Source of the DNA: Microgenomates group bacterium
GTDB lineage: Bacteria > Patescibacteriota > Microgenomatia > UBA12405
Length of the DNA stretch: 64,000 nucleotides
Reading direction: 5' to 3'
Assembly: GCA_049303675.1 (NCBI GenBank)
Contig: JBAQNJ010000001.1
Coordinates: 7,494-71,493 of the forward strand
Shown: in pieces, positions 1 to 64,000 of the stretch
Position numbering within the stretch: the stretch's first letter is position 1
Layout: every line of letters begins with the position of its first letter
Made by a program: the position numbers and the translations under genes
Notes under the pieces: generated by a model
What the model was told of the DNA's origin: nothing
The model's database searches: none
The model's input: only the letters and a program-made list of their open reading frames with translations

Positions 1-210
1 ACCAGACTCGAAGTCCAGCTCTGGAACGCAGACATGCCCGAAAGCCGAACGATTGGAATCCATGTCGATATCCAGTCAGCTGATCCCATGAAAGCTCTGC
101 AACAGGTCGACGAGTCTGCCGAAGACTGGGGTGAAGGTGAAGTTCCTCGTGGGGGCGTTAGGGTGACCTCCAGTTTTTCGATTATGGCCCGACCAATTAT
201 TAAATAAACC

Positions 211-630
211 ATGACCAATAAAAACGAAATACATCCAAAAGTAATCGATACAACCTCATTAAAATTAGTTAAAGAAAAACGAATTGAGGCATATGCCACT
301 ACAGTTGATGGTCGAAAAGTTATTTTCAGAGATCAGGTACCGCTTATTACGATACATGATGCCACAAAACTTCCTCACACGATTGAACATCAACGATATT
401 TTCTTAGGAAACAGGACGCAGATATTATCTTTGACGAAAACGCAGTAGTAGTTGGTGAATCTTTATGGCGTCGCGGGCGCAGTCAGGAATCAGTAAAAAT
501 ATTGACCGGAAACGAGATGGATTTAATGGTTCGGGAAGTCACTGATAATCTAAAATTTACAGAGAATACCAGAGAAAATTTTTTCCAAGTAATTAGAACT
601 TGCGGTGTTTGGGAAGTTGTTGAAGATTAA
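211..630 (+). CDS. hypothetical protein (139 aa)
   Basis: Intact ORF with no recognisable motifs. Convergent with the downstream gene. Confidence 0.4.
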   Translation: MTNKNEIHPKVIDTTSLKLVKEKRIEAYATTVDGRKVIFRDQVPLITIHDATKLPHTIEHQRYFLRKQDADIIFDENAVVVGESLWRRGRSQESVKILTGNEMDLMVREVTDNLKFTENTRENFFQVIRTCGVWEVVED

Positions 631-631
631 A

Positions 632-1627
632 TTAGTCGCAAACACTCCCTGCTTCCTGCTTGGTCATACCACAATGTGGACATGTTTCAGTTCCTTCACC
701 CGACTTAATTTTACCCTTACACTTGGGACATCTAAAATATTTTTCCACCCCCAACCCATTTTTTTTGGCAAACTCACCTACCATAGTTTGCAAAGAACAG
801 CCAAAAGTCTGCATCAAACTCACTATCAGCGGTCTAAAAGCATAATCATATAATCTCTGTGCCCCTATAGAAATTTTATCAACTATGCCTCGACTCAAAT
901 TCTTCACCTCCATCATCACCGCCGAATAGGCTCTAAATATTTTATCCGTTTTTAGTAAAAAATCTTTTCCAAATTTTTTTACAAAATCATCAACTATTAA
1001 TTCTGCTACTTTGGTAATATTTTTCTGAGTAATTTTTACTTTTTCACCTACCAAGTGTAACTTATCCAATATATTATTTGGTTTTTCATTTGCAATGACT
1101 ATCGGCCTAGCCAACATTTCTTCTTTACTACTCACCTCTCCTCCACCCAATCCCCTATATATTTCCGTCAGAGTTTCAAAACTGTCCTCAAGTGTAGCCC
1201 TTGACCATGTCACCGTCTCTCCACTTCTTCTCCAAAAATCCACCACTGTCATTGGATAATCAAAATCAATGTTTGCTGGACTAAAATTTATTATTAGATT
1301 ATCTTCATCAACCACCGCCGGCTCAATCTGCTTCCATGCCTGACTTTCTGCCCATCTTGCCTTTCTACCTAAAACTTCACCAATTGGCTCTCCCGATTTC
1401 TGATCAATCACCTCGCCGCTATGCCACTCATACGTTTTCTCAAAAGTAAATCGACAAGATTCCCCTGCTGCTGTCGCCAGCTCTTCCACCAACACATTCC
1501 TCCGTACTTTCGGAGATAAATTTGCTAAATAATTTCTTTCAAGTTCTGGTTTGAATCCCATATTTCTTTTGCTCGAAAGATTTAATGCTAGGACTATTAC
1601 CTTAGCGGCACTGTGAGGGAATTGCAC
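632..1627 (-). CDS. hypothetical protein with C-terminal CxxC...CxxC zinc-ribbon
   Basis: 331-aa ORF. The C-terminus CPKCKGK...CPHCG is a classic 4-Cys zinc ribbon. No other family motif recognised. Confidence 0.5.
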   Translation of the reverse strand: MQFPHSAAKVIVLALNLSSKRNMGFKPELERNYLANLSPKVRRNVLVEELATAAGESCRFTFEKTYEWHSGEVIDQKSGEPIGEVLGRKARWAESQAWKQIEPAVVDEDNLIINFSPANIDFDYPMTVVDFWRRSGETVTWSRATLEDSFETLTEIYRGLGGGEVSSKEEMLARPIVIANEKPNNILDKLHLVGEKVKITQKNITKVAELIVDDFVKKFGKDFLLKTDKIFRAYSAVMMEVKNLSRGIVDKISIGAQRLYDYAFRPLIVSLMQTFGCSLQTMVGEFAKKNGLGVEKYFRCPKCKGKIKSGEGTETCPHCGMTKQEAGSVCD

Positions 1628-1642
1628 CCTACTTCATATTTA

Positions 1643-2119
1643 CTATTTTATAACTCTAGCTAAAATAAAAAAATAATCAGATAGTCTATTTATAAAAATC
1701 ATCACATCTTTATCCAATCGTTTTACTTTATCTAATCTCACTATCCTTCTCTCAATTCTCCTAACCACCACTCTCACCCAATTTAGCCACACATTTAATT
1801 GCTTTCCCGCCTTCAAAAATTCCTCGATTGGCCCTGCTTCTTTTTCCATTCTCAATATGTCAGACTCAACCAATTCAATTGATTTTTTCAAATCCAATTT
1901 TATTGTATAACCGGCCAGATAACCAGACAAATAATACAGTTCTCTGTTGACGCTATCCGTAATCTTATTGATCCCCTTTATATTTTCTCCTGCCACCGCC
2001 ACCACTGCCATTAGCTCATCAATCTCCCCAATCGCCTCCAACAACTCACTATCTTTATCAACTATTTTTCCCTGCCACCGACTCTTTCCATCATCACCTG
2101 TTTTGGTTACGACACTCAT
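1643..2119 (-). CDS. ATP:cob(I)alamin adenosyltransferase, PduO-type
   Basis: N-terminal TKTGDDGKS motif (PduO/MMAB family TxTGDxGxT) and length approx. 158 aa. The first 10 codons of the 1643..2149 ORF are encoded by a palindromic repeat, so the start is set at the internal ATG (MSVVTK). Confidence 0.75.
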   Translation of the reverse strand: MSVVTKTGDDGKSRWQGKIVDKDSELLEAIGEIDELMAVVAVAGENIKGINKITDSVNRELYYLSGYLAGYTIKLDLKKSIELVESDILRMEKEAGPIEEFLKAGKQLNVWLNWVRVVVRRIERRIVRLDKVKRLDKDVMIFINRLSDYFFILARVIK

Positions 2120-2130
2120 ATTCTTATTTT

Positions 2131-2158
2131 GTAGAGACGTTGCATGCAACGTCTCTAC
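2131..2158. repeat. REP-like 28-bp perfect palindrome GTAGAGACG-TTGCATGCAA-CGTCTCTAC
   Basis: Intergenic between the nrdJ stop and the pduO-like start. Confidence 0.8.
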
Positions 2159-2218
2159 AATTTTATTAATTTATTTTATAAATTTATTAATTATAAATTA
2201 ATTAAAAATTAAAATGCT

Positions 2219-4726
2219 CTATGAGCACTTACTATAACCACAATAACTATTTGAACATTTGAAACACCCCTCTTCAGCATACAACGGGCTACCACAATCA
2301 GGACAGGCGCTAAATTTACTCTCGCCATTTGCCAATTTTGTCCTCACATCTTTTAAAACATCTTGTTGTGTACGGGCAATCCCTTGTGGTTGCCCCTCTG
2401 TTATTGGCAGCTCTAATTTATCCTTCTCCCCTTCAAACAAATCCAACTGATCACCCTTGGCTACTTCTAGTAGTGCTTTACCAACAGCATCAAACATACT
2501 CAATGTCACATTTGTCCCAAATCCCGTCCTCTGTCCACAAGATATACCCACCAATTCATCGGCTACTTCTTCCAAATTGGCTCCATACTTGAGAGCCAAC
2601 GATGCCAATCGTCCAGTTACCTCTGCCGACCCCGCCATATAACCACCCGATTTTCCCAAATTAACGAATACCTCCACCGGACCATCTCCATCTTCGAAAA
2701 AGACCGAAGTATATACCTTCCCCGCATCACACACCTTTTGCATCCTCACCCCCCTCGCCGCCTCCGGCGTCTTCTTTTTGTTTTTCTGAGATCTGACATC
2801 TGATATCTGATTTACTTTTTCTCCACTCTTTACTGGTGCAATCACTTCTTTCTCTCTGCTGCCGCTTCTATATATAGTTATCCCTTTTGTCCCCAGTGAA
2901 TATGCCAACAAATAGGCAACTCGGACATCTTCAACTGTCGCCTCCTTGGGAAAATTTATTGTTTTGCTAACTGCATTATCAGTATATTTCTGAAAAGCAG
3001 CTTGAATCCGTACATGCCACTCTGGACTAATTTCCATGGCTGTTCGATACACATTCACCAAATCCACTGGCAATCCCTCCACCCCTGTTAGTTTTCCTCC
3101 ATTATCAACAATTTTTTTCAACAATTCTTCTGTATATAGTCCCCGCTTGGTCAACTCTTGGGTAAACACTTGATTTAACATAAACATTGAGTTCCCCTCG
3201 ACGTTGTTTTTCTGGTATCCCAAGGAAAATGCTGGCTCAATTCCCGATGTGGCATCGGCAATGTAGGATATTGTCCCAGTTGGCGCGATAGTCGTCAGAG
3301 CCATATTCCGTGGCCGATAATTGGTGTTGGCAAATACCGATATCTCCCAAGCCGGAAAAACATTTCGAGTCTTGGCCAATTCTACCGAGGCATTTTTTGA
3401 TTCTTCTTGAATAAATTTCATTACCTTCTCTGCCCAAGCCACACCCTCTTCCGAATCATAGCGGACCCCTAGTTTAAACAACATATCCGCAAAACCCATT
3501 ACCCCTAGTCCAATCCTCCGAGTCTTACTCACCATATCTCGAATTTTTTGGACAGGAAAAACATTCACCTCCACCACATTATCCAAAAAATGGACTGATT
3601 CATGTGTCACCCGACGCAATTCTTCCCAATCGATATCTTTTTGTAGAGACGTGCGATCGCGCGTCTCTACTACAAATCTCGACAAGTTTATTGATCCTAA
3701 GTTACACGCATCATAAGGCAATAAAGGCTGTTCACCGCAGGGATTTGTCGCCTCAATTCGTCCCAATGCTGGCACCGGATTACTACTTGGCTCATTCATC
3801 CGATCGATAAAGACTAATCCCGGATCGCCGTATTGCCAAGCGAGTCGAGTCACTAAATTAAACACTTTATAAGCATTTAATTTCATGGTCACCAGACCTG
3901 TGCGAGGATTAATCAACTCATAACCCTCACCCTCGCTAGTCGCCTTGGCCCAGTCATATAATTTCACCATCCAGCTTTCTATTGTTCGCAGTCTCAAGTC
4001 TACATCGCGTAAAGCTTCGGCCTGCCTAATCTCTTCAACTATCTCTTCGGGGAAATTTTCTTCGGTCACAAATTTTTTGTCTGGTTCAATTTGGTCCATA
4101 AATTTGTTCGTTATGGCCAATGAGATATTAAAATTAGTCAACGAGTATTCATCCAACTTAACTACTGCAAACCGGAGTACATCTGGGTGGTCCACCGACA
4201 ACATGCCCATATTGGCCCCCCGTCGCACCCCACCTTGTTTAATTTGCGAGGTCACATCGTTGTAGGCTTGCATAAATGACACTGGTCCCACCGTCGTCCC
4301 CCCAGAGCTAGCAATATAGTCCCCACTGGGACGCAATCGAGTAAATGAAAAACCGGTTCCACCACCACTCTTGTGAATCTTGGCCATATCCGACATTGTG
4401 TCCAATATCGAGTCCATCGAATCCTCTATTGGTAGGACAAAACAAGCCGACAATTGTTGATTTTTCTTACCGGCGTTGACCAGACACGGAGTGTTGGGAA
4501 AAAATTTTTGCTCTGCCAACATTTTATAAAATGTTCCTGCAGTGTTTTCTGTTTCCAGCTCACTCTTTCCAAAGACAATATCACCCTTAGCAATATTCAG
4601 AGCTACTCTCCAGAAAATATCCTTGACTGTCTCTACTGGCTTACCATCCTCACCTTTCATGGCATAACGCGTTTCGGCGATATAACGGGCGTTATCAGAA
4701 ACTATTGGGTCGATCAAATTTATCAT
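2219..4726 (-). CDS. nrdJ: ribonucleoside-diphosphate/triphosphate reductase, class II (adenosylcobalamin-dependent)
   Basis: 835 aa. Carries the NPCGEQPL...YDACNLGSINL active-site motif typical of class II RNR and a C-terminal Cys-rich zinc ribbon. Confidence 0.9.
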   Translation of the reverse strand: MINLIDPIVSDNARYIAETRYAMKGEDGKPVETVKDIFWRVALNIAKGDIVFGKSELETENTAGTFYKMLAEQKFFPNTPCLVNAGKKNQQLSACFVLPIEDSMDSILDTMSDMAKIHKSGGGTGFSFTRLRPSGDYIASSGGTTVGPVSFMQAYNDVTSQIKQGGVRRGANMGMLSVDHPDVLRFAVVKLDEYSLTNFNISLAITNKFMDQIEPDKKFVTEENFPEEIVEEIRQAEALRDVDLRLRTIESWMVKLYDWAKATSEGEGYELINPRTGLVTMKLNAYKVFNLVTRLAWQYGDPGLVFIDRMNEPSSNPVPALGRIEATNPCGEQPLLPYDACNLGSINLSRFVVETRDRTSLQKDIDWEELRRVTHESVHFLDNVVEVNVFPVQKIRDMVSKTRRIGLGVMGFADMLFKLGVRYDSEEGVAWAEKVMKFIQEESKNASVELAKTRNVFPAWEISVFANTNYRPRNMALTTIAPTGTISYIADATSGIEPAFSLGYQKNNVEGNSMFMLNQVFTQELTKRGLYTEELLKKIVDNGGKLTGVEGLPVDLVNVYRTAMEISPEWHVRIQAAFQKYTDNAVSKTINFPKEATVEDVRVAYLLAYSLGTKGITIYRSGSREKEVIAPVKSGEKVNQISDVRSQKNKKKTPEAARGVRMQKVCDAGKVYTSVFFEDGDGPVEVFVNLGKSGGYMAGSAEVTGRLASLALKYGANLEEVADELVGISCGQRTGFGTNVTLSMFDAVGKALLEVAKGDQLDLFEGEKDKLELPITEGQPQGIARTQQDVLKDVRTKLANGESKFSACPDCGSPLYAEEGCFKCSNSYCGYSKCS
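3643..3670. repeat. REP-like 28-bp palindrome GTAGAGACG-TGCGATCGCG-CGTCTCTAC inside nrdJ (in-frame)
   Basis: Encodes VVETRDRTSLQ within NrdJ. The reading frame is uninterrupted. Confidence 0.8.
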
Positions 4727-5172
4727 TATTTTTTATCAAAACTATTAATTATTTTTTTGTAATCTTCGATATTTTTTATATCCAAATAAATGGTGGCAAA
4801 CCGGACATAGGCCACCGGATCAGTACTTTTCAAAACGTCCATGACTAGCGTTGCAATCTCCTTAGTCGGAATTTCCACGCTTTCCCAATTCAATAATTTC
4901 ATCTCAATTTGATCTATCATTTTCAATCTATCTTCCTCGCCTACCCGCCATAATGCTCGTTCAAAACATTTTTCTAGCTTCTCTCTCTGATAATCTTCCA
5001 CTCGGCCATCTTTTTTAACTACCTTCAACTCTATGTTGCCCAATTTCTCATAAGTTGTGAATCTCTTAAAACACTTGAGACACTCTCTCCTCCTCCGAGT
5101 AGCCTTGCCATCATAGGCATCCCTAGATTCCAGAACATTTGATTCATCATGATTACAATATGGACACAACAT
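4726..5172 (-). CDS. nrdR: transcriptional repressor NrdR
   Basis: MLCPYCNH...RRRRECLKCFKRFTTYE zinc-ribbon N-terminus plus ATP-cone. VAYVRFATIY motif. Overlaps the nrdJ start by 1 nt, i.e. an nrdR-nrdJ operon. Confidence 0.9.
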   Translation of the reverse strand: MLCPYCNHDESNVLESRDAYDGKATRRRRECLKCFKRFTTYEKLGNIELKVVKKDGRVEDYQREKLEKCFERALWRVGEEDRLKMIDQIEMKLLNWESVEIPTKEIATLVMDVLKSTDPVAYVRFATIYLDIKNIEDYKKIINSFDKK

Positions 5173-5222
5173 TTTGAAAAAATTTAAAAATTTAAAAATT
5201 TAATAAACATATTATTGGAAAT

Positions 5223-5263
5223 TGTAGATCTGTAGTTTTGTTATTTACCTCTATATATAGTGG
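5223..5263. promoter_or_regulatory. putative NrdR-box-like palindromes upstream of nrdR-nrdJ
   Basis: ttgtagatctgtag and acctctatatatagtgg lie about 30 bp apart in the AT-rich leader of nrdR. The second resembles the NrdR box core (cAcTATATATaGtG). Confidence 0.35.
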
Positions 5264-5354
5264 ATGTCTTTCATCATACATACCACCAGCAGTGTCCGTC
5301 AACTAGAAATTAGTATCACACACCCAGTCAAATCCAGTTGCTATACTAAACCAA

Positions 5355-5912
5355 ATGAAAAATTTTGAAGCCCATCTTCCTCCACCTGACATTAGAGAAG
5401 GATCATCTATCAGTTATTTTAATCAAACCAAATTAGATATGACCCATGCTGCCATTGGCATAATCATGGCCAATTATATTGATAATAATAGTTCTGTCGC
5501 TATGGACACCACCACTCCCAATATCGGTGAGACGTATCACCAATATTCAGTCAAATATCTAGATGAACAAGGTACCGTTCGCACTGTTTCTATAAAGTAT
5601 AAAGACCATGACAAACTAGACTCAAGCACTGTTTTCAAACAATTATATCTCCAATTTCATGCCGACAAGCTCTCCACTCTCACTCTCGAAGAAATTCGAT
5701 TTGGGGTCATGCGAGAAGATGGTAGCAAATTTGAACCATTTTTCTATATTACCGACCTTCCCTGTGACAAAATTGTCGAAAATCACGATCCCCAAGACAA
5801 AACCAGTAAAACTATTGTTTATCATTCCTCCCAACAAGATCTCGACTCAGCCACACAAGTCCACCATGACTTTCGCCAGTTCGCCGTCGAGAAACTAGGG
5901 TTTAGTGAATAG
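5355..5912 (+). CDS. hypothetical protein (185 aa)
   Basis: Intact ORF with slightly higher GC than its surroundings. Convergent with, and 5 bp from, the CHAT protease gene. Confidence 0.45.
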   Translation: MKNFEAHLPPPDIREGSSISYFNQTKLDMTHAAIGIIMANYIDNNSSVAMDTTTPNIGETYHQYSVKYLDEQGTVRTVSIKYKDHDKLDSSTVFKQLYLQFHADKLSTLTLEEIRFGVMREDGSKFEPFFYITDLPCDKIVENHDPQDKTSKTIVYHSSQQDLDSATQVHHDFRQFAVEKLGFSE

Positions 5913-5917
5913 ATAGC

Positions 5918-7384
5918 TCACAGCTTTTCTCCACTCAAATAATCTTCCCGTTGAGCATAGTGATAAGTTATACCAATAAAATATATAGCCCCTCTTTTTC
6001 TTCTAGCTAAGGAAATTGTATCTAATGAGGAAACATCCCGTGGTCCAACAGCATGCCCACCAGTAAATATACTATAATGCTGAGCAATTCCACCATCAAT
6101 CCCAGTTGAACATGCTGCAAAAGCCACTGGCATTCTCTGACTATAAAACTTTTTCATTTTGTTTGCCGACCTACCATAAAGATCTGCAGTAGTAATAGAC
6201 GAATCAGTATTACCAAAATTACCCAGTTGGACAGAATCAGCTGATCCATGACCAGAAATCACCATAAAAGAAATTTTGTTATTTTCACCGTACTTTTTGT
6301 CCAAATTATAAATTCTTTTAGCCAAACTTGTCTTGTCCCTCGATTCAATTATTCTCATTTTCATTCCCAAAATAGCCGCATCGTCTGAGAGCAAATCTAT
6401 TTTGTCAATATTTTGGTAAAAACTACCATTATAATCATCATAACAACCTACCCAAAGACCATATCCGCTCGATAAATTATCTCTATTGTTCCATTGATCT
6501 ATTAGTATATCCGAGGAATATCTCCCAAAATGGGTTATTCCAAATTGTTTGTATAAGTCCAAAATAACCTGGCTACCAAATTCTTGACTCCGGCTACAAA
6601 TCTCCAAAATAGATTTTATATTTTTCTTAACGGCCCGTCTTAGGCGACCTTTGTAAACCTCATCACCATCTTTATTCAAGAGTTCTCGATTCAGAGTTAA
6701 CCACGAACAAACCACGTCATCAGAAATTTCGACAGGCAGTCCTGCCACCTCGGCCATCAATTTTAGATACGGCTTGATCAATTCACCATGGCTTTCAATA
6801 AATTCATCAGACAAAACAGTATCGATAATTATTTTTTCACCGCCAATGCCCAGTTGCATATGTTCACCCACGCTTTTTCTTAATTTTTCCCCCAATGCAC
6901 CTCCTTCAATCATTCGATCAAACTTAAAGCTCCACAAGCTTTGCCATTCTTTTGAGGACCTCATTTTACTTACGTCACCTATAAAATCAACTTCTTCTTC
7001 CAGAAAACTCTTTGCCTGTTGTTTTAGTTTTTCATCACCATGATCATAACAAGCTGTCATAAGATCAATAGTTTTTACTCTTTGTTGATCCGTCATATCC
7101 AAATCTAATTTTTGTTTTTCAGCTAAATCATCCACATATCTACCCAATACCCACCCGATTAGTTGTTTATCATGCTCATTTTCTAGTTTTGGCAATATTG
7201 AAATCCACGATTTCGCAAAAAAATCAAAATGTTCTACATAATCGTAATCAAACTGTGTCGGACGCAAACGCAAATTAACTCTATCCGTCATTTTTAATCC
7301 CTGATTATTGACTTTATCAGCAAATACGTGAATATTATTCTCACTTGAGAAAATTCGACCCCGCGCCTGTTCCAAACTAATCAT
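5918..7384 (-). CDS. CHAT-domain (caspase-like) cysteine protease with an approx. 300-aa unknown N-terminal domain
   Basis: The C-terminal region has ...FMVISGHGSADS... (His of the dyad) followed approx. 40 aa later by ...VAFAACSTGIDGG... (Cys of the dyad). This is the CHAT/peptidase C14 signature. Confidence 0.7.
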   Translation of the reverse strand: MISLEQARGRIFSSENNIHVFADKVNNQGLKMTDRVNLRLRPTQFDYDYVEHFDFFAKSWISILPKLENEHDKQLIGWVLGRYVDDLAEKQKLDLDMTDQQRVKTIDLMTACYDHGDEKLKQQAKSFLEEEVDFIGDVSKMRSSKEWQSLWSFKFDRMIEGGALGEKLRKSVGEHMQLGIGGEKIIIDTVLSDEFIESHGELIKPYLKLMAEVAGLPVEISDDVVCSWLTLNRELLNKDGDEVYKGRLRRAVKKNIKSILEICSRSQEFGSQVILDLYKQFGITHFGRYSSDILIDQWNNRDNLSSGYGLWVGCYDDYNGSFYQNIDKIDLLSDDAAILGMKMRIIESRDKTSLAKRIYNLDKKYGENNKISFMVISGHGSADSVQLGNFGNTDSSITTADLYGRSANKMKKFYSQRMPVAFAACSTGIDGGIAQHYSIFTGGHAVGPRDVSSLDTISLARRKRGAIYFIGITYHYAQREDYLSGEKL

Positions 7385-7400
7385 AACTCATGATAGCAAA

Positions 7401-7637
7401 CTATTTATACACTCCTTCAAGTTCCAGTCTCTGTTTTTCCAAATCTTCATAGCTCGTATTCCCTGCTCCTTTCAATATATTTATTAAATATTTGTAATCA
7501 AGAATTGCAAATCCTACCTTTCCTCTCTTAGAGATTAATAGGTATTTCTCTTTTGAGACTTTTTTTAGTGCTTCCGCTAAATTACTCCGCAATTTTGTAC
7601 TCGATACTATATTCACATGTACATTATAACTGTACAT
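7401..7637 (-). CDS. Phd/YefM-family antitoxin-like protein
   Basis: 78 aa. The core ...VSSTKLRSNLAEALKKVSKEKYLLISKRGKVGFAILDYKYL... matches the Phd/YefM pattern (IsxtEaRxnLsxxl...pvxItrrGkxxaVLxsxeey). Immediately upstream of and co-oriented with the CHAT gene, 16-bp gap. Confidence 0.6.
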   Translation of the reverse strand: MYSYNVHVNIVSSTKLRSNLAEALKKVSKEKYLLISKRGKVGFAILDYKYLINILKGAGNTSYEDLEKQRLELEGVYK

Positions 7638-7662
7638 TTAATATTTAACAAGGTGGCATATT

Positions 7663-8070
7663 ATGTATTTGTCAGACTTAAGTTATAATCCACCCATGGA
7701 TACACTAAAAAAAGTCCCCGAAAAATATGTTTGGAGCCTAGAAAAATTTCAACAAGGTTTTCCCAATTTTCCAATTAATGTTATTGCTGGACAAGTTGCC
7801 ATCAACGCCAATTTACCTGTTCAAACAGATATGGTCATTTGTGCTCATGATCGAGTCCAATTGGTTCCAGACTTGGCCAATAGCCTGACTGCCCAAAGAC
7901 CAGTACTCGAAAGGGTCTGTCCCATTCCTGAGTGTGAAACTCGTGCAATAGTCGGAGCAAAAAAATATGACCACATTTACAATATGCGTCAATCTTGGTT
8001 TGAAATAAAAAAAAGAAATGCTGCTGATCATTTGACTATTCACGGACCAGCCAATAAAACCTCCAACTAG
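7663..8070 (+). CDS. hypothetical protein (135 aa)
   Basis: Intact ORF, divergent from the Phd-like gene. No motifs recognised. Confidence 0.4.
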   Translation: MYLSDLSYNPPMDTLKKVPEKYVWSLEKFQQGFPNFPINVIAGQVAINANLPVQTDMVICAHDRVQLVPDLANSLTAQRPVLERVCPIPECETRAIVGAKKYDHIYNMRQSWFEIKKRNAADHLTIHGPANKTSN

Positions 8071-8096
8071 ATCCTATTTATTGTTATAATCCCTTC

Positions 8097-8375
8097 ATGC
8101 AGCAAATTTTGCAGTTTTTAAAGGAAGTCCGCACAGAATTCTACAATATCTCTTGGCCCAAAAAAGAGTCTTTAATTCAATTGACATTTGTGGTAATATC
8201 AATTTCCCTCATTATCTCCCTGATTTTGGGTGGATTTGATTATATATTTACTCAATCATTCAATCTAATTGGCCAAAATAATTCACCTGTAGCCCCAATC
8301 ACTACGATTGCTCCCCAAGTGACCATTGCCCCAACCATAACGCTTACTAGTCCTATTCCTACAAAGAAAAAATAA
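8097..8375 (+). CDS. secE: preprotein translocase subunit SecE
   Basis: Single-TM small protein (ISWPKKESLIQLTFVVISISLII). Conserved position directly upstream of nusG. Confidence 0.75.
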   Translation: MQQILQFLKEVRTEFYNISWPKKESLIQLTFVVISISLIISLILGGFDYIFTQSFNLIGQNNSPVAPITTIAPQVTIAPTITLTSPIPTKKK

Positions 8376-8376
8376 T

Positions 8377-8973
8377 ATGCCAAATAATGCATCCAAGACC
8401 AAACAAAAAGATTTCTTGTTCCTATTATCTTCTCTGACCCCATCAATCGATGCCGCTTGGTATGTTATCAACACCTATTCTGGCCACGAATACAAAGTCA
8501 TTGATGCCCTCAAAATCCGTATCAAGACCATGGGTCTGGAAAGTGAGATTTTTCAAGCTATCATCCCTATTCAGTCCAAAATGGTCATCCGTCGTGGAAC
8601 CAAGGTCAAAACCCAAGAAAAGACTTTCCCTGGCTATGTCCTCATCCAAATGGTCCTCACCGACGATTCATGGGTCACTGTCCGCACCACTCAAGGGGTG
8701 ACAGGATTTATCGGCGTGGACAACAAGCCTTCTGCCATTTCTCAAGCTGAGGTCGATCAAATTCTCAAAACCACCATTGAAGACAAACCAAAATTCCAAG
8801 CTCCGTTTAGCATTGGTGATGTTGTCAAAGTTACCAATGGTCCCTTTATGGACTATATTGGTGCTATCGACAGTATCGACGAGCAACGTGGTAAAATCCG
8901 TGTTCTTATCTCTTTCTTCGAGCGCGAGACTCCCGTCGAGCTCGACTTTTTACAAGTTACTCGAGAACTTTAA
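8377..8973 (+). CDS. nusG: transcription termination/antitermination factor NusG
   Basis: NGN domain (WYVINTYSGHE...GYVLIQM) and C-terminal KOW (GDVVKVTNGPFMDYIGAIDSIDEQRGKIRVLISFFERETPVEL). Confidence 0.9.
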   Translation: MPNNASKTKQKDFLFLLSSLTPSIDAAWYVINTYSGHEYKVIDALKIRIKTMGLESEIFQAIIPIQSKMVIRRGTKVKTQEKTFPGYVLIQMVLTDDSWVTVRTTQGVTGFIGVDNKPSAISQAEVDQILKTTIEDKPKFQAPFSIGDVVKVTNGPFMDYIGAIDSIDEQRGKIRVLISFFERETPVELDFLQVTREL

Positions 8974-9007
8974 AACTTTCAACTTTATAACTTTATAAAC
9001 TTAAACA

Positions 9008-9433
9008 ATGGCTAAAAAAATAAAAATCGTCGTCAAGCTAGCAATTCAGGCCGGCATGGCCAACCCCGCTCCTCCAGTTGGTACTGCTCTCGGTCCTCAG
9101 GGTATCAAGATCATGGATTTCTGTAATGAATTCAATGAACGTACTAAAGATATGAAGGGTTCCCTTATTCCTTCTGTCATTACTATCTACGAGGATCGTT
9201 CTTTTGATTTTATAATCAAAAAACCTCCAGTCTCCGACATGATTAAAAAAGTTACCGGAATTACCAAAGGTTCAGGTACTACCGGTCGCGAAAAAATTGG
9301 CAAAATTACGGCTGCTCAAATCGAAAAAGTGGCTACCGACAAAATGACTGATTTGAACACCACTGACCTCGAAGCTGCCAAACGTATGGTCGCCGGCACC
9401 GCCAAATCCATGGGCTTTGAAATTGTCGCCTAA
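9008..9433 (+). CDS. rplK: 50S ribosomal protein L11
   Basis: MAKKIKIVVKLAIQAGMANPAPPVGTALGPQGIKIMDFCNEFN... Canonical L11. Confidence 0.95.
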   Translation: MAKKIKIVVKLAIQAGMANPAPPVGTALGPQGIKIMDFCNEFNERTKDMKGSLIPSVITIYEDRSFDFIIKKPPVSDMIKKVTGITKGSGTTGREKIGKITAAQIEKVATDKMTDLNTTDLEAAKRMVAGTAKSMGFEIVA

Positions 9434-9435
9434 AC

Positions 9436-9684
9436 ATGCCCAAAGTTGATGTCAACTTAGAAATCCAAAAAACGCATCCTTTTCTCGAAATATTGCATCA
9501 TGGTAAAGATGGTGATCAATTGTCATTGCTCTGTTCTCGTCGTCAAAATGGCTTTTTAGTTCGCGGCTGTAGTGCTATTTCTCAATTTGTCACAATCGAA
9601 GGTGACATTAAAAATGTTACCGGTTTTAATCCCATGGCCGAGTATGGTTGTCTTGAATGTTCTCGGGTAGGCAAACCCGCCTAA
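9436..9684 (+). CDS. questionable small Cys-rich ORF in an unusually long rplK-rplA spacer
   Basis: 82-aa ORF. The 390-nt rplK-rplA gap is atypical. Could be a small protein or a structured leader. Confidence 0.25.
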   Translation: MPKVDVNLEIQKTHPFLEILHHGKDGDQLSLLCSRRQNGFLVRGCSAISQFVTIEGDIKNVTGFNPMAEYGCLECSRVGKPA

Positions 9685-9823
9685 CAATCTACCTATACAG
9701 AATGTATCGACAAAGGTGGCCTCACTCCCCGCACAAAATAATGCTATAATCCAAAGCATTCAAAATTATTAATTTTATATCTTTATAAACTTTCTACTTT
9801 AGAAACTTTATAAACTAAAACCT

Positions 9824-10585
9824 ATGAGCAAAACCTCACAAGCCAACAAAATTGCGAAGGAAGAGTCAAAAGTAAAAAAGACTCGCAAAGCTTCTACCGA
9901 AGTAGTTGAAACAACCACTGTCGAGCCTGAAGTAAATTCCACTGAAGTTACTACTGAAACTGTCGCTGAAGGAACAAAATCAGTTCGTACTGCCCGTGTT
10001 CGCGGCAAACGCTATCAAAAAGTCCGCAAACTAGTCGACCCCAACCAACTCTATCCCCTCACCGAGGCTATAAAATTAGTCAAAGAGACTTCTCTTTCCA
10101 AATTTGATGGCAAAGTCGAAGCTCATGTTACCGTACTGGATATCGGCAATCAGGGAGAGATTGTTTTCCCCCACCTCGAAGCCAGCTCCAAAAAAATCGT
10201 TATTTTAAATGATACAGTTTTGGCCGAAATCAAAGCTGGCAAGATAGATTTTGATATCTTGGTGGCAACCCCCATCACCATGCCCAAACTTCTACCTTTT
10301 GCTAAAATTTTGGGTCCCAAGGGTCTCATGCCCAACCCTAAAACCGGTACTCTGACCGACAAACCAGAAGACGCTGTCAAAAAGTTGTCTGTTGCCAAGA
10401 CAGTTATCACTACTGAGAAAAAAGCTCCGGTAGTTCATATTGTCATTGGTAAGGTTTCCCAAGATCCAAAAGAACTTGAAGCCAATGTTGCCGAATTGAT
10501 CAAGGTAATTAAACCAATCAAGATCAAAAAATTAGCTCTCTGTGCCACCATGGGACCGAGTGTTAAGGTCATTATTGAAAAATAA
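9824..10585 (+). CDS. rplA: 50S ribosomal protein L1
   Basis: L1 family with ...FPHLEASSKKIVIL...GPKGLMPNPKTGT...CATMGPSVKV C-terminus. Confidence 0.9.
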   Translation: MSKTSQANKIAKEESKVKKTRKASTEVVETTTVEPEVNSTEVTTETVAEGTKSVRTARVRGKRYQKVRKLVDPNQLYPLTEAIKLVKETSLSKFDGKVEAHVTVLDIGNQGEIVFPHLEASSKKIVILNDTVLAEIKAGKIDFDILVATPITMPKLLPFAKILGPKGLMPNPKTGTLTDKPEDAVKKLSVAKTVITTEKKAPVVHIVIGKVSQDPKELEANVAELIKVIKPIKIKKLALCATMGPSVKVIIEK

Positions 10586-10592
10586 AGTGGTC

Positions 10593-10613
10593 ATTCCCGA
10601 TCTAGTCGGGAAT
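10593..10613. repeat. ATTCCC-N9-GGGAAT hairpin element
   Basis: tcATTCCCgatctagtcGGGAATc directly after the rplA stop. Same family as the composite element at 23852-23913. Confidence 0.6.
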
Positions 10614-10624
10614 CTATTCAATTT

Positions 10625-10652
10625 GTAGAGACGCCATATATGGCGTCTCTAC
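10625..10652. repeat. REP-like 28-bp perfect palindrome GTAGAGACG-N10-CGTCTCTAC
   Basis: gtagagacgccatatatggcgtctctac. The arms are identical to the copies at 2131-2158 and 3643-3670. Confidence 0.8.
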
Positions 10653-10707
10653 TTGTTCACTAAAAGATTTTTAACTCAATCTATAGATTTACTTTTTTAT
10701 ATTATAG

Positions 10708-11040
10708 GTATATAATATATTTATTAGTAAAAATATTGTTGTTGAATTTCGCTCCAAAACTCAAGATGACAGACTCCTTGCAAAGGGGAAAATTAATAAA
10801 AATCTTCCAGATATTCGGGGACAAATAACGGATGTTACATACACTGGTACAGCCCTTGAAGAAGCACCCTTAATAAGAACAGTCGGTGCATGCAACGCTT
10901 CCATCATCGATTCAGGTAAAAGTGGGCCTAAGGTAACTATTGATGGATCCGATTACATATCAGAGCTAATGGCTCAACTAAATGGTGAACATATACCGAA
11001 TACTAATATTATTAAGGTGGTAATAAAGAGAGAGGGCTAA
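10708..11040 (+). pseudogene. ORF-like segment without a canonical start codon (possible gene fragment)
   Basis: 110 sense codons open from a TAG to a TAA. No ATG/GTG/TTG appears until near the end. Lies inside the block bounded by the duplicated rplA 3' end. Confidence 0.25.
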
Positions 11041-11063
11041 CTCCTTAACTTTCAAAACTGGCC

Positions 11064-11110
11064 CTCTGTGCCACCATGGGACCGAGTGTTAAAGTTGAGG
11101 TTATAAAATA
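11064..11110 (+). repeat. duplicated copy of the rplA 3' end (29/29 nt identical plus a diverged tail and stop)
   Basis: ctctgtgccaccatgggaccgagtgttaa recurs from 10539-10567 and is again followed by an in-frame stop about 19 nt later. Confidence 0.8.
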
Positions 11111-11111
11111 A

Positions 11112-11336
11112 TCATTCCTCAGGCAAATCAACCCGTCTAAATGGCGGGTTTTTTGTGATATCAATCTGTACTTTTCTCCCCAGAATCTCAAATGCACCAG
11201 CATTATATTTAAGAAATTCTTGCGCATCTAATCCATCATTTTCCCAACGACGGTTCAACTCTCTAATGGTCCCATCCATTCTCTCCACTTGTCTCATTTT
11301 TCTTGAAGCATCCAGTTTACTAATTTTTTTTGCCAT
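11112..11336 (-). CDS. hypothetical small protein (74 aa)
   Basis: Intact ORF abutting the duplicated rplA segment. Confidence 0.4.
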   Translation of the reverse strand: MAKKISKLDASRKMRQVERMDGTIRELNRRWENDGLDAQEFLKYNAGAFEILGRKVQIDITKNPPFRRVDLPEE

Positions 11337-11415
11337 ATCCTATATTATAGCAAACCACCTACCAATTGCACAGGCTTGTCCTATTTGTTATCATCAAAAT
11401 CTATTTACTCACTCC

Positions 11416-12786
11416 ATGTCCAAGTCAAACAAAATTCTACACTGTGGAATCGACTTTGGAACTACCAACTCCTCCCTCGCCATCTCCACCTTCGGAACAC
11501 CATCAATAGTACCTATAGACAGGCAGAATACCAACATTGGTGTCTTACGTTCCCTGATATATCTCAACCCTCTACATCAACAATCAGTTGGTTATGAGGC
11601 CATCAATCGCTATTTGAGTGATCTGACCACCCTTCCCTCAGTTCCCCTCCGTCAGGAATTAACTGGCCGACTTATCAAAACTTTTGGACCATCAGGCTCT
11701 AGTGGTGCCGGTCCTGTTATTTGGGTTCCTGAAGTTGTTGAAATCGACGACAGCGGTCGTGGTCGCCTACTCCAATCCCTCAAATCTGTTCTCACTAGTT
11801 CTGTTTTTAAGGGTACTATCATTTTTGGTAAATTTTATACTCTGATAGATCTTCTCACTATCCTCATGAAAGAAATCAAAACTCGCGCCGAAGCTGAAAT
11901 TGGTCATGAGCTGACATCAGCGGTCATCGGTCGACCGGTAAAGTACGTGGGTAAAGAAGAAAATAGTCTCGCCCTCGAGCGGATGCAACAAATCGCTAAA
12001 AATTCCGGATTCAAACATATCGAATTCGAGTACGAGCCTGTTGGTGCCGCTTTAAATTATGCTAAACAAATAAAAACACCTCAAAATATATTGGTTTTTG
12101 ACTTTGGTGGTGGCACTCTCGACATTTGTATTATGCGCCTACCTTCTCAGGAAATTATTGCCGTCTCTGGACGAGGTATCGGTGGTGATCTACTCGACTC
12201 TCAAATAGCCAAAGCATATTTACTCCACCATTTTGGCTCCACTGCGATAATCAATAACAAAATAAATATGCCCAAACACTTCTTTGCTGGATTTAACAGT
12301 TGGTACGAGACCACCCTCCAAAAAACCATCAAAAACATCGACAGCTTGCGCCAATTATCGATACAATCTGACCAACCAGAAAAAATCCACAATCTAATTT
12401 CTCTCATCAATCATGATTACGGATTCGAGTTTTTCCGAACTGTTGACGAAGCCAAAATCGCACTGAGTGACTTTGATACATTTAATTTTGATTTCAGCCG
12501 TCCTCAATTATCAATCCAACAACCACTTACCCGCTCTGGCTTCGAAGAATCCATTATCAACGAACTCGAAGAATCACAAAAGTGTATCTACGAATCCCTT
12601 ACCCAAGCCGGACTCAAACCAAATCAAATAGACAAAGTTATTCTCACTGGTGGCTCTTCCCAAATCCCTGTCTTTATTCATCTGATATCTGACATCTTCT
12701 CATCTGACAAACTTATAGTCTCTGACCATTTTACCTCCGTCGCCGCCGGTCTCGCCCTTCGGGCAGAAAAGCTGTTCTCTTGCTAA
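11416..12786 (+). CDS. Hsp70-family actin-like ATPase (nucleotide-binding domain only, YegD-like)
   Basis: ILHCGIDFGTTNS (phosphate-1), VFDFGGGTLD (phosphate-2) and LTGGSSQIP (adenosine motif). Approx. 456 aa, without an Hsp70 substrate-binding domain. Start set at the internal ATG before MSKSNK. Confidence 0.7.
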   Translation: MSKSNKILHCGIDFGTTNSSLAISTFGTPSIVPIDRQNTNIGVLRSLIYLNPLHQQSVGYEAINRYLSDLTTLPSVPLRQELTGRLIKTFGPSGSSGAGPVIWVPEVVEIDDSGRGRLLQSLKSVLTSSVFKGTIIFGKFYTLIDLLTILMKEIKTRAEAEIGHELTSAVIGRPVKYVGKEENSLALERMQQIAKNSGFKHIEFEYEPVGAALNYAKQIKTPQNILVFDFGGGTLDICIMRLPSQEIIAVSGRGIGGDLLDSQIAKAYLLHHFGSTAIINNKINMPKHFFAGFNSWYETTLQKTIKNIDSLRQLSIQSDQPEKIHNLISLINHDYGFEFFRTVDEAKIALSDFDTFNFDFSRPQLSIQQPLTRSGFEESIINELEESQKCIYESLTQAGLKPNQIDKVILTGGSSQIPVFIHLISDIFSSDKLIVSDHFTSVAAGLALRAEKLFSC

Positions 12787-12796
12787 AATATACCTA

Positions 12797-13465
12797 GTGA
12801 AAAAACAAAATGTCATCTTGATTCATGGTTGGGGCACTACCTGGCAGTCACTCTACCCCCTATTCGCTGGATTAAAAGACAAATACGATGTATTTACTCC
12901 TAATTTACCTTATCCCACAAATAAAGTTTTAACTCTAGACGATTACTGTCAATTTATTTTGGATTTTATCTCTCAAAATAAAATAGACAAACCAATTTTA
13001 ATTGGCCACTCACTAGGTGGTGCAATTAGTACCAAAATTGCCACTAACCACCCTAAATTAATTTCCAAAATTATTCTCCTGTCTGCTGCCAGCGTCCGCC
13101 ACGAACTCCCACCCTATATTAAATTTTTTCAAAAATTTGGCAAACTTCTTCACCCTTTTCGTCAGCAGATATTAAAACTAATGAAACTCGATGCCTCGGA
13201 TTATATCGTCCTCAAAACTGAAATTGAAAAACAAACTTTCCGCAACTTAATTCACGCCGACCAAAGAGAATCATTATCCTCAATCCATATTCCTACATTA
13301 ATTCTCTGGGGAGACAACGACCAATCAACCCCTCTCTCCGATGGTCAACTAATTCACCAACTAATTCACCAATCTACTTTTAAATCTTATCCAAATACAG
13401 GCCATTTTTTTTACTTAACTTATCCAAATGACGTCATCCAAGATATAATTAAATTCATCAAATGA
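12797..13465 (+). CDS. alpha/beta-fold hydrolase
   Basis: VILIHGWG oxyanion region and GHSLGG nucleophile elbow. GTG start. Confidence 0.75.
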   Translation: MKKQNVILIHGWGTTWQSLYPLFAGLKDKYDVFTPNLPYPTNKVLTLDDYCQFILDFISQNKIDKPILIGHSLGGAISTKIATNHPKLISKIILLSAASVRHELPPYIKFFQKFGKLLHPFRQQILKLMKLDASDYIVLKTEIEKQTFRNLIHADQRESLSSIHIPTLILWGDNDQSTPLSDGQLIHQLIHQSTFKSYPNTGHFFYLTYPNDVIQDIIKFIK

Positions 13466-14643
13466 CACTTAAAAGTTTTCTCTATCTAACCCAACTCGAA
13501 GAATATAATGTCCCTCGTATTAAAAGATGGCTAGCCCAAAATCCCCACCGTGAAGTCAAAGAAATAAAACAAAAACTAATCTGGACCACCAAAATAAAGT
13601 TTTTAAATATTATCGCCAAGATATTATTTTTTCTGGCTCCCCCTGTTTCCATCTCCATCGGAATCTACCTACTGGCTCCTCTTGATTTCATATTAAAATA
13701 TTTGATTGTTCTCGTTGCTTATATTAAATTAAGAATTTTTCACCGACGATTGACCATTGTCGCTATCACCGGATCTTGGGGCAAGACCACCACCAAAGAC
13801 ACATTACTCGATCTAATTAAGTCAAAATACATCGCTTTTGCCACTACTGCCAATCACAATACCCTACTTGGAGTTTGTCAGGACATTATTAGCCTACCTC
13901 TCAACTCTCAATTTTTTATTGCCGAAATTGGCGCTTATTACTCGGGCGATATTCGCCAAGTCGCCAAAATTCTACGTCCAAAATACGCCATTATCACTGC
14001 CATTGGACCGATGCATCTCGAGCGCTTTGGCACTATTGAAAAAATAATTGATACTAAGATGGAACTCCCTCAAACCATCACCCAAGATGGTTGGATATTT
14101 ATTCCGGATGAGATAAAACAAAAGATATTTCACATTCGCCTAAATTCCAAAAACATCCTGTTTTTCAACAAAATCAATGATGTTTATCAACAAATAACCC
14201 AACTGCTAAACATCTCCGACTACAAGAATATAGTTTCCAGCCATCCGCCATCTGACCACCGCCTCCAAATCAGTACCAATAATGGTATCACCATCATTGA
14301 CGACACTTATAATAGTAACCCAGCCGGCTTTGAGCGAGCCCTGACAAAACTTGCAGAATACAAATCTACCAACAAAATACTGATTACTCCTGGAATGATC
14401 GAATTAGGTAACCTGCAGGAAATGGAAAACACTCGTCTGATCAAAATGGCCAGCAAAATCTGTCAACACATAGTAGTAGTTGGTCAAACTAACAAAAAGT
14501 CATTACTTGACGGTTTAAGGAACACTAAATCAAAAATACATCTAGTCAATCAAACCTCCGACACTCTAAGGTTACTACCCACTATTACTACAAATGGGGC
14601 CGTTGTCCTCTTTGAAAACGACCTCCCCGACCACTATCTCTGA
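13462..14643 (+). CDS. murF: Mur ligase family protein (MurF-like) with N-terminal TM segments
   Basis: ITGSWGKTTTKD P-loop and DDTYNSNP motif of MurF/Mur ligases. The N-terminal 90 aa are hydrophobic instead of the usual N-terminal domain. Confidence 0.65.
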   Translation: MTLKSFLYLTQLEEYNVPRIKRWLAQNPHREVKEIKQKLIWTTKIKFLNIIAKILFFLAPPVSISIGIYLLAPLDFILKYLIVLVAYIKLRIFHRRLTIVAITGSWGKTTTKDTLLDLIKSKYIAFATTANHNTLLGVCQDIISLPLNSQFFIAEIGAYYSGDIRQVAKILRPKYAIITAIGPMHLERFGTIEKIIDTKMELPQTITQDGWIFIPDEIKQKIFHIRLNSKNILFFNKINDVYQQITQLLNISDYKNIVSSHPPSDHRLQISTNNGITIIDDTYNSNPAGFERALTKLAEYKSTNKILITPGMIELGNLQEMENTRLIKMASKICQHIVVVGQTNKKSLLDGLRNTKSKIHLVNQTSDTLRLLPTITTNGAVVLFENDLPDHYL

Positions 14644-15797
14644 AATTTTGCCCCGCCACTACTAGTTTTCAATAGTTTTGTATCAAAACTTCTTTGCAAT
14701 TTGTTCATTTTGGCATGTCTTTCAAATCCCAAAGCGATTAATTTATCCACCACTTGAGCATAGGTATACCCCGATTTTTCCCAAATATAAAAAGATAATC
14801 CTCCCGGTAGCGTATTTATTTCATTGATATAGACAATTTCCCTTTTTATATCCACCAAAAAATCAATGCGAGATAGTCCTGCTGCTCCGATCGCTCGAAA
14901 AGCCATCTTGGCATAATTTTGAATCTTGTCTCTCAATCTATCTGGTATTGGCGCCGGCAATAATCTAGCCAGTCCCGCCATCCCTTTAGTCTTGCCTCCG
15001 AGCAGGTACTTTTCCTCATAGGTCAATACCTTATCTGTCTTAATCGGCTGCTCACACACCGATACTTCCAATTCATCCACTCCCATCACCGAGCAATTTA
15101 TCTCGTCTATGCCCACCAATCCCTCTTCAATTAATATCTTCCGATCAAACTCCTTGGCCACCTCGACAGCCCACTCTAATTCGACCCTATCTTTAGCAAA
15201 ATTTATGCCCACACTCGATCCCAAATTCGCCGGCTTGACACACATCGGATAACCCAAATTTTTTTCCAATTTTGTTACCAGTTCTTCCTTTCTATCACTC
15301 CACTCCCAGTCCATAAACCACTCATATCTGACAATTGGTATTCCCTCTTTTTCAAACACCGCTTTTTGCATGACCTTGTCCATCCCCACTGCTGCCGCTC
15401 CCACTCCACAACCAACATAGGGTATCCCCGTCATTTCCAACAATCCCTGCAGAGTCCCGTCTTCACCATATGTCCCATGGAGTGCCGGAAAAACAATGTC
15501 TATTTCTGATGGCATGCCCTGACCCGACTCCATCAACACCAAACTTTTCTGACCCACCACTGCCGGCAACATACACTCCACCAATTTATTTTTGGCTACC
15601 AATTCCAAATTCATAAATGATTCCAATTTGTCTAAATCTTTGCCAGTGTTCCACCTACCCTGTTTATCGATATAAATTGGCACTGCTTCGTACTTTTCTT
15701 TATCCATGGCCGCAAACACTTCCATCGCCGTCACAATTGATACCTCATGTTCTACTGATCGACTACCAAAAAGTACCGCCACCTTTATTTTTTTCAT
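14634..15797 (-). CDS. ddl: D-alanine--D-alanine ligase (ATP-grasp)
   Basis: MKKIKVAVLFGSRSVEHEVSIVTA N-terminus typical of Ddl. ATP-grasp body, 387 aa. Confidence 0.8.
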   Translation of the reverse strand: MKKIKVAVLFGSRSVEHEVSIVTAMEVFAAMDKEKYEAVPIYIDKQGRWNTGKDLDKLESFMNLELVAKNKLVECMLPAVVGQKSLVLMESGQGMPSEIDIVFPALHGTYGEDGTLQGLLEMTGIPYVGCGVGAAAVGMDKVMQKAVFEKEGIPIVRYEWFMDWEWSDRKEELVTKLEKNLGYPMCVKPANLGSSVGINFAKDRVELEWAVEVAKEFDRKILIEEGLVGIDEINCSVMGVDELEVSVCEQPIKTDKVLTYEEKYLLGGKTKGMAGLARLLPAPIPDRLRDKIQNYAKMAFRAIGAAGLSRIDFLVDIKREIVYINEINTLPGGLSFYIWEKSGYTYAQVVDKLIALGFERHAKMNKLQRSFDTKLLKTSSGGAKFQR

Positions 15798-15831
15798 AGT
15801 CTATTTTAACATCACTGGGAAATATCAGATT

Positions 15832-16050
15832 CTACGAATTAGCCTCAACAATTTCCATGTAGTGAACTGCTCTATCAAGTGATTTTCTAACTTTACCTAC
15901 CGAGACACCCTCTCCTCTGGCAACTTCTCGCACCGTCAAATCCTTTAATGCAAACAGGGTTGCCCGTCTGGCCTGATATTCTGGTAACAACATACCTAGT
16001 CGCCCTGCCGAAAATTTCCCCAATAGTTCTTTTTGATCTTTTATATTCAT
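15832..16050 (-). CDS. small sigma-70 region-4-like HTH protein (YlxM/UPF0122-like)
   Basis: Approx. 72 aa with ...LKDLTVREVARGEGVSVGKVRKSLDRA... HTH. Start set at the internal ATG (MNIKDQ). Confidence 0.45.
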   Translation of the reverse strand: MNIKDQKELLGKFSAGRLGMLLPEYQARRATLFALKDLTVREVARGEGVSVGKVRKSLDRAVHYMEIVEANS

Positions 16051-16064
16051 CACCAATATTATCA

Positions 16065-16643
16065 CTATTTTCTTACAATATCCAAAATCTCTTCCACCCT
16101 CTCCACCACCCAATCCGCCCCTGCATCAATCAGCGATTGTTTATGATTGAATCCCCAGCTAACTGCAATAATTTTTACACCCACTTTTTTGCATGCCTCT
16201 ACATCTCGCACTTCATCCCCCACATAGAAATCAATTTTCATTTTTTTGAGTATCTTTTCTTTACTTACCATGACACTGGCTGTTTCCAAAAAATCAACCT
16301 CTATCTGCCATTTGTTTAGCCATTTATTTATATTTTCAGCTGTATTTTTCGACAATATTCCTACTTTTATACCCTCAGTCCTCAAATCATTTATTAAATC
16401 CTTAATTCCCCCAAAGGGTCTGGCCTTCGCCACTATTTTGTATTGACCTTTTTGGACTAATCCCACAGTCCTAATCACCTCAAACATTGACGGTTTTAGA
16501 CTCGCCAGTGCCTTTTTGGCGCCACCTACTCGATATAGCTCAACATGTTCAGCCGTCAGTTCTGGATGAATTTCTCTTAGCAACCCAATCGTCTGCTCCC
16601 ATGTATCTGCCAATGTTCCATCAAAATCGAAAACAACTTGCAT
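16065..16643 (-). CDS. HAD-superfamily hydrolase (phosphatase)
   Basis: Motif I VVFDFDGTLADT at the N-terminus. Later K...GDEVRDVEA motif III/IV region. Confidence 0.8.
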   Translation of the reverse strand: MQVVFDFDGTLADTWEQTIGLLREIHPELTAEHVELYRVGGAKKALASLKPSMFEVIRTVGLVQKGQYKIVAKARPFGGIKDLINDLRTEGIKVGILSKNTAENINKWLNKWQIEVDFLETASVMVSKEKILKKMKIDFYVGDEVRDVEACKKVGVKIIAVSWGFNHKQSLIDAGADWVVERVEEILDIVRK

Positions 16644-17215
16644 TACTGGCTCTTAAATTCCTTGTTATTCTTCATTTCCTTCTCGATTAAGTTTCTCAAA
16701 AACACTGATCGAGGTATCATTCTCTTTTGCGCTACCCAATCCAAATAAGCCAAAATTTTGGGGCTAACAAAAAAATTAAACCGGACATCCATACTTTTCC
16801 CAGCTTCTTCAAGAGTCCTTGACAAAACATTTTCTAAATTATCCTTATGATATTCAACCCACCAAACTTTTTCGTGTTCGATTCCTTTAAACAAAATTGG
16901 TTCATGATCTTTGGTGTACAGTACAACTACCGGTTTCCCCTTCTGCATTGCTAGGGTAATTTCATGGCCGATATGCAAAGTTGATGGATATGATGCTTCA
17001 AACACGCAAAAATCAGCTTTATCTAAATTTTTAGACATTCCCCTGTACAGTTTTTTTCTATCATCGTCAGGCATGTCAAAACCACTAGGTGATGCCTGAA
17101 ACATAGTATTATCTAATACTTCAAAATTACTATGTTTGAGAACTTTCAAAATCTTACTATAGTTATCCGAATATTGTTCTTTGTATAGCCTTGACGCTGA
17201 AAAATATATCTTCAC
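16643..17215 (-). CDS. nucleoside 2-deoxyribosyltransferase-like protein (tentative)
   Basis: Begins MKIYFSAS..., approx. 190 aa Rossmann-like. The assignment is a pattern guess only. Confidence 0.3.
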   Translation of the reverse strand: MKIYFSASRLYKEQYSDNYSKILKVLKHSNFEVLDNTMFQASPSGFDMPDDDRKKLYRGMSKNLDKADFCVFEASYPSTLHIGHEITLAMQKGKPVVVLYTKDHEPILFKGIEHEKVWWVEYHKDNLENVLSRTLEEAGKSMDVRFNFFVSPKILAYLDWVAQKRMIPRSVFLRNLIEKEMKNNKEFKSQ

Positions 17216-17255
17216 GACATATTATCTCAGAAAAAATCTAAAAATCAAAATATCA

Positions 17256-17795
17256 TTACTTTTTTCCTATCTGTAACTCTCCTAGCTCTTTTTTGGATTT
17301 TATTACTATTAATTTATTCCGGTAATTCCGCAAAGTATCTTCACATTTTCTAATAAAAAAACTGGTTTCACTATTGAAGTTTTTCCAAGTCTCTTTTCCA
17401 AAATATTGACCCAATATCCATCTGGATAATATAAGGTTATTGTGAACACCATAAACATCTCTTTGGTTTTTATCAGTAAAGTATCTTTTCCACTGCCAAA
17501 TTAGAGGTATCGACAGTGGTAAATTAATGAATACTATTACTTCTGCTTCATTCAAAATATTTTCTAGCAGATAAGAGCCTTCAATTATCCAATCCTTATT
17601 GTTTTCCAGTATCTTTCTGATTTTGTTTTTATAATTTTTTTCAGATCTGTATCTAAAAATTTTTGTTTTAATCAGGTAATCACGATCGATAAATACCATG
17701 TCCAAATCAAAATGAGGTATTCTTTCTTTATACGAAATAGAATTAGCAACCGTTGATTTACCAACGCAAGATGGACCAATAATGTATATTTTCAT
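17256..17795 (-). CDS. P-loop NTPase (adenylate/nucleoside kinase-like)
   Basis: MKIYIIGPSCVGKSTVA Walker A immediately after the chosen start. Approx. 180 aa. Confidence 0.65.
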   Translation of the reverse strand: MKIYIIGPSCVGKSTVANSISYKERIPHFDLDMVFIDRDYLIKTKIFRYRSEKNYKNKIRKILENNKDWIIEGSYLLENILNEAEVIVFINLPLSIPLIWQWKRYFTDKNQRDVYGVHNNLILSRWILGQYFGKETWKNFNSETSFFIRKCEDTLRNYRNKLIVIKSKKELGELQIGKK

Positions 17796-17959
17796 ATTTA
17801 ATCCAGTTATTATACCCCCAAACATATCATTATCAACCATCATTCGTCCAAAAATATGCTACCTGTTAATGACTAGACAGACCAACCCATCGTCATTAGA
17901 ATTTCTCTAATCTAAAGCAATATTGTCCAATTTCATCCTGTTGAATCTATTCACGGTGA

Positions 17960-18217
17960 ATGATACAATTTGCTATGTATCGGTTACGCATAACAGAAGT
18001 CTCTCCATTACTAGATGGAGCTTGGGTAGTAACATCACAGAGTCGTGACGGAAAAAAGGTCACTCAGATTATTGGTGATCAATCACTTTTCGAAATATTG
18101 TACTCACGCACAAGACCTTCTCACCCCAAAGACGAGAGTAAAGATTCGAGTGAGCTACCACAATATCAAAACGCTCAAGAAGATGTGCAAATGCGATTTG
18201 GAGTCGTTGGATTATAA
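17960..18217 (+). CDS. possible leaderless small protein (85 aa)
   Basis: TTGAAT-17-TACAAT promoter-like pair at 17926-17953, with the ATG 6 nt after the -10. Protein-like composition. Confidence 0.3.
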   Translation: MIQFAMYRLRITEVSPLLDGAWVVTSQSRDGKKVTQIIGDQSLFEILYSRTRPSHPKDESKDSSELPQYQNAQEDVQMRFGVVGL

Positions 18218-18424
18218 TCAAAGCTTTCAGAATAATTATTGTCTCTGTATAATTTTCTTATGGACACTATTCGTCCTTTTGTTATCATCGGTTTCCCCAA
18301 TGGCACCCAAATTGGCCCCAGATTATTGATGCCCAAGGAAGTTTCTTTTCTGATTAGCGAACACAAAACAGATGGCTCTCCTCAGATTAATCGATATAGT
18401 TTATCTCAGTTGCTTGATCAGCAT

Positions 18425-19459
18425 TTATTTGAAGTGCGTCCCGAAAAAGCCCAAGTCAGCCGCTACCGCCTCATTCCATCCGCCTTTTAGGTTGTGATCT
18501 GCGCCTTCATACACCACTAGTTCTGCCCCAATCGCCCTAGCTACCGGCCGCTGCCATTCTAGTTTTACTTGATTATCTCTATTCCCTTGCTGAATCAATA
18601 CTGGCGCCTTGATCCAATCATAATAATTTTCAAAAGCATAGCGCCGACTGTCATAATGTTTTTGGAATTCCTCTATCACTGCCTTGACCGGACTACCCTC
18701 GTCAATTGTTGACAATACACTCTCCGGAAACGGTTGAGTCATCGGCGCCCACAAAACCGTCGGATAAGACTGCCCCGTAATTTCTAGTACCGACAAAGCA
18801 ATTTGACCCCCATTACTATGTGCCCAAATACCAATCCTATTTTTATCCACCCAAGGCAGTTGTTTAACTGACTCAATCAGATCAAGTACTTCCACTACTT
18901 TATGAAACCGTGCCTCCAACATATCACTTGATTCTGTATCAGAATGTCCATATCCCAAAAAATCCAGACTAATAGTGACATAATTTGGTTTACCCGCCGA
19001 CTGGCGGGCCAACTCATCTGCCACCTTCCAACTCCCCGACCCTACATAATATCCCTCTTTTTCGGCATACCCCCGAATCATGATGATTACTGGTACGAAC
19101 ACGCCATGGCGTGTTCCTACATCTTTTGGCATATTTATCATCCCACTCACCCATTTACCATCACTTTTAAATCTAATTTCTCTGGTTGTAAAGTCGTATT
19201 CTATTGTCCTTCTATCTTCCACTTCGGGAATATTCCCTAAAATTTCCAACTTTCTACTTTCAACTTTATGAACCTGCCTGCCGGCAGGCATGGCTTTATG
19301 AACTCGGCGAAGCTCATCAAAATCATATTTTTCTAAAAAAAAATTATTATTTATTTCTTTTTGTTTTCCTATGGGATTTATTATATTTCTCGGCCAAAAA
19401 TAAAACAGACAACCACCAAACAAAATCAAAAAAAATATTATGCCAATTTTCCTTACCAC
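18425..19459 (-). CDS. membrane-anchored alpha/beta hydrolase (S9/dienelactone-hydrolase-like)
   Basis: N-terminal TM, GIWAHSNGG nucleophile elbow, later D and H (GADHNL). Carries an in-frame 30-bp palindromic insertion (AMPAGRQVHK). Confidence 0.75.
   Translation of the reverse strand: MVRKIGIIFFLILFGGCLFYFWPRNIINPIGKQKEINNNFFLEKYDFDELRRVHKAMPAGRQVHKVESRKLEILGNIPEVEDRRTIEYDFTTREIRFKSDGKWVSGMINMPKDVGTRHGVFVPVIIMIRGYAEKEGYYVGSGSWKVADELARQSAGKPNYVTISLDFLGYGHSDTESSDMLEARFHKVVEVLDLIESVKQLPWVDKNRIGIWAHSNGGQIALSVLEITGQSYPTVLWAPMTQPFPESVLSTIDEGSPVKAVIEEFQKHYDSRRYAFENYYDWIKAPVLIQQGNRDNQVKLEWQRPVARAIGAELVVYEGADHNLKGGWNEAVAADLGFFGTHFK
19264..19303. repeat. GC-rich palindromic mini-element (CTGCCTGCCGGCAGGCATGG) with a 10-bp target-site duplication, inside a CDS
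   Basis: ctttatgaac | ctgcctgccggcaggcatgg | ctttatgaac. 30 nt = 10 codons, in-frame. The protein shows RVHK-AMPAGRQVHK-VES. Confidence 0.8.
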
Positions 19460-19462
19460 ACT

Positions 19463-19750
19463 CTATTTTACTCTAGCCGCCAACTCATCATAATAATTGT
19501 TTAATACATGAACCACTCTTTTTCCTTTTCCCTTTACAAAATATTCTCCTCCTGTCGCCAATAGTTCATCAGGGTCGATATTACACTTAGCCATGACTGC
19601 CAATTCTTCAATCGCCCTCACTTTCAAGTCAACCCCTTTCAACTCTGGCTCTCGCCTCCTCACTCTCGTAGCTGAAATAGTCAACAATGTCCCCAGTCGC
19701 GAATTCATCCCTACCCCTTCCAGAAACTGATTTTTATGACCAATATTCAT
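19463..19750 (-). CDS. hypothetical protein (95 aa)
   Basis: Intact ORF, no motifs. Confidence 0.4.
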   Translation of the reverse strand: MNIGHKNQFLEGVGMNSRLGTLLTISATRVRRREPELKGVDLKVRAIEELAVMAKCNIDPDELLATGGEYFVKGKGKRVVHVLNNYYDELAARVK

Positions 19751-19983
19751 AAAAAATCCTCCCTCACCGACAACTTACAACATCTCTATTTTAACCCTTT
19801 AAAATCTCCTGCCAACCCCCATAAAAAAGCCAGTATTCTTTATTAAAAACTAAACTTAAATGTTTTTCTAAATTCTTTCATCCCCGCTTCAATTCCATCA
19901 AAGTCTTTATCTGTCAATTTTAACTCAAATTCTTTTGTATTTTTTTTAGTTATTTTCTTCATCCCTCATTTTACCCCAAAACC

Positions 19984-20334
19984 TTGACTTTTAAGAGAGG
20001 GAGGGAGAGAATAAAGCCAATTATGGACCAAAAACTATCCCCAGAACGAAATGAAGAAATTGCTCAAGGTGGAGTGCCTTGGGATATTGGTAGTATATCT
20101 GCAGTCAAAGCTGATGTATCTGATTTGTTAGGAACAACGCCAATCACTACCGATGATTTATTTTCAATAATGGGAAAAGGATCAGGAGTTCTTACACTTT
20201 AGAAGCTCGTCATGCATTTGCAAAGAAAGCCCTTATATCATTATCAAATCGTGATGATGAACAAGTAGAAGTATTACTTGATTCTGCAGTCAAAACAATC
20301 AATGAACGTCTTGCAGCTGCCAAGAAAACATAAC
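19984..20334 (+). pseudogene. small gene apparently split by a +1 frameshift near 20200
   Basis: The 72-aa ORF stops at 20202, but the +1 frame continues protein-like (EARHAFAKKALISL...ERLAAAKKT*) to 20334 and is preceded by a GGGAGGGAGAG Shine-Dalgarno. Confidence 0.35.
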
Positions 20335-20399
20335 TCTTCTTTTTCTTTTTTTTCTGTTATACTATCCCTTGTCCTACCGAAGACAGCCGGTTTTCTAGA

Positions 20400-20509
20400 A
20401 ATAGAATATAATTCCTGCCGAGGAACAAATTAGATTTTCTAAATCTACGCCTCGTTCTTCGAGGCTTTTTTATTTTACTTTATAAACTTTCAACTTTACA
20501 AACTAACGT
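20400..20509 (+). promoter_or_regulatory. putative L10 (rplJ) leader with attenuator hairpin
   Basis: Hairpins ttcctgccgaggaa and acgcctcgttcttcgaggc followed by TTTTTTATTTT end 33 nt before the rplJ ATG. The position matches the known L10(L12)4 autoregulatory leader. Confidence 0.5.
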
Positions 20510-21028
20510 ATGAAAATCAATAAAACCAACAAAATCGTCAAGGTCGACGATGTCGTCGCCAAATTAACCAGCGCCAAATCCGCCGCTCTCGTCCAATATC
20601 AGGGTCTCAATGCCGCCAAGGTCGTTGCCCTCCGCGACAAAGTCCGTCAAACTGGTGGTACTCTCGAAGTCACCAAAAATTCCCTAATTTTTCGCGCTTT
20701 ACTCAAAATGGGCATCGCCCTACCCGAAGAATTGGTCGGGCCCACTGCCATTGCCTATTCCAACGCCGACGAAGTTGCTCCTCTCAAAGAAATTGATGCT
20801 GTCAACAAAGCTTCCGAAAAAACATTTTTCAAATATGGCATTTATGCGGGCAAACTCTTGTCCCTCGATGAACTCAAAAAATTTATTTCCCTTCCTTCAA
20901 AATCCACCCTCATTGCTCAATTTATTGGTGGACTCAAAAACCCCTTGCAACGTATGGTCTATGCTATGCGCTACAATCAGACTCGGTTAGTCATGACTCT
21001 CCAAGCCATCGCCGACAAAGGCAAATAA
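20510..21028 (+). CDS. rplJ: 50S ribosomal protein L10
   Basis: ...SAALVQYQGLNAAKVVALRDKVRQTGGTLEVTKNSL... L10 family. Confidence 0.9.
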   Translation: MKINKTNKIVKVDDVVAKLTSAKSAALVQYQGLNAAKVVALRDKVRQTGGTLEVTKNSLIFRALLKMGIALPEELVGPTAIAYSNADEVAPLKEIDAVNKASEKTFFKYGIYAGKLLSLDELKKFISLPSKSTLIAQFIGGLKNPLQRMVYAMRYNQTRLVMTLQAIADKGK

Positions 21029-21120
21029 AATTTATAAACATTCTTTATACACCTCATTTTAATTATCAAATCTGAATAAGTTTATTCTAATAAATTATTA
21101 ATTATTATTTAATAAAAAAT

Positions 21121-21504
21121 ATGGATGCAAAATTAACCAAAATCCTCGACCAAATTGCTGAATTATCAGTAATGGATTTATCTGAATTGGTCAAAGCTTT
21201 AGAAGAAAAGTTCGACGTCAAGGCTGTCGCCATGGCTGCCGCTCCCGCCGCTGGTGCTGCTGCCGGTGCCGCTGCTCCTGCCGCCGAAGAGAAGACCGAA
21301 TTTGATGTGGTCATCAGCAATGCTGGTACCAACAAAATCGCTGTCATCAAAGTTGTCCGCGAATTCAAGCCAGAACTCGGCCTCAAAGAAGCCAAGGATA
21401 TGGTCGATGCCGCCCCAGCCACTCTGGGCACCATGAAAAAAGATGCCGCTGCCGAAGCCAAGACCAAACTCGAAGCCGCTGGCGCAACAGTGGAACTAAA
21501 GTAA
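21121..21504 (+). CDS. rplL: 50S ribosomal protein L7/L12
   Basis: N-terminal dimerisation helix, Ala/Pro-rich hinge ([19 protein letters not shown]), C-terminal ...[25 protein letters not shown]... domain. Confidence 0.95.
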
Positions 21505-21531
21505 AAGAAATATTCTTATAATCTTTTAAAT

Positions 21532-21560
21532 ACCCGCCGCAAGGCGGGTGTTTTTGTTTA
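21532..21560 (+). terminator. intrinsic terminator after rplL
   Basis: acccgcc-gcaa-ggcgggt stem-loop followed by gtttttgttt. Confidence 0.75.
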
Positions 21561-21569
21561 TCTTTTCAT

Positions 21570-22100
21570 TTAAAACCCCTCCGGTCCCGCATCTGCGGGA
21601 CCACCTCCCCTTGACGAAGGGGAGCTTTTCAATAAAATCTCTCTTTCTCTAACCACGCTTTCTAATCTATTTCTGACATTATCCAAACCACTCATCAACT
21701 CCCTGCTATTTATTCTAATTGTTAATATATTCAAAATATCAAAATATTTATCTCTCTCATTGTCATAATATTTGTTTCTCAAATGATAGCCTCCGTCAAC
21801 TTCAACAATTAGGAGTAGCTCTGAGCAGTAAAAATCAGCTATAAACTTTCCTATTGGTTTTTGTCTAGTAAATTTGTAACCCAGCCTTCGGTTGTTTAAT
21901 ATTTCATACCACAAAATATTTTCTGTTTTTGTCGAATTAACACGACCTTTTCTAGCTAGGTTTCTCAACGTATCAAGATATTTTAAGTTTTGTCTAGCAG
22001 TCAATGCTTCCACTGGTACTAAATGTTTCACTACGTTATAGTGTTCTGTATTGTCCCCCTTCGTCAAGGGGGATACAGGGGGTTTGTTATAATCCACCAT
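21570..22100 (-). CDS. DUF559 (Vsr-like endonuclease fold) domain protein
   Basis: ...ENILWYEILNNRRLGYKFTRQKPIGKFIADFYCSELLLIVEVDGGYH... is characteristic of DUF559. Both ORF ends run through GC-rich hairpin repeats. Confidence 0.7.
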   Translation of the reverse strand: MVDYNKPPVSPLTKGDNTEHYNVVKHLVPVEALTARQNLKYLDTLRNLARKGRVNSTKTENILWYEILNNRRLGYKFTRQKPIGKFIADFYCSELLLIVEVDGGYHLRNKYYDNERDKYFDILNILTIRINSRELMSGLDNVRNRLESVVREREILLKSSPSSRGGGPADAGPEGF

Positions 22101-22494
22101 GGTTAGGCCAATAACAGAAAGTCAACAGCAAGGCCGTGCCTCCGCTCAAAGAGCCGATATTTATATGCGCCAAGAATTTCTAAATCTCAATTCTCAAACC
22201 CAACAAAAGGTAGTCGATTTACTCAAAAAGATGGATACCATTACCCGTAAACAAGATAAATGGGAAGCCCAAAAACACTTTTTTACCCAAGTTTATAAAC
22301 ATAACCAACCACTAAAAGGACTAATTGTCGACCAAAAGGGCATAGATTGGCAGGAAGTTTGTGACCAAATAAAATATTTCTGTTTTAGTGACCACGACAT
22401 GGAAGGTCTATCCTTAGTCCCCCGTCGAGTCGAACAATCCATCACTACATTTAGTTCACTGATAGAGTTGCCCCACCAAAGAGAGGACTTTTAA
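22099..22494 (+). CDS. hypothetical protein (131 aa)
   Basis: Intact ORF, no motifs. Confidence 0.4.
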   Translation: MVRPITESQQQGRASAQRADIYMRQEFLNLNSQTQQKVVDLLKKMDTITRKQDKWEAQKHFFTQVYKHNQPLKGLIVDQKGIDWQEVCDQIKYFCFSDHDMEGLSLVPRRVEQSITTFSSLIELPHQREDF

Positions 22495-22718
22495 CCTCTT
22501 GCATTTTCTTCTCCCATTATCCATAATCACCTATCAAAAGCACACCTGACACTCAAAAAGTAAGTCTCCAAAAAGTCGTCTGTAAAGAAGGTCATACCCA
22601 CCTCATCGTCACCACCCCTCTCGAAGCCCTAAAATTACGTGTCAAAAACCACTGTCCCACTCCGCCTAAACCAATTCCATTTTTCCCTCGCACTTGAGCT
22701 GCTCCACCACTTCAAAAT

Positions 22719-23807
22719 TTACATCAATTCCGTTCTCTCTTCTGCTAATTTGTCAGTCACCTCTTTAACTTTGTTCGACTTATTTCTAGGTGAAATATAA
22801 ATCGCATCATCTGTCTCCACCACCACTATTTCCTCAATACCCGCCAGTGCAATTAATTTTTTACCCGTCGATAGAACTAAGTTATCTTTACTCTCAATTT
22901 CCAAAACATCACCTTCTATTGATCCCATACTTTTCTCCATCCTATATCGGTAGACATCTTCCCATGTGGTAATATGTGCCCATTCGAAGGGCAATTGAAC
23001 TGCCATTACCTGACCTTCTTTAATCAACTCGGTCGTCATTAACTCGATTCTTCCTTTGTCAAATTTTTGATATATCTCTGCCACTTTTTGTTTTTCATCA
23101 TCTTTACCAAACACCTCTCTCAACTCATTTATTACCTCTAGCCAATCTGGTCGATATTTTTCCACGGCCGCAAAAAACTCTTTTGGTCGCCAAGTTAGGT
23201 GGTTGGTATGAGTGCCCACAATATTTTTACTCGCAATCTCCTGGACTTGTTCCAATGTCATCCGTTCACGTACTACATTGATAAACTCTTCGATTTGGTA
23301 TGCGTTCATTTGTTGACCCAACTCGATCTTGTTGCCCAGTTTCATCAGATCACTTCCAGTTTCCAAATATTTTGGCAATATTGTACCTGTTACCAACTTA
23401 CCCTCCTTTATAACCAATTTCTCTATTTCTTCAATCATATCCAAAAATCTCTCTGTTGGTTCACGAGTGCAAACAGCTTGAACATAAAAGTAGACAACTT
23501 CGTCTGGATATTTGGCAGCTACTTTGGCCATGGCAAAACAAGACGCCGGACCAGTATCCCTAGCCATGGGTTCGATAATATAATTTTCTTTAAGTATATT
23601 TGGCGTTTGCTCTTCAACATAATGCACCAAATCCTCAGTTGTGCTTACAAAAATATCCGCTGTTGAATATTTTTGTAAAAGCGAATCGACGGTTAGTTGA
23701 AACAAAGTTTTCTCACCAATTATTTTTATAAACTGTTTTGGAGCTTTTACTCGGCTTACTGGCCACAACTTACTTCCAGTACCACCTGCCATGATTACAA
23801 ATTTCAT
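22719..23807 (-). CDS. mannose-1-phosphate guanylyltransferase-like nucleotidyltransferase
   Basis: MKFVIMAGGTGSKLWPVSR N-terminal sugar-nucleotidyltransferase motif. 362 aa. Confidence 0.75.
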   Translation of the reverse strand: MKFVIMAGGTGSKLWPVSRVKAPKQFIKIIGEKTLFQLTVDSLLQKYSTADIFVSTTEDLVHYVEEQTPNILKENYIIEPMARDTGPASCFAMAKVAAKYPDEVVYFYVQAVCTREPTERFLDMIEEIEKLVIKEGKLVTGTILPKYLETGSDLMKLGNKIELGQQMNAYQIEEFINVVRERMTLEQVQEIASKNIVGTHTNHLTWRPKEFFAAVEKYRPDWLEVINELREVFGKDDEKQKVAEIYQKFDKGRIELMTTELIKEGQVMAVQLPFEWAHITTWEDVYRYRMEKSMGSIEGDVLEIESKDNLVLSTGKKLIALAGIEEIVVVETDDAIYISPRNKSNKVKEVTDKLAEERTELM

Positions 23808-23851
23808 AAGTACCCTCCATTATACAAAACCGAACTATGAATACAACTCTT

Positions 23852-23913
23852 CTGTCATTCCCATGAAAAGGGGAATATATTTAAATGGATTCCCGCCTGC
23901 GCGGGAATGACAG
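23852..23913. repeat. composite palindromic element: two tandem ATTCCC-N8-GGGAAT units with complementary outer flanks
   Basis: ctgtcATTCCCatgaaaagGGGAATatatttaaatggATTCCCgcctgcgcGGGAATgacag. Confidence 0.8.
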
Positions 23914-24933
23914 TTATATTTTTTTGCAAAAGCTATTTATATTCTCAATCGTCGTGCCAATAATTCTTCCAATCGCTTCTTGAGTATTAAATGCATTGTG
24001 AGGCGTAAATACCACATCATCCCGATCACGCAGCAAATGATAGGTCAACACTTCCTGCAAATCATCTTTAGTTGGCCGAGTACTCGACACCATCGCCACG
24101 CTCTCCAACAAGTCTTCATCCTCGGTCACATCTAGTCCCGCCCCCCATAAAATTTTGTTGCTTAGAGCCCATATAATCGCCTCAGTCTTCACCACCTTGC
24201 CTCGTGAGGTGTTGACAAGTATCGACCCTCTTTTCATCAGCCTAATATTCTTGAGATTAATCATATGCCGTGTCTCGGGTATAGCTGGGACATGCAATGT
24301 TACAAAATCTGACTGGGCTAGACATTCTTCCAGAGTCACATACTTAAAGCCCATTTTTTTGGCCAGTTTTTCGTCCCGACTTCTTTCCACTGCTAATATT
24401 TTTAGACCCAGTCCCTTGGCTATCCGAATTACATTTTGACCAATTTTACCCACTCCCACTACTCCCAAAGTCTTACCAAATATATCAAGTCCAGTTAATC
24501 CTTCAGGACTGAACTCCCCTTCTTCTACCGACTGATGTGCCGGCACAATTCTCTTGGCTACTGTCAACAGCATAGCTATAGCATACTCAGCCACCGTATT
24601 TGACCCATATGTGGGCACATTCATCACTTCTATTTTTCTTTTCTTACATTCTTCCACATCAATGTGATCCACCCCAGTCGACCGAGTGGCAATCATTTTT
24701 AAATTTGGTAATTTATCCAATATCTTTTTATCCAAATGAGAATAGACAAATACCGACACTATGTCATAATTGTTGGCCAAATCCATATCTTCGTGTAATT
24801 CTTTTTCAAAAATTCCCACCCCCACTGTATCCAAATTAATTATTTGCTCTTCAATTATTTTCCTCTCCCACGACTTCACCCCAAAAAAAGCTATTTTCAT
24901 AACTAATATTAGCACCCTTGTGGCTATACCCAT
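23914..24933 (-). CDS. D-isomer-specific 2-hydroxyacid dehydrogenase (NAD-binding)
   Basis: GVVGVGKIGQNVIRIAKGLGLKILAV Rossmann GxGxxG. Catalytic R/E/H region. Confidence 0.85.
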   Translation of the reverse strand: MGIATRVLILVMKIAFFGVKSWERKIIEEQIINLDTVGVGIFEKELHEDMDLANNYDIVSVFVYSHLDKKILDKLPNLKMIATRSTGVDHIDVEECKKRKIEVMNVPTYGSNTVAEYAIAMLLTVAKRIVPAHQSVEEGEFSPEGLTGLDIFGKTLGVVGVGKIGQNVIRIAKGLGLKILAVERSRDEKLAKKMGFKYVTLEECLAQSDFVTLHVPAIPETRHMINLKNIRLMKRGSILVNTSRGKVVKTEAIIWALSNKILWGAGLDVTEDEDLLESVAMVSSTRPTKDDLQEVLTYHLLRDRDDVVFTPHNAFNTQEAIGRIIGTTIENINSFCKKI

Positions 24934-25190
24934 CTCTCTCCAATACTATCGGCTGCTCTACCAAAATGTTTTACGGCTCTCCATGCAGGAATAACCGCCA
25001 AAGGGAAAAACACTATTCCCACCACCGTCGCTACAGCCATGCACTGTACACCTCTAATAATTTCTATCACCGGATCTTGATCTAAACTAATTCTTTGTCC
25101 TCGACGTGTTTCATCAGATTTCATCACATTTACTTCTCTCATATGTTTTATTCGAGTCATCAATAAAAATCCGGCTCGGTCGGTTACCAA
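24924..25190 (-). CDS. questionable small membrane ORF
   Basis: 88 aa with one hydrophobic segment. Overlaps the dehydrogenase start. Confidence 0.2.
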   Translation of the reverse strand: MVTDRAGFLLMTRIKHMREVNVMKSDETRRGQRISLDQDPVIEIIRGVQCMAVATVVGIVFFPLAVIPAWRAVKHFGRAADSIGERWV

Positions 25191-25266
25191 TTGGTCTACG
25201 ACTGGCCGGTTATAATTCTCTTCGATAACTCTCAGAGTAAGGCGTTGTTGTCTAAATCCTATAATA

Positions 25267-25518
25267 TCACAAACTATTTATTTTTGCAAATATCTCTTCT
25301 TTGTTCTCTTCTACAAATATTTGTTCTTGGGACAACATTTTCCCCCACTCCACTATTTGATCATCGCTCATTTTATCAATTACTGCCAATATCTTATTTT
25401 TAGAATCATCATCCAAAATATAACTACTATTTATCAAAATAATTAAAGCTTCTTTTTTATCCATATTAATTATCTGTAAATACTTTAACTGCCTCGACCA
25501 CTTGCTGCTGTCTTTCAA
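25267..25518 (-). CDS. hypothetical small acidic protein (83 aa)
   Basis: Intact ORF overlapping the upstream gene by 50 nt (operon-like). Confidence 0.35.
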   Translation of the reverse strand: MKDSSKWSRQLKYLQIINMDKKEALIILINSSYILDDDSKNKILAVIDKMSDDQIVEWGKMLSQEQIFVEENKEEIFAKINSL

Positions 25519-25990
25519 CTGGCTTACTAAAAAATTGCTCTCTAATTGCCTCTATTCCCACCTTTGCCAACCTAAATCCCTTGGTTGGAGTATTCCATAA
25601 CGTATCTATTTCAAATTGGGCCGCATCCATCAATATGGATACAGGTGTAAATCCCACCCCCGCCATATTGCAAACATCCACTATCGCATCGGGAATATTT
25701 GGATGTAATTCTAACTTTTCATTCACAATTTTTTCACCTATTATTGCTGCTCCGCTTTTTACTATTTCCGCCAATTTGTTTCCAGGAAAAAATTTTGCCG
25801 TAATAATTCCTACTAGTGCCAGTTCTCTCCCTGCCACCTTGACATAATCTTTTAACTGTTCACTTTCTACCACTGTCCTTCCAACATTACGCATTTTTTC
25901 CCACAACGTCCGTCCCACTGCCTCCGCAACCAAATCTTCAGAAACAACAATTTTTTCTTTTGCCTGTTCTTCATCAAAACTCATTTCCAA
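25466..25990 (-). CDS. hypothetical protein (174 aa)
   Basis: Intact ORF, no motifs. Confidence 0.45.
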   Translation of the reverse strand: MEMSFDEEQAKEKIVVSEDLVAEAVGRTLWEKMRNVGRTVVESEQLKDYVKVAGRELALVGIITAKFFPGNKLAEIVKSGAAIIGEKIVNEKLELHPNIPDAIVDVCNMAGVGFTPVSILMDAAQFEIDTLWNTPTKGFRLAKVGIEAIREQFFSKPVERQQQVVEAVKVFTDN

Positions 25991-26007
25991 TCATAACATA
26001 TTCACTA

Positions 26008-26122
26008 TTGACAAATTTAATGTCCTATAGTATAATAACAACAATTCTAACAACGCCTTACTCTGAGAGTTATCGAAGAGAATTATAACCGGCCAAGAAG
26101 TCATCTTGAGGCCGGTTTTTTG
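26008..26122 (+). ncRNA. candidate small RNA (approx. 80 nt) with consensus sigma-70 promoter and intrinsic terminator
   Basis: TTGACA(26008)-17 nt-TATAAT(26031), then approx. 45 nt, then aaccggcc-N15-ggccggtt stem and TTTTTT (26087-26122). No ORF. Confidence 0.45.
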
Positions 26123-26267
26123 ATGCAAAAAATTACCCTCAAGCCTTCTTTGACAATTTGGTAACAGGGAAAAAGTTGGCTACAACAAATAGGCAATCGC
26201 TGTCTATGGGTTTCTTGGTGCCAGCAATTCCCTGCTACGACTAAGGCAGATATAAAAAGGAGAAAAA

Positions 26268-26579
26268 ATGTTTAAGAATATTGTACGTTACTGTGGCGGA
26301 TTGCTAATTTTTACCTTCGGAATGATAATGTATACAATTTTTCTGGACATCAATATGCCAGAACCTATGTTACATTTTTTACTTCGTTTGGTTGTCGCTT
26401 TTTCCGCCTGCTGGATAATCATTAGACCAGCATTTGCTGTAGTTGGAATGCCATTTATGGTTCCTCTCGTTGGAGTACTATCACTACCCAACCACGAATA
26501 TGAACCTTGTAGCATTCCTATCGTGATCGCTTGTACATTCTGTCTAGCTTTGCTCTATGTAATAGTCAATAAAAAATAA
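26268..26579 (+). CDS. small multi-TM membrane protein (103 aa)
   Basis: Three hydrophobic spans. Flanked by inverted repeats gctacgactaaggcaga (26234-26250) and tctgccttagtcgctagc (26584-26601). Confidence 0.5.
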   Translation: MFKNIVRYCGGLLIFTFGMIMYTIFLDINMPEPMLHFLLRLVVAFSACWIIIRPAFAVVGMPFMVPLVGVLSLPNHEYEPCSIPIVIACTFCLALLYVIVNKK

Positions 26580-26674
26580 TTTCTCTGCCTTAGTCGCTAG
26601 CCAAATCGGACCTGCGTGGTAGAAGTGATGATTCATTTCATCATTTTTACCCTCAGGTCCGTGCAAGTTTAAAT

Positions 26675-27664
26675 TTAACGTTTGGCAAATTTTGTTTTTA
26701 CTGCCCATGCTGTCCACGATTTTTCCAAAAATATTCCGTGAGATTCATTCAAGTAGCCGGCCGCTGCACTCTTGGCACGTTCAGTTATTTTAGAACCGTC
26801 CCCAAAGATACCACTCTCTCCTGTCACTGTTGTAGCACCTATTTCCGTCAACAAATAAGCCATTTGTTTCTCAGGGGAGTCCAGACCTTCCTCACTTAGT
26901 TGAGGACTTATTCTTTCAAATCCATCCATCATCTTGTCCAACATATTCAAGGGCAATTTCTCATCTTTATACTTCACGGCCAAGGAAGCAAAGAATGATG
27001 GCAACCATCGGTAACACTCAGGCTCTCCCAAATACTTCGGAAAGTCGAGCGGGATTTCATCTAATGATTCCTTATCATAAATGTCCACTAATAACTTTAT
27101 CTTCTCTAAATCACCATCTTGTTCATTCCACACAGCAATTAGCTCAGAAAAGATTCTCAAGTTAGGATCATTCACATCAATTTTGTTTTTTGCGCAATAA
27201 TTTTTCAAGGCAATATGAGAATATTCATGTCGACACTTCCTTCTAAAGATTTCCCATTTATCGACACCCTCATTCTCGCTCTCGACTTCTAACGCGGCCA
27301 TGTTAATTAAAACCACCCCATCGGTGACTAACTTGTCACTTTCCAATCTATTGATACTTGCTGAAGCACAGGCCATGCCTATGTTTTCCTGTTCTCCATT
27401 CACAATCACCACACCGATATTTCCTAAATTGATATTTTCCAATCCAAAAAAGTTCGCCACATTCTGTCGCTCCACTTCTACAATACTTGATGTTTCTGCC
27501 CATCTAGACTCTTCAACTCCACAACTATTGTGGAATATGACCGGATTTTCTTCATCGCCCACATAACGCGAATCTTTGATTACTTGATTAATTTTGTCGT
27601 CAAACTGCAACTTCTCTACCGAAACTGATTTCGCATCGAGCTTACCCATCCCCCATTCTAACAT
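26675..27664 (-). CDS. hypothetical protein with HExxH (zinc-metallopeptidase-like) motif
   Basis: ...KCRHEYSHIALKNY... 329 aa, no signal peptide. Confidence 0.45.
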   Translation of the reverse strand: MLEWGMGKLDAKSVSVEKLQFDDKINQVIKDSRYVGDEENPVIFHNSCGVEESRWAETSSIVEVERQNVANFFGLENINLGNIGVVIVNGEQENIGMACASASINRLESDKLVTDGVVLINMAALEVESENEGVDKWEIFRRKCRHEYSHIALKNYCAKNKIDVNDPNLRIFSELIAVWNEQDGDLEKIKLLVDIYDKESLDEIPLDFPKYLGEPECYRWLPSFFASLAVKYKDEKLPLNMLDKMMDGFERISPQLSEEGLDSPEKQMAYLLTEIGATTVTGESGIFGDGSKITERAKSAAAGYLNESHGIFLEKSWTAWAVKTKFAKR

Positions 27665-27706
27665 TTACCCAATTCAAAATATCTTTTTTCCCATCTTCCC
27701 CTTATT

Positions 27707-27741
27707 CTGTTAACTGTTGACTGTAAACTGTTAACTGACAT
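27707..27741. repeat. tandem heptamer array (CTGTTAA/CTGTTGA/CTGTAAA/CTGTTAA/CTGACAT)
   Basis: In the divergent intergenic region between the HExxH gene and the excisionase-type HTH gene. Confidence 0.7.
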
Positions 27742-27768
27742 ATTGACCTAGTAGTATGCTCTATGTTT

Positions 27769-27790
27769 TAATGATTATAGTTAATCATTA
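27769..27790. promoter_or_regulatory. 22-bp perfect palindrome (TAATGATTA-tagt-TAATCATTA), probable operator
   Basis: 25 bp upstream of the HTH gene start. Confidence 0.5.
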
Positions 27791-27814
27791 CATTGATACT
27801 AGAGGAGCCACCCC

Positions 27815-28072
27815 ATGGACGAACAAACCCTATCACAAGACAAACTTGTGAAACAAAATCCTGCTCCAAAAAAAATTAACGGAGTCAGTATCGACAATCT
27901 CCCCGACCTCCTAACCGTCGCCGAGGTCGCCGACCTACTTCGCGTATCAAAATTGACCATCAAGCGTTGGGGTAAGCGCGGCAAACTACCCGCCATTCGC
28001 ATCAACGCCCGCGGTGATCGCCGATACCGCAAAGAAGCCGTTCTCTGGCTACTGGGAATTCAAACCGAATAA
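27815..28072 (+). CDS. excisionase/MerR-type helix-turn-helix DNA-binding protein
   Basis: ...LLTVAEVADLLRVSKLTIKRWGKRGKLPAIRINARGDRRYRKEAV... matches the Xis/HTH_17 pattern. Confidence 0.7.
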   Translation: MDEQTLSQDKLVKQNPAPKKINGVSIDNLPDLLTVAEVADLLRVSKLTIKRWGKRGKLPAIRINARGDRRYRKEAVLWLLGIQTE

Positions 28073-28129
28073 GAGACTTCTTTTACCTTCTAAGGGGTCA
28101 GTTTAATCGCTGGCTCCTTTTTTGGATAT

Positions 28130-28402
28130 TTACAATGTTTTTAATCCATCAAACAACACCTTTTTCATCAATGCTTGATATGAAATATCAATCAGATTTG
28201 CTTTTACTTTATAATCCTCTACCAACCCCACCGGCAATCTGATTGTCATCGGCTTTGAAGTTAATTTTAGATTTGGAAATTTGGCTCCCCTTTTTGCCAT
28301 TGACCAGTCAACATAATCAACTGAACTATGAGTCATCCAAAATTTAGATTCCTCGTTTTCATTCTTAAATTTTGGAATTAGTTTTAATGCTTTATTTTTC
28401 AT
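28130..28402 (-). CDS. BrnA-like antitoxin (COG3514), no adjacent BrnT
   Basis: ...ESKFWMTHSSVDYVDW...KPMTIRLPVGLVEDYKVKANLIDISYQALMKKVL... parallels BrnA (FWDTHD...tiRLd...giPYQtLI). Confidence 0.55.
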   Translation of the reverse strand: MKNKALKLIPKFKNENEESKFWMTHSSVDYVDWSMAKRGAKFPNLKLTSKPMTIRLPVGLVEDYKVKANLIDISYQALMKKVLFDGLKTL

Positions 28403-28465
28403 ATAAATTTCTCTCCTTATTGTTCGCCATTCTGGCTGAAATAATTATAACTTTATTTTGTCAAG

Positions 28466-28804
28466 TTATAAAAACCTCGCCAAAATAATCATCGAACTCA
28501 GTGCCATCCCAATTCCCACATACTCCGTTACCGACAATTTTTCTCCAAACATAAATACCCCCATAAATACAAATACCACCATTCCTAATATTGAATAAAC
28601 CACTCCCGACAACGAAAACTTGGTCATCCGATAAATCATCACCCACATATATGCCGTCATCATATACATCACCAGTCCGATATAAAAATCTACGTTCATA
28701 AATCTGGCAGCATGATCATTCGCCTTTTTTAAAAACGAATCCCCCACCACTGTAAACAATGTCGTCGCCATAATTGCTATCAGTACCCTAAAACTATGCA
28801 TCAC
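28466..28804 (-). CDS. 4-TM EamA/SMR-like small membrane transporter (DMT superfamily, ArnE-like)
   Basis: 112 aa, four hydrophobic helices, TTLFTVVGDSFLKKA first-helix motif. Confidence 0.55.
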   Translation of the reverse strand: MMHSFRVLIAIMATTLFTVVGDSFLKKANDHAARFMNVDFYIGLVMYMMTAYMWVMIYRMTKFSLSGVVYSILGMVVFVFMGVFMFGEKLSVTEYVGIGMALSSMIILARFL

Positions 28805-28820
28805 CTATCTTACACTACAA

Positions 28821-29087
28821 TTATTTCAGAAAATACATTATCACCATTCCTACCAAAATCCCCAAAACAAACATCGACATTCCATTACCATTCTTGTTTT
28901 CAATTCCTGCTGACCCAAAACTTGTCTCCAAACTTTCGGTCTTCTTCTCGCTTACTGAATTTGAAATATCAGACAATTGGCCCATCGCTTGGTCATAAGA
29001 TTGTCTCGTCTGCACATCCATTTCTTCAACCGAGCCATAAGACTTCCCGTTTACTGTAATATTTGTCGTCGATTTGGTTATTTTCAT
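28821..29087 (-). CDS. hypothetical small protein with C-terminal TM
   Basis: 88 aa, intact ORF. Confidence 0.35.
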   Translation of the reverse strand: MKITKSTTNITVNGKSYGSVEEMDVQTRQSYDQAMGQLSDISNSVSEKKTESLETSFGSAGIENKNGNGMSMFVLGILVGMVIMYFLK

Positions 29088-29094
29088 AAGATTA

Positions 29095-30069
29095 TTATAC
29101 CGTCACCCTCCCCCGACTTGTTCTCTTCACCAACCCCTTTTTCATCAAATAAGGTTCATATACATCCATAATTGTCTCTACATCTTCTGTCAGCGCCGCC
29201 GCAATATTTTCCACCCCCACTGGTCCGCCCCCATATTGATTTTTGACCACATCCAAATACCTCCTATCTGCATCCGATAAACCCAGCTCATCTACCCCCA
29301 ATTTTTCCAGTGCCTCCTTTGATTCCTGCCATTTAATCACTCCGTCTCCGGCTACCGTTGCATAATCCCTTACCCTCTTGAGCAGTCGGTTGGCAATTCT
29401 GGGTGTACCTCGCGACCGCTTGGCAATTTCTCGTGCTGCCAATGTCTCTATCCCTACTCCCAAAACTTTGGCTGTCCGCTCCACAATATTTTTCAAATTT
29501 TCCTCATCATAAAAATCAATTTGTTGAATTAGCCCAAACCGATCTCTCATCGGCGCTCCAATTAATCCAATCCGAGTGGTCGCCCCCACAATTGTAAATT
29601 TTTGCAATTTCAGTCTAACCGACCGTGCCGATGGCCCCTTGCCCAAGACAATATCCAAAGCATAATCCTCCATCGCACTATAGAGTGTCTCCTCCACAAT
29701 TTTATTGAGTCGATGAATTTCATCGATAAACAAAAAATCTCCCTTTTTCAAGCTAGTCAATATTGAGGCAAGGTCCCCTGCCCGAGTCAATGCCGGCCCT
29801 GATGTAATTTTGATATTCGATCCCATTTCTGAGGACAACAGCATCGCCAAAGTCGTCTTACCCAAACCAGGCGGCCCATAAAACAATATATGATCCAATG
29901 GCTCCCCTCGTGATTTAGCTGCTCGAATAAACACATCCAACTGATCCTTCAACTTTGGCTGACCAATAAACTCACTCAATCCTTTGGGTCGAATCGACAA
30001 TTCAATCTCCTTGTCTTCAACTTTTTTTGTGGGATCCAAATTATTATCTATATTTTTTGTATTATTCAT
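29095..30069 (-). CDS. ruvB: Holliday junction branch-migration ATPase RuvB
   Basis: [12 protein letters not shown]..., [11 protein letters not shown] Walker A, AAA+ body. Confidence 0.95.
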
Positions 30070-30093
30070 AAATCATATTTCTTAAATCATAAG

Positions 30094-30660
30094 TCATCTC
30101 CCTAAGTTCTGGAGACACCAACTCAACCTCTCTTCTAATTCGATTAGGTCACTAGGTAACTTTTTGACTACACTTTCAATTTCTTTTTTCTCAAATCCCA
30201 ATTGTTGCAAACTCAACACCAAATCATCCTCGAGTAACGGCAATTCGTCTTTAAGATTTAATTCCCCCAATCCCCCAATTTTTGACTTTAGATCAACGAT
30301 AATCCTTTGGGCAGTTTTCAACCCTATCCCTTTTAATTTCTTAAAAAAATCAACATCTGCCTCCCCAATTGCCCTGATAATTTCTATTGAGTTTTTCTCG
30401 GCCAAAATTCCTGCTGCTGTCTTGGGGCCCACTCCCGACACCGTAATCAACATTTTAAACAGATCCAAGTCTTCCGGTTTTTCAAACCCGTACAAACTCA
30501 TATCGGTTTCTGATACTGCCATATATGTAAAAATCTTTACACCTGTTCCTTCAATAAAATTTTTTTTACCCACAAATACCAGATAACCAACACCACTTAC
30601 ATCAATTTCAATATGATTCAAAAAGATTCGACTTACCACCCCTCTCAAACTACTAATCAT
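30094..30660 (-). CDS. ruvA: Holliday junction DNA helicase subunit RuvA
   Basis: MISSLRGVV N-terminus, HhH pairs (VSGVGPKTA). Confidence 0.9.
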   Translation of the reverse strand: MISSLRGVVSRIFLNHIEIDVSGVGYLVFVGKKNFIEGTGVKIFTYMAVSETDMSLYGFEKPEDLDLFKMLITVSGVGPKTAAGILAEKNSIEIIRAIGEADVDFFKKLKGIGLKTAQRIIVDLKSKIGGLGELNLKDELPLLEDDLVLSLQQLGFEKKEIESVVKKLPSDLIELEERLSWCLQNLGR

Positions 30661-30702
30661 AACTCATCATAACACCTACCTATGCCGAATAAAATACGAA
30701 GA

Positions 30703-31179
30703 CTAAATCTTCATAGTAAACCCATGGGTCAGCGCCACCGCTACTGCATCCGCTGCATGCGAAGGTGAGATACTTTGATCTAAATTCAACTCAGTCCGAA
30801 CCATTATTTCCACCTGCTCTTTCTCAGCTCTGCCATACCCCACCAATGCTTGCTTCACTTGAAGCGGAGTATATTCTGCCACTTCTAGTCCGTTTTTCTG
30901 ACCACATACCTTAATTACTCCAATCGCCTCCGCCACCTTCATTACCGACCTGGCATTTTTGGCAAAAAACAATGTCTCGATAGCCATTTCTGTTACCCCG
31001 AACTTTTTTATAATAATTTCCAATTCATCATAAATTTTACCCAATCTATCAGCGCTTTTATCTTTACTGTCAGTCACAATCACCCCACAATCTATCAATT
31101 CGTAATTCGTAATTTTTAATTCGTAATTAATTATCCCCCACCCAGTGTTTTCTAGTCCCGGATCAATGCCTAAAATCAT
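30703..31179 (-). CDS. ruvC: crossover junction endodeoxyribonuclease RuvC
   Basis: MILGIDPGLENTGWGI catalytic Asp N-terminus. Contains an in-frame NYELKITNYEL duplication encoded by AATTCGTAATT repeats. Confidence 0.9.
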   Translation of the reverse strand: MILGIDPGLENTGWGIINYELKITNYELIDCGVIVTDSKDKSADRLGKIYDELEIIIKKFGVTEMAIETLFFAKNARSVMKVAEAIGVIKVCGQKNGLEVAEYTPLQVKQALVGYGRAEKEQVEIMVRTELNLDQSISPSHAADAVAVALTHGFTMKI

Positions 31180-31212
31180 TTTTTCGTAATTCGTAATTTT
31201 TAATTCGTAATT
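31097..31212. repeat. clusters of AATTCGTAATT tandem motifs (one inside the ruvC 5' coding region, one in the ruvC upstream spacer)
   Basis: caattcgtaattcgtaatttttaattcgtaatta (31097-31130) and ttcgtaattcgtaatttttaattcgtaatta (31184-31212). Confidence 0.8.
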
Positions 31213-31997
31213 ATTTTAACACCATTCTCCACCCTACCATCATCATATAACGTGACTTCTGTATATCGAGGTGTCTGAGTATTCCTATCTCTTGATATCG
31301 CCCCCACCAATACCGTCTCCCAACCATCATTTGTATAGCTCGAAGCATAATGTAAATGTCCGGAATACCCTGTCACTATTCCATTGGTTACCAATATGTT
31401 TTTTAGCCACATGGCCTCATTGGCTGTCTCTAAACTATATTCCCCCATGACATGCTTCGACATAGTATTAAAAAGTGGCATATGCATTATGGCCACACAT
31501 TTAATTATTTTACACTCTGCTGACTCTTGCTCTATCCATATTTTTTGATCAGTCCCCAAACCTTGCCAATTACTATTATCTATCAACAATAATTTTATGC
31601 CATCAACTTTGACACTTTGATACTTTTCTCCAAATATCCACACTTTTTTATAATCATCGTGATTCCCTGGTACCTTATAAACTGGTATCTTCCATTTATC
31701 TGTCACCTCTTTCATTTTATTTTGCTCACCCATGGTCCCATTTATGGTCAGATCCCCTGCCAATACAATCATCTTAATTCCATCATTTTGCACCATATCG
31801 TAGACCTTTTGCAATGATTCCACATCATTGTGAATGTCTGCCATTATGGCAATTTTATTAATTATTTTATTGTTTTTTATTCTTGTTTCCAGTTTCACGT
31901 TTCTCGTTTCTACCGTTTTTATCTCTTTTTTCCTCGGCCAAAAAACAACTATTCCCACTATCGCTACCAAAACAAAAAATAGCCACCACTTTTTCAT
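31200..31997 (-). CDS. membrane-anchored calcineurin-like metallophosphoesterase
   Basis: N-terminal TM. IAIMADIHND...LAGDLT...GNHD metallophosphatase motifs. Confidence 0.8.
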   Translation of the reverse strand: MKKWWLFFVLVAIVGIVVFWPRKKEIKTVETRNVKLETRIKNNKIINKIAIMADIHNDVESLQKVYDMVQNDGIKMIVLAGDLTINGTMGEQNKMKEVTDKWKIPVYKVPGNHDDYKKVWIFGEKYQSVKVDGIKLLLIDNSNWQGLGTDQKIWIEQESAECKIIKCVAIMHMPLFNTMSKHVMGEYSLETANEAMWLKNILVTNGIVTGYSGHLHYASSYTNDGWETVLVGAISRDRNTQTPRYTEVTLYDDGRVENGVKIITN

Positions 31998-32116
31998 AAT
32001 TCATTTTACACCTTACTATATTATAAGAATTAAATTGTTTCCCCCACTTATCCACACGATATACCCATATTATATTACTCCAAGATAAAATAGTTATTTT
32101 GTTACTAACATACACC

Positions 32117-32155
32117 ATAATTCGTAATTAGTAATTCATAATTCGTAATTAAGTT
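32117..32155. repeat. AATTCGTAATT motif cluster upstream of murB
   Basis: ataattcgtaattagtaattcataattcgtaattaag. A TATAAT lies immediately before the murB ATG. Confidence 0.8.
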
Positions 32156-32165
32156 ATAATATATT

Positions 32166-33188
32166 ATGAATCTCTCCGACTTCCAGCAAAACATCCCCCT
32201 CGCCCCCTACACTACTCTAAAAATCGGTGGCCCCGCGCAATATCTAGCTATTGCCACGAAACAATCAGAATTATTTGAACTACTCAAGTTCCTCCATCAA
32301 AATCCTCACCTCCCCCAGACTATTTTGGGGTTAGGTTCTAATGTTGTTATATCAGACAGTGGTTTAAAGGGTCTTACTATAATAAACAAGGCCACTCAGA
32401 TAAAAATAACTGGTAACTCTGAACTCGTAACTGATAACTTTCAAGTTACCAACACCCAACGCCAAGAAAACGAACCCGAAAAGTATTTAGATTTTAATAA
32501 GATCGATTACGACGAATCTATTTATTCCACTCAAGAAGTCTTGATCCAGGCTGGTACCCCCCTCCCCTACGCTATCAATCATTTATTTACCCTTGGACTC
32601 ACCGGTCTTCAGTGGTTCTCCTACATCCCCAGCACCATTGGTGGCGCAGTCTACCAAAATATCCACGGTGGTAAATATCATTTTTCCGATTATATTGGCT
32701 CTGTCAAAGTATTTGACCTAACCACCGGCAAGACCAAATTGTTTAGAAAAGAAGAATTGACATGGCAATATGAGACTAGCTACTTTCAGCAACATCCCAA
32801 CTTAATCATTCTCTCAGTCCGGCTTCGGCTCTTCAAAGGTGATGTCAATTTGGCCAAACAAGTCTCCACAGCTTGGATTGCCCAAAAATCCCTAATCCAA
32901 CCTATGAATTCCTCAGGCTCTACTTTTGCTAACCCCTCTCTCAACGATTGTCTCCCTATCTGGGGAGAGCAAAAATCAGCTGGCTGGATAATCGACCATG
33001 AACTAAATCTCAAAGGATTCCACATCGGTGATGCCCAAATTTCTACTTTGCACAGCAATTTTTTTGTTAACACTGGACATGCCACTGCCACTGACTACAA
33101 AAAACTGGTTGAGCATGTCCAAAATGCAGTCTACAATAAGTTCAAAATAAAATTAATTCCCGAAGTCAAATTTTTGGGTGAGTTTTAA
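32166..33188 (+). CDS. murB: UDP-N-acetylenolpyruvoylglucosamine reductase
   Basis: LAPYTTLKIGGPAQYL N-terminus. FAD-binding and C-terminal MurB domains. Confidence 0.85.
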   Translation: MNLSDFQQNIPLAPYTTLKIGGPAQYLAIATKQSELFELLKFLHQNPHLPQTILGLGSNVVISDSGLKGLTIINKATQIKITGNSELVTDNFQVTNTQRQENEPEKYLDFNKIDYDESIYSTQEVLIQAGTPLPYAINHLFTLGLTGLQWFSYIPSTIGGAVYQNIHGGKYHFSDYIGSVKVFDLTTGKTKLFRKEELTWQYETSYFQQHPNLIILSVRLRLFKGDVNLAKQVSTAWIAQKSLIQPMNSSGSTFANPSLNDCLPIWGEQKSAGWIIDHELNLKGFHIGDAQISTLHSNFFVNTGHATATDYKKLVEHVQNAVYNKFKIKLIPEVKFLGEF

Positions 33189-33191
33189 ACT

Positions 33192-33455
33192 CTACAATAA
33201 CCCTGATTTATCAACATCCTTACTATTACGAACCCCAATTCCCTGAGCCTGATCCAATGATTTTCCAAAAGATGCTCCCAATACAATAGCCACCCTATTG
33301 GCAACACGATCGGCAACTATAATTACAGGTTCAATTATTGGTGCTACTACTAACAATAAATCTTCTCCAATGCTATTTCCAACACCACTTCTATCATGCG
33401 CAATAAATCGCATTTTATATCCCTTTAACTCATCAGGCAAATCTAAACCGTTCAT
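33192..33455 (-). CDS. questionable small ORF downstream of the tagA-like gene
   Basis: 87 aa, no motifs. Confidence 0.2.
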   Translation of the reverse strand: MNGLDLPDELKGYKMRFIAHDRSGVGNSIGEDLLLVVAPIIEPVIIVADRVANRVAIVLGASFGKSLDQAQGIGVRNSKDVDKSGLL

Positions 33456-34261
33456 TTTCCAAATAATACCATAAACATAAATTTTAGTAATTCGAATTTT
33501 CTTTTTCTTCTCCCCTTGTCAGTAAACAACGAATACAACCACTCTAACCCCATTTTTTGCATCCACCTTGGCGCTCGGGGCAATTCTCCCGAATAATAAT
33601 CAAACGTCCGTCCCAATCCAATCACCAATTCAACCCTGAGCTTGTCAAAATGGTCATTTATCCATAGTTCTTGTTTTTTCATGGCCCGACAGACAAACAA
33701 AAAATCAACACTTGTCTCGAAATCATAGTCTTCTGCCTGTGCCCCCACCACCTTTAACTTTGGATATTTTCTTAAAAAATATTCTGCTGTCCGCTGTGAT
33801 CTGTCGTCCCAACCTCCATAAAAGAAAACTGTCTTCCCTTTGGCCTGCGCCAACCGACACAAGTCATCTACTAGATCTACTCCGGTAATCACCTCATCAC
33901 CATATTTCCCCATCAACACTTTTACTCCCTCGCTAAAACCCACCATCAACTTTTTGACTTTTGACTTTTGACTTTTGACTTTCTTCGCCCATGCTAAACC
34001 AATTCCATCCACCACATTTATAGTAGTTCTATTTTGTAAAATTTTCATAAACTCCACATCCTTACGAGCATTCATCACAAATTCTGGATTTACCGTCGCT
34101 ATCCACACCGGAGTCTTTAGCTTATCCTTTGCCAAAATATCTAGCAGTAAGACCCTTGTTCTGCCAAATAGCGGAACACCACATATTTCCCAGTCCTTTA
34201 GCCCAAAATTACCTATCACTCTATCATTTTCTCGGCTACTTTTCTTTGGTTCTTGTATCAT
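33452..34261 (-). CDS. WecG/TagA/CpsF-family glycosyltransferase
   Basis: ...TVFFYGGWDDRSQRTAEYFLRKYPKLKVVGA... core typical of this family. Contains a (TTTTGAC)x4 heptamer microsatellite in-frame. Confidence 0.75.
   Translation of the reverse strand: MIQEPKKSSRENDRVIGNFGLKDWEICGVPLFGRTRVLLLDILAKDKLKTPVWIATVNPEFVMNARKDVEFMKILQNRTTINVVDGIGLAWAKKVKSQKSKVKKLMVGFSEGVKVLMGKYGDEVITGVDLVDDLCRLAQAKGKTVFFYGGWDDRSQRTAEYFLRKYPKLKVVGAQAEDYDFETSVDFLFVCRAMKKQELWINDHFDKLRVELVIGLGRTFDYYSGELPRAPRWMQKMGLEWLYSLFTDKGRRKRKFELLKFMFMVLFGK
33956..33983. repeat. (TTTTGAC)x4 heptanucleotide microsatellite inside a CDS
   Basis: ttttgacttttgacttttgacttttgac encodes KSKVKSQKS on the minus strand. Confidence 0.85.
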
Positions 34262-34557
34262 AGACTATATCAAACATTATCTATTTTTATTTTACCACTC
34301 ACTCCCACTTTTTGCTCCTCCAAAAACTATATCACATCCAGTCATATCTCCCTATATAATCAATATTATACAAGTCTATATAAATAACTATATCACTACC
34401 CATATCCAATAAACATATAAGATATTTGGCAAAAAATATACTCTCCGCCAAATATCAATTTTAGAATAATTTTATTGTACAAATATCAAACTAAAATTTA
34501 GCAAAAAACCCAAAAATAACACATGAAATTATTATGCAGTTATACTGTTGTTAATAG

Positions 34558-34588
34558 TCGTAATTCGTAATTAGTAATTCGTAATTTT
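34558..34588. repeat. AATTCGTAATT motif cluster
   Basis: agtcgtaattcgtaattagtaattcgtaatt in the spacer between the mreB stop and the tagA-like gene's upstream region. Confidence 0.8.
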
Positions 34589-34620
34589 TTATAAATTACA
34601 GGTTGTAATTTATAAATAGG

Positions 34621-35622
34621 TCATCGTATCGCTCGCCAGTATATATCCAAATTCTCGAGCGCTATCCCCGTCCCCCGAATTACACAAAATTGTGGCTCCG
34701 GCGCCACATGGGCCGACACCCCAATTTCCCGAGTTACCAAAACATTGAAGTTGCGCAGTAGTGATGTCCCTCCCGATAGAACTATTCCTCTATCAGCAAT
34801 ATCGGCCACCAACTCTGGAGGAGTAATTTCTAGAGTGTCACGAATCACCATGATAATACTACTGAGTATCGGCATAATCGCTTCATGAATTTGGTCCGAG
34901 TCAACTACTACCATTTTGGGTAACCCTGACACCGAGTCCCGACCGCTGACTTCCATTGTCTCAGGACGTTTTAGTTTGATAGCACTCCCAATTTTAATTT
35001 TAATTGCTTCCGATGTCTGTTCACCTACAATTAGATTGTGTTTCCGTTTTAGATAGTCAACGATAACTGCATCCAGCTTTACCCCACCTGTACGAACTGT
35101 TTTATGAGTCACTACCCCTCCCAAGGCAATTACCGCTGCTTCTGCTGCCCCACCCCCAATATCCACAATCATATTGCCATATGGCTCGGATACTGGAATT
35201 TTGGCCCCAATTGCCGCCGCTAACGGTTCATCAATCAAATAAGCTTTACGCGCTCCTGCCGAAATTGTCGCATCCATGACTGCCCGTTGTTCTACCTGAG
35301 TAACCCCAGCTGGCACACACACCATTACTTCTGGTCCGAGTATCCAGCCTCGTCCCATCACTTGACGCATAAAATACCTCATCATGGCCTCAGTTACCTC
35401 ATAATCAGCAATCACCCCATCCTCCATTGGTCTAATTACTTCTATATATTCCGGCGTCTTACCCAACATTTTCTTCGCTTCCTCACCCACCGCCAATATT
35501 TTACGATCATCCACTCCGATAGCTACAATTGTTGGTTCGTTCAAGACTACTCCCACTCCCTCCTCCCAGACCACCGAATTAGCCGTACCCAGATCAATGC
35601 CTAGTTTTTTGAATAGTTTCAT
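34621..35622 (-). CDS. mreB: rod shape-determining protein MreB
   Basis: LGIDLGTANSVV, actin-fold phosphate and adenosine motifs. 333 aa. Confidence 0.9.
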   Translation of the reverse strand: MKLFKKLGIDLGTANSVVWEEGVGVVLNEPTIVAIGVDDRKILAVGEEAKKMLGKTPEYIEVIRPMEDGVIADYEVTEAMMRYFMRQVMGRGWILGPEVMVCVPAGVTQVEQRAVMDATISAGARKAYLIDEPLAAAIGAKIPVSEPYGNMIVDIGGGAAEAAVIALGGVVTHKTVRTGGVKLDAVIVDYLKRKHNLIVGEQTSEAIKIKIGSAIKLKRPETMEVSGRDSVSGLPKMVVVDSDQIHEAIMPILSSIIMVIRDTLEITPPELVADIADRGIVLSGGTSLLRNFNVLVTREIGVSAHVAPEPQFCVIRGTGIALENLDIYWRAIR

Positions 35623-35683
35623 GTCAATTCATTATAACTATTTACTAGTCACTAATCACTATTCACTGTTCTATAATACTCAT

Positions 35684-36889
35684 ATGATCTCCGCTTCCGA
35701 GAAAAAAAGCCTAACTATCATCCTTTCCGTCTTTTTCTTTGTCATTATTAGCACTTGGGGTGTTACTCTCCTTGCCCGCGGCTATCGCCCCGCTCTCCAA
35801 TCTGGTGGCCTCAGCCTCAATCCTACCGGACTCCTCTCGGCTACCTCCGTCCCCAAAAGTGCTAGTGTCTATATCAACAATTCACTTATCACCGCCACCG
35901 ACGATACTATTAATCTCTCCCCAGGAGAATACATAGTCAAAATTATCAAAGATGGTTATTTTAATTGGCAGAAAAACATTAAAATCAAAACCGAGGTCGT
36001 CTACCAAACTGACGCTCAATTATTTCGTTCTACTCCCGATCTCAAAACCCTAACTTCAAGTGGCGTGGTCAATCCCGTAGTTAGCCCCGACAAAACTAAA
36101 ATCATTTTTGCGGTAGCCTCTGCCTCTGCTGTCTCTAATAATGGTCTATATATTGTTGAACTCAGTGCCAACCCTCTCAATATCAACAAAAACATTCCCC
36201 GACAAATTGCCCCCAACACCAACCAAGTTGATTGGACCAAAGCCACTTTTGAATTTTCCCCCAACTCTACCCAAATTATCGCCTCTTTCAAAAAAAATAG
36301 TCCCAGTTATCTTCTCGATCTCAATACCACCATTGACACCAAAAAATTAATTGATATTGGCGCTAGAATTTCCTTCATCCACCAAGATTGGGATATCCAA
36401 AATAACGAATTAATTGCCGCCAAAATCGATCGGCTCCCCCCAGAACTTCGTCCTTTTGTGGCTACCGCCTCGGCTGAGAAAATAAGTTTTAATACTCTAG
36501 AGGACAAAGTTTTGTATCAGGCCAGTTCCAATAGCGAAATACCTCTTCTTATCACCCCTCCTCCTGCCCAAAGTACCCAAATCCAAAACCGAAAGTTGAT
36601 AGCCAGTGATTATTACGTCTATGATTTACTGGAGGACACTAATTTCCATCTTGGGTCACCCACCAATATCCAAAACCCTTTTTGGCTGCCTAATTCCAAT
36701 GATATCGCCTATCTTTACAAACAAGAAATCAGAGCCTGTGATTACGATAACACCAATCTGGTCACTCTCTATGCTGGCAATCTCAACGCTAACCTAATTT
36801 TACCCTGGTCTGATGGCCACAAAATAATTACTCTGACCACTCCCTATACTGGTTCCAGTGAAAACCTCTATACCATTACTATTAGATAA
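35684..36889 (+). CDS. membrane-anchored PEGA-domain / beta-propeller-like protein
   Basis: N-terminal TM. ...SVYINNSLITATDDTINLSPGEYIVKIIKDGY... resembles a PEGA domain. Start set at the ATG just after a TATAAT. Confidence 0.5.
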   Translation: MISASEKKSLTIILSVFFFVIISTWGVTLLARGYRPALQSGGLSLNPTGLLSATSVPKSASVYINNSLITATDDTINLSPGEYIVKIIKDGYFNWQKNIKIKTEVVYQTDAQLFRSTPDLKTLTSSGVVNPVVSPDKTKIIFAVASASAVSNNGLYIVELSANPLNINKNIPRQIAPNTNQVDWTKATFEFSPNSTQIIASFKKNSPSYLLDLNTTIDTKKLIDIGARISFIHQDWDIQNNELIAAKIDRLPPELRPFVATASAEKISFNTLEDKVLYQASSNSEIPLLITPPPAQSTQIQNRKLIASDYYVYDLLEDTNFHLGSPTNIQNPFWLPNSNDIAYLYKQEIRACDYDNTNLVTLYAGNLNANLILPWSDGHKIITLTTPYTGSSENLYTITIR

Positions 36890-36894
36890 CTTGG

Positions 36895-37248
36895 TTATTT
36901 ACAAGTATTTGCCTCAACTTCAATCATCTCGGCCACAATATCATCAATTTCGCTCCCGCTCAATCCACCAGCCACGATTTTATCCTGATCTGACTTCAAG
37001 GTAATCTCGGCGTCCTCTTTCATAATACAATCGCTTTTGGCAGCTGCTTCAATCTCATTATATGGTGCTTCTAATTCGCTGGTTATCGGTTGAGTCTCCT
37101 CAACTACCATTGTCTCTTCGCCCAAAACTTGTGGACTCTCCAGCACCACATTCTGCCCAGCTTCTACAAACCTTAATGGAATTAATGCCATAATGGCAAA
37201 AACAAAACTAACAATCAGTGTTCTAGTGTTTCTCGTATTTTCATTCAT
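36895..37248 (-). CDS. small secreted acidic protein
   Basis: Signal-peptide-like N-terminus, 117 aa. Confidence 0.4.
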   Translation of the reverse strand: MNENTRNTRTLIVSFVFAIMALIPLRFVEAGQNVVLESPQVLGEETMVVEETQPITSELEAPYNEIEAAAKSDCIMKEDAEITLKSDQDKIVAGGLSGSEIDDIVAEMIEVEANTCK

Positions 37249-37744
37249 ATATTCAGTCTAGAATGAATTTATGGTTTGTCAAGACAATAATAATCCGGTA
37301 AAAATAATAAATTAGACCTCTAACATTAATTTACTCATCTGAACCTAATTCAGTTTATAGTTTCTACATCCCCATCCTAATAATAACAACTAATTAAGAT
37401 TGTCCGCTTTCATTCAGTTTATATCACTAATAAAATAATTAGCAGTCAACAAACATATCTGCCAAATCCTATCCACAAAATGTTAACATTTGAATATCAA
37501 TTTATACTTTACTGGTACTTTGTATAGAGTAATACAACAATAACAAAACATCCTATAACCAAAATAATCCTCAAATTCATAATCAAGGTATAATAAATAG
37601 ATAAAGTCAATTCGGGCTGTGCCACGTCATAGCCCGAAGGGCGAAGACGGGGACCTGCCTGCCGGCAGGCAGGTTGGCGCAATTTCAGCCATAGGCTGAT
37701 CGGCCTCTGGCCGAGGCTAGCGCAATATAAATAAGCCTAAACAT

Positions 37745-37818
37745 CGGGGATTGGCGCAATTGGCTAGCGCGCACGGTTCGGAATCGTGAGGTTGCTGGTT
37801 CGAATCCAGTATCCCCGA
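37745..37818 (+). tRNA. tRNA-Pro (anticodon CGG)
   Basis: Cloverleaf: acceptor cggggat/atccccg, D arm gcgc-aattggcta-gcgc, anticodon stem cacgg/tcgtg with loop ttCGGaa, T arm gctgg-ttcgaat-ccagt. No CCA encoded. Confidence 0.85.
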
Positions 37819-37892
37819 CCGTGGGTTGCCGTAGCTTTGCGTAGGCACCCTGAGATACTGGATGAGAAATTTATCCGCCTGTGGCGGAAATC

Positions 37893-37911
37893 CAGTATCC
37901 CCGACTATACA
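37893..37911 (+). repeat. direct repeat of the tRNA-Pro 3' end (aatccagtatccccgac)
   Basis: Identical 17-18 nt to tRNA positions 37803-37820, located 73 bp downstream. Confidence 0.8.
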
Positions 37912-37988
37912 GTTTACAGAAAACAGTTAACTGTCAACAGATAAAAATAATCTCTGACAACTGTTTACTGTCAACTGTCAACTATTTA

Positions 37989-38060
37989 GTCCTCATAGTT
38001 CAATGGATAGAACGAGGGTTTCCTAAACCCTAAATGGTAGTTCGATTCTACCTGGGGATA
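37989..38060 (+). tRNA. tRNA-Arg (anticodon CCU)
   Basis: Acceptor gtcctca/tggggat (two G-U pairs), D arm gttc-aatggata-gaac, anticodon stem agggt/accct with loop ttCCTaa, T arm ggtag-ttcgatt-ctacc. Confidence 0.75.
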
Positions 38061-38487
38061 CACGTTTTCACACCATTCTCCGCAATATACAGCCCTATTA
38101 TTTTAATATCTCCGCACCTACTCCGCTCTATTTCCGCATACATTTTGTTGAAAATTAACAATAATTATTCAAAATACTTTTTCCGCAATTTTTAAAATAT
38201 ATTGACTTTTTCTAGTATATTTAACAACCTTAGATATCATATTTACCGCACTCAGGTAATTTTTGTCACCAAATATTTTCTCCACACGCTAATTATTTTC
38301 ACACTTAACAATAAATTTAGTCTATATTTTTCTACCCTATCAATTACTACCCATCTGTATCATTATTCGCTGTCTCCTATTTTCCACTGTTTATCATTTT
38401 CTATTTCGAACACAAACCCCAACGTGTACGATTTTTACCTATAAACACACCAACATATATTACCCAAAACAACTAGCAGAAATTCAC

Positions 38488-40956
38488 TTAGTTTGCCAAA
38501 ATCACAAAATTTACCATCCTCCCTTCCACATAGATCTCCTTGCTAATTGTCTTGTCCGCCAGCCAAACCTTCATCTTCTCCGTCTCCTTTGCTAGTTGTA
38601 GAATATTCCTCTTGTCTGTCAACTGTTCACTGTTAACTATTAACTCATCTCTCACCTTGCCGTTAATCGATATCATAATCTTCACCTGATCATCAACAAG
38701 GTATTTTGGGTCCACCACCGGCCATGATTGCTGATGCACTGAATCAATGTGGCCCAATCGGCTCCACATCTCCTCAGCCATATACGGAGCCATAGGCGCA
38801 ATTAATTTAATTAAAGTCTCTACATCATTAACTCGTAACTGATAACTGGTAACTGATAACTCATTCAAAGCTCCCATCAGTTTTGCCACCACAGTATTAT
38901 AACCAAACACCTCCAAATCCCTAGTCACCCCATCAATTAGCTTGTTTATTATCACTTTGACATCACTGTTGCTAGCATTACTTGTATTAATTTGCTCAGA
39001 AATATATTTTTCAAACCTATCTAAAAACCTCTTTACTCCCATTAAAGTATTTTCACTCCATGCCATCGTCCCAGTAAACGGTCCCATAAACATCAAATAC
39101 ATTCGCACTACATCAACTCCATATTTATCAGCTACTACCTCGGGTACTATTACGTTCCCCTTAGTCTTACTCATCCGCTGATTATCTGGGCCGAGTATCA
39201 CTCCATGAGACATTCTCATATAGTATGGCTCAGTTAACTCCTCTGGAAAAATATGAAGATCATATAAGAATTGATATATGAACCTAGAATAGAGTAAGTG
39301 AAGCGTGTTGTGTTCATCTCCACCAATGTATACATCTACCGGTCCCCAATATTTTAATATATCAGAATCTACCAATTTACTATTATTATGTGGATCCATA
39401 TACCTCAAAAAATACCAATCTGATCCAGCCCAATTTGGCATTGTGTCCGTCTCTCTTTTGGCAGGTCCTCCGCACTTGGGACAAGTGCAATTAACAAATT
39501 CGGGTATACGACTCAGTGGACTCAGCCCATCATCAGTCGGTTCATAAGCCTCTACCTCAGGTAACACTATTGGCAAGTTTTCTTCTTTTTCCGGCACCCA
39601 ACCCTGCCCGCCGTGGCGGGCACAACTCTCACAGTAAACCATTGGAATAGGCTCACCCCAATAATGCTGTCGACTAAATATCCAATCTCTCAAATGATAT
39701 TCTACTTTTCTTGTTGCCCACTTATTTTCCACCATCCAATCACTGATGGCCTTATATGCTTCATCTCTTGCCCTCATTCCACTAAATTGTTCTGAATTTA
39801 TCATCACCCCATCCTCAATTACTTTTTCATAGCTATCTATAACATAATTAGGTTTATCTTTTGGGACTTCAACCTGAATCATTTCTAGTCCATATTTTTT
39901 GGCAAACATAAAATCACGACTATCGTGTGGTGCTACACCCATGACCGCACCTGTCCCAAAATTTGCCAATACATAATCTCCCACCCAAACAGGAATTTTT
40001 TTATTATTAACCGGATTAATTACATAACTTCCCGTAAATACCCCAGTTTTTTCTGATGTCCCCGAAGTTCGATCCATTTCACTTTTCTTCTGTGATTCTT
40101 TGATATACTCATCAACTATTTGTCTGTTTTCTTCAGTAACCAAACAATCTAACTCAGGATACTCTGGTGAAACTACTACCCAACTAGTTCCAAATATAGT
40201 TTCCGGATATTTTGTAAAACAACTTATCTTTGTATTATTACCATCAACTACAAAATCAATTATCAAACCCTCTTTTCTCCCAATCCAATTAATTTGTGCC
40301 TGTTTGACCTTGTCAATAAAATTTGTTTCTTTTAACCCGTCAATCAACCTATCGGCATAATCGGTAATCTTGACTACCCATTGTGATATATTTCTCCTCG
40401 ACACTTCACTACCACACCGCTCACATTTATTATCGATAACCTCTTCATTGGCTAAGCCAATTTTACAGCTCGGGCACCAGTTAATCGGCATTTCTTTTTT
40501 ATATGCCAAGCCAGCCTTAAACAACTTTACAAAAATCCATTGCGTCCATTTGTAATAGTTTGGATCAGTGGTATCGACCTCACGGCTCCAATCATAAGAA
40601 AAAGCCAATCGATCCATTTGTGACCTAAACATATCAGTGTTTTCTTTTGTCACCACTTGTGGTTTTTTCTTCATTTTTATTGCAAAATTTTCGGTCGGCA
40701 ATCCAAAAGCATCCCAACCCATGGGAAATAATACGTTATACCCTTGCATCCGTTTAAACCGAGCAAACACATCTCCACCCGTAAACGAAAAGGCATGACC
40801 CACATGCAACCCCGATCCCGACGGATAGGGAAACTCGTTTAAAATATATTTTTTAGGTTTTACCTGCCCGGCAACGGCCGGGTCATCCGCCCTATACAAT
40901 TCTGGATGTTCACTCCAAAATTTTTGCCACTTGGCTTCAATCTCCTTAAAATCCAT
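38488..40956 (-). CDS. leuS: leucine--tRNA ligase
   Basis: ...FPYPSGSGLHVGHAFSFTGGDVFARFKRMQGYNVLFPMGWDAFGLPTEN... HIGH region, KMSKT (RMSKTKGN). 822 aa. Contains in-frame repeat insertions. Confidence 0.95.
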   Translation of the reverse strand: MDFKEIEAKWQKFWSEHPELYRADDPAVAGQVKPKKYILNEFPYPSGSGLHVGHAFSFTGGDVFARFKRMQGYNVLFPMGWDAFGLPTENFAIKMKKKPQVVTKENTDMFRSQMDRLAFSYDWSREVDTTDPNYYKWTQWIFVKLFKAGLAYKKEMPINWCPSCKIGLANEEVIDNKCERCGSEVSRRNISQWVVKITDYADRLIDGLKETNFIDKVKQAQINWIGRKEGLIIDFVVDGNNTKISCFTKYPETIFGTSWVVVSPEYPELDCLVTEENRQIVDEYIKESQKKSEMDRTSGTSEKTGVFTGSYVINPVNNKKIPVWVGDYVLANFGTGAVMGVAPHDSRDFMFAKKYGLEMIQVEVPKDKPNYVIDSYEKVIEDGVMINSEQFSGMRARDEAYKAISDWMVENKWATRKVEYHLRDWIFSRQHYWGEPIPMVYCESCARHGGQGWVPEKEENLPIVLPEVEAYEPTDDGLSPLSRIPEFVNCTCPKCGGPAKRETDTMPNWAGSDWYFLRYMDPHNNSKLVDSDILKYWGPVDVYIGGDEHNTLHLLYSRFIYQFLYDLHIFPEELTEPYYMRMSHGVILGPDNQRMSKTKGNVIVPEVVADKYGVDVVRMYLMFMGPFTGTMAWSENTLMGVKRFLDRFEKYISEQINTSNASNSDVKVIINKLIDGVTRDLEVFGYNTVVAKLMGALNELSVTSYQLRVNDVETLIKLIAPMAPYMAEEMWSRLGHIDSVHQQSWPVVDPKYLVDDQVKIMISINGKVRDELIVNSEQLTDKRNILQLAKETEKMKVWLADKTISKEIYVEGRMVNFVILAN

Positions 40957-40977
40957 ATTCGTATTTTATCATTTATT

Positions 40978-43035
40978 CTATTCGTACCTCAAAGCATTAA
41001 GTGCCGAAATTTTTGTCGCTCTCTTTGACGGATACCATCCTGTTATTATTCCTACCAAAAAACTAACACTCAAAATAAACGCCACAAAAAACCATGGAAT
41101 GTAGTTTACATCTATTACTCCCTGACCCTTGACAATCGAAATCGATGATAGAACCAATGATAGCAGTCTACCACCAATAAACCCCAACAATATCCCAAAC
41201 ACCCCTCCACCTACCCCCATTATCATTGATTCGGCCAAAAATAACTCGGACACTTCACCTATTTGCATTCCCATTGCTTTCATTACCCCTACTTCCCGCG
41301 TTCTTTCGAGTAACGACACTGTCATAGTATTAAACATCCCTAGACTTGCCACCGCCAATGCTATTGTCCCCAGAAACCCCAACAACAACCTCAAAGTTGC
41401 AAATAGTTTTTCAATTTGAGCCACAGTGTCTAGGGTACTGGCGGTTCTAAACCCATTTCCCTCTATTATTTTTCGCACTTTATCCACTTCGTCTTTTATT
41501 TTAACCAACACTTTTATTTGTGAATAATTTTTTACTCCCAGCTTTTTGGCATCTGCAATTTGAAAATAGTAATAGTTTGACTGATCATCGTCAACTACTC
41601 CAACCACCTTGTATTCTGCTTCCTGTGACTGTGTTCTCCCATTCGCCTCCGGAATCAATCCGTCAGGAATGATATATGAAACGTTAAATGTTTGATTCAT
41701 TATTGATTGTTTATCCATTCCAAACATTTTTGCCAAACCACTACTAACATATGCTTCACCTGAAGGTATGCCATTATACGACAAATCTTCTTTTGGTTTT
41801 ATTGCTCCTCCGATATTTTTCAGTTCCACCCATTCCACTCCCGCCGAATCGGTCGCCACAGTTATATCAAATAACTTAGCTACCGCTGTTGCCGTGGCTT
41901 CGGTTACAGCTGCCGAAGCAGTTGCTTCACCCAAAACCATTCCCGATTGACCTCCAAAAAGATAAGATTCCAGGGTAGTAAAACCCGAGAGTTCTTCGTC
42001 TGCCCCTTCAGGCAACAAGCCATAATCCCTAACACATCCAATCACCCACTTTTGCCCACCACTTACATCCATAATCGGTATAGCCACATTATCTTCATTG
42101 ACTTGCCATAAAGGTGTTTTAACCCTTATCCATGGCGATATTTCCTTCTTTGTACTCAAATCCATTACAAATTTTCTTGTATCTGTTACTAAATGATACG
42201 ATTCTCCCCATACCCTTTCACCTACTAATCCACCCTCTATCCTAACCAAGTATCCCCAATTTTCACTGTTGGAATTACATTCGGAATATACATCGACCTT
42301 ATTATTTCCCACAACATTAAACCTCATCACCCCCGTATCAATTTTCTCGCCATAATTTGCCTCGATAATTTCCTGGCTTACCCCAGCCACACTACCGAAA
42401 TCGCTATTGTTACTGAGGTTATCATCCTTAAACTCCGCCCCCGAAATTATTTTTGCCCCTACTACCTTGATATATCTCGAATCAACTCCAAATGCCATAA
42501 TATCTGAGACTGAATTTTTAAACCTAACTTTTGATACCATCCCCACTACTGGAATTACTTCCTCGACTTCTTTCATCTCACTTATTTTTGAAATGAATTC
42601 ATCATTCATTTTTAGACTTGATACCTCTCCTAGACCGACATCAAGGATTCTCAGTTCATCCAATCTCGCCACTTTACTAATTACTAATTTTTCCAAACCA
42701 TAGCCAAGCGATACCAAAAAAACAATCGCTCCGACCCCCAGAGCCATTCCCCCAATTGTTATCATGGCCCTAATTTTTTTCGCTTTTATATTTTTCAGGG
42801 CCAACTCAATCATATAAATTTTAAGTACATCTCCTGATGTGGCTCTGTCAACCAATCTCATTAAATAAATACATCCACTACTAGCCCGATTCATCCCTGG
42901 AAAACGTCTATATTTAAACATTACCCTATACATCAAATACAAAGCCAGCAATATTACAAAGACCAAATGAGACCATAGTAATAATCCGATACTCTTAATG
43001 GTCATCAACAATCTATTTAACATATTTTTTACCAC
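40978..43035 (-). CDS. ABC transporter permease, MacB/FtsX-like with large extracytoplasmic domain
   Basis: N-terminal TM, large periplasmic domain, C-terminal FtsX 3-TM bundle. 685 aa. Confidence 0.8.
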   Translation of the reverse strand: MVKNMLNRLLMTIKSIGLLLWSHLVFVILLALYLMYRVMFKYRRFPGMNRASSGCIYLMRLVDRATSGDVLKIYMIELALKNIKAKKIRAMITIGGMALGVGAIVFLVSLGYGLEKLVISKVARLDELRILDVGLGEVSSLKMNDEFISKISEMKEVEEVIPVVGMVSKVRFKNSVSDIMAFGVDSRYIKVVGAKIISGAEFKDDNLSNNSDFGSVAGVSQEIIEANYGEKIDTGVMRFNVVGNNKVDVYSECNSNSENWGYLVRIEGGLVGERVWGESYHLVTDTRKFVMDLSTKKEISPWIRVKTPLWQVNEDNVAIPIMDVSGGQKWVIGCVRDYGLLPEGADEELSGFTTLESYLFGGQSGMVLGEATASAAVTEATATAVAKLFDITVATDSAGVEWVELKNIGGAIKPKEDLSYNGIPSGEAYVSSGLAKMFGMDKQSIMNQTFNVSYIIPDGLIPEANGRTQSQEAEYKVVGVVDDDQSNYYYFQIADAKKLGVKNYSQIKVLVKIKDEVDKVRKIIEGNGFRTASTLDTVAQIEKLFATLRLLLGFLGTIALAVASLGMFNTMTVSLLERTREVGVMKAMGMQIGEVSELFLAESMIMGVGGGVFGILLGFIGGRLLSLVLSSISIVKGQGVIDVNYIPWFFVAFILSVSFLVGIITGWYPSKRATKISALNALRYE

Positions 43036-43828
43036 TCTTTTTTAAATAATTATCATCCCGAACTGTTTCTTTTCCCCGAGTACCTTTTTTGTTGCGCAGT
43101 CCCATCGCTAGTTTTTGCGCCCCTTTTTGATCATATTGCTCCACCAACAATCCATCGATAATATGAAATAATTTTGTTGCATACCGCAAATATTCCAAAT
43201 CGTGAGTTACCATTATTACCGTCCGACCTTCGTCCTGATTTAAACTCCGCAATAATTCCATTAGTTCATCACCTGAAACTGTGTCCAAATTTCCCGTCGG
43301 TTCATCGGCCACCAAAATTAATGGATCGATTGTCAAAGCTCGGGCCAAACTAACTCTTTGTTGTTGGCCCGAAGACAGTGAATTTGGGTGATAACCCTGC
43401 CAACCTTCTAGCTTAACTTTCTTCAAGGCTATTAATGCTTTTTCCTCCGACTGCTCCAAACTTAAGCCCCGCAATCTATTTGGCACACACACATTTTCCA
43501 TAACATTTAGGGATTTAATCCAAATTGGTTGTTGAAACACAATTCCAATATTATTTTTTCGATAACGCACAATTCCTTCCTCACCCATAGCATAATAGTC
43601 ATCTCCTTCAATCAATACTTTACCCTCTGTTGGTTTTTCCAGTCCCAACAAAGTATGCAATAGAGTTGACTTGCCACAACCAGATGGCCCAAAAATAACT
43701 GCAAAATCGCCCTTGTTAATTGACAAATCAATCCCCTTTAATACTTCGACCGTCTGGCTACCTACTTCAAAACTCTTTCTTATAGCTGATGCCACAACTA
43801 AATTAGTATTGCTATTTATGTTTTTCAT
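43013..43828 (-). CDS. ABC transporter ATP-binding protein (MacB/LolD-type)
   Basis: GPSGCGKSTLL Walker A, LSGGQQQRVSLARAL signature, Walker B DEPTGNLD. Confidence 0.9.
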   Translation of the reverse strand: MKNINSNTNLVVASAIRKSFEVGSQTVEVLKGIDLSINKGDFAVIFGPSGCGKSTLLHTLLGLEKPTEGKVLIEGDDYYAMGEEGIVRYRKNNIGIVFQQPIWIKSLNVMENVCVPNRLRGLSLEQSEEKALIALKKVKLEGWQGYHPNSLSSGQQQRVSLARALTIDPLILVADEPTGNLDTVSGDELMELLRSLNQDEGRTVIMVTHDLEYLRYATKLFHIIDGLLVEQYDQKGAQKLAMGLRNKKGTRGKETVRDDNYLKKSGKKYVK

Positions 43829-46800
43829 TGTGAAATTTTACCCAATCCTCCGAAAAAACCAAAACTCTTGGATAAACTATTAACCACCAAGTCTAAAGCC
43901 GATTTTGTGGCTTTTGGAGTCACCGTCACATTATCTGCCGATTCAATTTGGTTACCAATTCTATCTCGGGATATTATTCTCAAATGATAGACTTGAGATG
44001 GTTTTAAATCTGTCACTGTCACTACATGATTCATCGTCAAATTGCCATCTTCCTGAGTCCTGTTGGGATAATCAGTCCCAGTTCCTTCACCATACTCAAT
44101 CTGACTTGTTGCCGGCTCATCAGTATTCCAATACACCATTATTTGGGCTTTTGTGACTTCTCCCACTCCATTTATTGCCCCCTCAGCCCTCATATCAGTG
44201 ATTAATGGTGGTCTTAAATCAGCTGATGTCTTAAATTTATTTTGACTAGATTTTGCCTCATTTCCCGCATAATCTTTGCCTTTTACGATTACAATATAAT
44301 CAGTATCATCTAACAAGTCTTTTATTAACAACTGGTGATTTTGGCTCAAAGTTAAGCCAACCTGATCTTTTGTCATTTCCGGCCTACCAGTTGGGTAATA
44401 ACTTACAATCGACGACACACCTGTATTTGTTTTCCAAGAGACCATTATGGTCGCAGTCGACATTCCTTTCACCTGTTGAATTTTTACTCCCTCAATTTTT
44501 GGCATTGGCAAAGTTGAAAATTCATAGTCATCAGAAGTAAATTTATTACCCTCTTCATCTTCAGCCACAATTTTTAAATGATATTTCATTCCCTCCTCCA
44601 AACCATCCAACTTAGAAGTATATGTCGAGGATGAGGTTGAGGTTGTTAACTCAAAAACCGAACCATAAATAGTCGTTTTCCCATATTGAATTGTCGCTTT
44701 TGAAGCATTACTTAATCCAAACTTTACATAAACTGAATATAGGCCAATATCAGTTATACTCACAGTTGAAACTACTGGAGCCGGGTTAGTTGTAAGAGAA
44801 TATTCAGTCGATTCACCTGTATTTCCGTCCTCATCAGTCCACGTCGCTTTATAATAATAAGTAGTTCCCGGATCTAGACCGGTTAGTGCAATTTCATGAG
44901 AAGAGAGTAGTTCAGACGAGCCCACTTCTTCTCCATAACTACCAGCACTCTTCCCATATTTTACAAAAGAATTACCCTTTCGATTGGTTGACCAGCTTAT
45001 TGTTGCCGTCTTTGTCTTAACACTAGAGGTAGGTTCAGCTGTTAATGTCGGCGGTACTCGCCACTTACCATCAGGTAATAACGACACTGTTGAGCTAACA
45101 GCACTACACTCACTCGTCGAGTCACAAGCTTTGACACAATAATAATATTTAGACTGCAATAAATTTGTATCAATAAACGATGTCCCCGTTGTCGATGATG
45201 CGTAGCTAAAATCAGTGAAATCAGAACTACATGATGCACTAGTAGTCGTACTTCGATATACCTTATACGAGGCGATTCCTGACCCACTCGCCTCTGGTGC
45301 ATCCCATGACAGTGCCAGTCGCCAGCTATTTGTTTCCTTTATTGAGACATCTGAGATATCCAAATTACGTGATACCCCTGGAGCCGAGGTCGATGCTTCA
45401 AAATCCAAACTAGCATAATTTTGATATCTACCCTCACTGGTAGATATGTTGCCTGCTTCATCAGACACTACTACATAAATTGTATTTACTCCTTTTCGGG
45501 TAGCATACTGACCCCGACTCAAATATCGAACATTTGTCCCCACTGTAATTACATTTGACGGAGTTGGCAACTCATTAATTGAATATTTGTAGACCAAATT
45601 TGAGGCTGCTCCCAAAAAGCTCTCTGGCTGGTCCCAAGCAAAAGCAAAATCATTTTCACTATTACTAGTTCCCACACTAGGATATGTCAACCGTAAATTT
45701 GTTGGTCGACTGGGTGCCGATCCACTATATTTATAAATTGCTGTCAAATAACTGCTAGCAAAATTCCCTGCTGCATCTTTTACCCGCAAATAAAAAATAT
45801 TTTCATCCGATTGATATTTAGTAATCCCTGTCACCCCAGTTACCCCCACATCAGTAATACATTGTTCATCTGTTGTCTCAGTTTTATAACAATAAGCAGA
45901 TATCCCTGAGGCTGTATCAGTTCCACTTCCCCAAGTAAAAGTAAAATTATCAGTCGTAGTATATCCCGGAGGATCGGCCAAAACAGCCGTTGGATTTATT
46001 GGTGTTTCGTTATCAAATTTATAGACATAAGTTGTTCCAACACCTGCCGTCACGTTATTGGCATTATCAATCGTTTTCATTCGAAAATAATATGTTTGAC
46101 CAGAAGTCAAACTAGTTCCCACTAAACTTGTCGCTGTTGTATAAGTTCCCAAACTCACCGGATCAGCCGTCTCCCCCAATCCAAAATAAACATAATAGCC
46201 CTTTATCCCCGAGCCATTTACCCCGTCACTTGCCCCACTCCAACTAAAAACTGGCGCCGTCGAATTATTCCACACTCCCGATACCACTGTTGAACTATAA
46301 TTGTCGGGATTTATCGGCTCAACCGTATCCTGATAATAGTTAACACTATAACTATTTATTACTCCCGAATGAACACCATTACTAGATGTTAGTCCTAGTT
46401 TTATTTGCAAATACCTGCTTACAGTTGAATTAATTTTATAGCTCTGACTCATCCCTACTGTCTTTTGTTCTGACGCCACCACCCAGTCCCCCCAAGTTAC
46501 ATTATCTGCCGATGTTCTGGTATAAACTGATAAATCAGTATTGCCTGGCATGGTTGTCTCCACTGTCAAAGAAGCAAATTTGTAGACCGCCGTCAAATCA
46601 TAAACCGGAGAAATATAATTTCCACTTTCTTCAAACGAAGAATTGGCCCCCGAAATTACATATGTATACAATCCGTTACCAAAAGTATTTAACTGACCAC
46701 TACCCGCAATCACATAAACTTTATCTCCCGAGGCATCAACGGTGGCCGCCCCTCCTGCTGTAATATACGGTGCCGTTACACTCGATACCAAACTCCAACT

Positions 46801-49800
46801 ATTCCCTGTTATTGAGTACCGATAACAGGTATTTTGATTTCCCCCTCGACAAGCCATTAAATAATCTCCACCTAAATCCACTAGAAAACCATCATTATAT
46901 ATATTTGCCCCCACTGGCAAATCCGCCACCGATACATCCGACCAGGTTGCACCCACTGACAATGGTCCATAGCGAGTAAATCCAAGTGTATTTCCCCCTC
47001 GCAAGGTATAAATATAGTCATTTTTCAACACCATGTCACTCCCATAACTTATGGTCAGACCAGTATTTGGCAAAATACTCCACTTACTTGTCCCCACTCC
47101 TTCAGTATTAAATCGATAAAAAGTTTGTGTCCCCCCACCTCGTAACCAATAAATATATTTATCTGTTGGATTAAATATCATTGAGCTTCCCTCTGCCACA
47201 TCCACTGGCGGTGGATCTCCAATCTCTTCACTCCAACTATCAGATGCAATATCATAAACATAAAATTTACGATAAATATTACTCACTGTCGCATAAATTC
47301 GACTATGAACACTGTCATATACTAACTCCGCCCCTAAATAAATTCCTGCCGGTAAATCGGCCATTTTTGTTGCCACTCCTGTTGCTGAATTATAACGAAC
47401 AAACAAATTATCATAATTTCCCCGAGTTAAATACAAATTATTTCCATCACCCAAAATTATATCCGCCCCATATCCAAAACCTCGACTATCACTCCCTCTA
47501 AACCATCCTCCAAAAACGCCCACTGTCGGTATTAGCCATGAATTTTTAGCAATATTGTACTTATACATCGCCGCCGACCCGCCCCCCGGGGACATATACA
47601 AACTACCGTTAACCATTTTTAATGACGAACCGTTACTTACCCCAATCGGTGTTTCTGCCAACTCGCTCCATGTTTGTGAATTAATATCAAATTTATAAAA
47701 AAAGTTACGTCCCAAACCATTTAAATAATAAAGTGAATTAGTAGCGCCATCATATGTCAATTGCGAACCAGAGCTGGCATATGCCGGTAAATCGGGCAAA
47801 ACCATCCAACTATTTCCCGAAATACTATACGAAGCAAAACCATCACGTGCCCCACCCTGCAAAACATATAATGTATCTGCCCCATCATAAGCCAAATCAC
47901 CTCCATCATTTATCACATTATTTGGTTGGTTAATTGGAGCATTAAAATCAACATTGGCCAGTGTCTCCCACGCATCCGCAATCGTATCATAACGCATCAA
48001 CGCATCATCTCCCGACCCTCTAATCGCGTAAATATATCGACTCCCGTCATATCTCATTGACGCTCCGTACGATATTGTTTGAGTTACATCCGCCGCCGCC
48101 ACATCTGACCAAGTCGTTGTCCCCACATCAAACCGCCAAAAACCATTTGTCCCATACCCCCGCATGGCATAAATATAATTTCCCGGACCTTCAGCCAAAC
48201 CACCCCCATAATAGACCGTCCCCGGTGCCGTTGGTCCCACCGACACCGTGTTGGTTGTCAAGTCATAAATATAAAAAATATTCGATCCATATCCCCTAAA
48301 TAAATACATTTTGTTAGTACTTGCCTTGTACGCCCAGCTTCCTCCGTAATATATTCCTGCTGGCAAACTGGAAATCCGTTCCTGCTCCCAAAATCCCGGT
48401 TTACTCAATAATTTCATTTGATCACCACTCAAATCAAAATTACTAGTTGTCCCCAAACCAAAGTCCGAAGTTAGTGATTTTGTCAACGTTAATGGTGGGG
48501 AAATTCCATTATAGTTATACACAAACCCCGTCATTGCCGCTGAAGTATTACCCACTCCATCCACCGTTACTAGCCGTAAATAATACGGTAACTGATCCAT
48601 CGGTGTTGTTACTACATAATTACTCAATGTTTGATAATTACCCTCGACAACCGGATTTGCACTTGACCCAGTTCCAAAATAGACATAATAACCAGCCACC
48701 GAAGTTTCTGGGTCAGTCGCCCCCACAAAACTAAAATATGGTGATTGATAATCATAATTTTCTCCAGAAGTTAGACCAATTCCTGCAACTTGTTGCGACA
48801 TCCCAGTTATCACATTTGGTCCAATTGGCACTCCTGTATCTCCCACATAATTCACTGTCACCCCCAGTAGTGACGGAGTTTGACTCCCATCACTTGTCGA
48901 CACCATAGTCACACCTATTTGCAAATAACGTAAAGGTGCACTTCCAATACTACTTCCCACTCCAGCCACCCAATCAGTCCAAGTTACTTTGTCACTACTA
49001 CTCCGCGTTGCAAAACTTATTGACGAGTCTCCCGGCAAGGTTGACTGGATTTGTAAACTACTCCAAGATGCCACATAACCAAAATCAATTGCACTGCTTG
49101 TCCACCCCCCACTACTCGGGTAATTACCCGCATCTACAGTATAAGTTAATAACCTAGTTACCCCGTTACCCAAAATCACATAAAAAGTTCCATTTCCTAA
49201 AGATTCAATTGACGCCCCAGCCCAAGGTCCAATTTCCGTCGGACCATAATCTTGAGTCGGCGCCAACCTTCGCCAACTAGCGCTGGCAATTGTATATTCC
49301 CAAAAATCCGGTTTGTAATATCCAGCCAAAAAGTATAATTTACCATTGTAATAACTCACATCTGACCCATAATAAGGCGCAAACGGTATATTTGAAATTA
49401 CTGACCAAGTAGTAGTCCCAACTGTGTATTTATAAAGTTTGCTCATTCCACTCCCTGGCATGTAATAAATATCAGTCCCATCTGACGCTAATCTAGCTCC
49501 ATAACCAGCCTCCGCATCATCGGGTAAATCCGTCGCCGCCGCATCACTCCACGTTTCCCCCACCCCAATCGTATATCGCCAAAATGTCCGAGTTAGCGCC
49601 CCCCGAGTCGCATACAAATAACTTCCACTTCCCGGATAAATAATTGATGCCCCATAATTTACCGTCGAGGGAGTTCCCAATAAATTTGTCCAAGTGCCTC
49701 CCACCCCTACTGATGGGTCAAATTTATAAAAAGCTGTCGTCCCTATTCCTCTTAAATAATAAAAACTACTACCAATATTGATTCCCTTAACATCATCACC

Positions 49801-50979
49801 AAAATAAGCCGGTGCATCCGCCATTGTTTGCCATGTTCCTCCAATCGTATAACGATACATATTCGCACTGTTTGCTCCACGATTCATATACAAATACGAC
49901 CCATCATACAACAAATCTGCCCCTGTACTCGGTGCATTTGGTGTATCGACTGACCCTTCAAAACTATTAGTTCGCGGATTATATTTCCAAAAATCGTAAC
50001 TTCCATTTCCTCGAAACACATATACATACCCTGTCGCCGTATTACCCACTCCCACCACACCTACATAATATGTCGGCCACGGTGTCCCCGGCAAGGTTGA
50101 CCAAGTTGTCGTTCCCAAGTCAAATCGATAAAAAGCAGTTGACCCATAATCCAAATTATAATAAAGGAAATCTCCAAATATATCCGAATTATGGGGAGCA
50201 TATGATATATTTGGCGCCGGAATATTTGGTAAAGTTGTCCACAAATTTGTCGAAACTTGATATCGATAAAAACTGTTCGAATCACCTCTGGGTGTATAAA
50301 AATACCCATTTTTGTACGATAAACTCGCTCCACGTCCAATTGTCGCCGGCGGTGCACCCAAACTCATCCAGGTACTATTTGTTGGATCGTAACGCCAATA
50401 GTCAGAAGTATATGATCCACGCAATAAGTAGATGTAAGTTCCATCAGACCCAAGCGATGCCCCATCTGCCAATAAATCCGGAGCGTCATTCAAATTAACC
50501 CAACTATTATTGGCGATTGAATATCGGCTAAATTTTTTATTATACGACCCAAAAATTGCATAAATATTATCACCCACTATCACCAAGTCAGCTCCCGCCG
50601 CCGTCGCATGTGGGGCATTGGCCAGTTGTTGCCATCGGTCTTCCCCGGGAATATATCGAGCAAAATAGCGATCGGTTGATTCCATCATATACAAATAAGT
50701 CCCATCTGAGACTATAGCTGTCTGGTTTGACATCGCTACTTTTGGTGCTTGCCACACCCTCGCCCCCCATGTTCCTGCTGACTTTAGTCGAATTTCACCT
50801 TCTTTACTCTTTGTTTCAGTATTTTCAAAAAAACCAGTTTCAAAATCAGCCCGAGTCGTCATTACTCTGTCAGTTGCCATAACCGATCTATTTTTCCACC
50901 ATATCGTGACTATCAATAGCCCAATCAAAACCCCCAACACTACCACCCACTTAAATATAGGCAAGTTAACCAATTTCAT
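43825..50979 (-). CDS. giant cell-surface protein (2384 aa) with Kelch/beta-propeller-like repeats and fibronectin type III domains
   Basis: N-terminal TM/signal. Dozens of ...Y...G..LY...G.....F..Y......W..L... blade repeats. FN3-like segments (e.g. GTTYYYKATWTDEDGN). 4-nt overlap with the downstream ABC ATPase gene. Confidence 0.8.
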   Translation of the reverse strand: MKLVNLPIFKWVVVLGVLIGLLIVTIWWKNRSVMATDRVMTTRADFETGFFENTETKSKEGEIRLKSAGTWGARVWQAPKVAMSNQTAIVSDGTYLYMMESTDRYFARYIPGEDRWQQLANAPHATAAGADLVIVGDNIYAIFGSYNKKFSRYSIANNSWVNLNDAPDLLADGASLGSDGTYIYLLRGSYTSDYWRYDPTNSTWMSLGAPPATIGRGASLSYKNGYFYTPRGDSNSFYRYQVSTNLWTTLPNIPAPNISYAPHNSDIFGDFLYYNLDYGSTAFYRFDLGTTTWSTLPGTPWPTYYVGVVGVGNTATGYVYVFRGNGSYDFWKYNPRTNSFEGSVDTPNAPSTGADLLYDGSYLYMNRGANSANMYRYTIGGTWQTMADAPAYFGDDVKGINIGSSFYYLRGIGTTAFYKFDPSVGVGGTWTNLLGTPSTVNYGASIIYPGSGSYLYATRGALTRTFWRYTIGVGETWSDAAATDLPDDAEAGYGARLASDGTDIYYMPGSGMSKLYKYTVGTTTWSVISNIPFAPYYGSDVSYYNGKLYFLAGYYKPDFWEYTIASASWRRLAPTQDYGPTEIGPWAGASIESLGNGTFYVILGNGVTRLLTYTVDAGNYPSSGGWTSSAIDFGYVASWSSLQIQSTLPGDSSISFATRSSSDKVTWTDWVAGVGSSIGSAPLRYLQIGVTMVSTSDGSQTPSLLGVTVNYVGDTGVPIGPNVITGMSQQVAGIGLTSGENYDYQSPYFSFVGATDPETSVAGYYVYFGTGSSANPVVEGNYQTLSNYVVTTPMDQLPYYLRLVTVDGVGNTSAAMTGFVYNYNGISPPLTLTKSLTSDFGLGTTSNFDLSGDQMKLLSKPGFWEQERISSLPAGIYYGGSWAYKASTNKMYLFRGYGSNIFYIYDLTTNTVSVGPTAPGTVYYGGGLAEGPGNYIYAMRGYGTNGFWRFDVGTTTWSDVAAADVTQTISYGASMRYDGSRYIYAIRGSGDDALMRYDTIADAWETLANVDFNAPINQPNNVINDGGDLAYDGADTLYVLQGGARDGFASYSISGNSWMVLPDLPAYASSGSQLTYDGATNSLYYLNGLGRNFFYKFDINSQTWSELAETPIGVSNGSSLKMVNGSLYMSPGGGSAAMYKYNIAKNSWLIPTVGVFGGWFRGSDSRGFGYGADIILGDGNNLYLTRGNYDNLFVRYNSATGVATKMADLPAGIYLGAELVYDSVHSRIYATVSNIYRKFYVYDIASDSWSEEIGDPPPVDVAEGSSMIFNPTDKYIYWLRGGGTQTFYRFNTEGVGTSKWSILPNTGLTISYGSDMVLKNDYIYTLRGGNTLGFTRYGPLSVGATWSDVSVADLPVGANIYNDGFLVDLGGDYLMACRGGNQNTCYRYSITGNSWSLVSSVTAPYITAGGAATVDASGDKVYVIAGSGQLNTFGNGLYTYVISGANSSFEESGNYISPVYDLTAVYKFASLTVETTMPGNTDLSVYTRTSADNVTWGDWVVASEQKTVGMSQSYKINSTVSRYLQIKLGLTSSNGVHSGVINSYSVNYYQDTVEPINPDNYSSTVVSGVWNNSTAPVFSWSGASDGVNGSGIKGYYVYFGLGETADPVSLGTYTTATSLVGTSLTSGQTYYFRMKTIDNANNVTAGVGTTYVYKFDNETPINPTAVLADPPGYTTTDNFTFTWGSGTDTASGISAYCYKTETTDEQCITDVGVTGVTGITKYQSDENIFYLRVKDAAGNFASSYLTAIYKYSGSAPSRPTNLRLTYPSVGTSNSENDFAFAWDQPESFLGAASNLVYKYSINELPTPSNVITVGTNVRYLSRGQYATRKGVNTIYVVVSDEAGNISTSEGRYQNYASLDFEASTSAPGVSRNLDISDVSIKETNSWRLALSWDAPEASGSGIASYKVYRSTTTSASCSSDFTDFSYASSTTGTSFIDTNLLQSKYYYCVKACDSTSECSAVSSTVSLLPDGKWRVPPTLTAEPTSSVKTKTATISWSTNRKGNSFVKYGKSAGSYGEEVGSSELLSSHEIALTGLDPGTTYYYKATWTDEDGNTGESTEYSLTTNPAPVVSTVSITDIGLYSVYVKFGLSNASKATIQYGKTTIYGSVFELTTSTSSSTYTSKLDGLEEGMKYHLKIVAEDEEGNKFTSDDYEFSTLPMPKIEGVKIQQVKGMSTATIMVSWKTNTGVSSIVSYYPTGRPEMTKDQVGLTLSQNHQLLIKDLLDDTDYIVIVKGKDYAGNEAKSSQNKFKTSADLRPPLITDMRAEGAINGVGEVTKAQIMVYWNTDEPATSQIEYGEGTGTDYPNRTQEDGNLTMNHVVTVTDLKPSQVYHLRIISRDRIGNQIESADNVTVTPKATKSALDLVVNSLSKSFGFFGGLGKISQ

Positions 50980-51053
50980 TTATAATTTATTACTACTTTT
51001 CTTATATTATTCTTATCTATTTTTCCAAAAAAGACAATATATCACTACTAAAA

Positions 51054-51995
51054 ATGAATAAATACCTACTACTTATTTTCATAGGTCTTATCAGTTTTTT
51101 TGCTGGTTACTATGTTACAAAAAAAACTAATACCCCTATTATTGAAAATAGATTAAATGCCAACTATCAATTTATAAATCCACTTCTCGAATGTGATGTC
51201 AATGCTATTAGCCGTAATACTAATTTGGATAAATTACGCATTAAACTAGAACAGCAATTTGGTGACAACACTTCTATCTACTACCGTGACATGAATAACG
51301 GACCCTGGTTTGGTATCCACGAAAAAGAGTATTTTTCCCCAGCTAGTTTGATTAAGGTTCCTCTCATGATGGCCTATCTCAAGAAAGCCGAATCAGATAC
51401 CACTCTCCTCTCACAAGAAATACTCAATACCTCAGTCTACGATCCTAGTACCCAAAACATTCAACCCAAAGCAACACTAGTTCCAAATCAAAAATATACT
51501 ATAAAACAACTTATCGAACAAATGATCATTTACTCTGATGACATTTCGTTTAATTTACTCAACAAAGAATTATCTGTCAAAGAAATTATACAAGTTTACA
51601 ATGATTTGGGAGTTGATATTAGCAAAGCACAAAACGATCCAAATGGAAATATCATTACCGTCAAATCATATTCTTCTTTTTTCCGTATCTTATTCAATGC
51701 TTCATATCTTAATCCCCAAATGTCAGAATATGCCCTGAGTATACTAAGCAAGTCAGACTTTAAAGATGGATTAGTCGCTAGTTTGCCTCAAAATGTCACC
51801 ATCGCCCACAAATTTGGCGAGCGCCAGTATTTAGATACTGGGCTAAAACAACTCCATGATTGCGGCATAGTCTATCTCCCTCACAAACCATACCTTCTCT
51901 GTGTCATGACTCGCGGCGACAATTTCGACACTCTCAAAAATAATATAAAAAACATCTCCCAGACTGTTTATGACTATTTGAGTGAAAACCCCTAA
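51054..51995 (+). CDS. class A beta-lactamase/PBP-like serine hydrolase
   Basis: N-terminal TM. S-x-x-K (ASLIK), SDD (SDN-like) and KFG (KTG-like) motifs in class A order. Confidence 0.6.
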   Translation: MNKYLLLIFIGLISFFAGYYVTKKTNTPIIENRLNANYQFINPLLECDVNAISRNTNLDKLRIKLEQQFGDNTSIYYRDMNNGPWFGIHEKEYFSPASLIKVPLMMAYLKKAESDTTLLSQEILNTSVYDPSTQNIQPKATLVPNQKYTIKQLIEQMIIYSDDISFNLLNKELSVKEIIQVYNDLGVDISKAQNDPNGNIITVKSYSSFFRILFNASYLNPQMSEYALSILSKSDFKDGLVASLPQNVTIAHKFGERQYLDTGLKQLHDCGIVYLPHKPYLLCVMTRGDNFDTLKNNIKNISQTVYDYLSENP

Positions 51996-52191
51996 GCTAT
52001 CCCCATCTTTCTCATATACATTTCATCTGTTACTTGCTGTTCATTCAAGAAGGTGCCATCTTTCCACCTCATTTGCCGCCTCGGTTTGGGTGATCCAATT
52101 ATTTCCACCACCTTCCTCGCCACTGGCAACTCGGCCACAATTTTATAAAATATCAATTTGTTACCCTTTTCCACCACCCCATCAAAATTCT

Positions 52192-52887
52192 TCATTGATA
52201 TATTATATCCCCCTCTCTGTCTGTTCGTCTAATTTTGACACCATATTTTTCCAACCTTTCCAATACCACCTTAGTCGGGTGTCCAAATTTATTGTTTTTC
52301 CCCACCGATATAATTGCCTCCTTAGGTTTTATCGTTGACAACAGTTCCCCACTAGTCGCCTCGGCTGATCCGTGATGAGAAATTTTTATAACATTAATAT
52401 CCTGAGCTTGTCGAAGGACTTTCCTCCAAATTAATTTTTGCTCTACGCTACTAGTGACATCCCCCAAAAACAACACCGTTTTGCCAAAAAAATTTAATAG
52501 TCCTACAATTGAATTATCATTTTCGTTTCCCCCATCTCCCTCCGGATTCAGTATTTCAAAAGATATCTCCTTATATCTGATTACATCATTTTTTACTAAA
52601 TTACCTGAGTAAATATTTTGTACACTATAATACTCCTTCACTTGCCTCAGCCCTCCACTATGATCACTATCATTGTGACTAATAATTATTGCCTCGATCG
52701 TTTTATCCCAAAAAGGTAGATACCTCCCTAAGCACTCCACCATTTTATTGTTTTCCGAACCGGTATCAATCAGCATTTGAAAGCTACCCGCCATCACTAT
52801 GGCACCGTCCCCCTGTCCCACATCACAAAAAATCACCCTGACCTTGTCACTGGGCCAAGTAAAAATAGCCACCACCACCAACCCCAC
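52192..52887 (-). CDS. comEC: ComEC C-terminal metallo-beta-lactamase domain protein
   Basis: VIFCDVGQGDGAIV...IISHNDSDHSGG MBL motifs typical of ComEC/Rec2. Confidence 0.75.
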   Translation of the reverse strand: MGLVVVAIFTWPSDKVRVIFCDVGQGDGAIVMAGSFQMLIDTGSENNKMVECLGRYLPFWDKTIEAIIISHNDSDHSGGLRQVKEYYSVQNIYSGNLVKNDVIRYKEISFEILNPEGDGGNENDNSIVGLLNFFGKTVLFLGDVTSSVEQKLIWRKVLRQAQDINVIKISHHGSAEATSGELLSTIKPKEAIISVGKNNKFGHPTKVVLERLEKYGVKIRRTDREGDIIYQ

Positions 52888-53795
52888 TAACGAGATGAAT
52901 AATGTTTTTTTAATAAAAAATACCCCAAAACTAAATAATAACCGATTAGCATATACTCATTAAAATTTATCTGCCAACTATTTATTTGTCCACCCCAATT
53001 TACCACCTTTCCTAAATAACCTAGACTAGGAATTAACAACCATAAAACATATTTACCCAGAGTTAGCCACACCAATCCTAGCAAACTACCCATAGTTCCT
53101 ACTATAGTAATAAATTCAACCAATACCACTACCATCATATTGGCCAAGGGACTAACCCAACTAGTTTTGCCAAAAACAAAGGCAATTATCGGAAAAATCC
53201 ATACATTTACCCAAACAGATCTCCCCAACTCGTTTATAAAGTCGTTTTTTATTCTAAAAACATCATTATATAAAACAATACTTAAAAACGCAGTTATTGA
53301 CAACCAAAAGCTTACACTAGTCATTATCTTCGGGTCAGCCACAAACATAATCACCACTGCCAGTATCACCCCTCTAACTAAGTTATACTTTCTCCCCAAT
53401 AACTGCGCCAAATACATAATCGATATGAGTAACATTGCCCGCACAATCGGAATTTCCCAATTGACCATTAGTACGTATTTCCAGCCAATCATTAATCCCA
53501 TCAGTATCGCTCCCCGCCGACCTATCCACCGTGCTGCCACCTCTATTCCCCCACCCACCAAAAGCATCACATTGCTTCCCGATACCACCACCAAATGTAC
53601 CAATCCACTACCTATCAAGTTATTATAAAATTCCTTAGTAAAACCACCCTTGTCCCCCAAAATCATCCCTCCAAGTATTCCTGCCTCTGAAAACGGTAGA
53701 CTTATCTTAATTATTTTTAAAATATCCGCTCGGTCAACAAAGAGACAAAAAAATATTGCCAGTGACCAGAATATATATGGCCAAATTATTTTCAT
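52887..53795 (-). CDS. comEC: ComEC/Rec2 transmembrane competence domain protein
   Basis: Polytopic membrane protein with a competence-domain-like pattern. Shares 1 nt with the MBL ORF, so the gene is split or frameshifted. Confidence 0.65.
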   Translation of the reverse strand: MKIIWPYIFWSLAIFFCLFVDRADILKIIKISLPFSEAGILGGMILGDKGGFTKEFYNNLIGSGLVHLVVVSGSNVMLLVGGGIEVAARWIGRRGAILMGLMIGWKYVLMVNWEIPIVRAMLLISIMYLAQLLGRKYNLVRGVILAVVIMFVADPKIMTSVSFWLSITAFLSIVLYNDVFRIKNDFINELGRSVWVNVWIFPIIAFVFGKTSWVSPLANMMVVVLVEFITIVGTMGSLLGLVWLTLGKYVLWLLIPSLGYLGKVVNWGGQINSWQINFNEYMLIGYYLVLGYFLLKKHYSSR

Positions 53796-54403
53796 ATCTC
53801 CACCTTATCTTTTATCTTTTCAAACATCTTCTCCCCAATTCCACTCACCAATTTTAATTCATTGATATCCACAAATCCTCCGTTCTTTTCCCGATAATCA
53901 ATAATTCTCTGGGCAATCGCCGGTCCCACCCCATCCAATTTATCCAATTCCTCCACCCCAGCACTATTTATATTAATTATCTGACTCCCCAATATTTGTT
54001 TTGAAATTTGTTCTTTATTACTGTTCACTGATAACTGATCACTGTTCACTTTCTTGGGTATATATATCTTCTCCCCGTCCCCAATTTTCTTCGCCCGATT
54101 AATATTTACTTCCACCCACTGCCTATCCGCATTAGCCGACAATCCCCCCGCCACCGTCAACGCCTCACTAATCCGACTACCAAGTGGCAACACATACACC
54201 CCTGGTTTTAGTACTTCTCCAGCTATATCAAAAGTTACCTTATTATTACCTTGTACTACAGTAGGGGTCACTTTCGCTTTTATTAACTCTACCTTCGCTG
54301 TTTGCTGACCTTGCCACCCCACCCCTATGCCCACAGTAATTAGAGCCAGACCGGCCGCCAACATTCCCTCTAACCACGTGAACTTTGCCTTATTGTTGTC
54401 CAC
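53792..54403 (-). CDS. comEA: competence protein ComEA (TM + SLBB + tandem HhH)
   Basis: ...ININSAGVEELDKLDGVGPAIAQRIIDYREKNGGFVDINELKLVSGIGEKMFEKI... tandem helix-hairpin-helix. Confidence 0.85.
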   Translation of the reverse strand: MDNNKAKFTWLEGMLAAGLALITVGIGVGWQGQQTAKVELIKAKVTPTVVQGNNKVTFDIAGEVLKPGVYVLPLGSRISEALTVAGGLSANADRQWVEVNINRAKKIGDGEKIYIPKKVNSDQLSVNSNKEQISKQILGSQIININSAGVEELDKLDGVGPAIAQRIIDYREKNGGFVDINELKLVSGIGEKMFEKIKDKVEI

Positions 54404-54438
54404 ATCATAAATATACCCCCAAAATGCTAAACTGATAT

Positions 54439-55080
54439 ATGCCAGAAAATTCTACCTTTTATCTTTTATTGTTATCCACTTCACTTTCCTATCTAATCTC
54501 TATCTCTAGTTACAGCCACTATATTCCTCAGTTGATTGCTCTCTGTCTCATTTTATTTTATGTTTTTTATCGCCTCCAACTCAATAGCACTCCCCTAATT
54601 TCTACTGTTGTTAATCTAATCGTCTTTAGCACTGGTGGACTATCTTCTCCCTTTTATTTTCTAATATATTTCTTATTGTTTGCGACTGCCTTTGTGATTA
54701 AGCCTGTCTATTCGCTATTATTTTCACTCATCACCATTCTTCTCCTCGGTCAATCACTAGTTAACCCCGCTTCTTTGCTCTCTCTTATTTCTCTCCTTTT
54801 TATTGCCCCGCTTGTTTGGCTAGTTAGCCGTCAAAAATCAGCTGTTGAAAAATCGACTCAAACTATCTCCAACGATGAAACCAATTTTCTCCTCTGGCTC
54901 AATCTAAAATTCAAAACCGGCATCACCACCATTATTGACCTCAACTCTCAACTTCTCAGTACCCCCCAACTCTCTCCTACCCAAAAAGAAATTATCAAAA
55001 AAATTCGTCAAAGCTCCCACTCCCTTCTCAACTCCTCAGCCAAATTAACCCAGCAAATCAACGATGAAGACGATATTTAG
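54439..55080 (+). CDS. hypothetical polytopic membrane protein
   Basis: 213 aa, multiple TM helices. Confidence 0.45.
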   Translation: MPENSTFYLLLLSTSLSYLISISSYSHYIPQLIALCLILFYVFYRLQLNSTPLISTVVNLIVFSTGGLSSPFYFLIYFLLFATAFVIKPVYSLLFSLITILLLGQSLVNPASLLSLISLLFIAPLVWLVSRQKSAVEKSTQTISNDETNFLLWLNLKFKTGITTIIDLNSQLLSTPQLSPTQKEIIKKIRQSSHSLLNSSAKLTQQINDEDDI

Positions 55081-55801
55081 TTTCATTTTTCTAGTTTCTA
55101 GTTTCTTGTTTCTAGTTTCTATTCCCGCAGCTGCTCAACATTTTTCGTCCTCTTCTTATATTATCGATTGGGGAAACTTCAACATTACCTCCGGTCGCAA
55201 AGACTCCACCAACTATTCCCTCACCGACACTGTCGGCCAAAACGCCCCTGGCCCTTATACCAGTAGTGGTTACATCGTCAAATCCGGTTTCCAATATATT
55301 TATGACACCTTCAATCAGTTTTCCTTTGCCATTGACAATCTCGACATCCAGCTGGGCACCCTCGTCGCCACTGTCGGCTCCACCGCCACCAATAAAATTA
55401 CCATTACTACTCCCTCCGGTCATGGCTATCAAATTATGGCCCAATATAATCATCCGTTGTCTCTTTTTTCTGGTACCTCTATTCCCGATACTAGTTGCGA
55501 CTCCGGAACCTGTACCACCACCAACTCTGGTGTCTGGACTAGTCCCACTGCCTATGGCTTTGGCTTCAATGCTATTGGTATTAATAGTAGTGCTGTGGTT
55601 ACCGATATCGGTACCAGTAATTATTTTACCAACAACACTTATTACCGTCCCTTTGGGCCTATTGGCCAGATAATCATGGCCGAGACTATTCCTGTCAAGG
55701 ACCATTCCGCCCGCATTTCTTATAAGGCCAATATTTCTTCTGTCCAAGCCGCCGGCAATTATCAAAATTCCATTATTTTTACAGCAGTGCCTCGTTATTA
55801 A
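55064..55801 (+). CDS. secreted Thr/Gly-rich surface protein (paralog of 61303..62802)
   Basis: Signal peptide. ...DTSCDSGTCTTTNSGVWTSPTAYGFGFN... and C-terminal ...AGNYQNSIIFTAVPRY parallel CNGGGCTASVGTTWATYTNSGWGYT and AGNYENKLIYTATATF in the paralog. Confidence 0.55.
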   Translation: MKTIFSFIFLVSSFLFLVSIPAAAQHFSSSSYIIDWGNFNITSGRKDSTNYSLTDTVGQNAPGPYTSSGYIVKSGFQYIYDTFNQFSFAIDNLDIQLGTLVATVGSTATNKITITTPSGHGYQIMAQYNHPLSLFSGTSIPDTSCDSGTCTTTNSGVWTSPTAYGFGFNAIGINSSAVVTDIGTSNYFTNNTYYRPFGPIGQIIMAETIPVKDHSARISYKANISSVQAAGNYQNSIIFTAVPRY

Positions 55802-55802
55802 T

Positions 55803-56633
55803 ATGCCATTTAATACTACTATCAAACCAGCTCAAATCGAATTTGTGGCGCAGCCTAGTGCCTCTTTTACCCAAGCCTACAATGTTATCAATAACACAGA
55901 CTCTCCACTTCTCGTCAACACATCAGTTTTACCTTGGCTTCCCCAAGGCAATGATGGCTCCATTAATTATAACAACGTCCCCACCAACCCCCATTTCGAA
56001 TTTAGTCTCAACAATTCCGACCTTCGCCTCGATCAATCCTTCGTCCTCCGCCCCCACGAAAACCGCCAACTAGTTCTCAAAATAAAATCGCTGGGTAGCA
56101 ATCCCCTCGGTGATTCTTATTTTACTTTTTTCATCAACCAAGATGTTAGTCGCCAAGCCAATATTGAGGGTAGCGGTGGCCAAGCCACAGCCAGAATTGG
56201 CTCCCATATTCTCATTTCTACCTCCAACACTGAAAACCCGACTTCAAATTTATCCACTTCTAAAATTTTTGTCTCCTCTAAAATAGTCGATATTTTTTAT
56301 CCCCCAATAAATATCACTGGTCTAGTCACCAACAGCTCTGACTACTTTAATAAAATCACTGGCAAATTGGTCATCACCAAAAACAGTCAAAAGATAACTG
56401 AGACCGAATTATTTCCCAGTAATGTCCTCGCCCACTCCTCTCGACAAATAGCCTGTCTATCGGACGATAACCCCACTACTTGCACTCTCTCCCCTCCTTA
56501 TTGGCCTGGGGTCTATACTGTTACTATCAACAATCTGTCGACTACTTTTTATGTCTTCCCATTTTCTATTCTAATTTTTTGCACTATCCTCGGCGGGTTT
56601 ATTTTTTCGATTATTAGAAAAAACAAAACTTAA
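55803..56633 (+). CDS. surface protein with C-terminal TM anchor (second gene of the module)
   Basis: 276 aa, C-terminal hydrophobic helix plus basic tail (IIRKNKT). Confidence 0.5.
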   Translation: MPFNTTIKPAQIEFVAQPSASFTQAYNVINNTDSPLLVNTSVLPWLPQGNDGSINYNNVPTNPHFEFSLNNSDLRLDQSFVLRPHENRQLVLKIKSLGSNPLGDSYFTFFINQDVSRQANIEGSGGQATARIGSHILISTSNTENPTSNLSTSKIFVSSKIVDIFYPPINITGLVTNSSDYFNKITGKLVITKNSQKITETELFPSNVLAHSSRQIACLSDDNPTTCTLSPPYWPGVYTVTINNLSTTFYVFPFSILIFCTILGGFIFSIIRKNKT

Positions 56634-57790
56634 CTTTTAGCATCAACTGCTACTGGCATGCTCAATTCCACTTGTGTCGGTCCACTCTCTTCGACTAACT
56701 CAGCCTCTTGTTGTCCATAAATCTGTGCCATTTTATCCTCAAGTGTTTGATACTCCATTCCCCAACAAGCCATATCATAAGAAAAACTTTCAGAATTTCC
56801 TTCGACTAAGTCTATAAACAAATACTGTTGCCTCAACGCAATTCGATAAACATCTCCCCCTACTTTTTCCCACTGCTGACAATAATCGTCCACCACCCGA
56901 TAATCCAATCTACTTTCAGTTTGCAAGCCCTCCCCATCCATTCTCCATAAGTTAACCATTGTCATTGATCTATCGGCTATAAAATCAAACACATTTGCCA
57001 TTCTCCCCATCTCACCTTCTTTAGGTAATTTGTATCCTGGCATATCACAAACGACCATCTCAGGTCTGTTTCCATCTTTAAAAACTTCGGCCAACTTGTC
57101 GAGAGCTTTTGCAGCCGTCCAATTTCTCTTTTCCTTTATTCCACTTGTAGTCTTTTCTTCAACCATTCTCAAAATCTTATCGACTGCCTCAGAAGTCGTT
57201 AATTTCTCAGGATGTTCACCCAACGCCTCCAGATATTGTTCCAGATTATCACCGGAAAATCCACCTAAACTAATCACCTTTTCTCCTCGTCTCCATAATT
57301 CTGCCGCAAGGACAGTCTTTCCTTGAAGTGATGCTTTACCAAGTGACACTAGCACCGGAATCTCAACATTTCCATTCTCCGGTTTCCCAAAAAATTCTTC
57401 CATTTGCGCTATGGTCATCCCCTTATTCATCACTGCGTGAACCGCTACTAACCCAGGCAGTCTTAGAACGCTTACCCCAAACGCCAAATTCTCACGCTCC
57501 TCATCACTAAAGTTTCTAGACTCTACCGGAGGATTACCTCTACCATATTCAGCAAACCAACCCAACGGGAATCCAATTTCCTCACCACCAAATTGACAAA
57601 TATGAACTGGTTTCATTTCTGAGGTTACATCAGGATAACTTACCACATTTCCAGTATCCCAACCAATCGCCGTCGGTTGAAAATCTCTTAATCGCTCCAA
57701 ATCTAATAACTGTTTTTCATTTAGTTGTGGCTCGACCAGTGGCGCAGACACCTGTGGCTCAAAGGCGTTACTTGTCACTTCTCGACACAA
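56630..57790 (-). CDS. hypothetical P-loop NTPase (MinD/BioD-like deviant Walker A)
   Basis: ...VLVSLGKASLQGKTVLAAEL... and later ...VVCDMPGY... resemble the MinD/ParA/BioD family. Tentative. Confidence 0.35.
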   Translation of the reverse strand: MCREVTSNAFEPQVSAPLVEPQLNEKQLLDLERLRDFQPTAIGWDTGNVVSYPDVTSEMKPVHICQFGGEEIGFPLGWFAEYGRGNPPVESRNFSDEERENLAFGVSVLRLPGLVAVHAVMNKGMTIAQMEEFFGKPENGNVEIPVLVSLGKASLQGKTVLAAELWRRGEKVISLGGFSGDNLEQYLEALGEHPEKLTTSEAVDKILRMVEEKTTSGIKEKRNWTAAKALDKLAEVFKDGNRPEMVVCDMPGYKLPKEGEMGRMANVFDFIADRSMTMVNLWRMDGEGLQTESRLDYRVVDDYCQQWEKVGGDVYRIALRQQYLFIDLVEGNSESFSYDMACWGMEYQTLEDKMAQIYGQQEAELVEESGPTQVELSMPVAVDAKS

Positions 57791-58706
57791 TCTTATAACC
57801 CACCTTAGGAATGGTTTTTATCTCGTATTTCTTCAACTTTGCCGATAACCTTCTCATCGCTTTATTTATCGCTTGATCAGAGAAATCATCGTACTTGCCA
57901 TCTCCCCACTTTAGGTTTGATACTTCTTCCCTAGTTATCTGTCCGGTATTTAATAACATTAACTTTAATATTTCTGCCTCCATCGACGTTAACTTATCTT
58001 GGTTTAACTCCCCATCCTCAAAAAAAGACAAATCAAATTCAATCTTAATTATTTCAAATTCATCCCCAGATACTTTGTTATCTATCAAAAGTTTACTTTT
58101 TATCTGTCCATTCTCCATTACCCCCAATTTTTCCAGGTCAACATTTGTACATTTTAAAATCACTCTCCAGATTGGTTCAACTACAGCCTCAATCAAACTC
58201 CGATCTCCAATTACTTCATACTTTATTAATTGTGGTAATCCGCCCGACTCTTCAAAGATTAACTTGGTTGATTTCTCATTAACCTCGGTCCCAAGAGTAT
58301 CCAAGACTTTCTTAGTTTCTTCAAAATTAAGTACCCGCAACCAGTGCGCTTTGTAAATATGGTTTCTAAAATAACTCTGCTTGTACTCGGATGATTGAAA
58401 AATATAGGGTGTATTTACTGCCACCACCAAGTTTTGATTCGGTTTTGCCCTATGAAAATATTCTTCTACCCAACCCAAAGCCTCTTTGTTTAAGTCCATC
58501 CCCAAATCAAGTATCGAAAAATCTTCCAATTCTTCATCATTTTTACGAATATATTTTACACTACTGTCTGTCTGCGCGTATTTTTTTAGTAATCTCGAAG
58601 CTCCCATCCCCGGTATCGATACTACTGCCAAGTTGTAGTTAAGTTTTCGACAGTTATCCAGTTCTCTTTTTAATTCTTCATAAACATCAATTATCTTGAC
58701 CACCAT
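57768..58706 (-). CDS. putative transcriptional regulator: ATPase-like N-domain + OmpR/PhoB-type winged-helix C-domain
   Basis: C-terminus ...ITREEVSNLKWGDGKYDDFSDQAINKAMRRLSAKLKK...IPKVGYKIV matches trans_reg_C. Overlaps the downstream gene by 23 nt. Confidence 0.55.
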   Translation of the reverse strand: MVVKIIDVYEELKRELDNCRKLNYNLAVVSIPGMGASRLLKKYAQTDSSVKYIRKNDEELEDFSILDLGMDLNKEALGWVEEYFHRAKPNQNLVVAVNTPYIFQSSEYKQSYFRNHIYKAHWLRVLNFEETKKVLDTLGTEVNEKSTKLIFEESGGLPQLIKYEVIGDRSLIEAVVEPIWRVILKCTNVDLEKLGVMENGQIKSKLLIDNKVSGDEFEIIKIEFDLSFFEDGELNQDKLTSMEAEILKLMLLNTGQITREEVSNLKWGDGKYDDFSDQAINKAMRRLSAKLKKYEIKTIPKVGYKIVSRSDK

Positions 58707-58737
58707 ATCTCAATATAACACAAACACAACCTATTTC

Positions 58738-58800
58738 TTTTGTCCGTCGTTTGTCCCCCCAAAGTCCTGAATATAACTCTCTATTATAAGATAATAACCC
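58738..58800. repeat. approx. 60-bp direct repeat, copy 1
   Basis: tttgtccgtcgtttgtccccccaaagtcctgaatataactctctattataagataataaccc. About 90% identical to copy 2 at 59740-59800. Confidence 0.85.
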
Positions 58801-59739
58801 ATGAAAGACTCCTTGTCCTCCATCCATAAATTAGCCTACAACAAGCGCAAAAACTACCCTGCCCATATTTCCCAATTACAACCAATTCAAATTGAAAATA
58901 GTCCTATACCAATCTCATATCCCCGTTTCCATTTTAACTTTGAGAAGACAAGTGAATTTATTCCCATACCTGAAATTGAATTAGCACTGGACCAAATACT
59001 AAGTCATTCCCCAGTTGAACTCGTCACTTCAATTCAGCAAGGTTGGGATTGTGCGATTAAGTCTGATAAAGATATGGCTAACTTAACGCTGTCTATTCAT
59101 GAGGGTGGATTCACTTGCGATCAAAATGCTGAATCATTTAAACAATTTCTAAGAACCAACAATTTACTTGAGATTTCCAATCTACACGAAACAATTAAAA
59201 TTATCGAACCAGGAGGTGGTGTTCTGGAAGCCTCACATTATCTTCGAGTAGTTGCTACGAGTAGTCGAAAACTTGGAGTACATCCTTCCAACTATTCTTT
59301 AATGGACAACCTCAGAGGTGATAATCATGTCAGGAAAATCGCAGACACAGCAACCGCAATTATTGAAAACCAAGCATCTAGATATACATCATTTATATTC
59401 TTCAATACAAGGTTCTATGAACAAGGTGTTCGGGAACGAGGAAACCAGGGAATGCTTATTCTTAGTCTACCCACACAAACTACAAGCGATATCGCAATTT
59501 CTGCCGTCAAAAAAGATCCTGTTCAGTTCATGACTCTTCTCATGTCCAAGTTAGTTCAACGATATTCCTCCACAAATCCAATGATAGATACAACAGGGCT
59601 AAAAAGACTTTGGAACTCATCAGATTTTAAACAAGATGACCATATAAAGCACCATTTGTTTGTCCACCGCCCAATAACCCCAGAGCATAACGACAAAAAC
59701 CTTTTCTGGGATTCTCCAGCTGAAATTGAAATTATTTAA
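58801..59739 (+). CDS. hypothetical protein (312 aa) bracketed by approx. 60-bp direct repeats
   Basis: Intact ORF. The repeat copies start within 3 bp of its start and stop. Confidence 0.5.
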   Translation: MKDSLSSIHKLAYNKRKNYPAHISQLQPIQIENSPIPISYPRFHFNFEKTSEFIPIPEIELALDQILSHSPVELVTSIQQGWDCAIKSDKDMANLTLSIHEGGFTCDQNAESFKQFLRTNNLLEISNLHETIKIIEPGGGVLEASHYLRVVATSSRKLGVHPSNYSLMDNLRGDNHVRKIADTATAIIENQASRYTSFIFFNTRFYEQGVRERGNQGMLILSLPTQTTSDIAISAVKKDPVQFMTLLMSKLVQRYSSTNPMIDTTGLKRLWNSSDFKQDDHIKHHLFVHRPITPEHNDKNLFWDSPAEIEII

Positions 59740-59800
59740 TTTGTCCGCCATTTGTCCCCCAAAAGTCCTGAATATAATTTCTTATTATAAGATAATAACC
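59740..59800. repeat. approx. 60-bp direct repeat, copy 2
   Basis: tttgtccgccatttgtcccccaaaagtcctgaatataatttcttattataagataataacc. Confidence 0.85.
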
Positions 59801-59959
59801 TTAACTTAATTGGAACCTTCAATAAAGCATTGAAACAATTTCAACTAAGCCGTTCTTTAACAAATAGGTTTTAGGAAAAGGTTGAGGGTTGAATCATGAC
59901 AACGAGTCTTTCGTTATCAGCTGCAACCCCCAACCACTAATAATCCAAGGAGGATTATC

Positions 59960-60619
59960 ATGTTCAAAAAACTTCTCCCCCTCGCCCTAACCCTCTTCAT
60001 TTTTTTGACTGCTTGTGGACCACAATCCGCATCAGTCTCCGATTCTCAACCAACTGCTACCGCAGTTACCGCTACTTCTACCCCCCAAACTACTACCAAT
60101 CTGGCGCCTCGCTGGCAACTGTGGTCCAGTATGGGATTCGGTAAAAGAAGTTGGTTGGTCGAGATTCTCGGTGAAAATGAAGCCTGTGTCATGGATTTGA
60201 AACAGAATCCAAAAGCATGTCTGACGCCGATTACCATTCGCCCACAAAACGACTTGGTGATAGTGAAAGACAACTTCTACTATATGACACTCCTCAAAGG
60301 CGACGAAACTACCATCGATTTCAACACCGGTGTGTATGACTTCTACACCTTTGACTACGGCCGCGGGTACTTCGCCACGGGTTGGCAAGAAAGTGCGTTC
60401 ATGTTTGATGTAATAACTCCAATTTTGTTGACAGAAAATTCTGAAAACATCACGGAGTTCATCAATCTGACGGACGGACGAACCTACCTAATGGATCAGG
60501 GAAATGAGTATTTCAAAGTATTCGCTGCCATTTCTGCCAATGATTATCCAGTTTTTGGATATCTTCACTGCAGCTACGACAGCGATTACATCTTGAACTG
60601 CTTGTTTACCCTCCCCTAA
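59960..60619 (+). CDS. lipoprotein (signal peptide with LTAC lipobox)
   Basis: MFKKLLPLALTLFIFLTACGPQS... Visibly higher GC than neighbouring genes. Confidence 0.55.
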   Translation: MFKKLLPLALTLFIFLTACGPQSASVSDSQPTATAVTATSTPQTTTNLAPRWQLWSSMGFGKRSWLVEILGENEACVMDLKQNPKACLTPITIRPQNDLVIVKDNFYYMTLLKGDETTIDFNTGVYDFYTFDYGRGYFATGWQESAFMFDVITPILLTENSENITEFINLTDGRTYLMDQGNEYFKVFAAISANDYPVFGYLHCSYDSDYILNCLFTLP

Positions 60620-60753
60620 AACCTATTCACCGAGCCCCGCTCAAATGATTCAGACATTTTGTCTGTTTTGTTTGAGTGTGGGTTCGGAAAGGTTTTCTAG
60701 CTCAGAAATATTTTTCTGAATTAGAGTCGCCTTTATTATTAATTTAAAAAAAT

Positions 60754-61206
60754 ATGACAAACTTAATTGAAAGAGAAAGCATGACCGCTTGCTTGATCGA
60801 GCAGGATCGCCTGTCTCGAGATCTTAGAATTAGAAAAAATGCCAATGATCAGTCTGCTCAAAAAATATATGGCGAACATCTATCCAAAGTTGGTTCGCCA
60901 GAGAGTTTACTTTTTGCCTGTAGATTGGCGTTGTTAGAATCCAGAACCTCCAGAGTTTTTGACAGTGCTTACTTTGAGGAAAAACCAGCGCAAATCGCCG
61001 AAATAACCAAAATAAATATAGAGTCACAAAAGATTTATCTCGACATGGTTAGTTTTCACCATGCTGGAAACCAGCCTAGACACATTTTGATCCAATCTGA
61101 TACCGAGAAACACCTTCAATTATTGCGCCTTAAAGGATTTTCCCAACACAACAGTGGTGATGCTACCGAATCATTAATCGAGCTACTCTCACACCAATCA
61201 ACTTAG
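60754..61206 (+). CDS. hypothetical protein (150 aa)
   Basis: Intact ORF. Confidence 0.4.
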   Translation: MTNLIERESMTACLIEQDRLSRDLRIRKNANDQSAQKIYGEHLSKVGSPESLLFACRLALLESRTSRVFDSAYFEEKPAQIAEITKINIESQKIYLDMVSFHHAGNQPRHILIQSDTEKHLQLLRLKGFSQHNSGDATESLIELLSHQST

Positions 61207-61302
61207 ATTCTGGTGTAATTTTTTGGCCCTTTTTACTTGCTATATTGACACGCCATTGATTAGGACATATCTTTAATTATTAGGCAAATTTGTCAAAATT
61301 TA

Positions 61303-62802
61303 ATGAAACAGCGTTTTTTACTCTTGATTCCGGTAATTTTATTGATTTTAGTCTCTGTCTCTTTATTTATACCCCGACAATCTCGTTCCCTCCCCTCTTC
61401 TTCAGTCAAAGATACTCTGTCTAGCTCTCAACTATCTTATTTTAGTCGTATTAGTGCCCCCATTACCGCTGGTGATTCCATTATCAAAATTGGTAATACT
61501 GGCATTCCCTCCAAATCCACCAACAACTTGTTTGTCGGTGACACTATCGCTATTGGAACCACTGGCGTCGGAGTTGGCACCAGCGGTCCTCTGACCCTCT
61601 ACACTGTTCAAGATATTGGTAATACCCAAACCATCGAATTGAATACCGCTATCGGTCAAAGCAATGCTTGGATCAACGCCGCTATTATCGCCACTCGCTC
61701 CGCTATCCACACCATCAATTTCACCCCCCAATCAAACGCTACTAGCGGTTTTTGGCAATTTTTAATCAAGGCTACCAGTCGTACCGGAGAACTCTACAAC
61801 GATGGTATCCCTGATCAACAAGGCTTTGATCTCGGTGCTACTACCCCATCTTCTACCGCCAACGGTCTCGGTACTCGTCTCAAAATTACCGATGTCACTT
61901 GTCCCAACTGGGGTATTGGAGTTACTACTGCCTACAGTGTCGGCACCACTGCCGTTGTCGGTGCCAATTCCTACCATGTCATTACCTGCTATCTCGGTGT
62001 CGGCGGTACCAACCAAGTCGGAGTCGGCTATTCCATGGCCATCGGTGCCGCCCTTACTTCAGGTAGTCAATTAATCAATCCTTCCGCTTCTACCAGTCAC
62101 GTCGAAGGTACCGCCGATGTTAATGGTCCCGATATCTACACTTTTTATGTCAGACACTTGGATAGCACCTCTACTGTTATTGAGGCTGATACCGCTCAAG
62201 GAAAAATTGCCGTTGTCGAAGCTGTCCGCGTCACCGCTACCATTGACCCCACTCTCACTTTTTCCATTGATGCTACTGGAGTTGGCAGTGGTGCCACCCC
62301 CTGTGGACTCAGTGCTCTCGGTTCACCTGCCAACAACACTACTGCTACCTCCGTCTCCTTTGGCTCACTCAATCTAGCCGCTGCCAACGATCTCGCCCAA
62401 AGGCTATCCTGTGTTACCAATGCTGCCAGCGGTTATGTCGTCACTGTTTATGAAAACGGTCCTATGAAAAATATTACCGATGGTGCTGGTACTACTATTC
62501 CTGATACCAATTGCAATGGCGGTGGCTGTACTGCCTCTGTTGGCACCACTTGGGCTACCTATACCAATTCTGGTTGGGGCTACACTGTCGAAAATCTGTC
62601 AGTTGGAGTAACCACTCTCACCTATCCCTTTTACCGACCATTTGGCAACGGCAGTGCCAATGCTCAGCAAGTCATGAAAAATACCTCGACTCCCACTGCC
62701 AATGAACAAGCCTACGTCTGTTATCGTGTCACTGCCTCCACCACCCAGAGAGCTGGTAATTATGAAAATAAGTTAATTTATACTGCCACCGCCACATTCT
62801 AA
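61303..62802 (+). CDS. secreted Thr/Gly-rich surface protein (paralog of 55064..55801)
   Basis: Signal peptide, 499 aa. Shares Cys-pair and C-terminal motifs with its paralog. Confidence 0.55.
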   Translation: MKQRFLLLIPVILLILVSVSLFIPRQSRSLPSSSVKDTLSSSQLSYFSRISAPITAGDSIIKIGNTGIPSKSTNNLFVGDTIAIGTTGVGVGTSGPLTLYTVQDIGNTQTIELNTAIGQSNAWINAAIIATRSAIHTINFTPQSNATSGFWQFLIKATSRTGELYNDGIPDQQGFDLGATTPSSTANGLGTRLKITDVTCPNWGIGVTTAYSVGTTAVVGANSYHVITCYLGVGGTNQVGVGYSMAIGAALTSGSQLINPSASTSHVEGTADVNGPDIYTFYVRHLDSTSTVIEADTAQGKIAVVEAVRVTATIDPTLTFSIDATGVGSGATPCGLSALGSPANNTTATSVSFGSLNLAAANDLAQRLSCVTNAASGYVVTVYENGPMKNITDGAGTTIPDTNCNGGGCTASVGTTWATYTNSGWGYTVENLSVGVTTLTYPFYRPFGNGSANAQQVMKNTSTPTANEQAYVCYRVTASTTQRAGNYENKLIYTATATF

Positions 62803-62803
62803 A

Positions 62804-63778
62804 ATGAAAAAAATAATTTTATCTCTCGTTCTAGTTTCCAGTTTCTTGTTTCTAGTCTCAGACATCCAAGCTCAATCTGCCCTCGGCCTCTCAGCTATTC
62901 CTCCTCGTCTCGAAGTCACCCTCCAGCCCGGTGAAGTCGTCACCAAAGAACTAAAAATCAGAAACGAGTCCAAGACCGAACGGGTCGTCACCACCACCAG
63001 CCGTGACTTTATTGTCACCGATAGTGAAGGCACCCCCATTCAACTCGAAGACATCGATGAGTCAAACAATCGTTGGGCAGCCTCTTCTTGGATTCATTTA
63101 TCTCCCAGCAATTTCAAACTAAAACCCGGCGAAACCCGCTCCATCATGATTACCATTATTGCACCCGATGATGCTCTCGCTGGTGGCCATTATGCTATGG
63201 TCCTCCACAGTCCCAACAACGAATCAGTCCTCAGCGAAACCGGTTCACTCATCCAAACCAATGTCGGCACCCTCGTCTATGTCACCATCCCAGGTGATAT
63301 CAAAGAAGATGCTCGGGTTACCGAATTTTCCGCTCCTTCATTTTCCGAATTTGGACCTGTTCCCTTTAAAACTATTATTTCCAACCTCTCCGACATTCAT
63401 GTCACTCCCGCCGGAAGTATTGCCATCAAAAATTGGCTCGGTGGCAAAACTGCCGACCTCCCCCTCGACCTCACCAATATCTTCCCCAACACTTCCCGTG
63501 AATTTACCAATACGCTCACTCGTAAATTCCTCTTTGGTCGCTACACCGCCACCCTCAGTGCCGGTTATGGCACCACCGGTCAAGCCATTGCCGCGACTAT
63601 TTTTTTCTGGGTCATTCCCTGGAGACTAATTATTATCCTCTTCATCATCGCTATTCTCACATTTGTTCTCGTCAAACTGCTTCACCAGCAAAAGACCACT
63701 ATCGAGACCACCGACAATCAAGTCGACGAACTCGAAAAAGAGTTGGAAAGTCTAAAAAAGAAATACAAAGATCGCTAG
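62804..63778 (+). CDS. surface protein with signal peptide and C-terminal TM anchor plus coiled/charged tail
   Basis: MKKIILSLVLVSSFLFLVS signal peptide, near-identical at nucleotide level to that of 55064. C-terminal TM ...IIILFIIAILTFVLV then KKKYKDR. Confidence 0.55.
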   Translation: MKKIILSLVLVSSFLFLVSDIQAQSALGLSAIPPRLEVTLQPGEVVTKELKIRNESKTERVVTTTSRDFIVTDSEGTPIQLEDIDESNNRWAASSWIHLSPSNFKLKPGETRSIMITIIAPDDALAGGHYAMVLHSPNNESVLSETGSLIQTNVGTLVYVTIPGDIKEDARVTEFSAPSFSEFGPVPFKTIISNLSDIHVTPAGSIAIKNWLGGKTADLPLDLTNIFPNTSREFTNTLTRKFLFGRYTATLSAGYGTTGQAIAATIFFWVIPWRLIIILFIIAILTFVLVKLLHQQKTTIETTDNQVDELEKELESLKKKYKDR

Positions 63779-64000
63779 TGAAAAAATACTTAAATCTATT
63801 TTTATTTTTTACTTTTTACTTTTTACTTTCATCTTTTTCTCTTGCCTTTACTGTTGATCGCCAAAAATCAGTCAATGTCTCCGCTTCAATTGATGAAAAC
63901 CACTGTACTATCTATGGTTTTACCTCCCCCAACTCTCGAGTCGAGCTAAGCAATCCTCAGGTTTTTGATGTCACTTACTCGGGTAACAATGGCTACTATG
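63779..64000 (+). CDS. secreted protein, 5' partial at window edge
   Basis: GTG start, signal-peptide-like N-terminus. The ORF continues beyond the window. Confidence 0.35.

Follow-up and report, generated by a model that had tools for sequence, protein, structure and literature searches.

An old DUF559 nuclease gene bracketed by BoxC-type three-block repeats in a Microgenomates genome: a possible REP/RAYT-like partnership

What is a DUF559 gene doing between two inverted GC-rich hairpins directly downstream of rplL, where rpoB would be expected? The question was raised by a 64,000-nucleotide stretch of a Microgenomates genome (hereafter the window, ~6% of its contig), for which the first-pass annotation had proposed a small selfish cassette, composed of a nuclease and terminal inverted repeats, inserted at a break in the rplL-rpoB synteny. 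To begin with, the paired inverted hairpins around the gene were found as described, being perfect copies of CCCCTT-N4-AAGGGG. The rplL terminator anticipated just upstream was also present on the forward strand (21528-21563), with an 11-pair stem (21528-21553) followed by the T run TTGTTTATCT, and the repeat-bounded unit begins ~10 nt past that T run. Moreover, the absence of rpoB and rpoC was confirmed, as no ORF of that size with RNA polymerase domains occurs in the window. A divergent orphan ORF of 131 aa (22099-22494, forward strand), absent from the relatives, belongs to the context and lies outside the unit.

The 176-aa ORF at 21570-22100 on the reverse strand was rightly assigned to DUF559, since its residues 45-147 matched Pfam PF04480 with an E-value of 1.9e-23 (82.8 bits, the gathering cut-off being 20.6; positions 3-105 of the 109 in the profile), with the domain lying at about 21660-21968; the match to NCBIfam PRK09767 fell below its equivalog cut-off. 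On the other hand, the idea that the 5′ hairpin supplies the protein N-terminus had to be abandoned, because the start annotated by NCBI is an internal GTG at 22031 and the DUF559 proteins of the relatives begin with (M/V)KH(L/V)VP. The coding sequence was consequently placed, on NCBI annotation and conservation, at 21570-22031 (reverse strand, 153 aa, P0001, stop included). The leader between the left-end repeat and this start (22032-22053, reverse strand) is in frame solely in the window genome, and in-frame stops separate the 5′ hairpin from the DUF559 start in two relatives, L082 and L084. An exact look-up of the 176-aa ORF returned no record, which is explained by the internal position of the annotated start.

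To our knowledge, no member of DUF559, a very large family with a nuclease fold, has a known function. In the alignment of the family, D66, E77, D90 and R93 were invariant, while D79, G80 and H83 were conserved in at least 90% of the sequences. The AlphaFold2 (AF2) model (pLDDT 85.7) superimposed on the structure 3HRL with a Foldseek TM score of 0.92 and an rmsd of 1.4 Å, whereas its tail (residues 140-153) scored below 50; these last 14 residues are encoded by the repeat and predicted to be disordered. Alignment and model point to a core of the restriction-endonuclease type in which acidic and His residues are conserved, and the enzyme is likely active, judging from the conserved D66, E77, D79 and H83 and from the 3HRL fold. 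At the sequence level, the gene is under purifying selection, with dN/dS values of 0.04-0.18 against the relatives and saturated synonymous sites (dS >1.5). A function as an anti-phage defence system was rejected, as PADLOC gave a single weak and partial match (mREase_II, E 3.4e-5, with 67 residues aligned to a model of 294 positions), and none for the neighbouring ORF.

The two hairpins, CTCCCCTTgacgAAGGGGAG at 21605-21624 and TCCCCCTTcgtcAAGGGGGA at 22054-22073, share 16-nt cores (CCCCTTGACGAAGGGG and CCCCTTCGTCAAGGGG) that are perfect reverse complements (inverted-repeat pair I5). When CCCCTTNNNNAAGGGG was searched with up to one mismatch, two matches were found in 64 kb, both being the DUF559 hairpins, against 0.11 expected, and two matches were reached in only 1 out of 100 shuffles. 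Furthermore, eight perfect GC-rich hairpins with a stem of at least 7 bp exist in the window, three of which flank the DUF559 gene. The two inverted hairpins are only the centre of terminal repeats that extend further, each consisting of a C-arm, a loop, a G-arm, a spacer and a mirrored G-block; as this third block belongs to each hairpin, the inverted repeats reach ~21574-21624 and 22054-22084.

The right-end repeat (RE) overlaps the gene's 3′ end. Its main hairpin, CTCCCCTT-gacg-AAGGGGAG (21605-21624), is translated as SSPSSRGG in the C-terminal tail, and among the relatives its stem is invariant and its loop variable. The RE third block, GAGGGGTT (21574-21581, on the reverse strand, which is the gene strand), is an exact mirror of the G-arm AAGGGGAG (8/8) after a 23-nt spacer; it encodes the final ...EGF ahead of the stop TAA (21570-21572) and is kept in all the relatives as GGAGGGGTTTT(A/G)A. 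A second hairpin, GGTCCCGCatctGCGGGACC, with the structure GGTCCCGC-atct-GCGGGACC (21583-21602), occupies the spacer and encodes 'PADAG'; its DNA fold lay between -17.8 and -19 kcal/mol, with z between -4.6 and -4.9, computed from Watson-Crick pairing only. All the relatives have a hairpin in this spacer with different sequence and length (GGCC-gaa-GGCC in L084 and L085, longer in L082), and the spacer itself measures 12-13 nt in L083-L085 vs. 23 nt in the window.

The left-end repeat (LE) is more compact. Its main hairpin, TCCCCCTT-cgtc-AAGGGGGA (22054-22073), is non-coding, lies 22 nt upstream of the GTG start and is kept both in the relatives and in solo copies. After a spacer of 3 nt, the LE third block, AGGGGGTT (22077-22084, forward strand), mirrors the G-arm AAGGGGGA exactly (8/8); on the gene strand it reads AACCCCCT, as part of AAACCCCC, and it marks the outer limit of conservation among the relatives. 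In the five relatives, both repeats are near-invariant in stem and third block, with variable loops, even though the synonymous sites of the gene have reached saturation. In particular, the difference between the two stems (GGGGGA vs. GGGGAG) is reproduced as a mirror in the third blocks (AGGGGG vs. GAGGGG), which goes beyond what a plain terminator hairpin requires. Rfam had no family over either repeat, the L10 leader alone scoring above gathering in an E-value scan of 20000-23500, and a gathering-score scan of 12 related loci gave no match.

The mirrored third block bears on a regulatory or insulating reading of the locus, in which the repeats would be only terminators, mRNA-stabilising stem-loops or an operator pair for a housekeeping repair nuclease, the operators keeping a potentially toxic gene quiet, with no tie to the protein at the DNA level. 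The hairpin at 21605-21624, followed by CTTTTC, does score as terminator-like on the forward strand, the gene is convergent with rplL and sits between transcription units, palindromes could bind a dimer, and a fixed, single-copy gene under purifying selection would suit a housekeeping enzyme. However, the mirrored third block is needless for a terminator, yet it is conserved and co-varies with the stem, and a T run is missing from both strands of the 5′ copy. The repeat also occurs in solo copies far from any DUF559 gene, and the stems do not show the free covariation of a structural RNA, maintaining a pyrimidine arm and a purine arm in every lineage. In E. coli, moreover, PIT elements have neither promoter nor terminator activity, according to earlier work as cited by Holder et al. 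(PMC4666352). Altogether, we regard the regulatory explanation as distinctly improbable.

Repeats of this kind have been known since 1992 as BoxC, PIT or TM_ECO ('intrastrand triplex') elements (Bergler 1992; Hoyne & Maher 2000, 2002; Holder et al. 2015, PMC4666352). Hundreds of bacterial genomes contain them, at loci that are unstable, and no origin, partner protein or function is known for them (PMC4666352). For TM_ECO the triplex was shown in vitro; in vivo a stable one was not found, nor was any connection of TM_ECO with mobile elements (Holder et al., PMC4666352). A triplex repeat is defined by a pyrimidine arm, a complementary purine arm and a mirroring third block, with stems of 6-15 nt and at most one mismatch, and both window repeats have this composition, with 8-nt arms and third blocks matching at 8/8 positions. 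The LE also falls within the search definition of Holder et al. (connecting loops of 1-6 nt; PMC4666352), having 8-nt arms, a loop of 4 nt and a spacer of 3 nt, while the RE, with a 23-nt spacer and an extra hairpin of its own, lies outside the 6-nt limit. Both types share the succession of C-arm, 3-6 nt loop, G-arm, short spacer and mirrored G-block with some A to T changes, as well as a high G+C content, an intergenic location, an occurrence alone or in inverted pairs of two subtypes, conserved stems and variable loops. They differ in arm sequence (CCCCCTT in the window vs. CCCTC(G/T)CCC in E. coli BoxC), and the window has two copies in 64 kb, bracketing a gene.

The age of the unit was addressed by comparison with relatives. 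Five of them carry an orthologous DUF559 gene (67-77% identical) in the same place, convergent with rplL and on the same side as the genes of an NTP-transferase and a 2-hydroxyacid dehydrogenase. Between the window and L082, DUF559 is 73% identical and these two neighbouring enzymes 68%, so that the gene has diverged at the same rate as its neighbours. A recent insertion breaking the rplL-rpoB synteny is therefore not upheld, given the shared position, the neighbour-like divergence and the purifying selection; the comparison downstream of rplL called for in the first-pass annotation yielded an orthologous position in five relatives, largely counter to its own proposal. The unit is old in this Microgenomates lineage: it occurs once in the window, has been passed on vertically in its place after rplL, and selection has retained it. 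Among homologues at 50% identity or less, none adjoins rplL, and in a clade of Bacteroidota with the unit at trpB-trpA it is likewise unmoved.

The same comparison speaks to an invertible switch, in which recombination at the inverted repeats would flip the DUF559 segment (programmed inversion). The repeats are indeed inverted and overlap the end of the coding sequence, and the product name 'DUF559 domain-containing protein' is enriched, with an odds ratio of 14.3, among the targets predicted for programmed inversion (Milman et al. 2023), an enrichment that is nevertheless expected for any coding sequence overlapping the arm of an inverted repeat. The gene has a single orientation relative to rplL in all six genomes (the window and the five relatives), and no recombinase gene or domain was found within 10 kb, which makes this explanation highly improbable.

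Beyond this clade, 80 distant DUF559 loci were analysed, a similarity-selected and partly related sample searched with a home-made motif finder, and the three-block motif appeared on at least one flank in 60 of them and on both flanks in 37, compared to 37 and 6, respectively, out of 343 control ORFs drawn from the same loci (Fisher p ~1e-24). The motif was absent at 20 of the 80 loci, and the association was present in 10-13 of 16 sequence clusters. When the window and four relatives were also taken in (84 loci), the upstream and downstream flanks aligned as inverted repeats, well above shuffles, in 43, often with complementary loops. The third block was a perfect mirror in 79 of 207 strand instances, while a direct copy was found in 25 and a shuffled arm in 8. 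Furthermore, a repeat-encoded tail ends 44 of 75 homologues, most of them sharing one reading frame (SPxKG...EGF), and this conserved junction between gene and repeat is probably ancestral. Two genomes with two DUF559 paralogues each (L030/L069 and L039/L073) had different repeat arms for each paralogue. A universal orientation, with the third block always distal to the gene, was rejected, as it fits the window clade and Deinococcus and fails for E. coli, Neisseria and several Bacteroidota loci. A chance origin of the pairing was also rejected on the match counts against shuffles, the flank counts against controls, the enrichment of the mirror rule and the adjacency probability in E. coli given below. 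The same nuclease-repeat pairing thus recurs, on sequence comparison, in many bacterial phyla, and to this extent the cassette anatomy of the first-pass annotation stands, although insertion at a synteny breakpoint is not supported. In the papers searchable in full text (subscription-only ones aside), none was found tying DUF559 or YcjD to BoxC/PIT/TM repeats or to flanking inverted repeats, nor one assigning any enzyme to these repeats.

Cultured bacteria provided examples of DUF559 genes with three-block repeats, namely Deinococcus, Azospirillum, Neisseria gonorrhoeae (NGO0050, whose solved structure is 3HRL), Synechocystis and E. coli (ycjD). NGO0050 and YcjD are direct homologues of the window protein (phmmer E 2.6e-15) with three-block repeats beside both genes; they are 32-35% identical to it, and the window protein adds a 20-aa N-terminal extension and the repeat-encoded tail. 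In E. coli, 170 nt separate ycjD from copy no. 9 of BoxC in Holder et al. (PMC4666352), the founding copy, which is identical in sequence to three dispersed ones, the chance probability of this adjacency being ~0.003, and gene-end remnants were found beside ycjD. Strains without ycjD still have BoxC-like matches. A clean empty site had to be rejected, since those strains hold the eefRABCD operon in its place, leaving no simple presence/absence boundary.

These observations allow for the opposite causality, in which BoxC-type repeats would be independent elements or structural hot spots, in or beside which a free-standing, homing-type DUF559 gene lands, or they would preferentially accumulate around that gene, the repeats being targets and not ends. 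Solo repeats and inverted pairs without a gene do exist, E. coli repeat loci are rearrangement hot spots (PMC4666352), ycjD takes the place of the eef operon in some phylogroups, the orientation of the repeats around the gene differs among loci, and the fold is akin to that of the homing endonuclease I-Bth0305I (PMC3424549). Against it, the junction of the gene 3′ end with the repeat, mostly in one frame in those 44 of 75 homologues, is not expected from repeated independent landings, paralogues of the same genome each have their own arm sequence, and the inverted pairs of E. coli have their third blocks facing inwards, the opposite of what the 'empty' version of an occupied site would present. 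We consider that this alternative is unlikely.

Discrete boundaries and dispersed copies were then found outside the window. In four Chitinophagaceae copies placed in different contexts, homology runs solely from GCCCCTAAATCCCCTAAAGGGGACTT to its inverted partner, and L014 has a full copy with, next to it, a derivative that has lost internal sequence. Units in differing contexts are also present in Acutalibacteraceae. The proposed search for further copies of the repeat gave none in the 64-kb window beyond the two ends of the gene, and dispersal is therefore not seen there, whereas L084 has a second 3′ copy and L085 a displaced 5′ one. Out of 15 metagenome contigs with the window LE motif, 14 had it without a nearby DUF559 gene, the contigs with solo copies being low in G+C content. 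Dispersed repeats were likewise seen in other genomes. No target-site duplication was evident at the unit ends in either the window clade or the Chitinophagaceae copies.

Known mobile elements and nucleases fitted the unit in part. Like an insertion sequence, it has terminal inverted repeats around an enzyme gene; an insertion sequence or transposon was nonetheless rejected, on the lack of target-site duplication, the one copy in the window and the same position in five relatives, while in other clades the context varies. We know of no ISfinder family with a DUF559 protein. The unit shares with IS200/IS605 elements and MITEs a size of ~0.5 kb, hairpin-containing ends, internally deleted derivatives beside full copies and a position after terminators, but it has neither target duplication nor recent multi-copy spread, and the window copy has been immobile over long evolutionary time. 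Spread via phages or plasmids was also discarded, with relatives of the window DUF559 in 3 out of 50,697 phage records and, for plasmids, in 39 out of 72,556, the plasmid matches listed being mostly large replicons.

Vsr and DUF559 belong to a common fold superfamily (PMC3424549, group 58), and the window protein has a catalytic-type D...ExD...H arrangement as in Vsr. It is not a Vsr endonuclease proper, as it had no match to Pfam Vsr (PF03852), DUF559 being the sole Pfam family returned, the Foldseek match to 1VSR was weak (E 6) and no cytosine methyltransferase is encoded within 10 kb. The catalytic domain of I-Bth0305I (3R3P) has a similar fold (Foldseek prob 1.0, TM 0.73), and both are small, selfish-gene-like nucleases. 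However, I-Bth0305I resides in a phage group I intron, while the window gene is free-standing between inverted repeats and rare in phage records. A homing endonuclease of this type was rejected, the gene standing free between other genes and the similarity being at fold level alone, with no phmmer match to 3R3P at E-values up to 1.

The closest analogue was found in the REP/RAYT system. RAYT genes are reportedly single-copy, vertically inherited, selected and flanked by inverted dispersed repeats, and different RAYT paralogues pair with different repeat sequences. The DUF559 unit is likewise a single-copy, vertically inherited and selected nuclease-type gene between inverted, short, structured, cognate repeats with paralogue-specific arms, whose dispersal is seen in other genomes only. 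It is an analogue and not a member, lacking an HUH Y1 transposase: RAYT is such a transposase of the IS200/IS605 kind, while the window DUF559 has a PD-(D/E)xK, Vsr-like fold, and REPs are simple imperfect palindromes, whereas the DUF559 repeats are three-block mirror motifs. Action on its own repeats has been shown for a RAYT, while for DUF559 we infer binding or cleavage of the repeats, as well as any mechanism of mobility.

The best reading of the locus is a sedentary, REP/RAYT-like partnership of nuclease and repeats. Namely, we propose, with a probability of roughly one half, that 21574-22084 is an old and vertically inherited copy of a widespread DUF559-repeat unit in BoxC-type repeats, with REP/RAYT as the model. 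The proposal builds on what the sequences show: how the repeats are built, their association with DUF559 across the family, conservation, the sharp limits of the unit, copies of the repeat that stand alone, and a junction of gene and repeat that is itself conserved. According to it, the nuclease would recognise the repeats cognate to it, probably when these are folded into hairpin or triplex DNA arising in single strands or via cruciform extrusion, and would nick or cut there; this would create, move or maintain repeats and destabilise their loci, while the gene would stay parked between two ancestral ends. A broader claim is put forward more tentatively, and is open to reasonable doubt: DUF559 proteins (YcjD, NGO0050 and the window protein of the CPR) may be the missing enzymes of the BoxC/PIT/triplex repeats, forming with them a second system of the REP/RAYT kind that evolved independently. 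A nuclease with the Vsr fold, recognising and nicking the folded three-block structure, would then spread the repeats or maintain them, and would also cause the rearrangements at their loci.

Some consequences concern annotation. Read in this way, the peculiar 'SPxKG...EGF' tails and 'PLxKG' heads seen in DUF559 ORFs are translated repeats, and the overlap with the repeats would account for DUF559 genes scoring as 'programmed inversion' targets. If the proposal is true, the LE-gene-RE unit, of ~0.5 kb, would rank with the smallest units known that are self-contained and are, or once were, mobile, and a structure-specific PD-(D/E)xK nuclease would join the short list of repeat-propagating enzymes. 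Finally, the same pairing across many phyla, including E. coli, suggests that the BoxC-type repeats have their missing partner in this nuclease family; if DUF559 and the BoxC/PIT/TM repeats belong together, each would explain the other, and this could be tested at once in E. coli.

The rplJ and rplL genes (20510-21028 and 21121-21504, both on the plus strand) stand alone in the window at 20359-21504, with an L10 leader (RF00557, 46.3 bits) at 20359-20480, 5′ of rplJ, and an intrinsic terminator 3′ of rplL at 21528-21553, as had been proposed in the first-pass annotation. A DUF559 ORF (21570-22100, minus strand; Pfam DUF559, E 1.9e-23) is convergent with both genes. The two hairpins that the same annotation had reported at 21605-21624 and 22054-22073 were confirmed, their 16-nt cores being perfect reverse complements, and CCCCTTNNNNAAGGGG has no match besides these two in the 64 kb (~6% of the genome; 0.11 expected). 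A third perfect hairpin (21583-21602) adjoins the 3′ main hairpin, and a total of eight GC-rich hairpins of such kind were found in the whole window, whose G+C content is 40%. Each of the two main hairpins forms the core of a larger three-block repeat, in which pyrimidine arm, loop, purine arm and spacer are followed by a G-rich third block that mirrors the purine arm, exactly so at 8/8 positions in both copies. In particular, the 5′ copy (left end, LE) comprises AAGGGGGA, TAC and the third block AGGGGGTT at 22077-22084 (plus strand), and the 3′ copy (right end, RE) comprises AAGGGGAG, a 23-nt spacer and the third block GAGGGGTT at 21574-21581 (minus strand). On the gene strand, LE reads AAACCCCC-TGTA-TCCCCCTT-GACG-AAGGGGGA, followed by a 22-nt leader and the gene, while RE reads CTCCCCTT-CGTC-AAGGGGAG-GT-hairpin-CG-GAGGGGTT-TTAA, the DUF559 stop codon being its final element. 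Moreover, the one-base stem difference between LE and RE recurs in their respective third blocks.

Other features of the window were also recorded. An orphan 131-aa ORF (22099-22494), divergent from the DUF559 gene and absent from relatives, gave no above-threshold hit in Pfam or PADLOC; its start codon and that of an over-long 176-aa DUF559 reading, both ATG, overlap in a shared CCATGG. A GC-rich cluster of small palindromes (37620-37700) lies ~70 nt 5′ of tRNA-Pro (37745-37820) and includes the perfect palindrome CCTGCCTGCCGGCAGGCAGG at 37654-37673, whose core CCTGCCGGCAGG is also inserted in the RE spacer of the close relative L082, with a similar one in locus L051; the cluster thus resembles a second family of small palindromic repeats, able to nest inside three-block repeats. 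A perfect 22-nt palindrome, GAGACGCCATATATGGCGTCTC (10628-10649), has no sequence relation to the three-block repeats. Furthermore, a 2384-aa ORF (43825-50979) encodes a giant surface-type protein that combines Kelch repeats, a purple-acid-phosphatase N-terminal domain and fibronectin type III domains.

The window locus was then compared with the five closest homologues placeable on contigs (P0002-P0007, 67-77% identical), in all of which the DUF559 gene is convergent with rplL-rplJ, with NTP-transferase and 2-hydroxyacid dehydrogenase genes on its other side wherever the contigs extend far enough. Identity to the window was 84-94% for rplL and 77-91% for rplJ, and in L082 it was 68% for the NTP-transferase and 2-hydroxyacid dehydrogenase and 73% for DUF559, a value comparable to those of the neighbours, so the gene diverged in step with them. 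The DUF559 flanks compared in JBAQFH010000001.1 (998 kb; Microgenomates-group MAG GCA_049287145.1) were identical to those of the window, with neighbouring proteins at 100%. The insertion of a selfish cassette at a synteny breakpoint, as first suggested, was not borne out; the picture is largely that of a gene in orthologous position with the same flanks, which the first-pass annotation had itself set against its proposal, position and flanks being those shared by the relatives. As noted, rpoBC does not follow rplL, and the relatives likewise lack it there; neither rpoB nor rpoC was found in the window, nor any large ORF immediately 5′ of rplJ. Judged by these comparisons of sequence, the window copy is old and resident rather than a recent insertion.

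Among the close relatives, pairwise dN/dS of DUF559 was 0.04-0.18. Although dS was saturated (>1.5), both LE and RE had almost invariant stems and third blocks, for RE also at third codon positions, with variable loops. LE is non-coding; in L082 and L084, stop codons in frame lie between it and the start, and the start (M/V)KH(L/V)VP is found in all relatives and in the NCBI call. The locus is not static, though: L084 has a second RE copy (706-750) after a 33-codon ORF, and L085 lacks LE upstream, where the NTP-transferase abuts the gene, but has an LE that follows RE at a distance of 58 nt and reads in the same direction (1700-1775), which is the arrangement of the E. coli inverted BoxC pairs. 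The 233-aa P0007 (L084 94-795) is untranslatable from its contig in table 11, as the gene call read through a TGA; the actual DUF559 ends at ~530, followed by the 33-codon ORF and the second RE.

The association was evaluated in 80 loci encoding DUF559 relatives that share 30-56% identity over their best-matching segment. The source genomes were species representatives of Bacteroidota, Patescibacteria, Ignavibacteria, Chloroflexota, Firmicutes, Cyanobacteria, Alphaproteobacteria and others. Pyrimidine-arm/purine-arm hairpins flank the domain on both sides in 40/80 loci, many pairs having complementary loops (e.g. gata/tatc, ggac/gtcc, gtgt/acac, cctc/gagg, aaaa/tttt). Upstream and downstream flanks align as 20-60-nt inverted repeats, well above shuffles, in 43/84 loci, the window and four relatives included, typically in the form ACCTCACCCC-nn-CCCCTCTCC-nnnn-GGAGAGGGG. 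Using a home-made detector on this similarity-selected and partly related sample, the three-block motif was found in at least one flank of 60/80 DUF559 loci versus 37/343 other ORFs of the same loci, and in both flanks of 37/80 versus 6/343 (Fisher p ~1e-24), which upholds family-wide the suggested architecture of a nuclease with terminal inverted repeats. Motif density was 3.0 per kb in DUF559 flanks versus 0.14 per kb elsewhere, and the association was seen in 10-13 of the 16 sequence clusters. The third block obeys the mirror rule much more often, with 79 perfect cases of 207, than it matches a direct copy (25) or a shuffled arm (8). Its orientation relative to the gene is not uniform. A textbook LE-gene-RE order appears in the annotated record of Deinococcus aetherius, and motifs also accompany DUF559 genes of Azospirillum lipoferum 4B, N. 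gonorrhoeae (NGO0050, structure 3HRL) and Synechocystis. Since inverted repeats flank the gene, DUF559 is among the predicted inversion targets (Milman et al. 2023). An inversion switch is highly improbable, with neither orientation polymorphism among the window and its five relatives nor a recombinase within 10 kb. As for individual contigs, Patescibacteria contig L058 (3-5464) has three DUF559-like segments, all on one strand, in 5.5 kb, and Eubacteriales contig L009 is a dense repeat field in which 12 kb contain >12 pyrimidine/purine hairpins; the arm GCTCCCCT that flanks its DUF559 recurs in at least five of them.

Several observations indicate that gene and repeats form one unit. In four Chitinophagaceae copies from unrelated contexts, alignment is confined to the span from GCCCCTAAATCCCCTAAAGGGGACTT to its inverted partner, with unrelated flanks outside. 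Two DUF559 paralogues of one genome carry different arms (L030/L069, L039/L073). No target-site duplication was found at unit ends in the window clade or the Chitinophagaceae copies. Many copies are fixed nonetheless; in one clade of Bacteroidota, different genera retain the unit between trpB and trpA. In these trp operons (Chitinophagaceae and relatives; L026, L027, L035, L038, L056, L063, L064, e.g. at 4644-7181, and L080) the unit follows trpC and trpF on the same strand, with flanks of 72-80% DNA identity, the trp genes being assigned by Pfam in L064 alone and by DNA homology of the flanks elsewhere. A repeat-encoded C-terminal tail (e.g. SSPVKGRIEEGF, CSPVKGSC, PLPCQGKG, SPSSRGGG..PEGF) occurs in 44/75 homologues and most plausibly reflects incidental translation of a stop-codon-free repeat; as the tails are mostly in one shared frame, the gene-RE junction looks ancestral rather than repeatedly re-created. 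This conserved in-frame junction weighs against the main rival explanation, in which a homing-type DUF559 gene would use the repeats as landing sites, a possible but doubtful reading for which the E. coli inverted pairs also face the wrong way to be an 'empty site'.

Repeats were also found without the gene. The window LE occurs at 15 loci in metagenome contigs, 14 of them without DUF559 nearby, on low-GC contigs with varied neighbours and in some cases at orthologous positions in related contigs. Across the 80 loci, 23 distant hairpins had the same arm as the DUF559-flanking repeat of their locus (8.5 expected; permutation maximum 21), a modest signal.

The window repeats share the grammar of the E. 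coli BoxC/PIT/TM_ECO repeats (pyrimidine arm, loop, purine arm, spacer and mirrored G-rich block, the last with occasional T in place of A). The E. coli DUF559 gene ycjD ends inside a BoxC, full-length in TC_EC10 and eroded in K-12, followed by a duplicated remnant of the ycjD 3′ end with a degenerate BoxC and then by Holder copy no. 9 (L087 5030-5850, K-12 1351030-1351850; L089 590-1430). Locus L014 holds a derivative resembling that remnant, an internal deletion beside a full copy with the 5′ leader fused to the gene 3′ end between repeats. BoxC copy no. 9 is identical in sequence to three dispersed copies. The gene adjoining ycjD is fabI, which we take to be envM. On that identity, the copy adjacent to ycjD would be the founding BoxC, the discovery of BoxC being attributed to the envM paper (Bergler et al. 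1992) in PMC4666352. According to Holder et al. 2015 (PMC4666352), MG1655 has 23 TM_ECO copies, including five inverted pairs, each joining an 'A' to a 'B' subtype; the triplex formed in vitro and was undetected in vivo; variability is raised at these loci; and neither a mobile-element link nor a common function of neighbouring genes was found. Earlier work cited in that paper reported no promoter or terminator activity, and the lack of the latter argues against purely regulatory repeats, an unlikely reading that also leaves the mirrored third block and the solo copies unexplained. The sapF-fabI gap holds ycjD in some E. coli and the eefRABCD efflux operon in other phylogroups, according to PMC12817139; ycjD is missing from ~38% of complete E. 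coli genomes.

Regarding the protein, R30, T34, F54, R56, Q57, D66, F67, E77, D79, G80, H83, D90 and R93 are invariant or nearly so. The AlphaFold model (mean pLDDT 85.7, with the repeat-encoded tail predicted disordered) matched 3HRL (TM 0.92) and the I-Bth0305I homing endonuclease domain (TM 0.73), and also resembled the PvuRts1I and AbaSI nuclease domains and, weakly, Vsr. Vsr, DUF559 and the I-Bth0305I type have been placed in one group (Steczkiewicz et al. 2012, PMC3424549). Vsr proper was rejected, with no Vsr model match and no methyltransferase nearby, as was a recognised defence protein on PADLOC comparison. The predicted fold also matched ciliate/apicomplexan mitochondrial ribosome proteins (6z1p_AS, 9i05 chains; probability 0.96-1.0), into which, by these model matches, it would evidently have been recruited.

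DUF559 genes and repeats of this type are each known, and their association was absent from the non-subscription literature searched: three accounts of BoxC-type repeats, PMC4666352 among them, mention neither ycjD nor an endonuclease, and the available part of the ycjD-locus account PMC12817139 does not mention the repeats. At the level of sequence, the comparisons establish a conserved physical and evolutionary coupling of a nuclease-fold gene and a structured repeat: its boundaries are discrete, the arm sequences are cognate, the repeat also occurs solo, and selection has long kept the pair in vertical descent. Such a pattern is the signature of REP/RAYT systems, to which the DUF559-repeat pairing is comparable, but built from different parts. 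From this likeness we infer, at a probability of about 0.5, that the DUF559 protein would recognise its own three-block repeats, probably as folded DNA, since their grammar and not any one sequence is constant across phyla, and would nick there, which may generate and maintain the repeats and the surrounding instability, the unit itself being sedentary in the window genome.

What the first reader, a model, noticed from the sequence alone, without database searches (positions are those of the whole stretch)
25190..29094. Accessory islet between the 2-hydroxyacid dehydrogenase gene and ruvB
Seen in sequence: the region contains the following.
- two overlapping small genes
- a promoter/terminator-defined sRNA candidate
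- an inverted-repeat-flanked membrane ORF
- a 329-aa HExxH protein
- a divergent control region with a tandem heptamer array plus a 22-bp perfect palindrome
- an excisionase-type HTH gene
- a BrnA-like antitoxin with no BrnT
- a 4-TM SMR-like gene

Inference: Xis-like HTH plus orphan antitoxin plus metalloprotease-like protein is typical content of degraded mobile elements or defence islands. No integrase or att site was recognised, so the element may be a remnant. Alternatively, the HExxH protein could be the partner of the HTH regulator, as in ImmA/IrrE-type metalloprotease-repressor pairs.
Basis: partly seen in the sequence, partly recalled or inferred. Interest (0 to 1): 0.6.

Follow-up and report, generated by a model that had tools for sequence, protein, structure and literature searches.

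The report
Gene-turnover hotspot around conserved BldC-like gene
The segment is not one decayed mobile element but two strain-specific cargo patches on either side of a highly conserved small DNA-binding gene next to the ruvCAB repair genes of an uncultured ultra-small (CPR) bacterium; the cargo includes a decayed toxin-antitoxin pair, a rare new zinc-protease-like family that keeps turning up beside this same gene, and an odd small-RNA/inverted-repeat cassette.

Summary
Most listed features are really there, with corrections. The window comes from a Microgenomates/Shapirobacteria-like CPR genome. About 30 related loci share the backbone 2-hydroxyacid dehydrogenase | 85-aa HTH | ruvB-ruvA-ruvC. 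The 'excisionase-type' HTH is a core gene, 83-100% identical across these loci, with conserved promoter and terminator. It is BldC-like, not an islet Xis.

Both spacers flanking it are variable. They are empty in most relatives and filled with unrelated ORFans in others; the closest relative (RuvB 93%) carries entirely different cargo. No integrase, transposase or att site was found.

- **Patch A (28128-29094):** brnA plus a 27-codon brnT stump. Intact brnTA sits at this site in two relatives. The rest of brnT is replaced by a weak SMR/DMT-like gene and a tail-anchored ORF.
- **Patch B (24901-27735):** holds the HExxH protein. Its family has only 7 clusters among 1.84 billion representatives, no Pfam/NCBIfam/PDB match and a generic zincin fold. 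Four of six readable contexts lie beside this HTH and one lies after ruvC.
a perfect 47-nt inverted repeat brackets the two small genes. One arm is the body of the sRNA candidate.
- **Heptamer array:** one of 21 such arrays in the window, not a specific operator.

Interest is moderate.

The parts
24924..25160 (-). p78: small ORF with one hydrophobic segment, lying between the cassette and the dehydrogenase start (24900). Part of variable patch B.
   Evidence: NCBI call of 78 aa. Codon score 0.33 bits/codon. No homologue in any related locus.
25160..25209 (-). Terminator-like hairpin plus U-run downstream of p65. Its 5' stem half (CCGGCC) is the outer end of the left repeat arm.
   Evidence: Fold (-24.7 kcal/mol, z = -2.5).
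25203..25249 (-). Left arm of the perfect 47-nt inverted repeat. On the minus strand it reads AACAACGCC...CCGGCCA and forms the 3'UTR of the p172-p65 operon.
   Evidence: 2 copies in the window, 0 expected by chance.
25267..25464 (-). p65: 65-aa acidic ORFan and second gene of the cassette. It starts 1 nt after the p172 stop.
   Evidence: No hit in any family or PDB search.
25466..25984 (-). p172: all-helical ORFan and first gene of the cassette.
   Evidence: Only itself found among 5.8 billion proteins by word search. No family hits apart from a borderline PADLOC JukA hit at E 0.0014. The single-sequence AF2 model is unusable (pLDDT 40).
26008..26036 (+). Perfect sigma-70 consensus promoter TTGACA-N17-TATAAT. 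It sits just inside the right arm and reads outward.
   Evidence: 12 of 12 matches. It is the only such site in 64 kb.
26043..26122 (+). Candidate sRNA of about 80 nt. It contains the right arm of the 47-nt repeat (26049-26095) followed by a strong intrinsic terminator (26087-26122).
   Evidence: No Rfam family. No convincing local target.
26234..26601 (+). p103 cassette: a 103-aa ORF with four hydrophobic segments (26268-26579) and an AAGGAG ribosome-binding site. It is closed by a 17-bp (13 perfect) 5'-3' stem at 26234-26250 / 26584-26601. NCBI instead calls a 75-aa ORF on the minus strand (26288-26515).
   Evidence: Local loss of the negative GC skew favours a plus-strand gene or non-coding DNA.
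26675..27664 (-). HExxH protein of 329 aa (NCBI start gives 324 aa). It belongs to a rare CPR-restricted zincin-like family. Invariant residues are E147, H150, F172-S173-E174, E181 and W317/W320.
27707..27737 (.). Tandem heptamer array CTGTTAA x4.4, a member of a genome-wide class of period-7 arrays. It lies in the non-conserved part of the spacer.
   Evidence: L083 carries TGTAATT x4 at the same position.
27743..27814 (+). Conserved promoter and leader of the HTH gene: -35 TTGACC at 27743-27748, extended -10 TGtTTTAAT at 27764-27772, the 9+4+9 interrupted palindrome at 27769-27790, and a GAGGAG ribosome-binding site.
   Evidence: Conserved in about 30 loci. Palindrome.
27815..28072 (+). Core 85-aa BldC-like/HTH_17 DNA-binding protein. 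It is the anchor of the locus and is not cargo.
   Evidence: Pfam HTH_17 43 bits and TIGR01764 38 bits. PDB BldC entries 6amk/6ama at E 1e-8. 83-100% identical in about 30 syntenic loci.
28092..28119 (+). Conserved intrinsic terminator of the HTH gene. In relatives with an empty spacer it abuts the ruvB stop codon.
28130..28402 (-). brnA (CopG-type antitoxin). It is 58-66% identical to the brnA of intact brnTA pairs found at the same site in L095 and L098.
   Evidence: PF12441 76 bits.
28395..28475 (-). brnT 3' stump of 27 codons with an in-frame stop at its 5' edge. The remainder of brnT has been replaced.
   Evidence: tblastn with L095 BrnT gives 59% over 27 aa, E 3e-6. Translation, DNA alignment. 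BrnT identity of the references is confirmed by PF04365 at 78-79 bits.
28466..28804 (-). 112-aa small membrane protein with four hydrophobic segments. It shows weak SMR/DMT (EamA, ArnE) likeness. Its last codons run into the brnT stump.
   Evidence: all hits below curated cut-offs. Codon score 0.42. No relative in related loci.
28821..29087 (-). p88b: 88-aa ORFan with a C-terminal hydrophobic anchor. It starts 7 nt after the ruvB stop and is probably co-transcribed with ruvB.
   Evidence: No family hits.

Best explanation
The region is an integrase-free gene-turnover hotspot, not a single element.

In Shapirobacteria-like CPR genomes the core order is ruvC-ruvA-ruvB | BldC-like HTH (opposite strand) | 2-hydroxyacid dehydrogenase. 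The two short spacers flanking the HTH gene, and also the ruvC/ruvA/ruvB junctions in some relatives, repeatedly gain and lose lineage-specific genes. The most likely route is homologous recombination through the very conserved flanking core genes; this is inferred, not shown.

In this genome:
- **Patch A.** It began as a brnT-brnA toxin-antitoxin module downstream of ruvB. The first ~70 codons of brnT were later replaced by two small membrane-protein genes, leaving brnA and a brnT stump.
- **Patch B, protease.** It carries a cytoplasmic zincin-type (HExxH...E) metalloprotease-like protein from a rare, fast-evolving family that recurs beside this same HTH/ruv locus. My working model, which is inferred, is that it is an accessory protease acting on, or controlled with, the BldC-like DNA-binding protein or the ruv neighbourhood. 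That is an ImmA/IrrE-like logic without ImmA/IrrE ancestry.
- **Patch B, cassettes.** It also carries two small cassettes, each closed by a long inverted repeat. The 47-nt repeat most likely acts at the RNA level. The same 47-nt module would be made twice, once as an ~80-nt sRNA from a consensus promoter and once as the 3' end of the p172-p65 mRNA.
For: **Hotspot**
- The backbone was found in about 30 loci.
- The dehydrogenase-HTH spacer is 126-250 nt in about 20 of them. It is 2.9 kb here, 2.3 kb in L003, 1.2 kb in L083 and 0.7 kb in L109.
- The HTH-ruvB spacer is 9-130 nt in about 12 loci and 0.3-3.6 kb in about 14 (ORFs).
- Cargo families are almost all singletons without Pfam domains.
- L115, the closest relative (RuvB 93%, HTH 100%), carries unrelated 435-aa and 206-aa genes.
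- Conservation is sharply bounded to the HTH promoter, gene and terminator and to the dehydrogenase ATG.

**brnTA decay**

**HExxH family**
- Exhaustive HMMER finds 7 clusters.
- The HExxH, FSE and E motifs are conserved.
- The AF2 model has pLDDT 82 and pTM 0.84, with the motifs on consecutive helices.
- The best fold matches are all zincin peptidases or YbeY.
- Contexts are: window and L083-87 divergent from the HTH; L088 and L171 convergent with it; L089 directly after ruvC; L082 before a 5'-3' exonuclease.
- It is 39% identical to the L083 copy, while the neighbours are 68-94% identical.

**sRNA and inverted repeat**
Against: - No direct evidence exists for the recombination route. No donor sequences were found.
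- Native-like codon usage fits old residents or in-situ gene birth as well as it fits transfer.
- The protease-HTH link could be a by-product of both genes sitting in the same hotspot within one clade. None of the 80 metagenome HTH loci carries the family. Three empty-spacer relatives keep the HTH without it. One family member (L171) is interrupted and has lost the first His.
- Fold matches are weak (best E 0.035 against PDB and 1e-3 against BFVD).
- The HExxH family alignment used for the model has only 7 sequences.
- For the RNA model, no transcript data exist, no target was found, and no clear minus-strand promoter lies upstream of the right arm.
Confidence: 0.62

Rival explanations
1. Degraded mobile element or defence island. 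A single integrated element carrying Xis, an antitoxin and a protease has lost its integrase and att sites.
For: - The cargo is variably present.
- A toxin-antitoxin remnant is present.
- The HTH passes the excisionase-domain model TIGR01764.
- DUF559/Vsr-like endonuclease genes occur in the same spacer in L099, L111 and L112.
Against: - The HTH is core. It is syntenic and 83-100% identical in about 30 loci, with or without cargo, and it splits the 'islet' into two independently variable patches.
- No integrase, transposase or att-like direct repeats were found here or in the cargo of relatives.
- PADLOC gives no significant defence hit apart from the HTH domain itself (mad1) and a borderline JukA hit.
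- There is no phage or plasmid similarity.
- Codon usage is native-like.
Confidence: 0.1
2. The 25203-26095 cassette is an invertible DNA switch (inverton). Site-specific recombination between the 47-bp arms would flip the segment. The consensus promoter would then fire either towards the p103 ORF or towards p78 and the dehydrogenase.
For: - The arms are perfectly identical, as expected if recombination homogenises them.
- A consensus promoter lies just inside one arm and reads outward.
- An independent Logan assembly breaks exactly 30 nt (k-1) into the right arm. This shows the repeat is real in the reads.
Against: - No invertase or recombinase domain occurs in any islet ORF.
- Terminators sit outside both arms, so in either orientation the promoter would mainly yield the same short RNA.
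- Only one orientation is on record, and no read-level data are available.
Confidence: 0.12
3. The cassette is a small non-autonomous transposable or foldback element with 47-bp terminal inverted repeats that carries two passenger genes.
For: - The terminal inverted repeats are long and perfect.
- The whole 1.8-kb stretch between the HExxH gene and the dehydrogenase is absent from L083, where those two genes abut.
- A second IR-closed cassette lies next to it.
Against: - There is no target-site duplication at the arm ends (sequence).
- The window holds a single copy, and a 22-mer of the arm has no match in the metagenome or viral collections.
- No transposase-like protein is present.
- p172 and p65 have host-like codon usage.
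Confidence: 0.08
4. The HExxH protein has nothing to do with the HTH or with ruv. It is simply a fast-evolving, clade-specific peptidase-like gene that was inherited vertically in a rearrangement-prone neighbourhood.
For: - All contexts come from related CPR lineages that share the murB-ruvC-ruvA-ruvB-HTH neighbourhood.
- Most HTH loci lack the gene.
- One member lies elsewhere, in L082.
Against: - The gene keeps its adjacency to the HTH in two different arrangements: divergent upstream, and convergent between ruvB and the HTH.
- Its start overlaps the ruvB stop in L088 and lies 1 nt after the ruvC stop in L089. This suggests co-transcription with repair genes.
- The L171 copy sits beside a more diverged HTH.
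Confidence: 0.3

Closest known systems
Integrase-free chromosomal hotspots of accessory genes bounded by core genes. The concept is from my own knowledge (Oliveira et al. 2017, Nat Commun). Genomic islands in Patescibacteria are reported in PMC12455944.
   Same: Conserved flanking core genes surround highly variable cargo made mostly of ORFans, and different strains carry different content at the same site. PMC12455944 reports hundreds of genomic islands in 125 Patescibacteria genomes.
   Different: The scale is very small, with two spacers of 1-3 kb. The spacers are centred on a single 85-aa regulator gene. There are no tRNA, integrase or phage signatures, and codon usage is native-like.
ImmA/ImmR and IrrE/DdrO metalloprotease-repressor pairs (COG2856, Peptidase_M78)
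   Same: An HExxH protease with a downstream Glu is encoded next to a small HTH DNA-binding protein, in a DNA-repair neighbourhood.
   Different: No M78 match was found. The fold hits are generic zincins. The HTH is MerR/BldC-like rather than XRE/cI-like. The genes are divergent or convergent, not co-directional. The HTH is core, and it occurs without the protease at this locus in most related loci (the rest of those genomes was not searched).
BldC of Streptomyces (PDB 6AMA/6AMK; PMC5859096)
   Same: Both are small MerR-like winged-HTH proteins without a dimerisation or effector domain. The sequence match is E 1e-8 over 54 residues. [quoted passage not shown]
   Different: The score is below the NCBIfam BldC cut-off (44 against 77 bits). 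It has an extra variable 25-residue N-terminal tail. BldC binds 9-bp AATTxxxxC direct repeats, whereas the nearby array here has a 7-bp period and belongs to a genome-wide class.
BrnT/BrnA type II toxin-antitoxin system
   Same: brnA passes PF12441. Intact brnT-brnA pairs occupy the same site in L095 and L098.
   Different: Here brnT is reduced to a 27-codon stump with a stop codon, so the module is a remnant.
Invertons (phase-variable invertible promoters), and 3'UTR-derived or sibling sRNAs
   Same: Inverted repeats flank a segment that holds an outward-reading promoter. The same RNA module is present as a stand-alone gene and at an mRNA 3' end.
   Different: No recombinase and no orientation polymorphism are known. 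Terminators lie outside both arms. No target or expression data exist.

Membership tests
ImmA/IrrE (COG2856, Pfam Peptidase_M78 PF06114) | Sequence match to the M78 profile | tested here: not met
   No Pfam or NCBIfam hit for the window protein. None of the 7 family members hits M78 even at E up to 10.
ImmA/IrrE (COG2856, Pfam Peptidase_M78 PF06114) | HExxH plus a downstream Glu as the metal site | tested here: met
   HEYSH lies at 146-150, and invariant E174 lies 24 residues after H150 on the next helix. Metal binding itself cannot be tested here.
ImmA/IrrE (COG2856, Pfam Peptidase_M78 PF06114) | Adjacent XRE/cI-type HTH repressor that is its substrate | tested here: not met
   The adjacent HTH is HTH_17/MerR/BldC-like and is divergent or convergent. 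Cleavage cannot be tested.
Zincin (gluzincin-type) metallopeptidase fold | Mixed beta-sheet plus an active-site helix carrying HExxH, followed by a helix carrying the third ligand, with structural similarity to known zincins | tested here: inconclusive
   The model (pLDDT 82) has strands 80-121 followed by helices 136-159 and 167-181 that carry the motifs. The top Foldseek hits are collagenase M9, M1 aminopeptidases, lethal factor, YbeY and phage peptidases, but E is never below 1e-3.
Excisionase / recombination directionality factor | HTH_17 / TIGR01764 excisionase-type domain | tested here: met
   PF12728 scores 43 bits (cut-off 27). TIGR01764 scores 38.1 bits (cut-off 28.8).
Excisionase / recombination directionality factor | Belongs to an element with a cognate integrase and att sites, and is present or absent together with it | tested here: not met
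   No integrase domain occurs in any islet ORF. The gene is present in all ~30 backbone loci, with or without cargo, and has its own conserved promoter and terminator.
BldC family (NCBIfam NF033787) | Score above the curated family cut-off | tested here: not met
   44 bits against a cut-off of 77. However, the match to the BldC structures 6amk/6ama is E 1e-8.
BldC family (NCBIfam NF033787) | Stand-alone MerR-like wHTH without a coiled-coil or effector domain | tested here: met
   The protein is 85 aa. Only the N-terminal HTH part of the MerR profiles is matched, at residues 32-83.
BldC family (NCBIfam NF033787) | Head-to-tail binding to 9-bp direct repeats | not testable with these tools
   The binding mode is taken from PMC5859096. 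The local array has a 7-bp period.
BrnTA type II toxin-antitoxin | BrnA antitoxin (PF12441) | tested here: met
   76.2 bits against a cut-off of 28. NCBIfam BrnA_antitoxin_add scores only 30 against 60.
BrnTA type II toxin-antitoxin | Intact BrnT toxin gene directly upstream | tested here: not met
   Only codons ~70-96 remain, at 28395-28475, preceded by a stop. No other BrnT-like sequence occurs in the 64-kb window. The rest of the genome was not searched.
SMR (Pfam Multi_Drug_Res PF00893) | Score above the gathering cut-off | tested here: not met
   20.1 bits against 23.7. EamA scores 20.1 against 28.2. All NCBIfam SMR models score far below their cut-offs.
Inverton | Inverted repeats flanking a promoter-bearing segment | tested here: met
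   Perfect 47-nt arms. Promoter at 26008-26036 inside the segment, reading outward.
Inverton | Cognate invertase, and both orientations present in the population | tested here: inconclusive
   No recombinase domain occurs among the islet ORFs. Orientation polymorphism needs raw reads, which these tools do not provide.
IS/MITE-like TIR element | Target-site duplication, multiple copies and a transposase | tested here: not met
   The flanks CTACGAC and AGAAGTC are not a duplication. There is a single copy in the window. Metagenome and viral scans gave no hit. No transposase domain was found.

The most novel reading that the evidence does not exclude
The rare HExxH family may be a dedicated zinc protease. 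It would act on the ultra-conserved BldC-like DNA-binding protein encoded next to ruvCAB, or be controlled together with it. That would give some CPR bacteria, which have few known regulators, an ImmA/IrrE-like damage- or stress-triggered protease-regulator switch built from unrelated parts.

A second reading that is also not excluded concerns the two IR-closed cassettes: the 47-bp and 17-bp stems around p172-p65 and p103. They may represent an undescribed way of packaging or mobilising small gene cassettes.
Probability: 0.15. Interest if true: 0.65.

Novelty: new variant of a known kind. Interest (0 to 1): 0.4.

Why it matters
CPR/Patescibacteria make up a large share of bacterial diversity, yet their regulators and their routes of gene gain are poorly known.

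- **A place to study gene turnover.** This locus is compact and easy to recognise. Turnover can be followed across many metagenomes because the anchor gene is almost invariant.
- **A candidate for experiment.** The anchor is a BldC-like protein under extreme purifying selection next to the Holliday-junction resolvase genes.
- **A testable hypothesis.** This suggests a protease/DNA-binding-protein pair that could be tested.
- **A caution for annotation.** 'Excisionase' and 'orphan antitoxin' labels do not by themselves indicate a mobile element.

Tried and rejected
- **Rfam.** Gathering thresholds on the whole window and permissive E-values on the islet found nothing for the sRNA or the inverted repeats.
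- **Word-index protein search** of the HExxH protein and of p172 returned only self-hits. A profile search with the family alignment returned only two members.
- **PDB sequence searches** were uninformative for the HExxH profile, p172, p65, the SMR-like protein and BrnA.
- **AF2 on p172** without an alignment gave pLDDT 40, so no fold search was run.
- **L003 523-aa HELYH protein.** It is not a detectable member of the HExxH family (BLASTP E 1.9; hhalign probability 0.1).
- **Arm 22-mer** was not found in the metagenome or viral collections.
- **Phage and plasmid searches.** blastn of the islet against phages and plasmids, and tblastn of HExxH and p172 against phages, found nothing.
- **sRNA target scans** against 63 translation-start regions and the neighbouring mRNAs produced no outlier.
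- **14-nt inverted repeat around the SMR-like ORF** (28436-28449 / 28816-28829). I rejected it as probably chance, because its left arm lies in ancestral brnT coding sequence that is conserved in L095.
- **Heptamer array as a specific operator.** I rejected this because 21 such arrays are scattered through the window, inside and outside genes.
- **Assembly artefact for the 47-nt repeat.** I consider this unlikely. An independent Logan contig stops exactly k-1 = 30 nt into the arm, and two large contigs carry p172 and p65.

Full report
**Source and gene map**

The HExxH protein and p172 are identical to hypothetical proteins WAV41_02610 and WAV41_02620 of a 'Microgenomates group bacterium' MAG. 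They sit on a 998-kb contig, GCA_049287145.1.

Between ruvB (29095-30069, minus strand) and the 2-hydroxyacid dehydrogenase the ORFs are as follows:

| Name | Coordinates | Strand |
|---|---|---|
| p88b | 28821-29087 | - |
| 112-aa membrane protein | 28466-28804 | - |
| brnA | 28130-28402 | - |
| 85-aa HTH | 27815-28072 | + |
| 329-aa HExxH protein | 26675-27664 | - |
| 103-aa hydrophobic ORF (or a 75-aa ORF, 26288-26515, -) | 26268-26579 | + |
| p172 | 25466-25984 | - |
| p65 | 25267-25464 | - |
| p78 | 24924-25160 | - |

The dehydrogenase occupies 23914-24900 on the minus strand. Its true start was fixed by alignment with relatives.

**Checking the observations**

Pfam and NCBIfam confirm three domain assignments.
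- The HTH is HTH_17/excisionase-type.
- BrnA passes PF12441 at 76 bits.
- The 112-aa protein gives only sub-threshold SMR/EamA hits.

No library (Pfam, NCBIfam, PHROGs, PADLOC) recognises HExxH, p172, p65, p103, p78 or p88b.

The promoter at 26008-26036 is a 12/12 consensus and the only one in the 64-kb window. A strong hairpin and U-run follow it.

The heptamer array is real. The '22-bp perfect palindrome' is two perfect 9-nt arms with a non-palindromic 4-nt centre. The two small genes do not overlap if the second starts at its ATG.

A perfect 47-nt inverted repeat (25203-25249 / 26049-26095) brackets p172-p65. It is unique in the window, with 0 expected by chance.

Because the arms are inverted and the flanking transcription is divergent, both arms are read in the same RNA sense. 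One copy is the body of the ~80-nt sRNA candidate. The other is the 3'UTR of the p172-p65 operon.

Identity ends inside the 5' half (AACCGGCC) of two different terminator hairpins.

The next cassette, p103, is closed by a 13-nt perfect inverted repeat that extends to a 17-bp stem. The motif is unique in the window and the fold z-score is -3.75. Of 68 ORFs tested in the window, no other has a bracketing repeat longer than 8 nt, apart from the SMR-like ORF. That exception is probably chance, because one of its arms is ancestral brnT coding sequence.

**Comparative genomics**

I used RuvB as a probe in species-representative genomes and the HTH protein as a probe in metagenomes. About 30 loci share the backbone dehydrogenase(-) | HTH(+) | ruvB(-) ruvA ruvC.

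The HTH protein is 83-100% identical across loci whose RuvB is 72-93% identical. Residues 19-85 are almost invariant.

Three stretches around it are conserved at the DNA level in all loci:
- its promoter (TTGACC-N15-TGtTTTAAT);
- its leader, which includes the interrupted palindrome;
- its terminator.

Conservation stops abruptly at about 27736 on one side. On the other side it stops after the terminator T-run at 28127. In L002, L004 and L005 both spacers are empty, and the terminator abuts the ruvB stop codon.

Spacer lengths:

| Spacer | Empty state | Filled state |
|---|---|---|
| dehydrogenase-HTH | 126-250 nt in about 20 loci | 2.9 kb here; 2.3 kb in L003; 1.2 kb in L083; 0.7 kb in L109 |
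| HTH-ruvB | 9-130 nt in about a dozen loci | 0.3-3.6 kb in about 14 loci |

Cargo differs between loci. An all-against-all comparison finds only a few recurrent families (HExxH, BrnA, BrnT, a DUF559 endonuclease-like family); everything else is a singleton. Twenty cargo proteins from relatives contain no integrase or transposase domain.

The closest relative, L115 (RuvB 93%), has two unrelated genes where the window has brnA, the SMR-like gene and p88b. The ruvC-ruvA and ruvA-ruvB junctions are also variable in some loci.

So the 'islet' is two independent cargo patches around a core gene, inside a wider plasticity zone.

**Patch A**

L095 and L098 carry intact brnT-brnA pairs (BrnT PF04365 at 78-79 bits) at exactly this site, downstream of ruvB and convergent with the HTH.

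The window keeps brnA, at 58-66% identity to those copies. It also keeps the last 27 codons of brnT at 28395-28475 (59% identity, E 3e-6). An in-frame stop precedes this stump.

The SMR-like gene ends inside the stump. The antitoxin is therefore orphaned by replacement of the toxin gene, not by distant relocation.

**The HExxH family**

An exhaustive HMMER scan of 1.84 billion cluster representatives finds only seven clusters. One is the window protein itself. One is 39% identical over the full length. Five are 30-33% identical over parts.

Conserved residues:
- E147, H150, F172-S173-E174, E181, P209, L221-P222, F224, W317 and W320 are invariant.
- H146 is replaced by Asn only in one copy, L171, whose gene is interrupted by a stop.

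AlphaFold2 with the 7-sequence alignment gives pLDDT 82 and pTM 0.84. The model has a beta-sheet followed by helices 136-159 (carrying HExxH) and 167-181 (carrying E174 and E181).

Foldseek hits are weak. In the PDB, most of the top hits are zincins or YbeY: collagenase T/G, M1 aminopeptidases, lethal factor and IMPa. Among viral models the top hits are M34-like and other putative peptidases. No member hits Peptidase_M78. One member hits SprT-like at E 0.07.

I therefore treat it as a new family with a zincin-type active site, probably a cytoplasmic metalloprotease. This is inferred.

Genomic contexts of the family:

| Locus | Arrangement |
|---|---|
| window, L083-87 | divergent from the HTH, just upstream of the dehydrogenase |
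| L088 | start overlaps the ruvB stop, convergent with the HTH |
| L171 | convergent with a more diverged HTH |
| L089 | starts 1 nt after the ruvC stop |
| L082 | upstream of a 5'-3' exonuclease |
| P0007 | no DNA available |

Thus four of six readable contexts touch the HTH and five of six touch DNA-repair genes. Against this, none of the 80 metagenome HTH loci has the family. The window and L083 copies are only 39% identical, while their neighbours are 68-94% identical.

The association is real. It could reflect function, or shared residence in a hotspot within one clade.

**The HTH**

Its best structural relatives by sequence are the BldC structures 6AMK and 6AMA, at E 1e-8. BldC is a stand-alone MerR-like wHTH. 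It binds 9-bp direct repeats head-to-tail, and BldC-like proteins are said to be widespread in bacteria (PMC5859096).

The window protein does not reach the NCBIfam BldC cut-off, so I call it BldC-like rather than a BldC family member.

It is not an excisionase of this islet. There is no integrase, and it is present regardless of cargo.

**Heptamer arrays**

TRF finds 21 period-7 arrays of three or more copies in the window, typically about 4.4 copies. Twenty shuffles gave a mean of 0.25. The arrays lie both between genes and inside genes. Similar arrays are enriched in other CPR loci.

L083 has a TGTAATT x4 array at the same position upstream of the HTH -35 element. The array is therefore a member of a genome-wide class and is not evidence for a dedicated operator.

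**Origin of the cargo**

Codon usage of p172, p65, p78, HExxH, brnA, the SMR-like gene and p88b is 0.33-0.48 bits/codon. That is within or above the range of the window's long genes.

There is no DNA or protein similarity to phage or plasmid records. A 22-mer from the 47-nt arm is absent from the metagenome and viral collections.

This fits old, lineage-specific cargo exchanged among close relatives, or genes born in place. It does not fit recent capture from a known mobile element.

**Mechanism and verdict**

| Claim | Basis | Confidence |
|---|---|---|
| Integrase-free turnover hotspot flanking a core BldC-like gene | shown | high |
| brnTA decay | shown | high |
| HExxH is a zincin-type protease | sequence and model | moderate |
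| HExxH is functionally tied to the HTH/ruv locus | inferred | about 0.3 |
| The 47-nt module acts as RNA, made both as an sRNA and as an mRNA 3' end | inferred | about 0.4 |

For the 47-nt module the rivals are an inverton or a foldback/TIR element. The data in hand cannot separate them.

Nothing in it clearly breaks known categories, so interest is moderate (0.4). Genomic islands are already documented in Patescibacteria (PMC12455944).

Noticed in passing
window, 21 sites, e.g. 27707-27737, 31097-31128, 31183-31212, 32118-32150, 33952-33982, 34558-34586, 37954-37983, 38616-38645, 55088-55121, 63799-63829: Period-7 tandem arrays of about 4-5 copies (~30 nt) are a genome-wide feature. There are 21 in 64 kb, against a mean of 0.25 in shuffles. 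Unit sequences differ between arrays. They lie both between genes and inside ORFs, where three units make a 7-aa repeat: the array inside ruvC encodes INYELKITNYELI, which is absent from the L002 RuvC. They are enriched in other CPR loci (1.3-2.4 per 10 kb; L052 has 18 in 21 kb) compared with non-CPR loci (0.38 per 10 kb). From my own knowledge they resemble cyanobacterial STRR heptanucleotide repeats. I found no paper describing them in CPR.
   Followed up: partly
window 27815-28072 and about 30 related loci (L002-L005, L083-L116): The 85-aa BldC-like HTH protein is nearly invariant over residues 19-85 in species whose RuvB is only 72-93% identical. It always sits between ruvB and the 2-hydroxyacid dehydrogenase gene. 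More than 460 relatives turned up in the metagenome scan. It looks like a core regulator or nucleoid-type protein of this CPR clade.
   Followed up: partly
window 2127-2158, 3639-3670, 10621-10652; also 19271-19290 and 37656-37675: REP-like palindromic hairpins recur in the window. GTAGAGACG-loop-CGTCTCTAC occurs three times with different loops. The 20-nt palindrome-containing motif AACCTGCCTGCCGGCAGGCA occurs twice, 18 kb apart.
   Followed up: no
window 58732-58799 and 59733-59800: A 68-nt direct repeat at 87% identity, 1 kb apart. It lies directly before ORF 58801-59739 and again directly after it, ahead of ORF 59960-60619. It may be a duplicated regulatory or leader region.
   Followed up: no
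window 21570-22100 (-); L099 4911-5402, L111 3855-4247, L112 261-698: DUF559 (Vsr/restriction-endonuclease-like) genes recur as cargo in this plasticity zone. They sit in the HTH-ruvB spacer of three relatives. In the window one sits between the NTP-transferase gene and the L7/L12 gene.
   Followed up: partly
L083 3281-6189; L111 5216-5917 and 6491-7948; L091, L092, L099 ruvA-ruvC spacers: The junctions between ruvC, ruvA and ruvB also carry variable cargo in relatives. L083 has seven small genes between ruvC and ruvA. A 205-453-aa family without Pfam domains recurs between ruvA and ruvC in four loci.
   Followed up: partly
window 1579-1654 (-) and 20359-20480 (+): Rfam gathering-level matches to an AdoCbl-II riboswitch and to the ribosomal protein L10 leader. 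They are unrelated to the finding.
   Followed up: no
L001 (Logan contig SRR28062879_59327), end at window 26066: An independent assembly of the same sequence breaks exactly 30 nt (k-1) into the right arm of the 47-nt repeat. This is expected for a true repeat longer than k. It means short-read assemblies cannot report the orientation of the cassette.
   Followed up: yes

Follow-up and report, generated by a model that had tools for sequence, protein, structure and literature searches.

Results

The DNA analysed here (64 kb, referred to throughout as the window) belongs to a Shapirobacteria-like bacterium of the candidate phyla radiation, whose genome measures ~1 Mb. Four clusters of the AATTCGT repeat family, listed as AATTACG at ruvC (Table 1), lie within 3.5 kb of the window: inside ruvC, at the junction between a metallophosphoesterase gene and ruvC, upstream of murB, and just after mreB. 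Their positions had been given correctly by an earlier, sequence-only reading, and their abundance lies far above chance. With at most one mismatch, AATTCGTAATT occurred 16 times in the window compared with 3.57 ± 2.02 times in shuffled sequences (0 of 100 shuffles reached 16), and the four clusters held 12 of the 16 occurrences. Where that reading had proposed a longer, 11-12-mer unit, Tandem Repeats Finder identified the heptamer AATTCGT, with a period of 7 in all four clusters and 4.1-4.7 copies in each. All four thus consist of at least two direct copies of a 7-nt unit, as heptanucleotide simple-sequence repeats (SSRs) do.

The four clusters form one family among ~20 heptanucleotide arrays in the window, ~16 of which carry other units. 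Period-7 matches numbered 22, compared with 0.1 in shuffles; other periods from 4 to 13 gave 0-1 matches and none was enriched. Most arrays are short and interrupted (Tandem Repeats Finder), at lengths of 25-43 nt (~4-5 units). Thirteen of the ~20 are gene-internal, and in coding arrays the 7-nt repeat is translated in all three frames, giving a 7-residue repeat. The arrays themselves are unstructured (fold z-scores -1.7 to +0.4). The AATTCGT repeat is direct, with no dyad symmetry or significant self-structure, and neither flanking duplications nor terminal inverted repeats were seen at the arrays. Their settings are spacers upstream of -10 boxes in leaderless-type promoters, DNA just after stop codons or hairpins, junctions between operon genes and, at the protein level, hairpin tips, linkers and signal peptides. 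The arrays occupy places that tolerate extra DNA.

Table 1. Heptanucleotide arrays and neighbouring hairpins in the window
Feature	Positions	Strand	Details
TCTGATA array, ribonucleotide reductase linker	2784-2813	-	residues 638-648, between barrel and TSCPD domains
CATCTGA array, near C-terminus of Hsp70/MreB-like ORF	12679-12709	+	
CTGTTAA array, divergent intergenic region upstream of small HTH_17/MerR-like gene	27707-27737		
AATTACG array inside ruvC	31097-31128	-	codons 18-28, NYELKITNYEL; 4.6 copies (Tandem Repeats Finder)
AATTACG array upstream of ruvC	31183-31212	-	metallophosphoesterase stop TAA 31200-31202 to ruvC ATG 31179; 4.3 copies
GTTTCNC array in metallophosphoesterase gene	31885-31911	-	residues 29-38
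AATTCGT array, -35/upstream zone of murB promoter	32118-32150		4.7 copies (Tandem Repeats Finder)
TAACTSG array inside murB	32406-32439	+	residues 81-92
TTTTGAC x 4.4 array, perfect, in tagA-like gene	33949-33986	-	residues 92-105, AKKVKSQKSKVKKL
Terminator-like 16-bp hairpin, T-rich tail	34421-34456	-	between AATTCGT array and tagA start (34261)
AATTCGT array just after mreB, adjoining hairpin	34555-34587		4.1 copies (Tandem Repeats Finder, 34558-34586)
Hairpin just after mreB stop	34588-34616	-	arms AAATTAC / GTAATTT; -9.3 kcal/mol, z = -4.15
ACTAATC-type array, mreB/PEGA-domain gene spacer	35637-35671		5 units; flanked exactly by two -10 boxes
CTGTCAA array, 4 nt upstream of tRNA-Arg	37954-37985		
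CTGTTAA-type array in leuS	38616-38646	-	residues 771-781
TAACTGA-family array in leuS	38829-38864	-	residues 698-710, NELSVTSYQLRVN
ACTGATC array, SLBB-HHH linker of ComEA-like protein	54020-54052	-	residues 118-128
TTTCTAG array, hydrophobic core of signal peptide	55081-55123	+	SFIFLVSSFLFLVSI
TTTCTAG array, hydrophobic core of second signal peptide	62829-62856	+	VLVSSFLFLV
TTTTTAC intergenic array	63797-63838		

The sequence-only reading had placed three of the four clusters immediately 5' of operon starts, and this holds for murB only. There, as it had noted, a TATAAT box (32155-32160) stands right behind the array, and the ATG (32166) follows 5 nt beyond in a leaderless-type arrangement; no other AATTCGT array is truly promoter-proximal. 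The cluster assigned to tagA lies near the mreB stop, 34 nt past it and 294 nt ahead of the tagA ATG, and the hairpin that it adjoins is built partly from the same heptamer, inverted. The third cluster lies in the 20 nt that separate the ruvC ATG from the stop of a metallophosphoesterase gene on the same strand (31200-31997). Over 34 nt it shares 97% identity (33/34), including the variant unit AATTAAA, with the copy inside ruvC, which lies 84 nt (12 units) away. That internal copy encodes, as had also been recognized, an in-frame NYELKITNYEL at RuvC residues 18-28 after GIDPGLENTGWGII, and in an AlphaFold2 model (pLDDT 90.4) it is predicted to form the tip of the β2-β3 hairpin (strands 11-20 and 25-35, turn 21-24). 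Back-to-back -10 boxes, ATTATA (35631-35636) for mreB and TATAAT (35672-35677) for the PEGA-domain gene, enclose the array between these two genes. Near ruvB, the window (27815-28072) and two close relatives each have a small HTH_17/MerR-like gene; nothing ties this gene to the arrays.

We also compared 80 related Candidatus Shapirobacteria loci/species (1.15 Mb in total), among which the closest locus pairs are 83-90% identical in DNA and the RuvC nearest to that of the window is 82-83% identical. This analysis revealed 125 period-7 arrays compared with 1-21 for other periods of 4-12, at densities of 0 to 6.8 per 10 kb depending on the species. Intergenic DNA makes up ~12% of the total, yet 61 of the 125 arrays are intergenic; 50 (40%) are coding and 14 lie at gene edges. 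The window and the 80 relatives share the period-7 excess and the dispersed occurrence of SSRs, and the arrays of the relatives also show their enrichment in intergenic DNA. The median distance of intergenic arrays was 28 nt to a gene end and 108 nt to a gene start. Lengths form a continuous range between 25 and 79 nt, and mismatches inside arrays show a mild bias towards certain positions of the unit (z = 3.5). All coding arrays examined, whether from the window or from relatives, sit in intact reading frames, and seven of the nine AATTACG arrays of relatives are coding (LeuRS, TagA, RuvA, RuvC).

Arrays recur at orthologous sites, namely the RuvC β-hairpin tip, loops of RuvA, MurB, TagA and LeuRS, the DNA after mreB and the ruvA-ruvB spacer, with unit sequences that vary between species. 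Counts by site were 14 in LeuRS, 10 in TagA, 8 in MurB and 10 in the ruvA-ruvB spacer; LeuRS residues ~770-784 and TagA residues ~92-107 are each array sites in 6 loci. The mreB-tagA spacer holds 24 arrays in 19 loci, again with varied units, and a hairpin comparable to that of the window is predicted at the same position after mreB in several relatives. By rough estimates, occupancy exceeds the intergenic baseline ~3-fold in the after-mreB spacer and ~7-fold in the ruvA-ruvB spacer, an excess that could reflect selection. The murB-upstream, after-mreB and RuvC sites of other species carry different units or no array. Upstream of murB, arrays in L004, L006, L007, L015, L018 and L045 have other units, those recorded in relatives being AATTACT, AAATTCT, AAACTCC, AAAAATT and AGATCTC. 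The PEGA-mreB spacer, with its 35-nt array in the window, measures 18-19 nt in at least 12 relatives, where it lacks an array and the -10 boxes overlap, so the arrays are dispensable.

The sequence-only reading had named the same RuvC duplication in orthologues as a finding that would speak against its proposal of a shared control element, and orthologues do carry the same or an equivalent insert, for example NYELRIKNYELI, NYELRISNYKLL and NYKLSITNYELI. Thirteen loci have arrays at the orthologous site. The units recorded at RuvC residues 15-29 are AATTACG, AATCATC, TCAAACA, AGATTCA, AGAAACT, AGATCGT, AGATCTC or the period-8 CAGCTTAT, and these residues lack an insert in more than 25 loci. A relative with an 82% identical RuvC has AGATCTC x 3 within the same 12-codon hairpin, which points to fast turnover. 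Upstream of ruvC, most relatives checked have no array, and L018 has one of period 8. Where the metallophosphoesterase gene precedes ruvC, its stop in most relatives overlaps the ruvC start as ATGA; the alternative is a TAnAAT box 5-7 nt upstream of the ATG. Judged by these junction sequences, the array upstream of ruvC was inserted between the two genes as a lineage-specific event.

Array orientation is tied to the chromosome strand and not to gene direction. Orientation counts were 12:0 for AATTACG, 16:1 for AATAATT, 8:0 for AATTTCT and 6:0 for AGATCTC. All four AATTCGT arrays have one absolute orientation, though murB and ruvC are transcribed oppositely, and orientation likewise does not change between arrays within and ahead of the opposite-strand murB. 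The fixed orientation could also reflect a strand-specific function instead of descent and direct copying. Units were shared by 25.6% of within-genome pairs compared with 11.8% of pairs between genomes (0 of 500 permutations reached the within-genome value). Different sites of one genome tend to carry the same family, in cases even as identical interrupted 30-mers, and in L002 a 21-nt stretch, TTCAAACATCAAACATCAAAA, is common to arrays in LeuRS, an intergenic spacer and RuvC. The same heptamer families are present in phage contigs. IMG/VR contains 64 stretches with (AATTACG)3 and 107 with (TAACTGA)3, compared with 22 and 3 for same-composition controls.

Discussion

The arrays are scattered between genes and inside protein loops, which argues for repeat DNA of a known kind and not for a shared control site. 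We therefore consider it probable that the AATTCGT clusters are members of a lineage-wide set of heptamer SSRs, of the STRR/TAACTGA kind, spread by slippage and inter-array copying with no dedicated regulator. Arrays would be created and resized through replication slippage and retained mostly as harmless DNA; template switching or gene conversion would copy repeats from one array to another, with direct orientation kept. A local influence on murB or ruvC expression may exist; such effects would be by-products of an array replacing the murB -35 zone and of an array-made leader of ~33 nt now standing ahead of ruvC, and would require no cognate regulator. The sequence-only reading had likewise regarded the motif as repeat DNA able to expand, and this suggestion is supported. 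Slippage alone leaves the preference for 7 nt and the recurrence of heptamers across unrelated genomes unexplained, which counts against it as the sole process.

The same reading favoured an operator shared by ruvCAB, murB and tagA for an unknown regulator, possibly SOS-like. Its remark that the motif does not match LexA boxes is borne out, and a direct repeat with no dyad symmetry also argues against an SOS-like element. Evidence against the shared operator comes from coding arrays (13 of ~20 in the window, one of the four AATTCGT arrays and seven of the nine AATTACG arrays of relatives), from the ~16 further arrays with other units, from orientation independent of the genes, and from unit turnover, orthologous sites being empty or filled with other units. 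An operator or iteron model of the ctxAB type is likewise not supported, as the AATTCGT arrays are not confined to regulatory non-coding DNA and their sequence is not conserved at the orthologous promoters of murB and ruvC. More generally, arrays might be functional cis-elements bound by a nucleic-acid-binding protein whose specificity co-evolves with the dominant unit of each genome, acting at the DNA level, as operators or upstream promoter elements comparable to the TTTTGAT heptads at the cholera toxin promoter, or at the RNA level, as elements of 5' leaders or 3' UTRs. Two window arrays do abut -10 boxes exactly (at murB and between mreB and the PEGA-domain gene), a third lies directly ahead of the ruvC ATG, and the after-mreB and ruvA-ruvB spacers are occupied above baseline. 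Unit families are genome-specific with fixed orientation, the same heptamers recur across phyla, and regulatory claims have been published for heptamer arrays, including a proposed RNA-level role for TAACTGA repeats and for the recF and recO heptamers of Nostoc. We nevertheless regard this explanation as unlikely: ~40% of arrays are coding, units vary among orthologous promoters, where many species lack an array altogether, intergenic arrays favour gene ends over starts, orientation ignores the direction of transcription, and no candidate array-binding protein was identified.

Small mobile cassettes, inserted or exchanged at preferred targets by a transposase, recombinase or reverse-transcriptase-like enzyme, would account for interrupted arrays that are identical between sites and for whole-family replacement at single sites. 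The near-identical 34-nt twins at ruvC, the 21-nt stretch shared by three L002 arrays, the AGATCTC units that replace AATTACG in a close relative at equal hairpin length, the local clustering of the four AATTCGT arrays and the phage families all fit this logic. The arrays, however, have none of the terminal inverted repeats, target-site duplications or hairpins of REP or MITE elements. Their lengths are continuous, and the period-8 variants at the same sites suit slippage better than a fixed cassette. The search for an associated enzyme gene gave only a faint Y1 transposase match beside ruvC in one relative, and we hold mobile cassettes to be quite improbable. Least credible, and in our judgement very improbable, are contingency loci, at which gain or loss of units would switch genes on and off by phase variation as at the E. 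coli neuO heptanucleotide repeat. Heptanucleotide phase variation is documented in other systems, and a perfect 4.4-copy array in a tagA-like cell-envelope gene and arrays in two signal peptides would suit it. Arrays also lie, however, in RuvC and in genes not open to switching off (LeuRS, ribonucleotide reductase, MurB), most are short and interrupted, and all coding arrays examined keep their frame. The neuO repeat, by contrast, is an on/off switch.

The reading of the clusters as heptamer SSRs places them beside several known systems, although we found no report of STRR- or TAACTGA-type arrays from this phylum in the literature searched. According to Mrazek et al. (2007), as cited in PMC4679880 and PMC4692102, heptamers are the most abundant class of long simple-sequence repeats (LSSRs) in most genomes, and polymerase slippage has been proposed as their origin. 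Shared features are tandem 7-nt units, over-representation of period 7 and sporadic occurrence among lineages; differences are the candidate phyla radiation host of ~1 Mb, the ~40% of arrays in frame within conserved genes and the strongly strand-fixed orientation. Heptamer STRRs are also known from Calothrix and Nostoc (PMC4692102). As here, several heptamer families coexist in those cyanobacteria, dispersed through one genome. STRR units include CCCCAGT, TTGGTCA and CAACAGT, and we take the ACTGTTG/ACTGTTA arrays of the window to be the reverse complement of the CAACAGT type. STRRs differ in being described as mostly intergenic and often longer, and we know of none reported to return at the same loops of orthologous proteins while their units turn over.

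TAACTGA direct repeats occur in marine Beggiatoaceae, cyanobacteria and Bacteroidetes (MacGregor 2015, PMC4679880). They resemble the arrays described here in forming sets of 2-6 copies, in having stops in all three frames on one strand and none on the other, and in that some overlap stop codons or just precede start codons; in addition, the leuS array at residues 698-710 encodes an LSV(T)SYQ-like peptide matching the LSVISYQ peptide of reverse TAACTGA repeats (PMC4679880). Beggiatoa, however, has one dominant unit oriented to the downstream gene, whereas many units, oriented to the chromosome strand and nearer gene ends, are found here; the forward placement a few nt upstream of start codons is not seen, the array upstream of ruvC agreeing by position only. 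The nearest known model for an operator is the set of TTTTGAT heptads in the Vibrio cholerae ctxAB promoter, likewise tandem AT-rich heptamers immediately upstream of a promoter (bioRxiv 10.1101/2021.05.14.444153). The ctxAB heptads occupy one locus, and proteins that bind them are known, whereas the present arrays fill coding loops and gene ends and are unconserved at orthologous promoters. Finally, the in-frame tandem repeats of Borgs (PMC9879509) and the neuO repeat (PMC13001214) are also tandem DNA repeats through which protein segments are gained or changed. The Borg repeats encode disordered regions, whereas the short arrays described here stay in frame across species and extend β-hairpins, linkers and signal peptides.

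Heptanucleotide arrays in the window

The four motif clusters described in the sequence-only reading are real. Allowing up to one mismatch, AATTCGTAATT matched the window 16 times compared with 3.57 ± 2.02 matches expected from dinucleotide-preserving shuffles, and 12 of these 16 matches fell within the four clusters. Analysis with Tandem Repeats Finder identified their repeat unit as the heptamer AATTCGT (AATTACG in minus-strand entries). The segments at 31099-31132 and 31183-31216 are identical at 33 of 34 positions, including a variant AATTTTT unit, and are separated by 84 nt (12 units). All four clusters belong to a known kind of simple-sequence repeat, that with heptanucleotide units. An assembly artefact was ruled out, as dozens of independent assemblies have in-frame arrays at the same residues. 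The arrays were not seen to fold better than shuffles, by which a structured RNA or REP-like element was rejected, and no Rfam match was detected in 34200-34680, even at E = 1.

A lag-match scan of the window revealed 22 period-7 segments compared with 0.1 in shuffles; the remaining periods between 4 and 13 each yielded 0-1 segments, and period 14 is a harmonic of 7. The window holds about 20 period-7 arrays with varying units (CTGATAT, ACTGTTA, TAACTGA, TTTTGAC, TTTCTAG, ACTAATC, TTTTTAC and others). Thirteen are intragenic, located in a ribonucleotide reductase linker, LeuRS (two sites), MurB, TagA, RuvC, the metallophosphoesterase, FtsX, the linker of a ComEA-like protein, an Hsp70/MreB-like ORF, an alpha/beta-hydrolase ORF and two signal peptides, where TTTCTAG repeats encode the hydrophobic cores. 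Two secreted proteins of unassigned function (55064-55130 and 62804-62860) both have SSFLFLVS signal-peptide cores that derive from a TTTCTAG array. Comparison of mismatches with unit position gave a weak signal (z = 3.5) for a conserved core and variable positions within units.

Features of the window and their coordinates
Feature	Position	Strand	Remarks
AdoCbl-II riboswitch	1579-1654	minus	Rfam, gathering score
Ribosomal protein L10 leader	20359-20480	plus	Rfam, gathering score
ruvC	30703-31179	minus	ruvA, ruvB next on minus
AATTCGT array	31097-31128		4.6 copies, Tandem Repeats Finder
AATTCGT array	31183-31212		4.3 copies, Tandem Repeats Finder
Metallophosphoesterase gene	31200-31997	minus	
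AATTCGT array	32118-32150		4.7 copies, Tandem Repeats Finder
murB	32166-33188	plus	
87-aa ORF		minus	between tagA/WecG-like gene and murB
tagA/WecG-like gene	33452-34261	minus	
AATTCGT array	34558-34586		4.1 copies, Tandem Repeats Finder
mreB	34621-35622	minus	
Giant ORF, 2384 aa	43825-50979	minus	adjoins MacB/FtsX-type ABC transporter genes

Array placement and promoter context

The gene order from mreB to ruvB is kept in about 60 related loci. Among the arrays reported to mark operon starts, only the murB array is promoter-proximal; as reported, it is followed by TATAAT (32155-32160), with the ATG 5 nt further. The ruvC-upstream array lies in the 20 nt that separate the metallophosphoesterase stop from the start codon of ruvC. 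Among relatives with the metallophosphoesterase gene upstream, most show an ATGA in which its stop and the ruvC start overlap; other relatives place a TAnAAT box 5-7 nt 5' of the ATG. The array of the window has thus been inserted into a gene junction or promoter and does not mark an operon start. The array assigned to tagA lies 34 nt past the mreB stop, adjoining a hairpin at 34588-34616 (z = -4.15), and is 294 nt 5' of the tagA ATG, with a 16-bp terminator-like hairpin (34421-34456) in between.

The layout of the mreB-tagA spacer (34262-34620) is conserved across relatives: stop, TATAGT, a hairpin with a CCTATA-like loop, an array or T-rich tract, and a conserved GAC(A/T)NTATAA box, which in the window is followed by a strong terminator-like hairpin. 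This spacer, for which Rfam gave no match, could be a small RNA gene.

Promoters in the clade appear to be of a -10-only, leaderless type (TAnAAT, 5-8 nt, ATG). A consensus promoter scan was uninformative, giving 19 sites compared with 16.8 expected. In at least 12 species, only 18-19 nt separate the divergent PEGA-domain gene and mreB, and the -10 boxes of the two genes overlap. In the window, these two boxes are set apart by an array of 35 nt (35637-35671) that fits exactly between them, and different arrays occupy this spacer in several other species. This comparison indicates that arrays fill the zone 5' of the -10 box yet are dispensable for promoter function. The proposed shared operator or SOS-like element for ruvCAB, murB and the tagA-like gene is not supported and was rejected, because arrays occur in coding sequence, are not conserved at orthologous promoters and consist of direct repeats.

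Both the window (27815-28072, plus strand) and two close relatives have a small HTH_17/MerR-like gene near ruvB; in the window, a CTGTTAA array is found directly 5' of its promoter-like TTGACC. The genes for tRNA-Pro(CGG) and tRNA-Arg(CCT) are close together (37745-38061). A second copy of the 17-nt 3' end of tRNA-Pro, AATCCAGTATCCCCGAC, is present about 85 nt downstream and looks like an integration scar; in the same region a short reverse-oriented ACAGTTN mini-array adjoins a forward array.

Heptamer arrays at the RuvC hairpin

The array within ruvC encodes residues 18-28, the in-frame NYELKITNYEL described previously. The AlphaFold2 model of RuvC (pLDDT 90.4) has strands at 11-20 and 25-35 and a turn at 21-24, and the residues encoded by the array form the tip of the beta2-beta3 hairpin in this model. 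Polar and hydrophobic residues alternate in NYELKIT, a pattern that would suit a beta-strand. The site, which follows GIDPGLENTGWG, is without insert in more than 25 loci (D-G-EKLV, 152-aa proteins). AATTACG arrays occupy it in the window and in four related loci (L006, L008, L009 and L023), other heptamer units are found among species (AATCATC/AATCTTC, TCAAACA, AGATTCA, AGAAACT, AGATCGT and AGATCTC), and some species have period-8 arrays (CAGCTTAT). In a relative with an 82%-identical RuvC, three copies of AGATCTC give a hairpin of the same 12 codons. These arrays at orthologous hairpins mean that the duplication is carried by RuvC orthologues, an outcome that the sequence-only reading had itself named as evidence against its proposal. 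A recent ruvC-specific expansion was ruled out by NYEL-type or other heptamer-encoded hairpins in orthologues down to about 68% identity.

The close relative L085 has long CGTAAAC arrays 5' of ruvC, and a 212-aa ORF directly 3' of ruvC (L085 1648-2286) with a faint match to Y1 transposase (PF01797).

Distribution and strand polarity in related genomes

The closest RuvC relatives of the window are Candidatus Shapirobacteria. Examination of 80 ruvC loci from different species (1.15 Mb) revealed 125 period-7 arrays compared with 1-21 for periods 4-12, with a median length of 33 nt and a density of 0 to 6.8 per 10 kb depending on the species. Sixty-one arrays were intergenic (intergenic DNA represents about 12%), 50 were coding and 14 were at gene edges; the intergenic arrays were a median of 28 nt from a gene end compared with 108 nt from a gene start. 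Recurrent sites were the spacer after mreB (24 arrays in 19 loci), the ruvA-ruvB spacer (10 arrays), the region upstream of murB (7 arrays), and residues ~233-245, ~650-661, ~698-710 and ~770-784 of LeuRS (14 arrays in 12 loci), ~92-107 and ~161-173 of TagA (10 arrays), ~42-52 and ~83-92 of MurB (8 arrays) and ~27-40 of RuvA (5 arrays). Period-8 tandem arrays were also present at period-7 hot spots, namely the ruvC hairpin (L025, L040, L053), the metallophosphoesterase-ruvC junction (L018) and the PEGA-mreB spacer (L026, L076).

Two arrays from the same genome had a unit in common (up to one mismatch) in 25.6% of pairs compared with 11.8% between genomes, and none of 500 permutations reached 25.6%. 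Between different genomes, the unit was common in 17.7% of pairs at the same site compared with 8.6% at different sites. When scored relative to the ruvC-sense, G-rich strand, orientation was nearly absolute (AATTACG 12:0, AATAATT 16:1, AATTTCT 8:0, AATTTTT 8:1, AGATCTC 6:0, AATCTTC 6:0). It was unchanged within and 5' of the opposite-strand murB, and thus tracks the chromosome strand and not the direction of transcription. GC skew was very strong and uniform in the 80 related loci (0.18-0.47, ruvC-sense strand), and the window contains 16582 C versus 8957 G (skew about -0.3); the arrays themselves are 80% AT with G = C, and so are without GC skew.

Heptamer arrays in viral contigs

A comparison of four patterns in IMG/VR viral contigs matched 64 stretches for (AATTACG)3, on contigs of 24-67% GC, and 107 for (TAACTGA)3, compared with 22 and 3 for the same-composition controls (AATTAGC)3 and (ATCATAG)3, respectively. 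Given these matches, the AATTACG unit is not confined to the lineage of the window. The terminase of one contig with inverted AATTACG pairs is related to that of a Sinorhizobium phage. Inverted array pairs that make long intergenic hairpins were present in several of the matched contigs. In the phage-like contigs L115, L107 and L091, the hairpins made by AATTACG pairs are perfect over about 20-30 bp and lie between genes, and one 9.9-kb contig of 55% GC carries 11 such arrays.

Discussion

We consider it probable that slippage, together with copying from array to array in direct orientation, would give rise to the arrays, which would then persist at sites where insertion is tolerated. Slippage alone accounts neither for the strand polarity and the recurrence of sites nor for units being shared across phyla, and a sequence-specific binding function and active mobility of the arrays deserve testing for this reason. 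The former nevertheless seems unlikely, and the latter still more improbable. It is also doubtful, to much the same degree as a binding function, that Shapirobacteria possess a strand-polar heptamer cassette system that is actively copied among preferred sites, some of them in beta-hairpin tips and linkers of essential proteins, with AATTACG and TAACTGA families common to cyanobacteria, Beggiatoaceae and phages. If such a system were to exist, it would imply an unrecognised cross-phylum templating or binding factor as the source of the bacterial excess of 7-nt repeats, for which an explanation has long been lacking.

Inference from motifs calls for care, since a conspicuous motif shared by several gene starts need not be a regulon signal and can instead be repeat DNA. 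The effect of the arrays on these very small genomes is visible both in promoters and in conserved proteins, which they reshape, including the RuvC and RuvA hairpins, loops of LeuRS, MurB and TagA, and signal peptides. The recurrent sites with unit turnover, the near-absolute polarity and the sharing of units between distant phyla bear on why bacteria favour 7-nt repeats.

No paper in the literature searched linked the candidate phyla radiation to simple-sequence repeats or printed the AATTACG repeat, and as far as this literature extends the host lineage is apparently new for heptamer repeats. Two studies that summarise Mrazek et al. 2007 (PMC4679880, PMC4692102) describe heptamers as the most abundant long simple-sequence repeat class in most genomes, strongly enriched in Nostoc and Xanthomonas, with polymerase slippage as the proposed origin. 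Modulation of expression has been reported for Nostoc heptamers at recF and recO. TTTTGAT heptads are described at the ctxAB promoter (bioRxiv 10.1101/2021.05.14.444153). Direct repeats of TAACTGA are known from Beggiatoaceae, cyanobacteria and Bacteroidetes, where a role in translation has been suggested, and reverse TAACTGA repeats within genes encode LSVISYQ (PMC4679880); the peptide encoded by the leuS array in the window, NELSVTSYQLRVN, can be set beside it.
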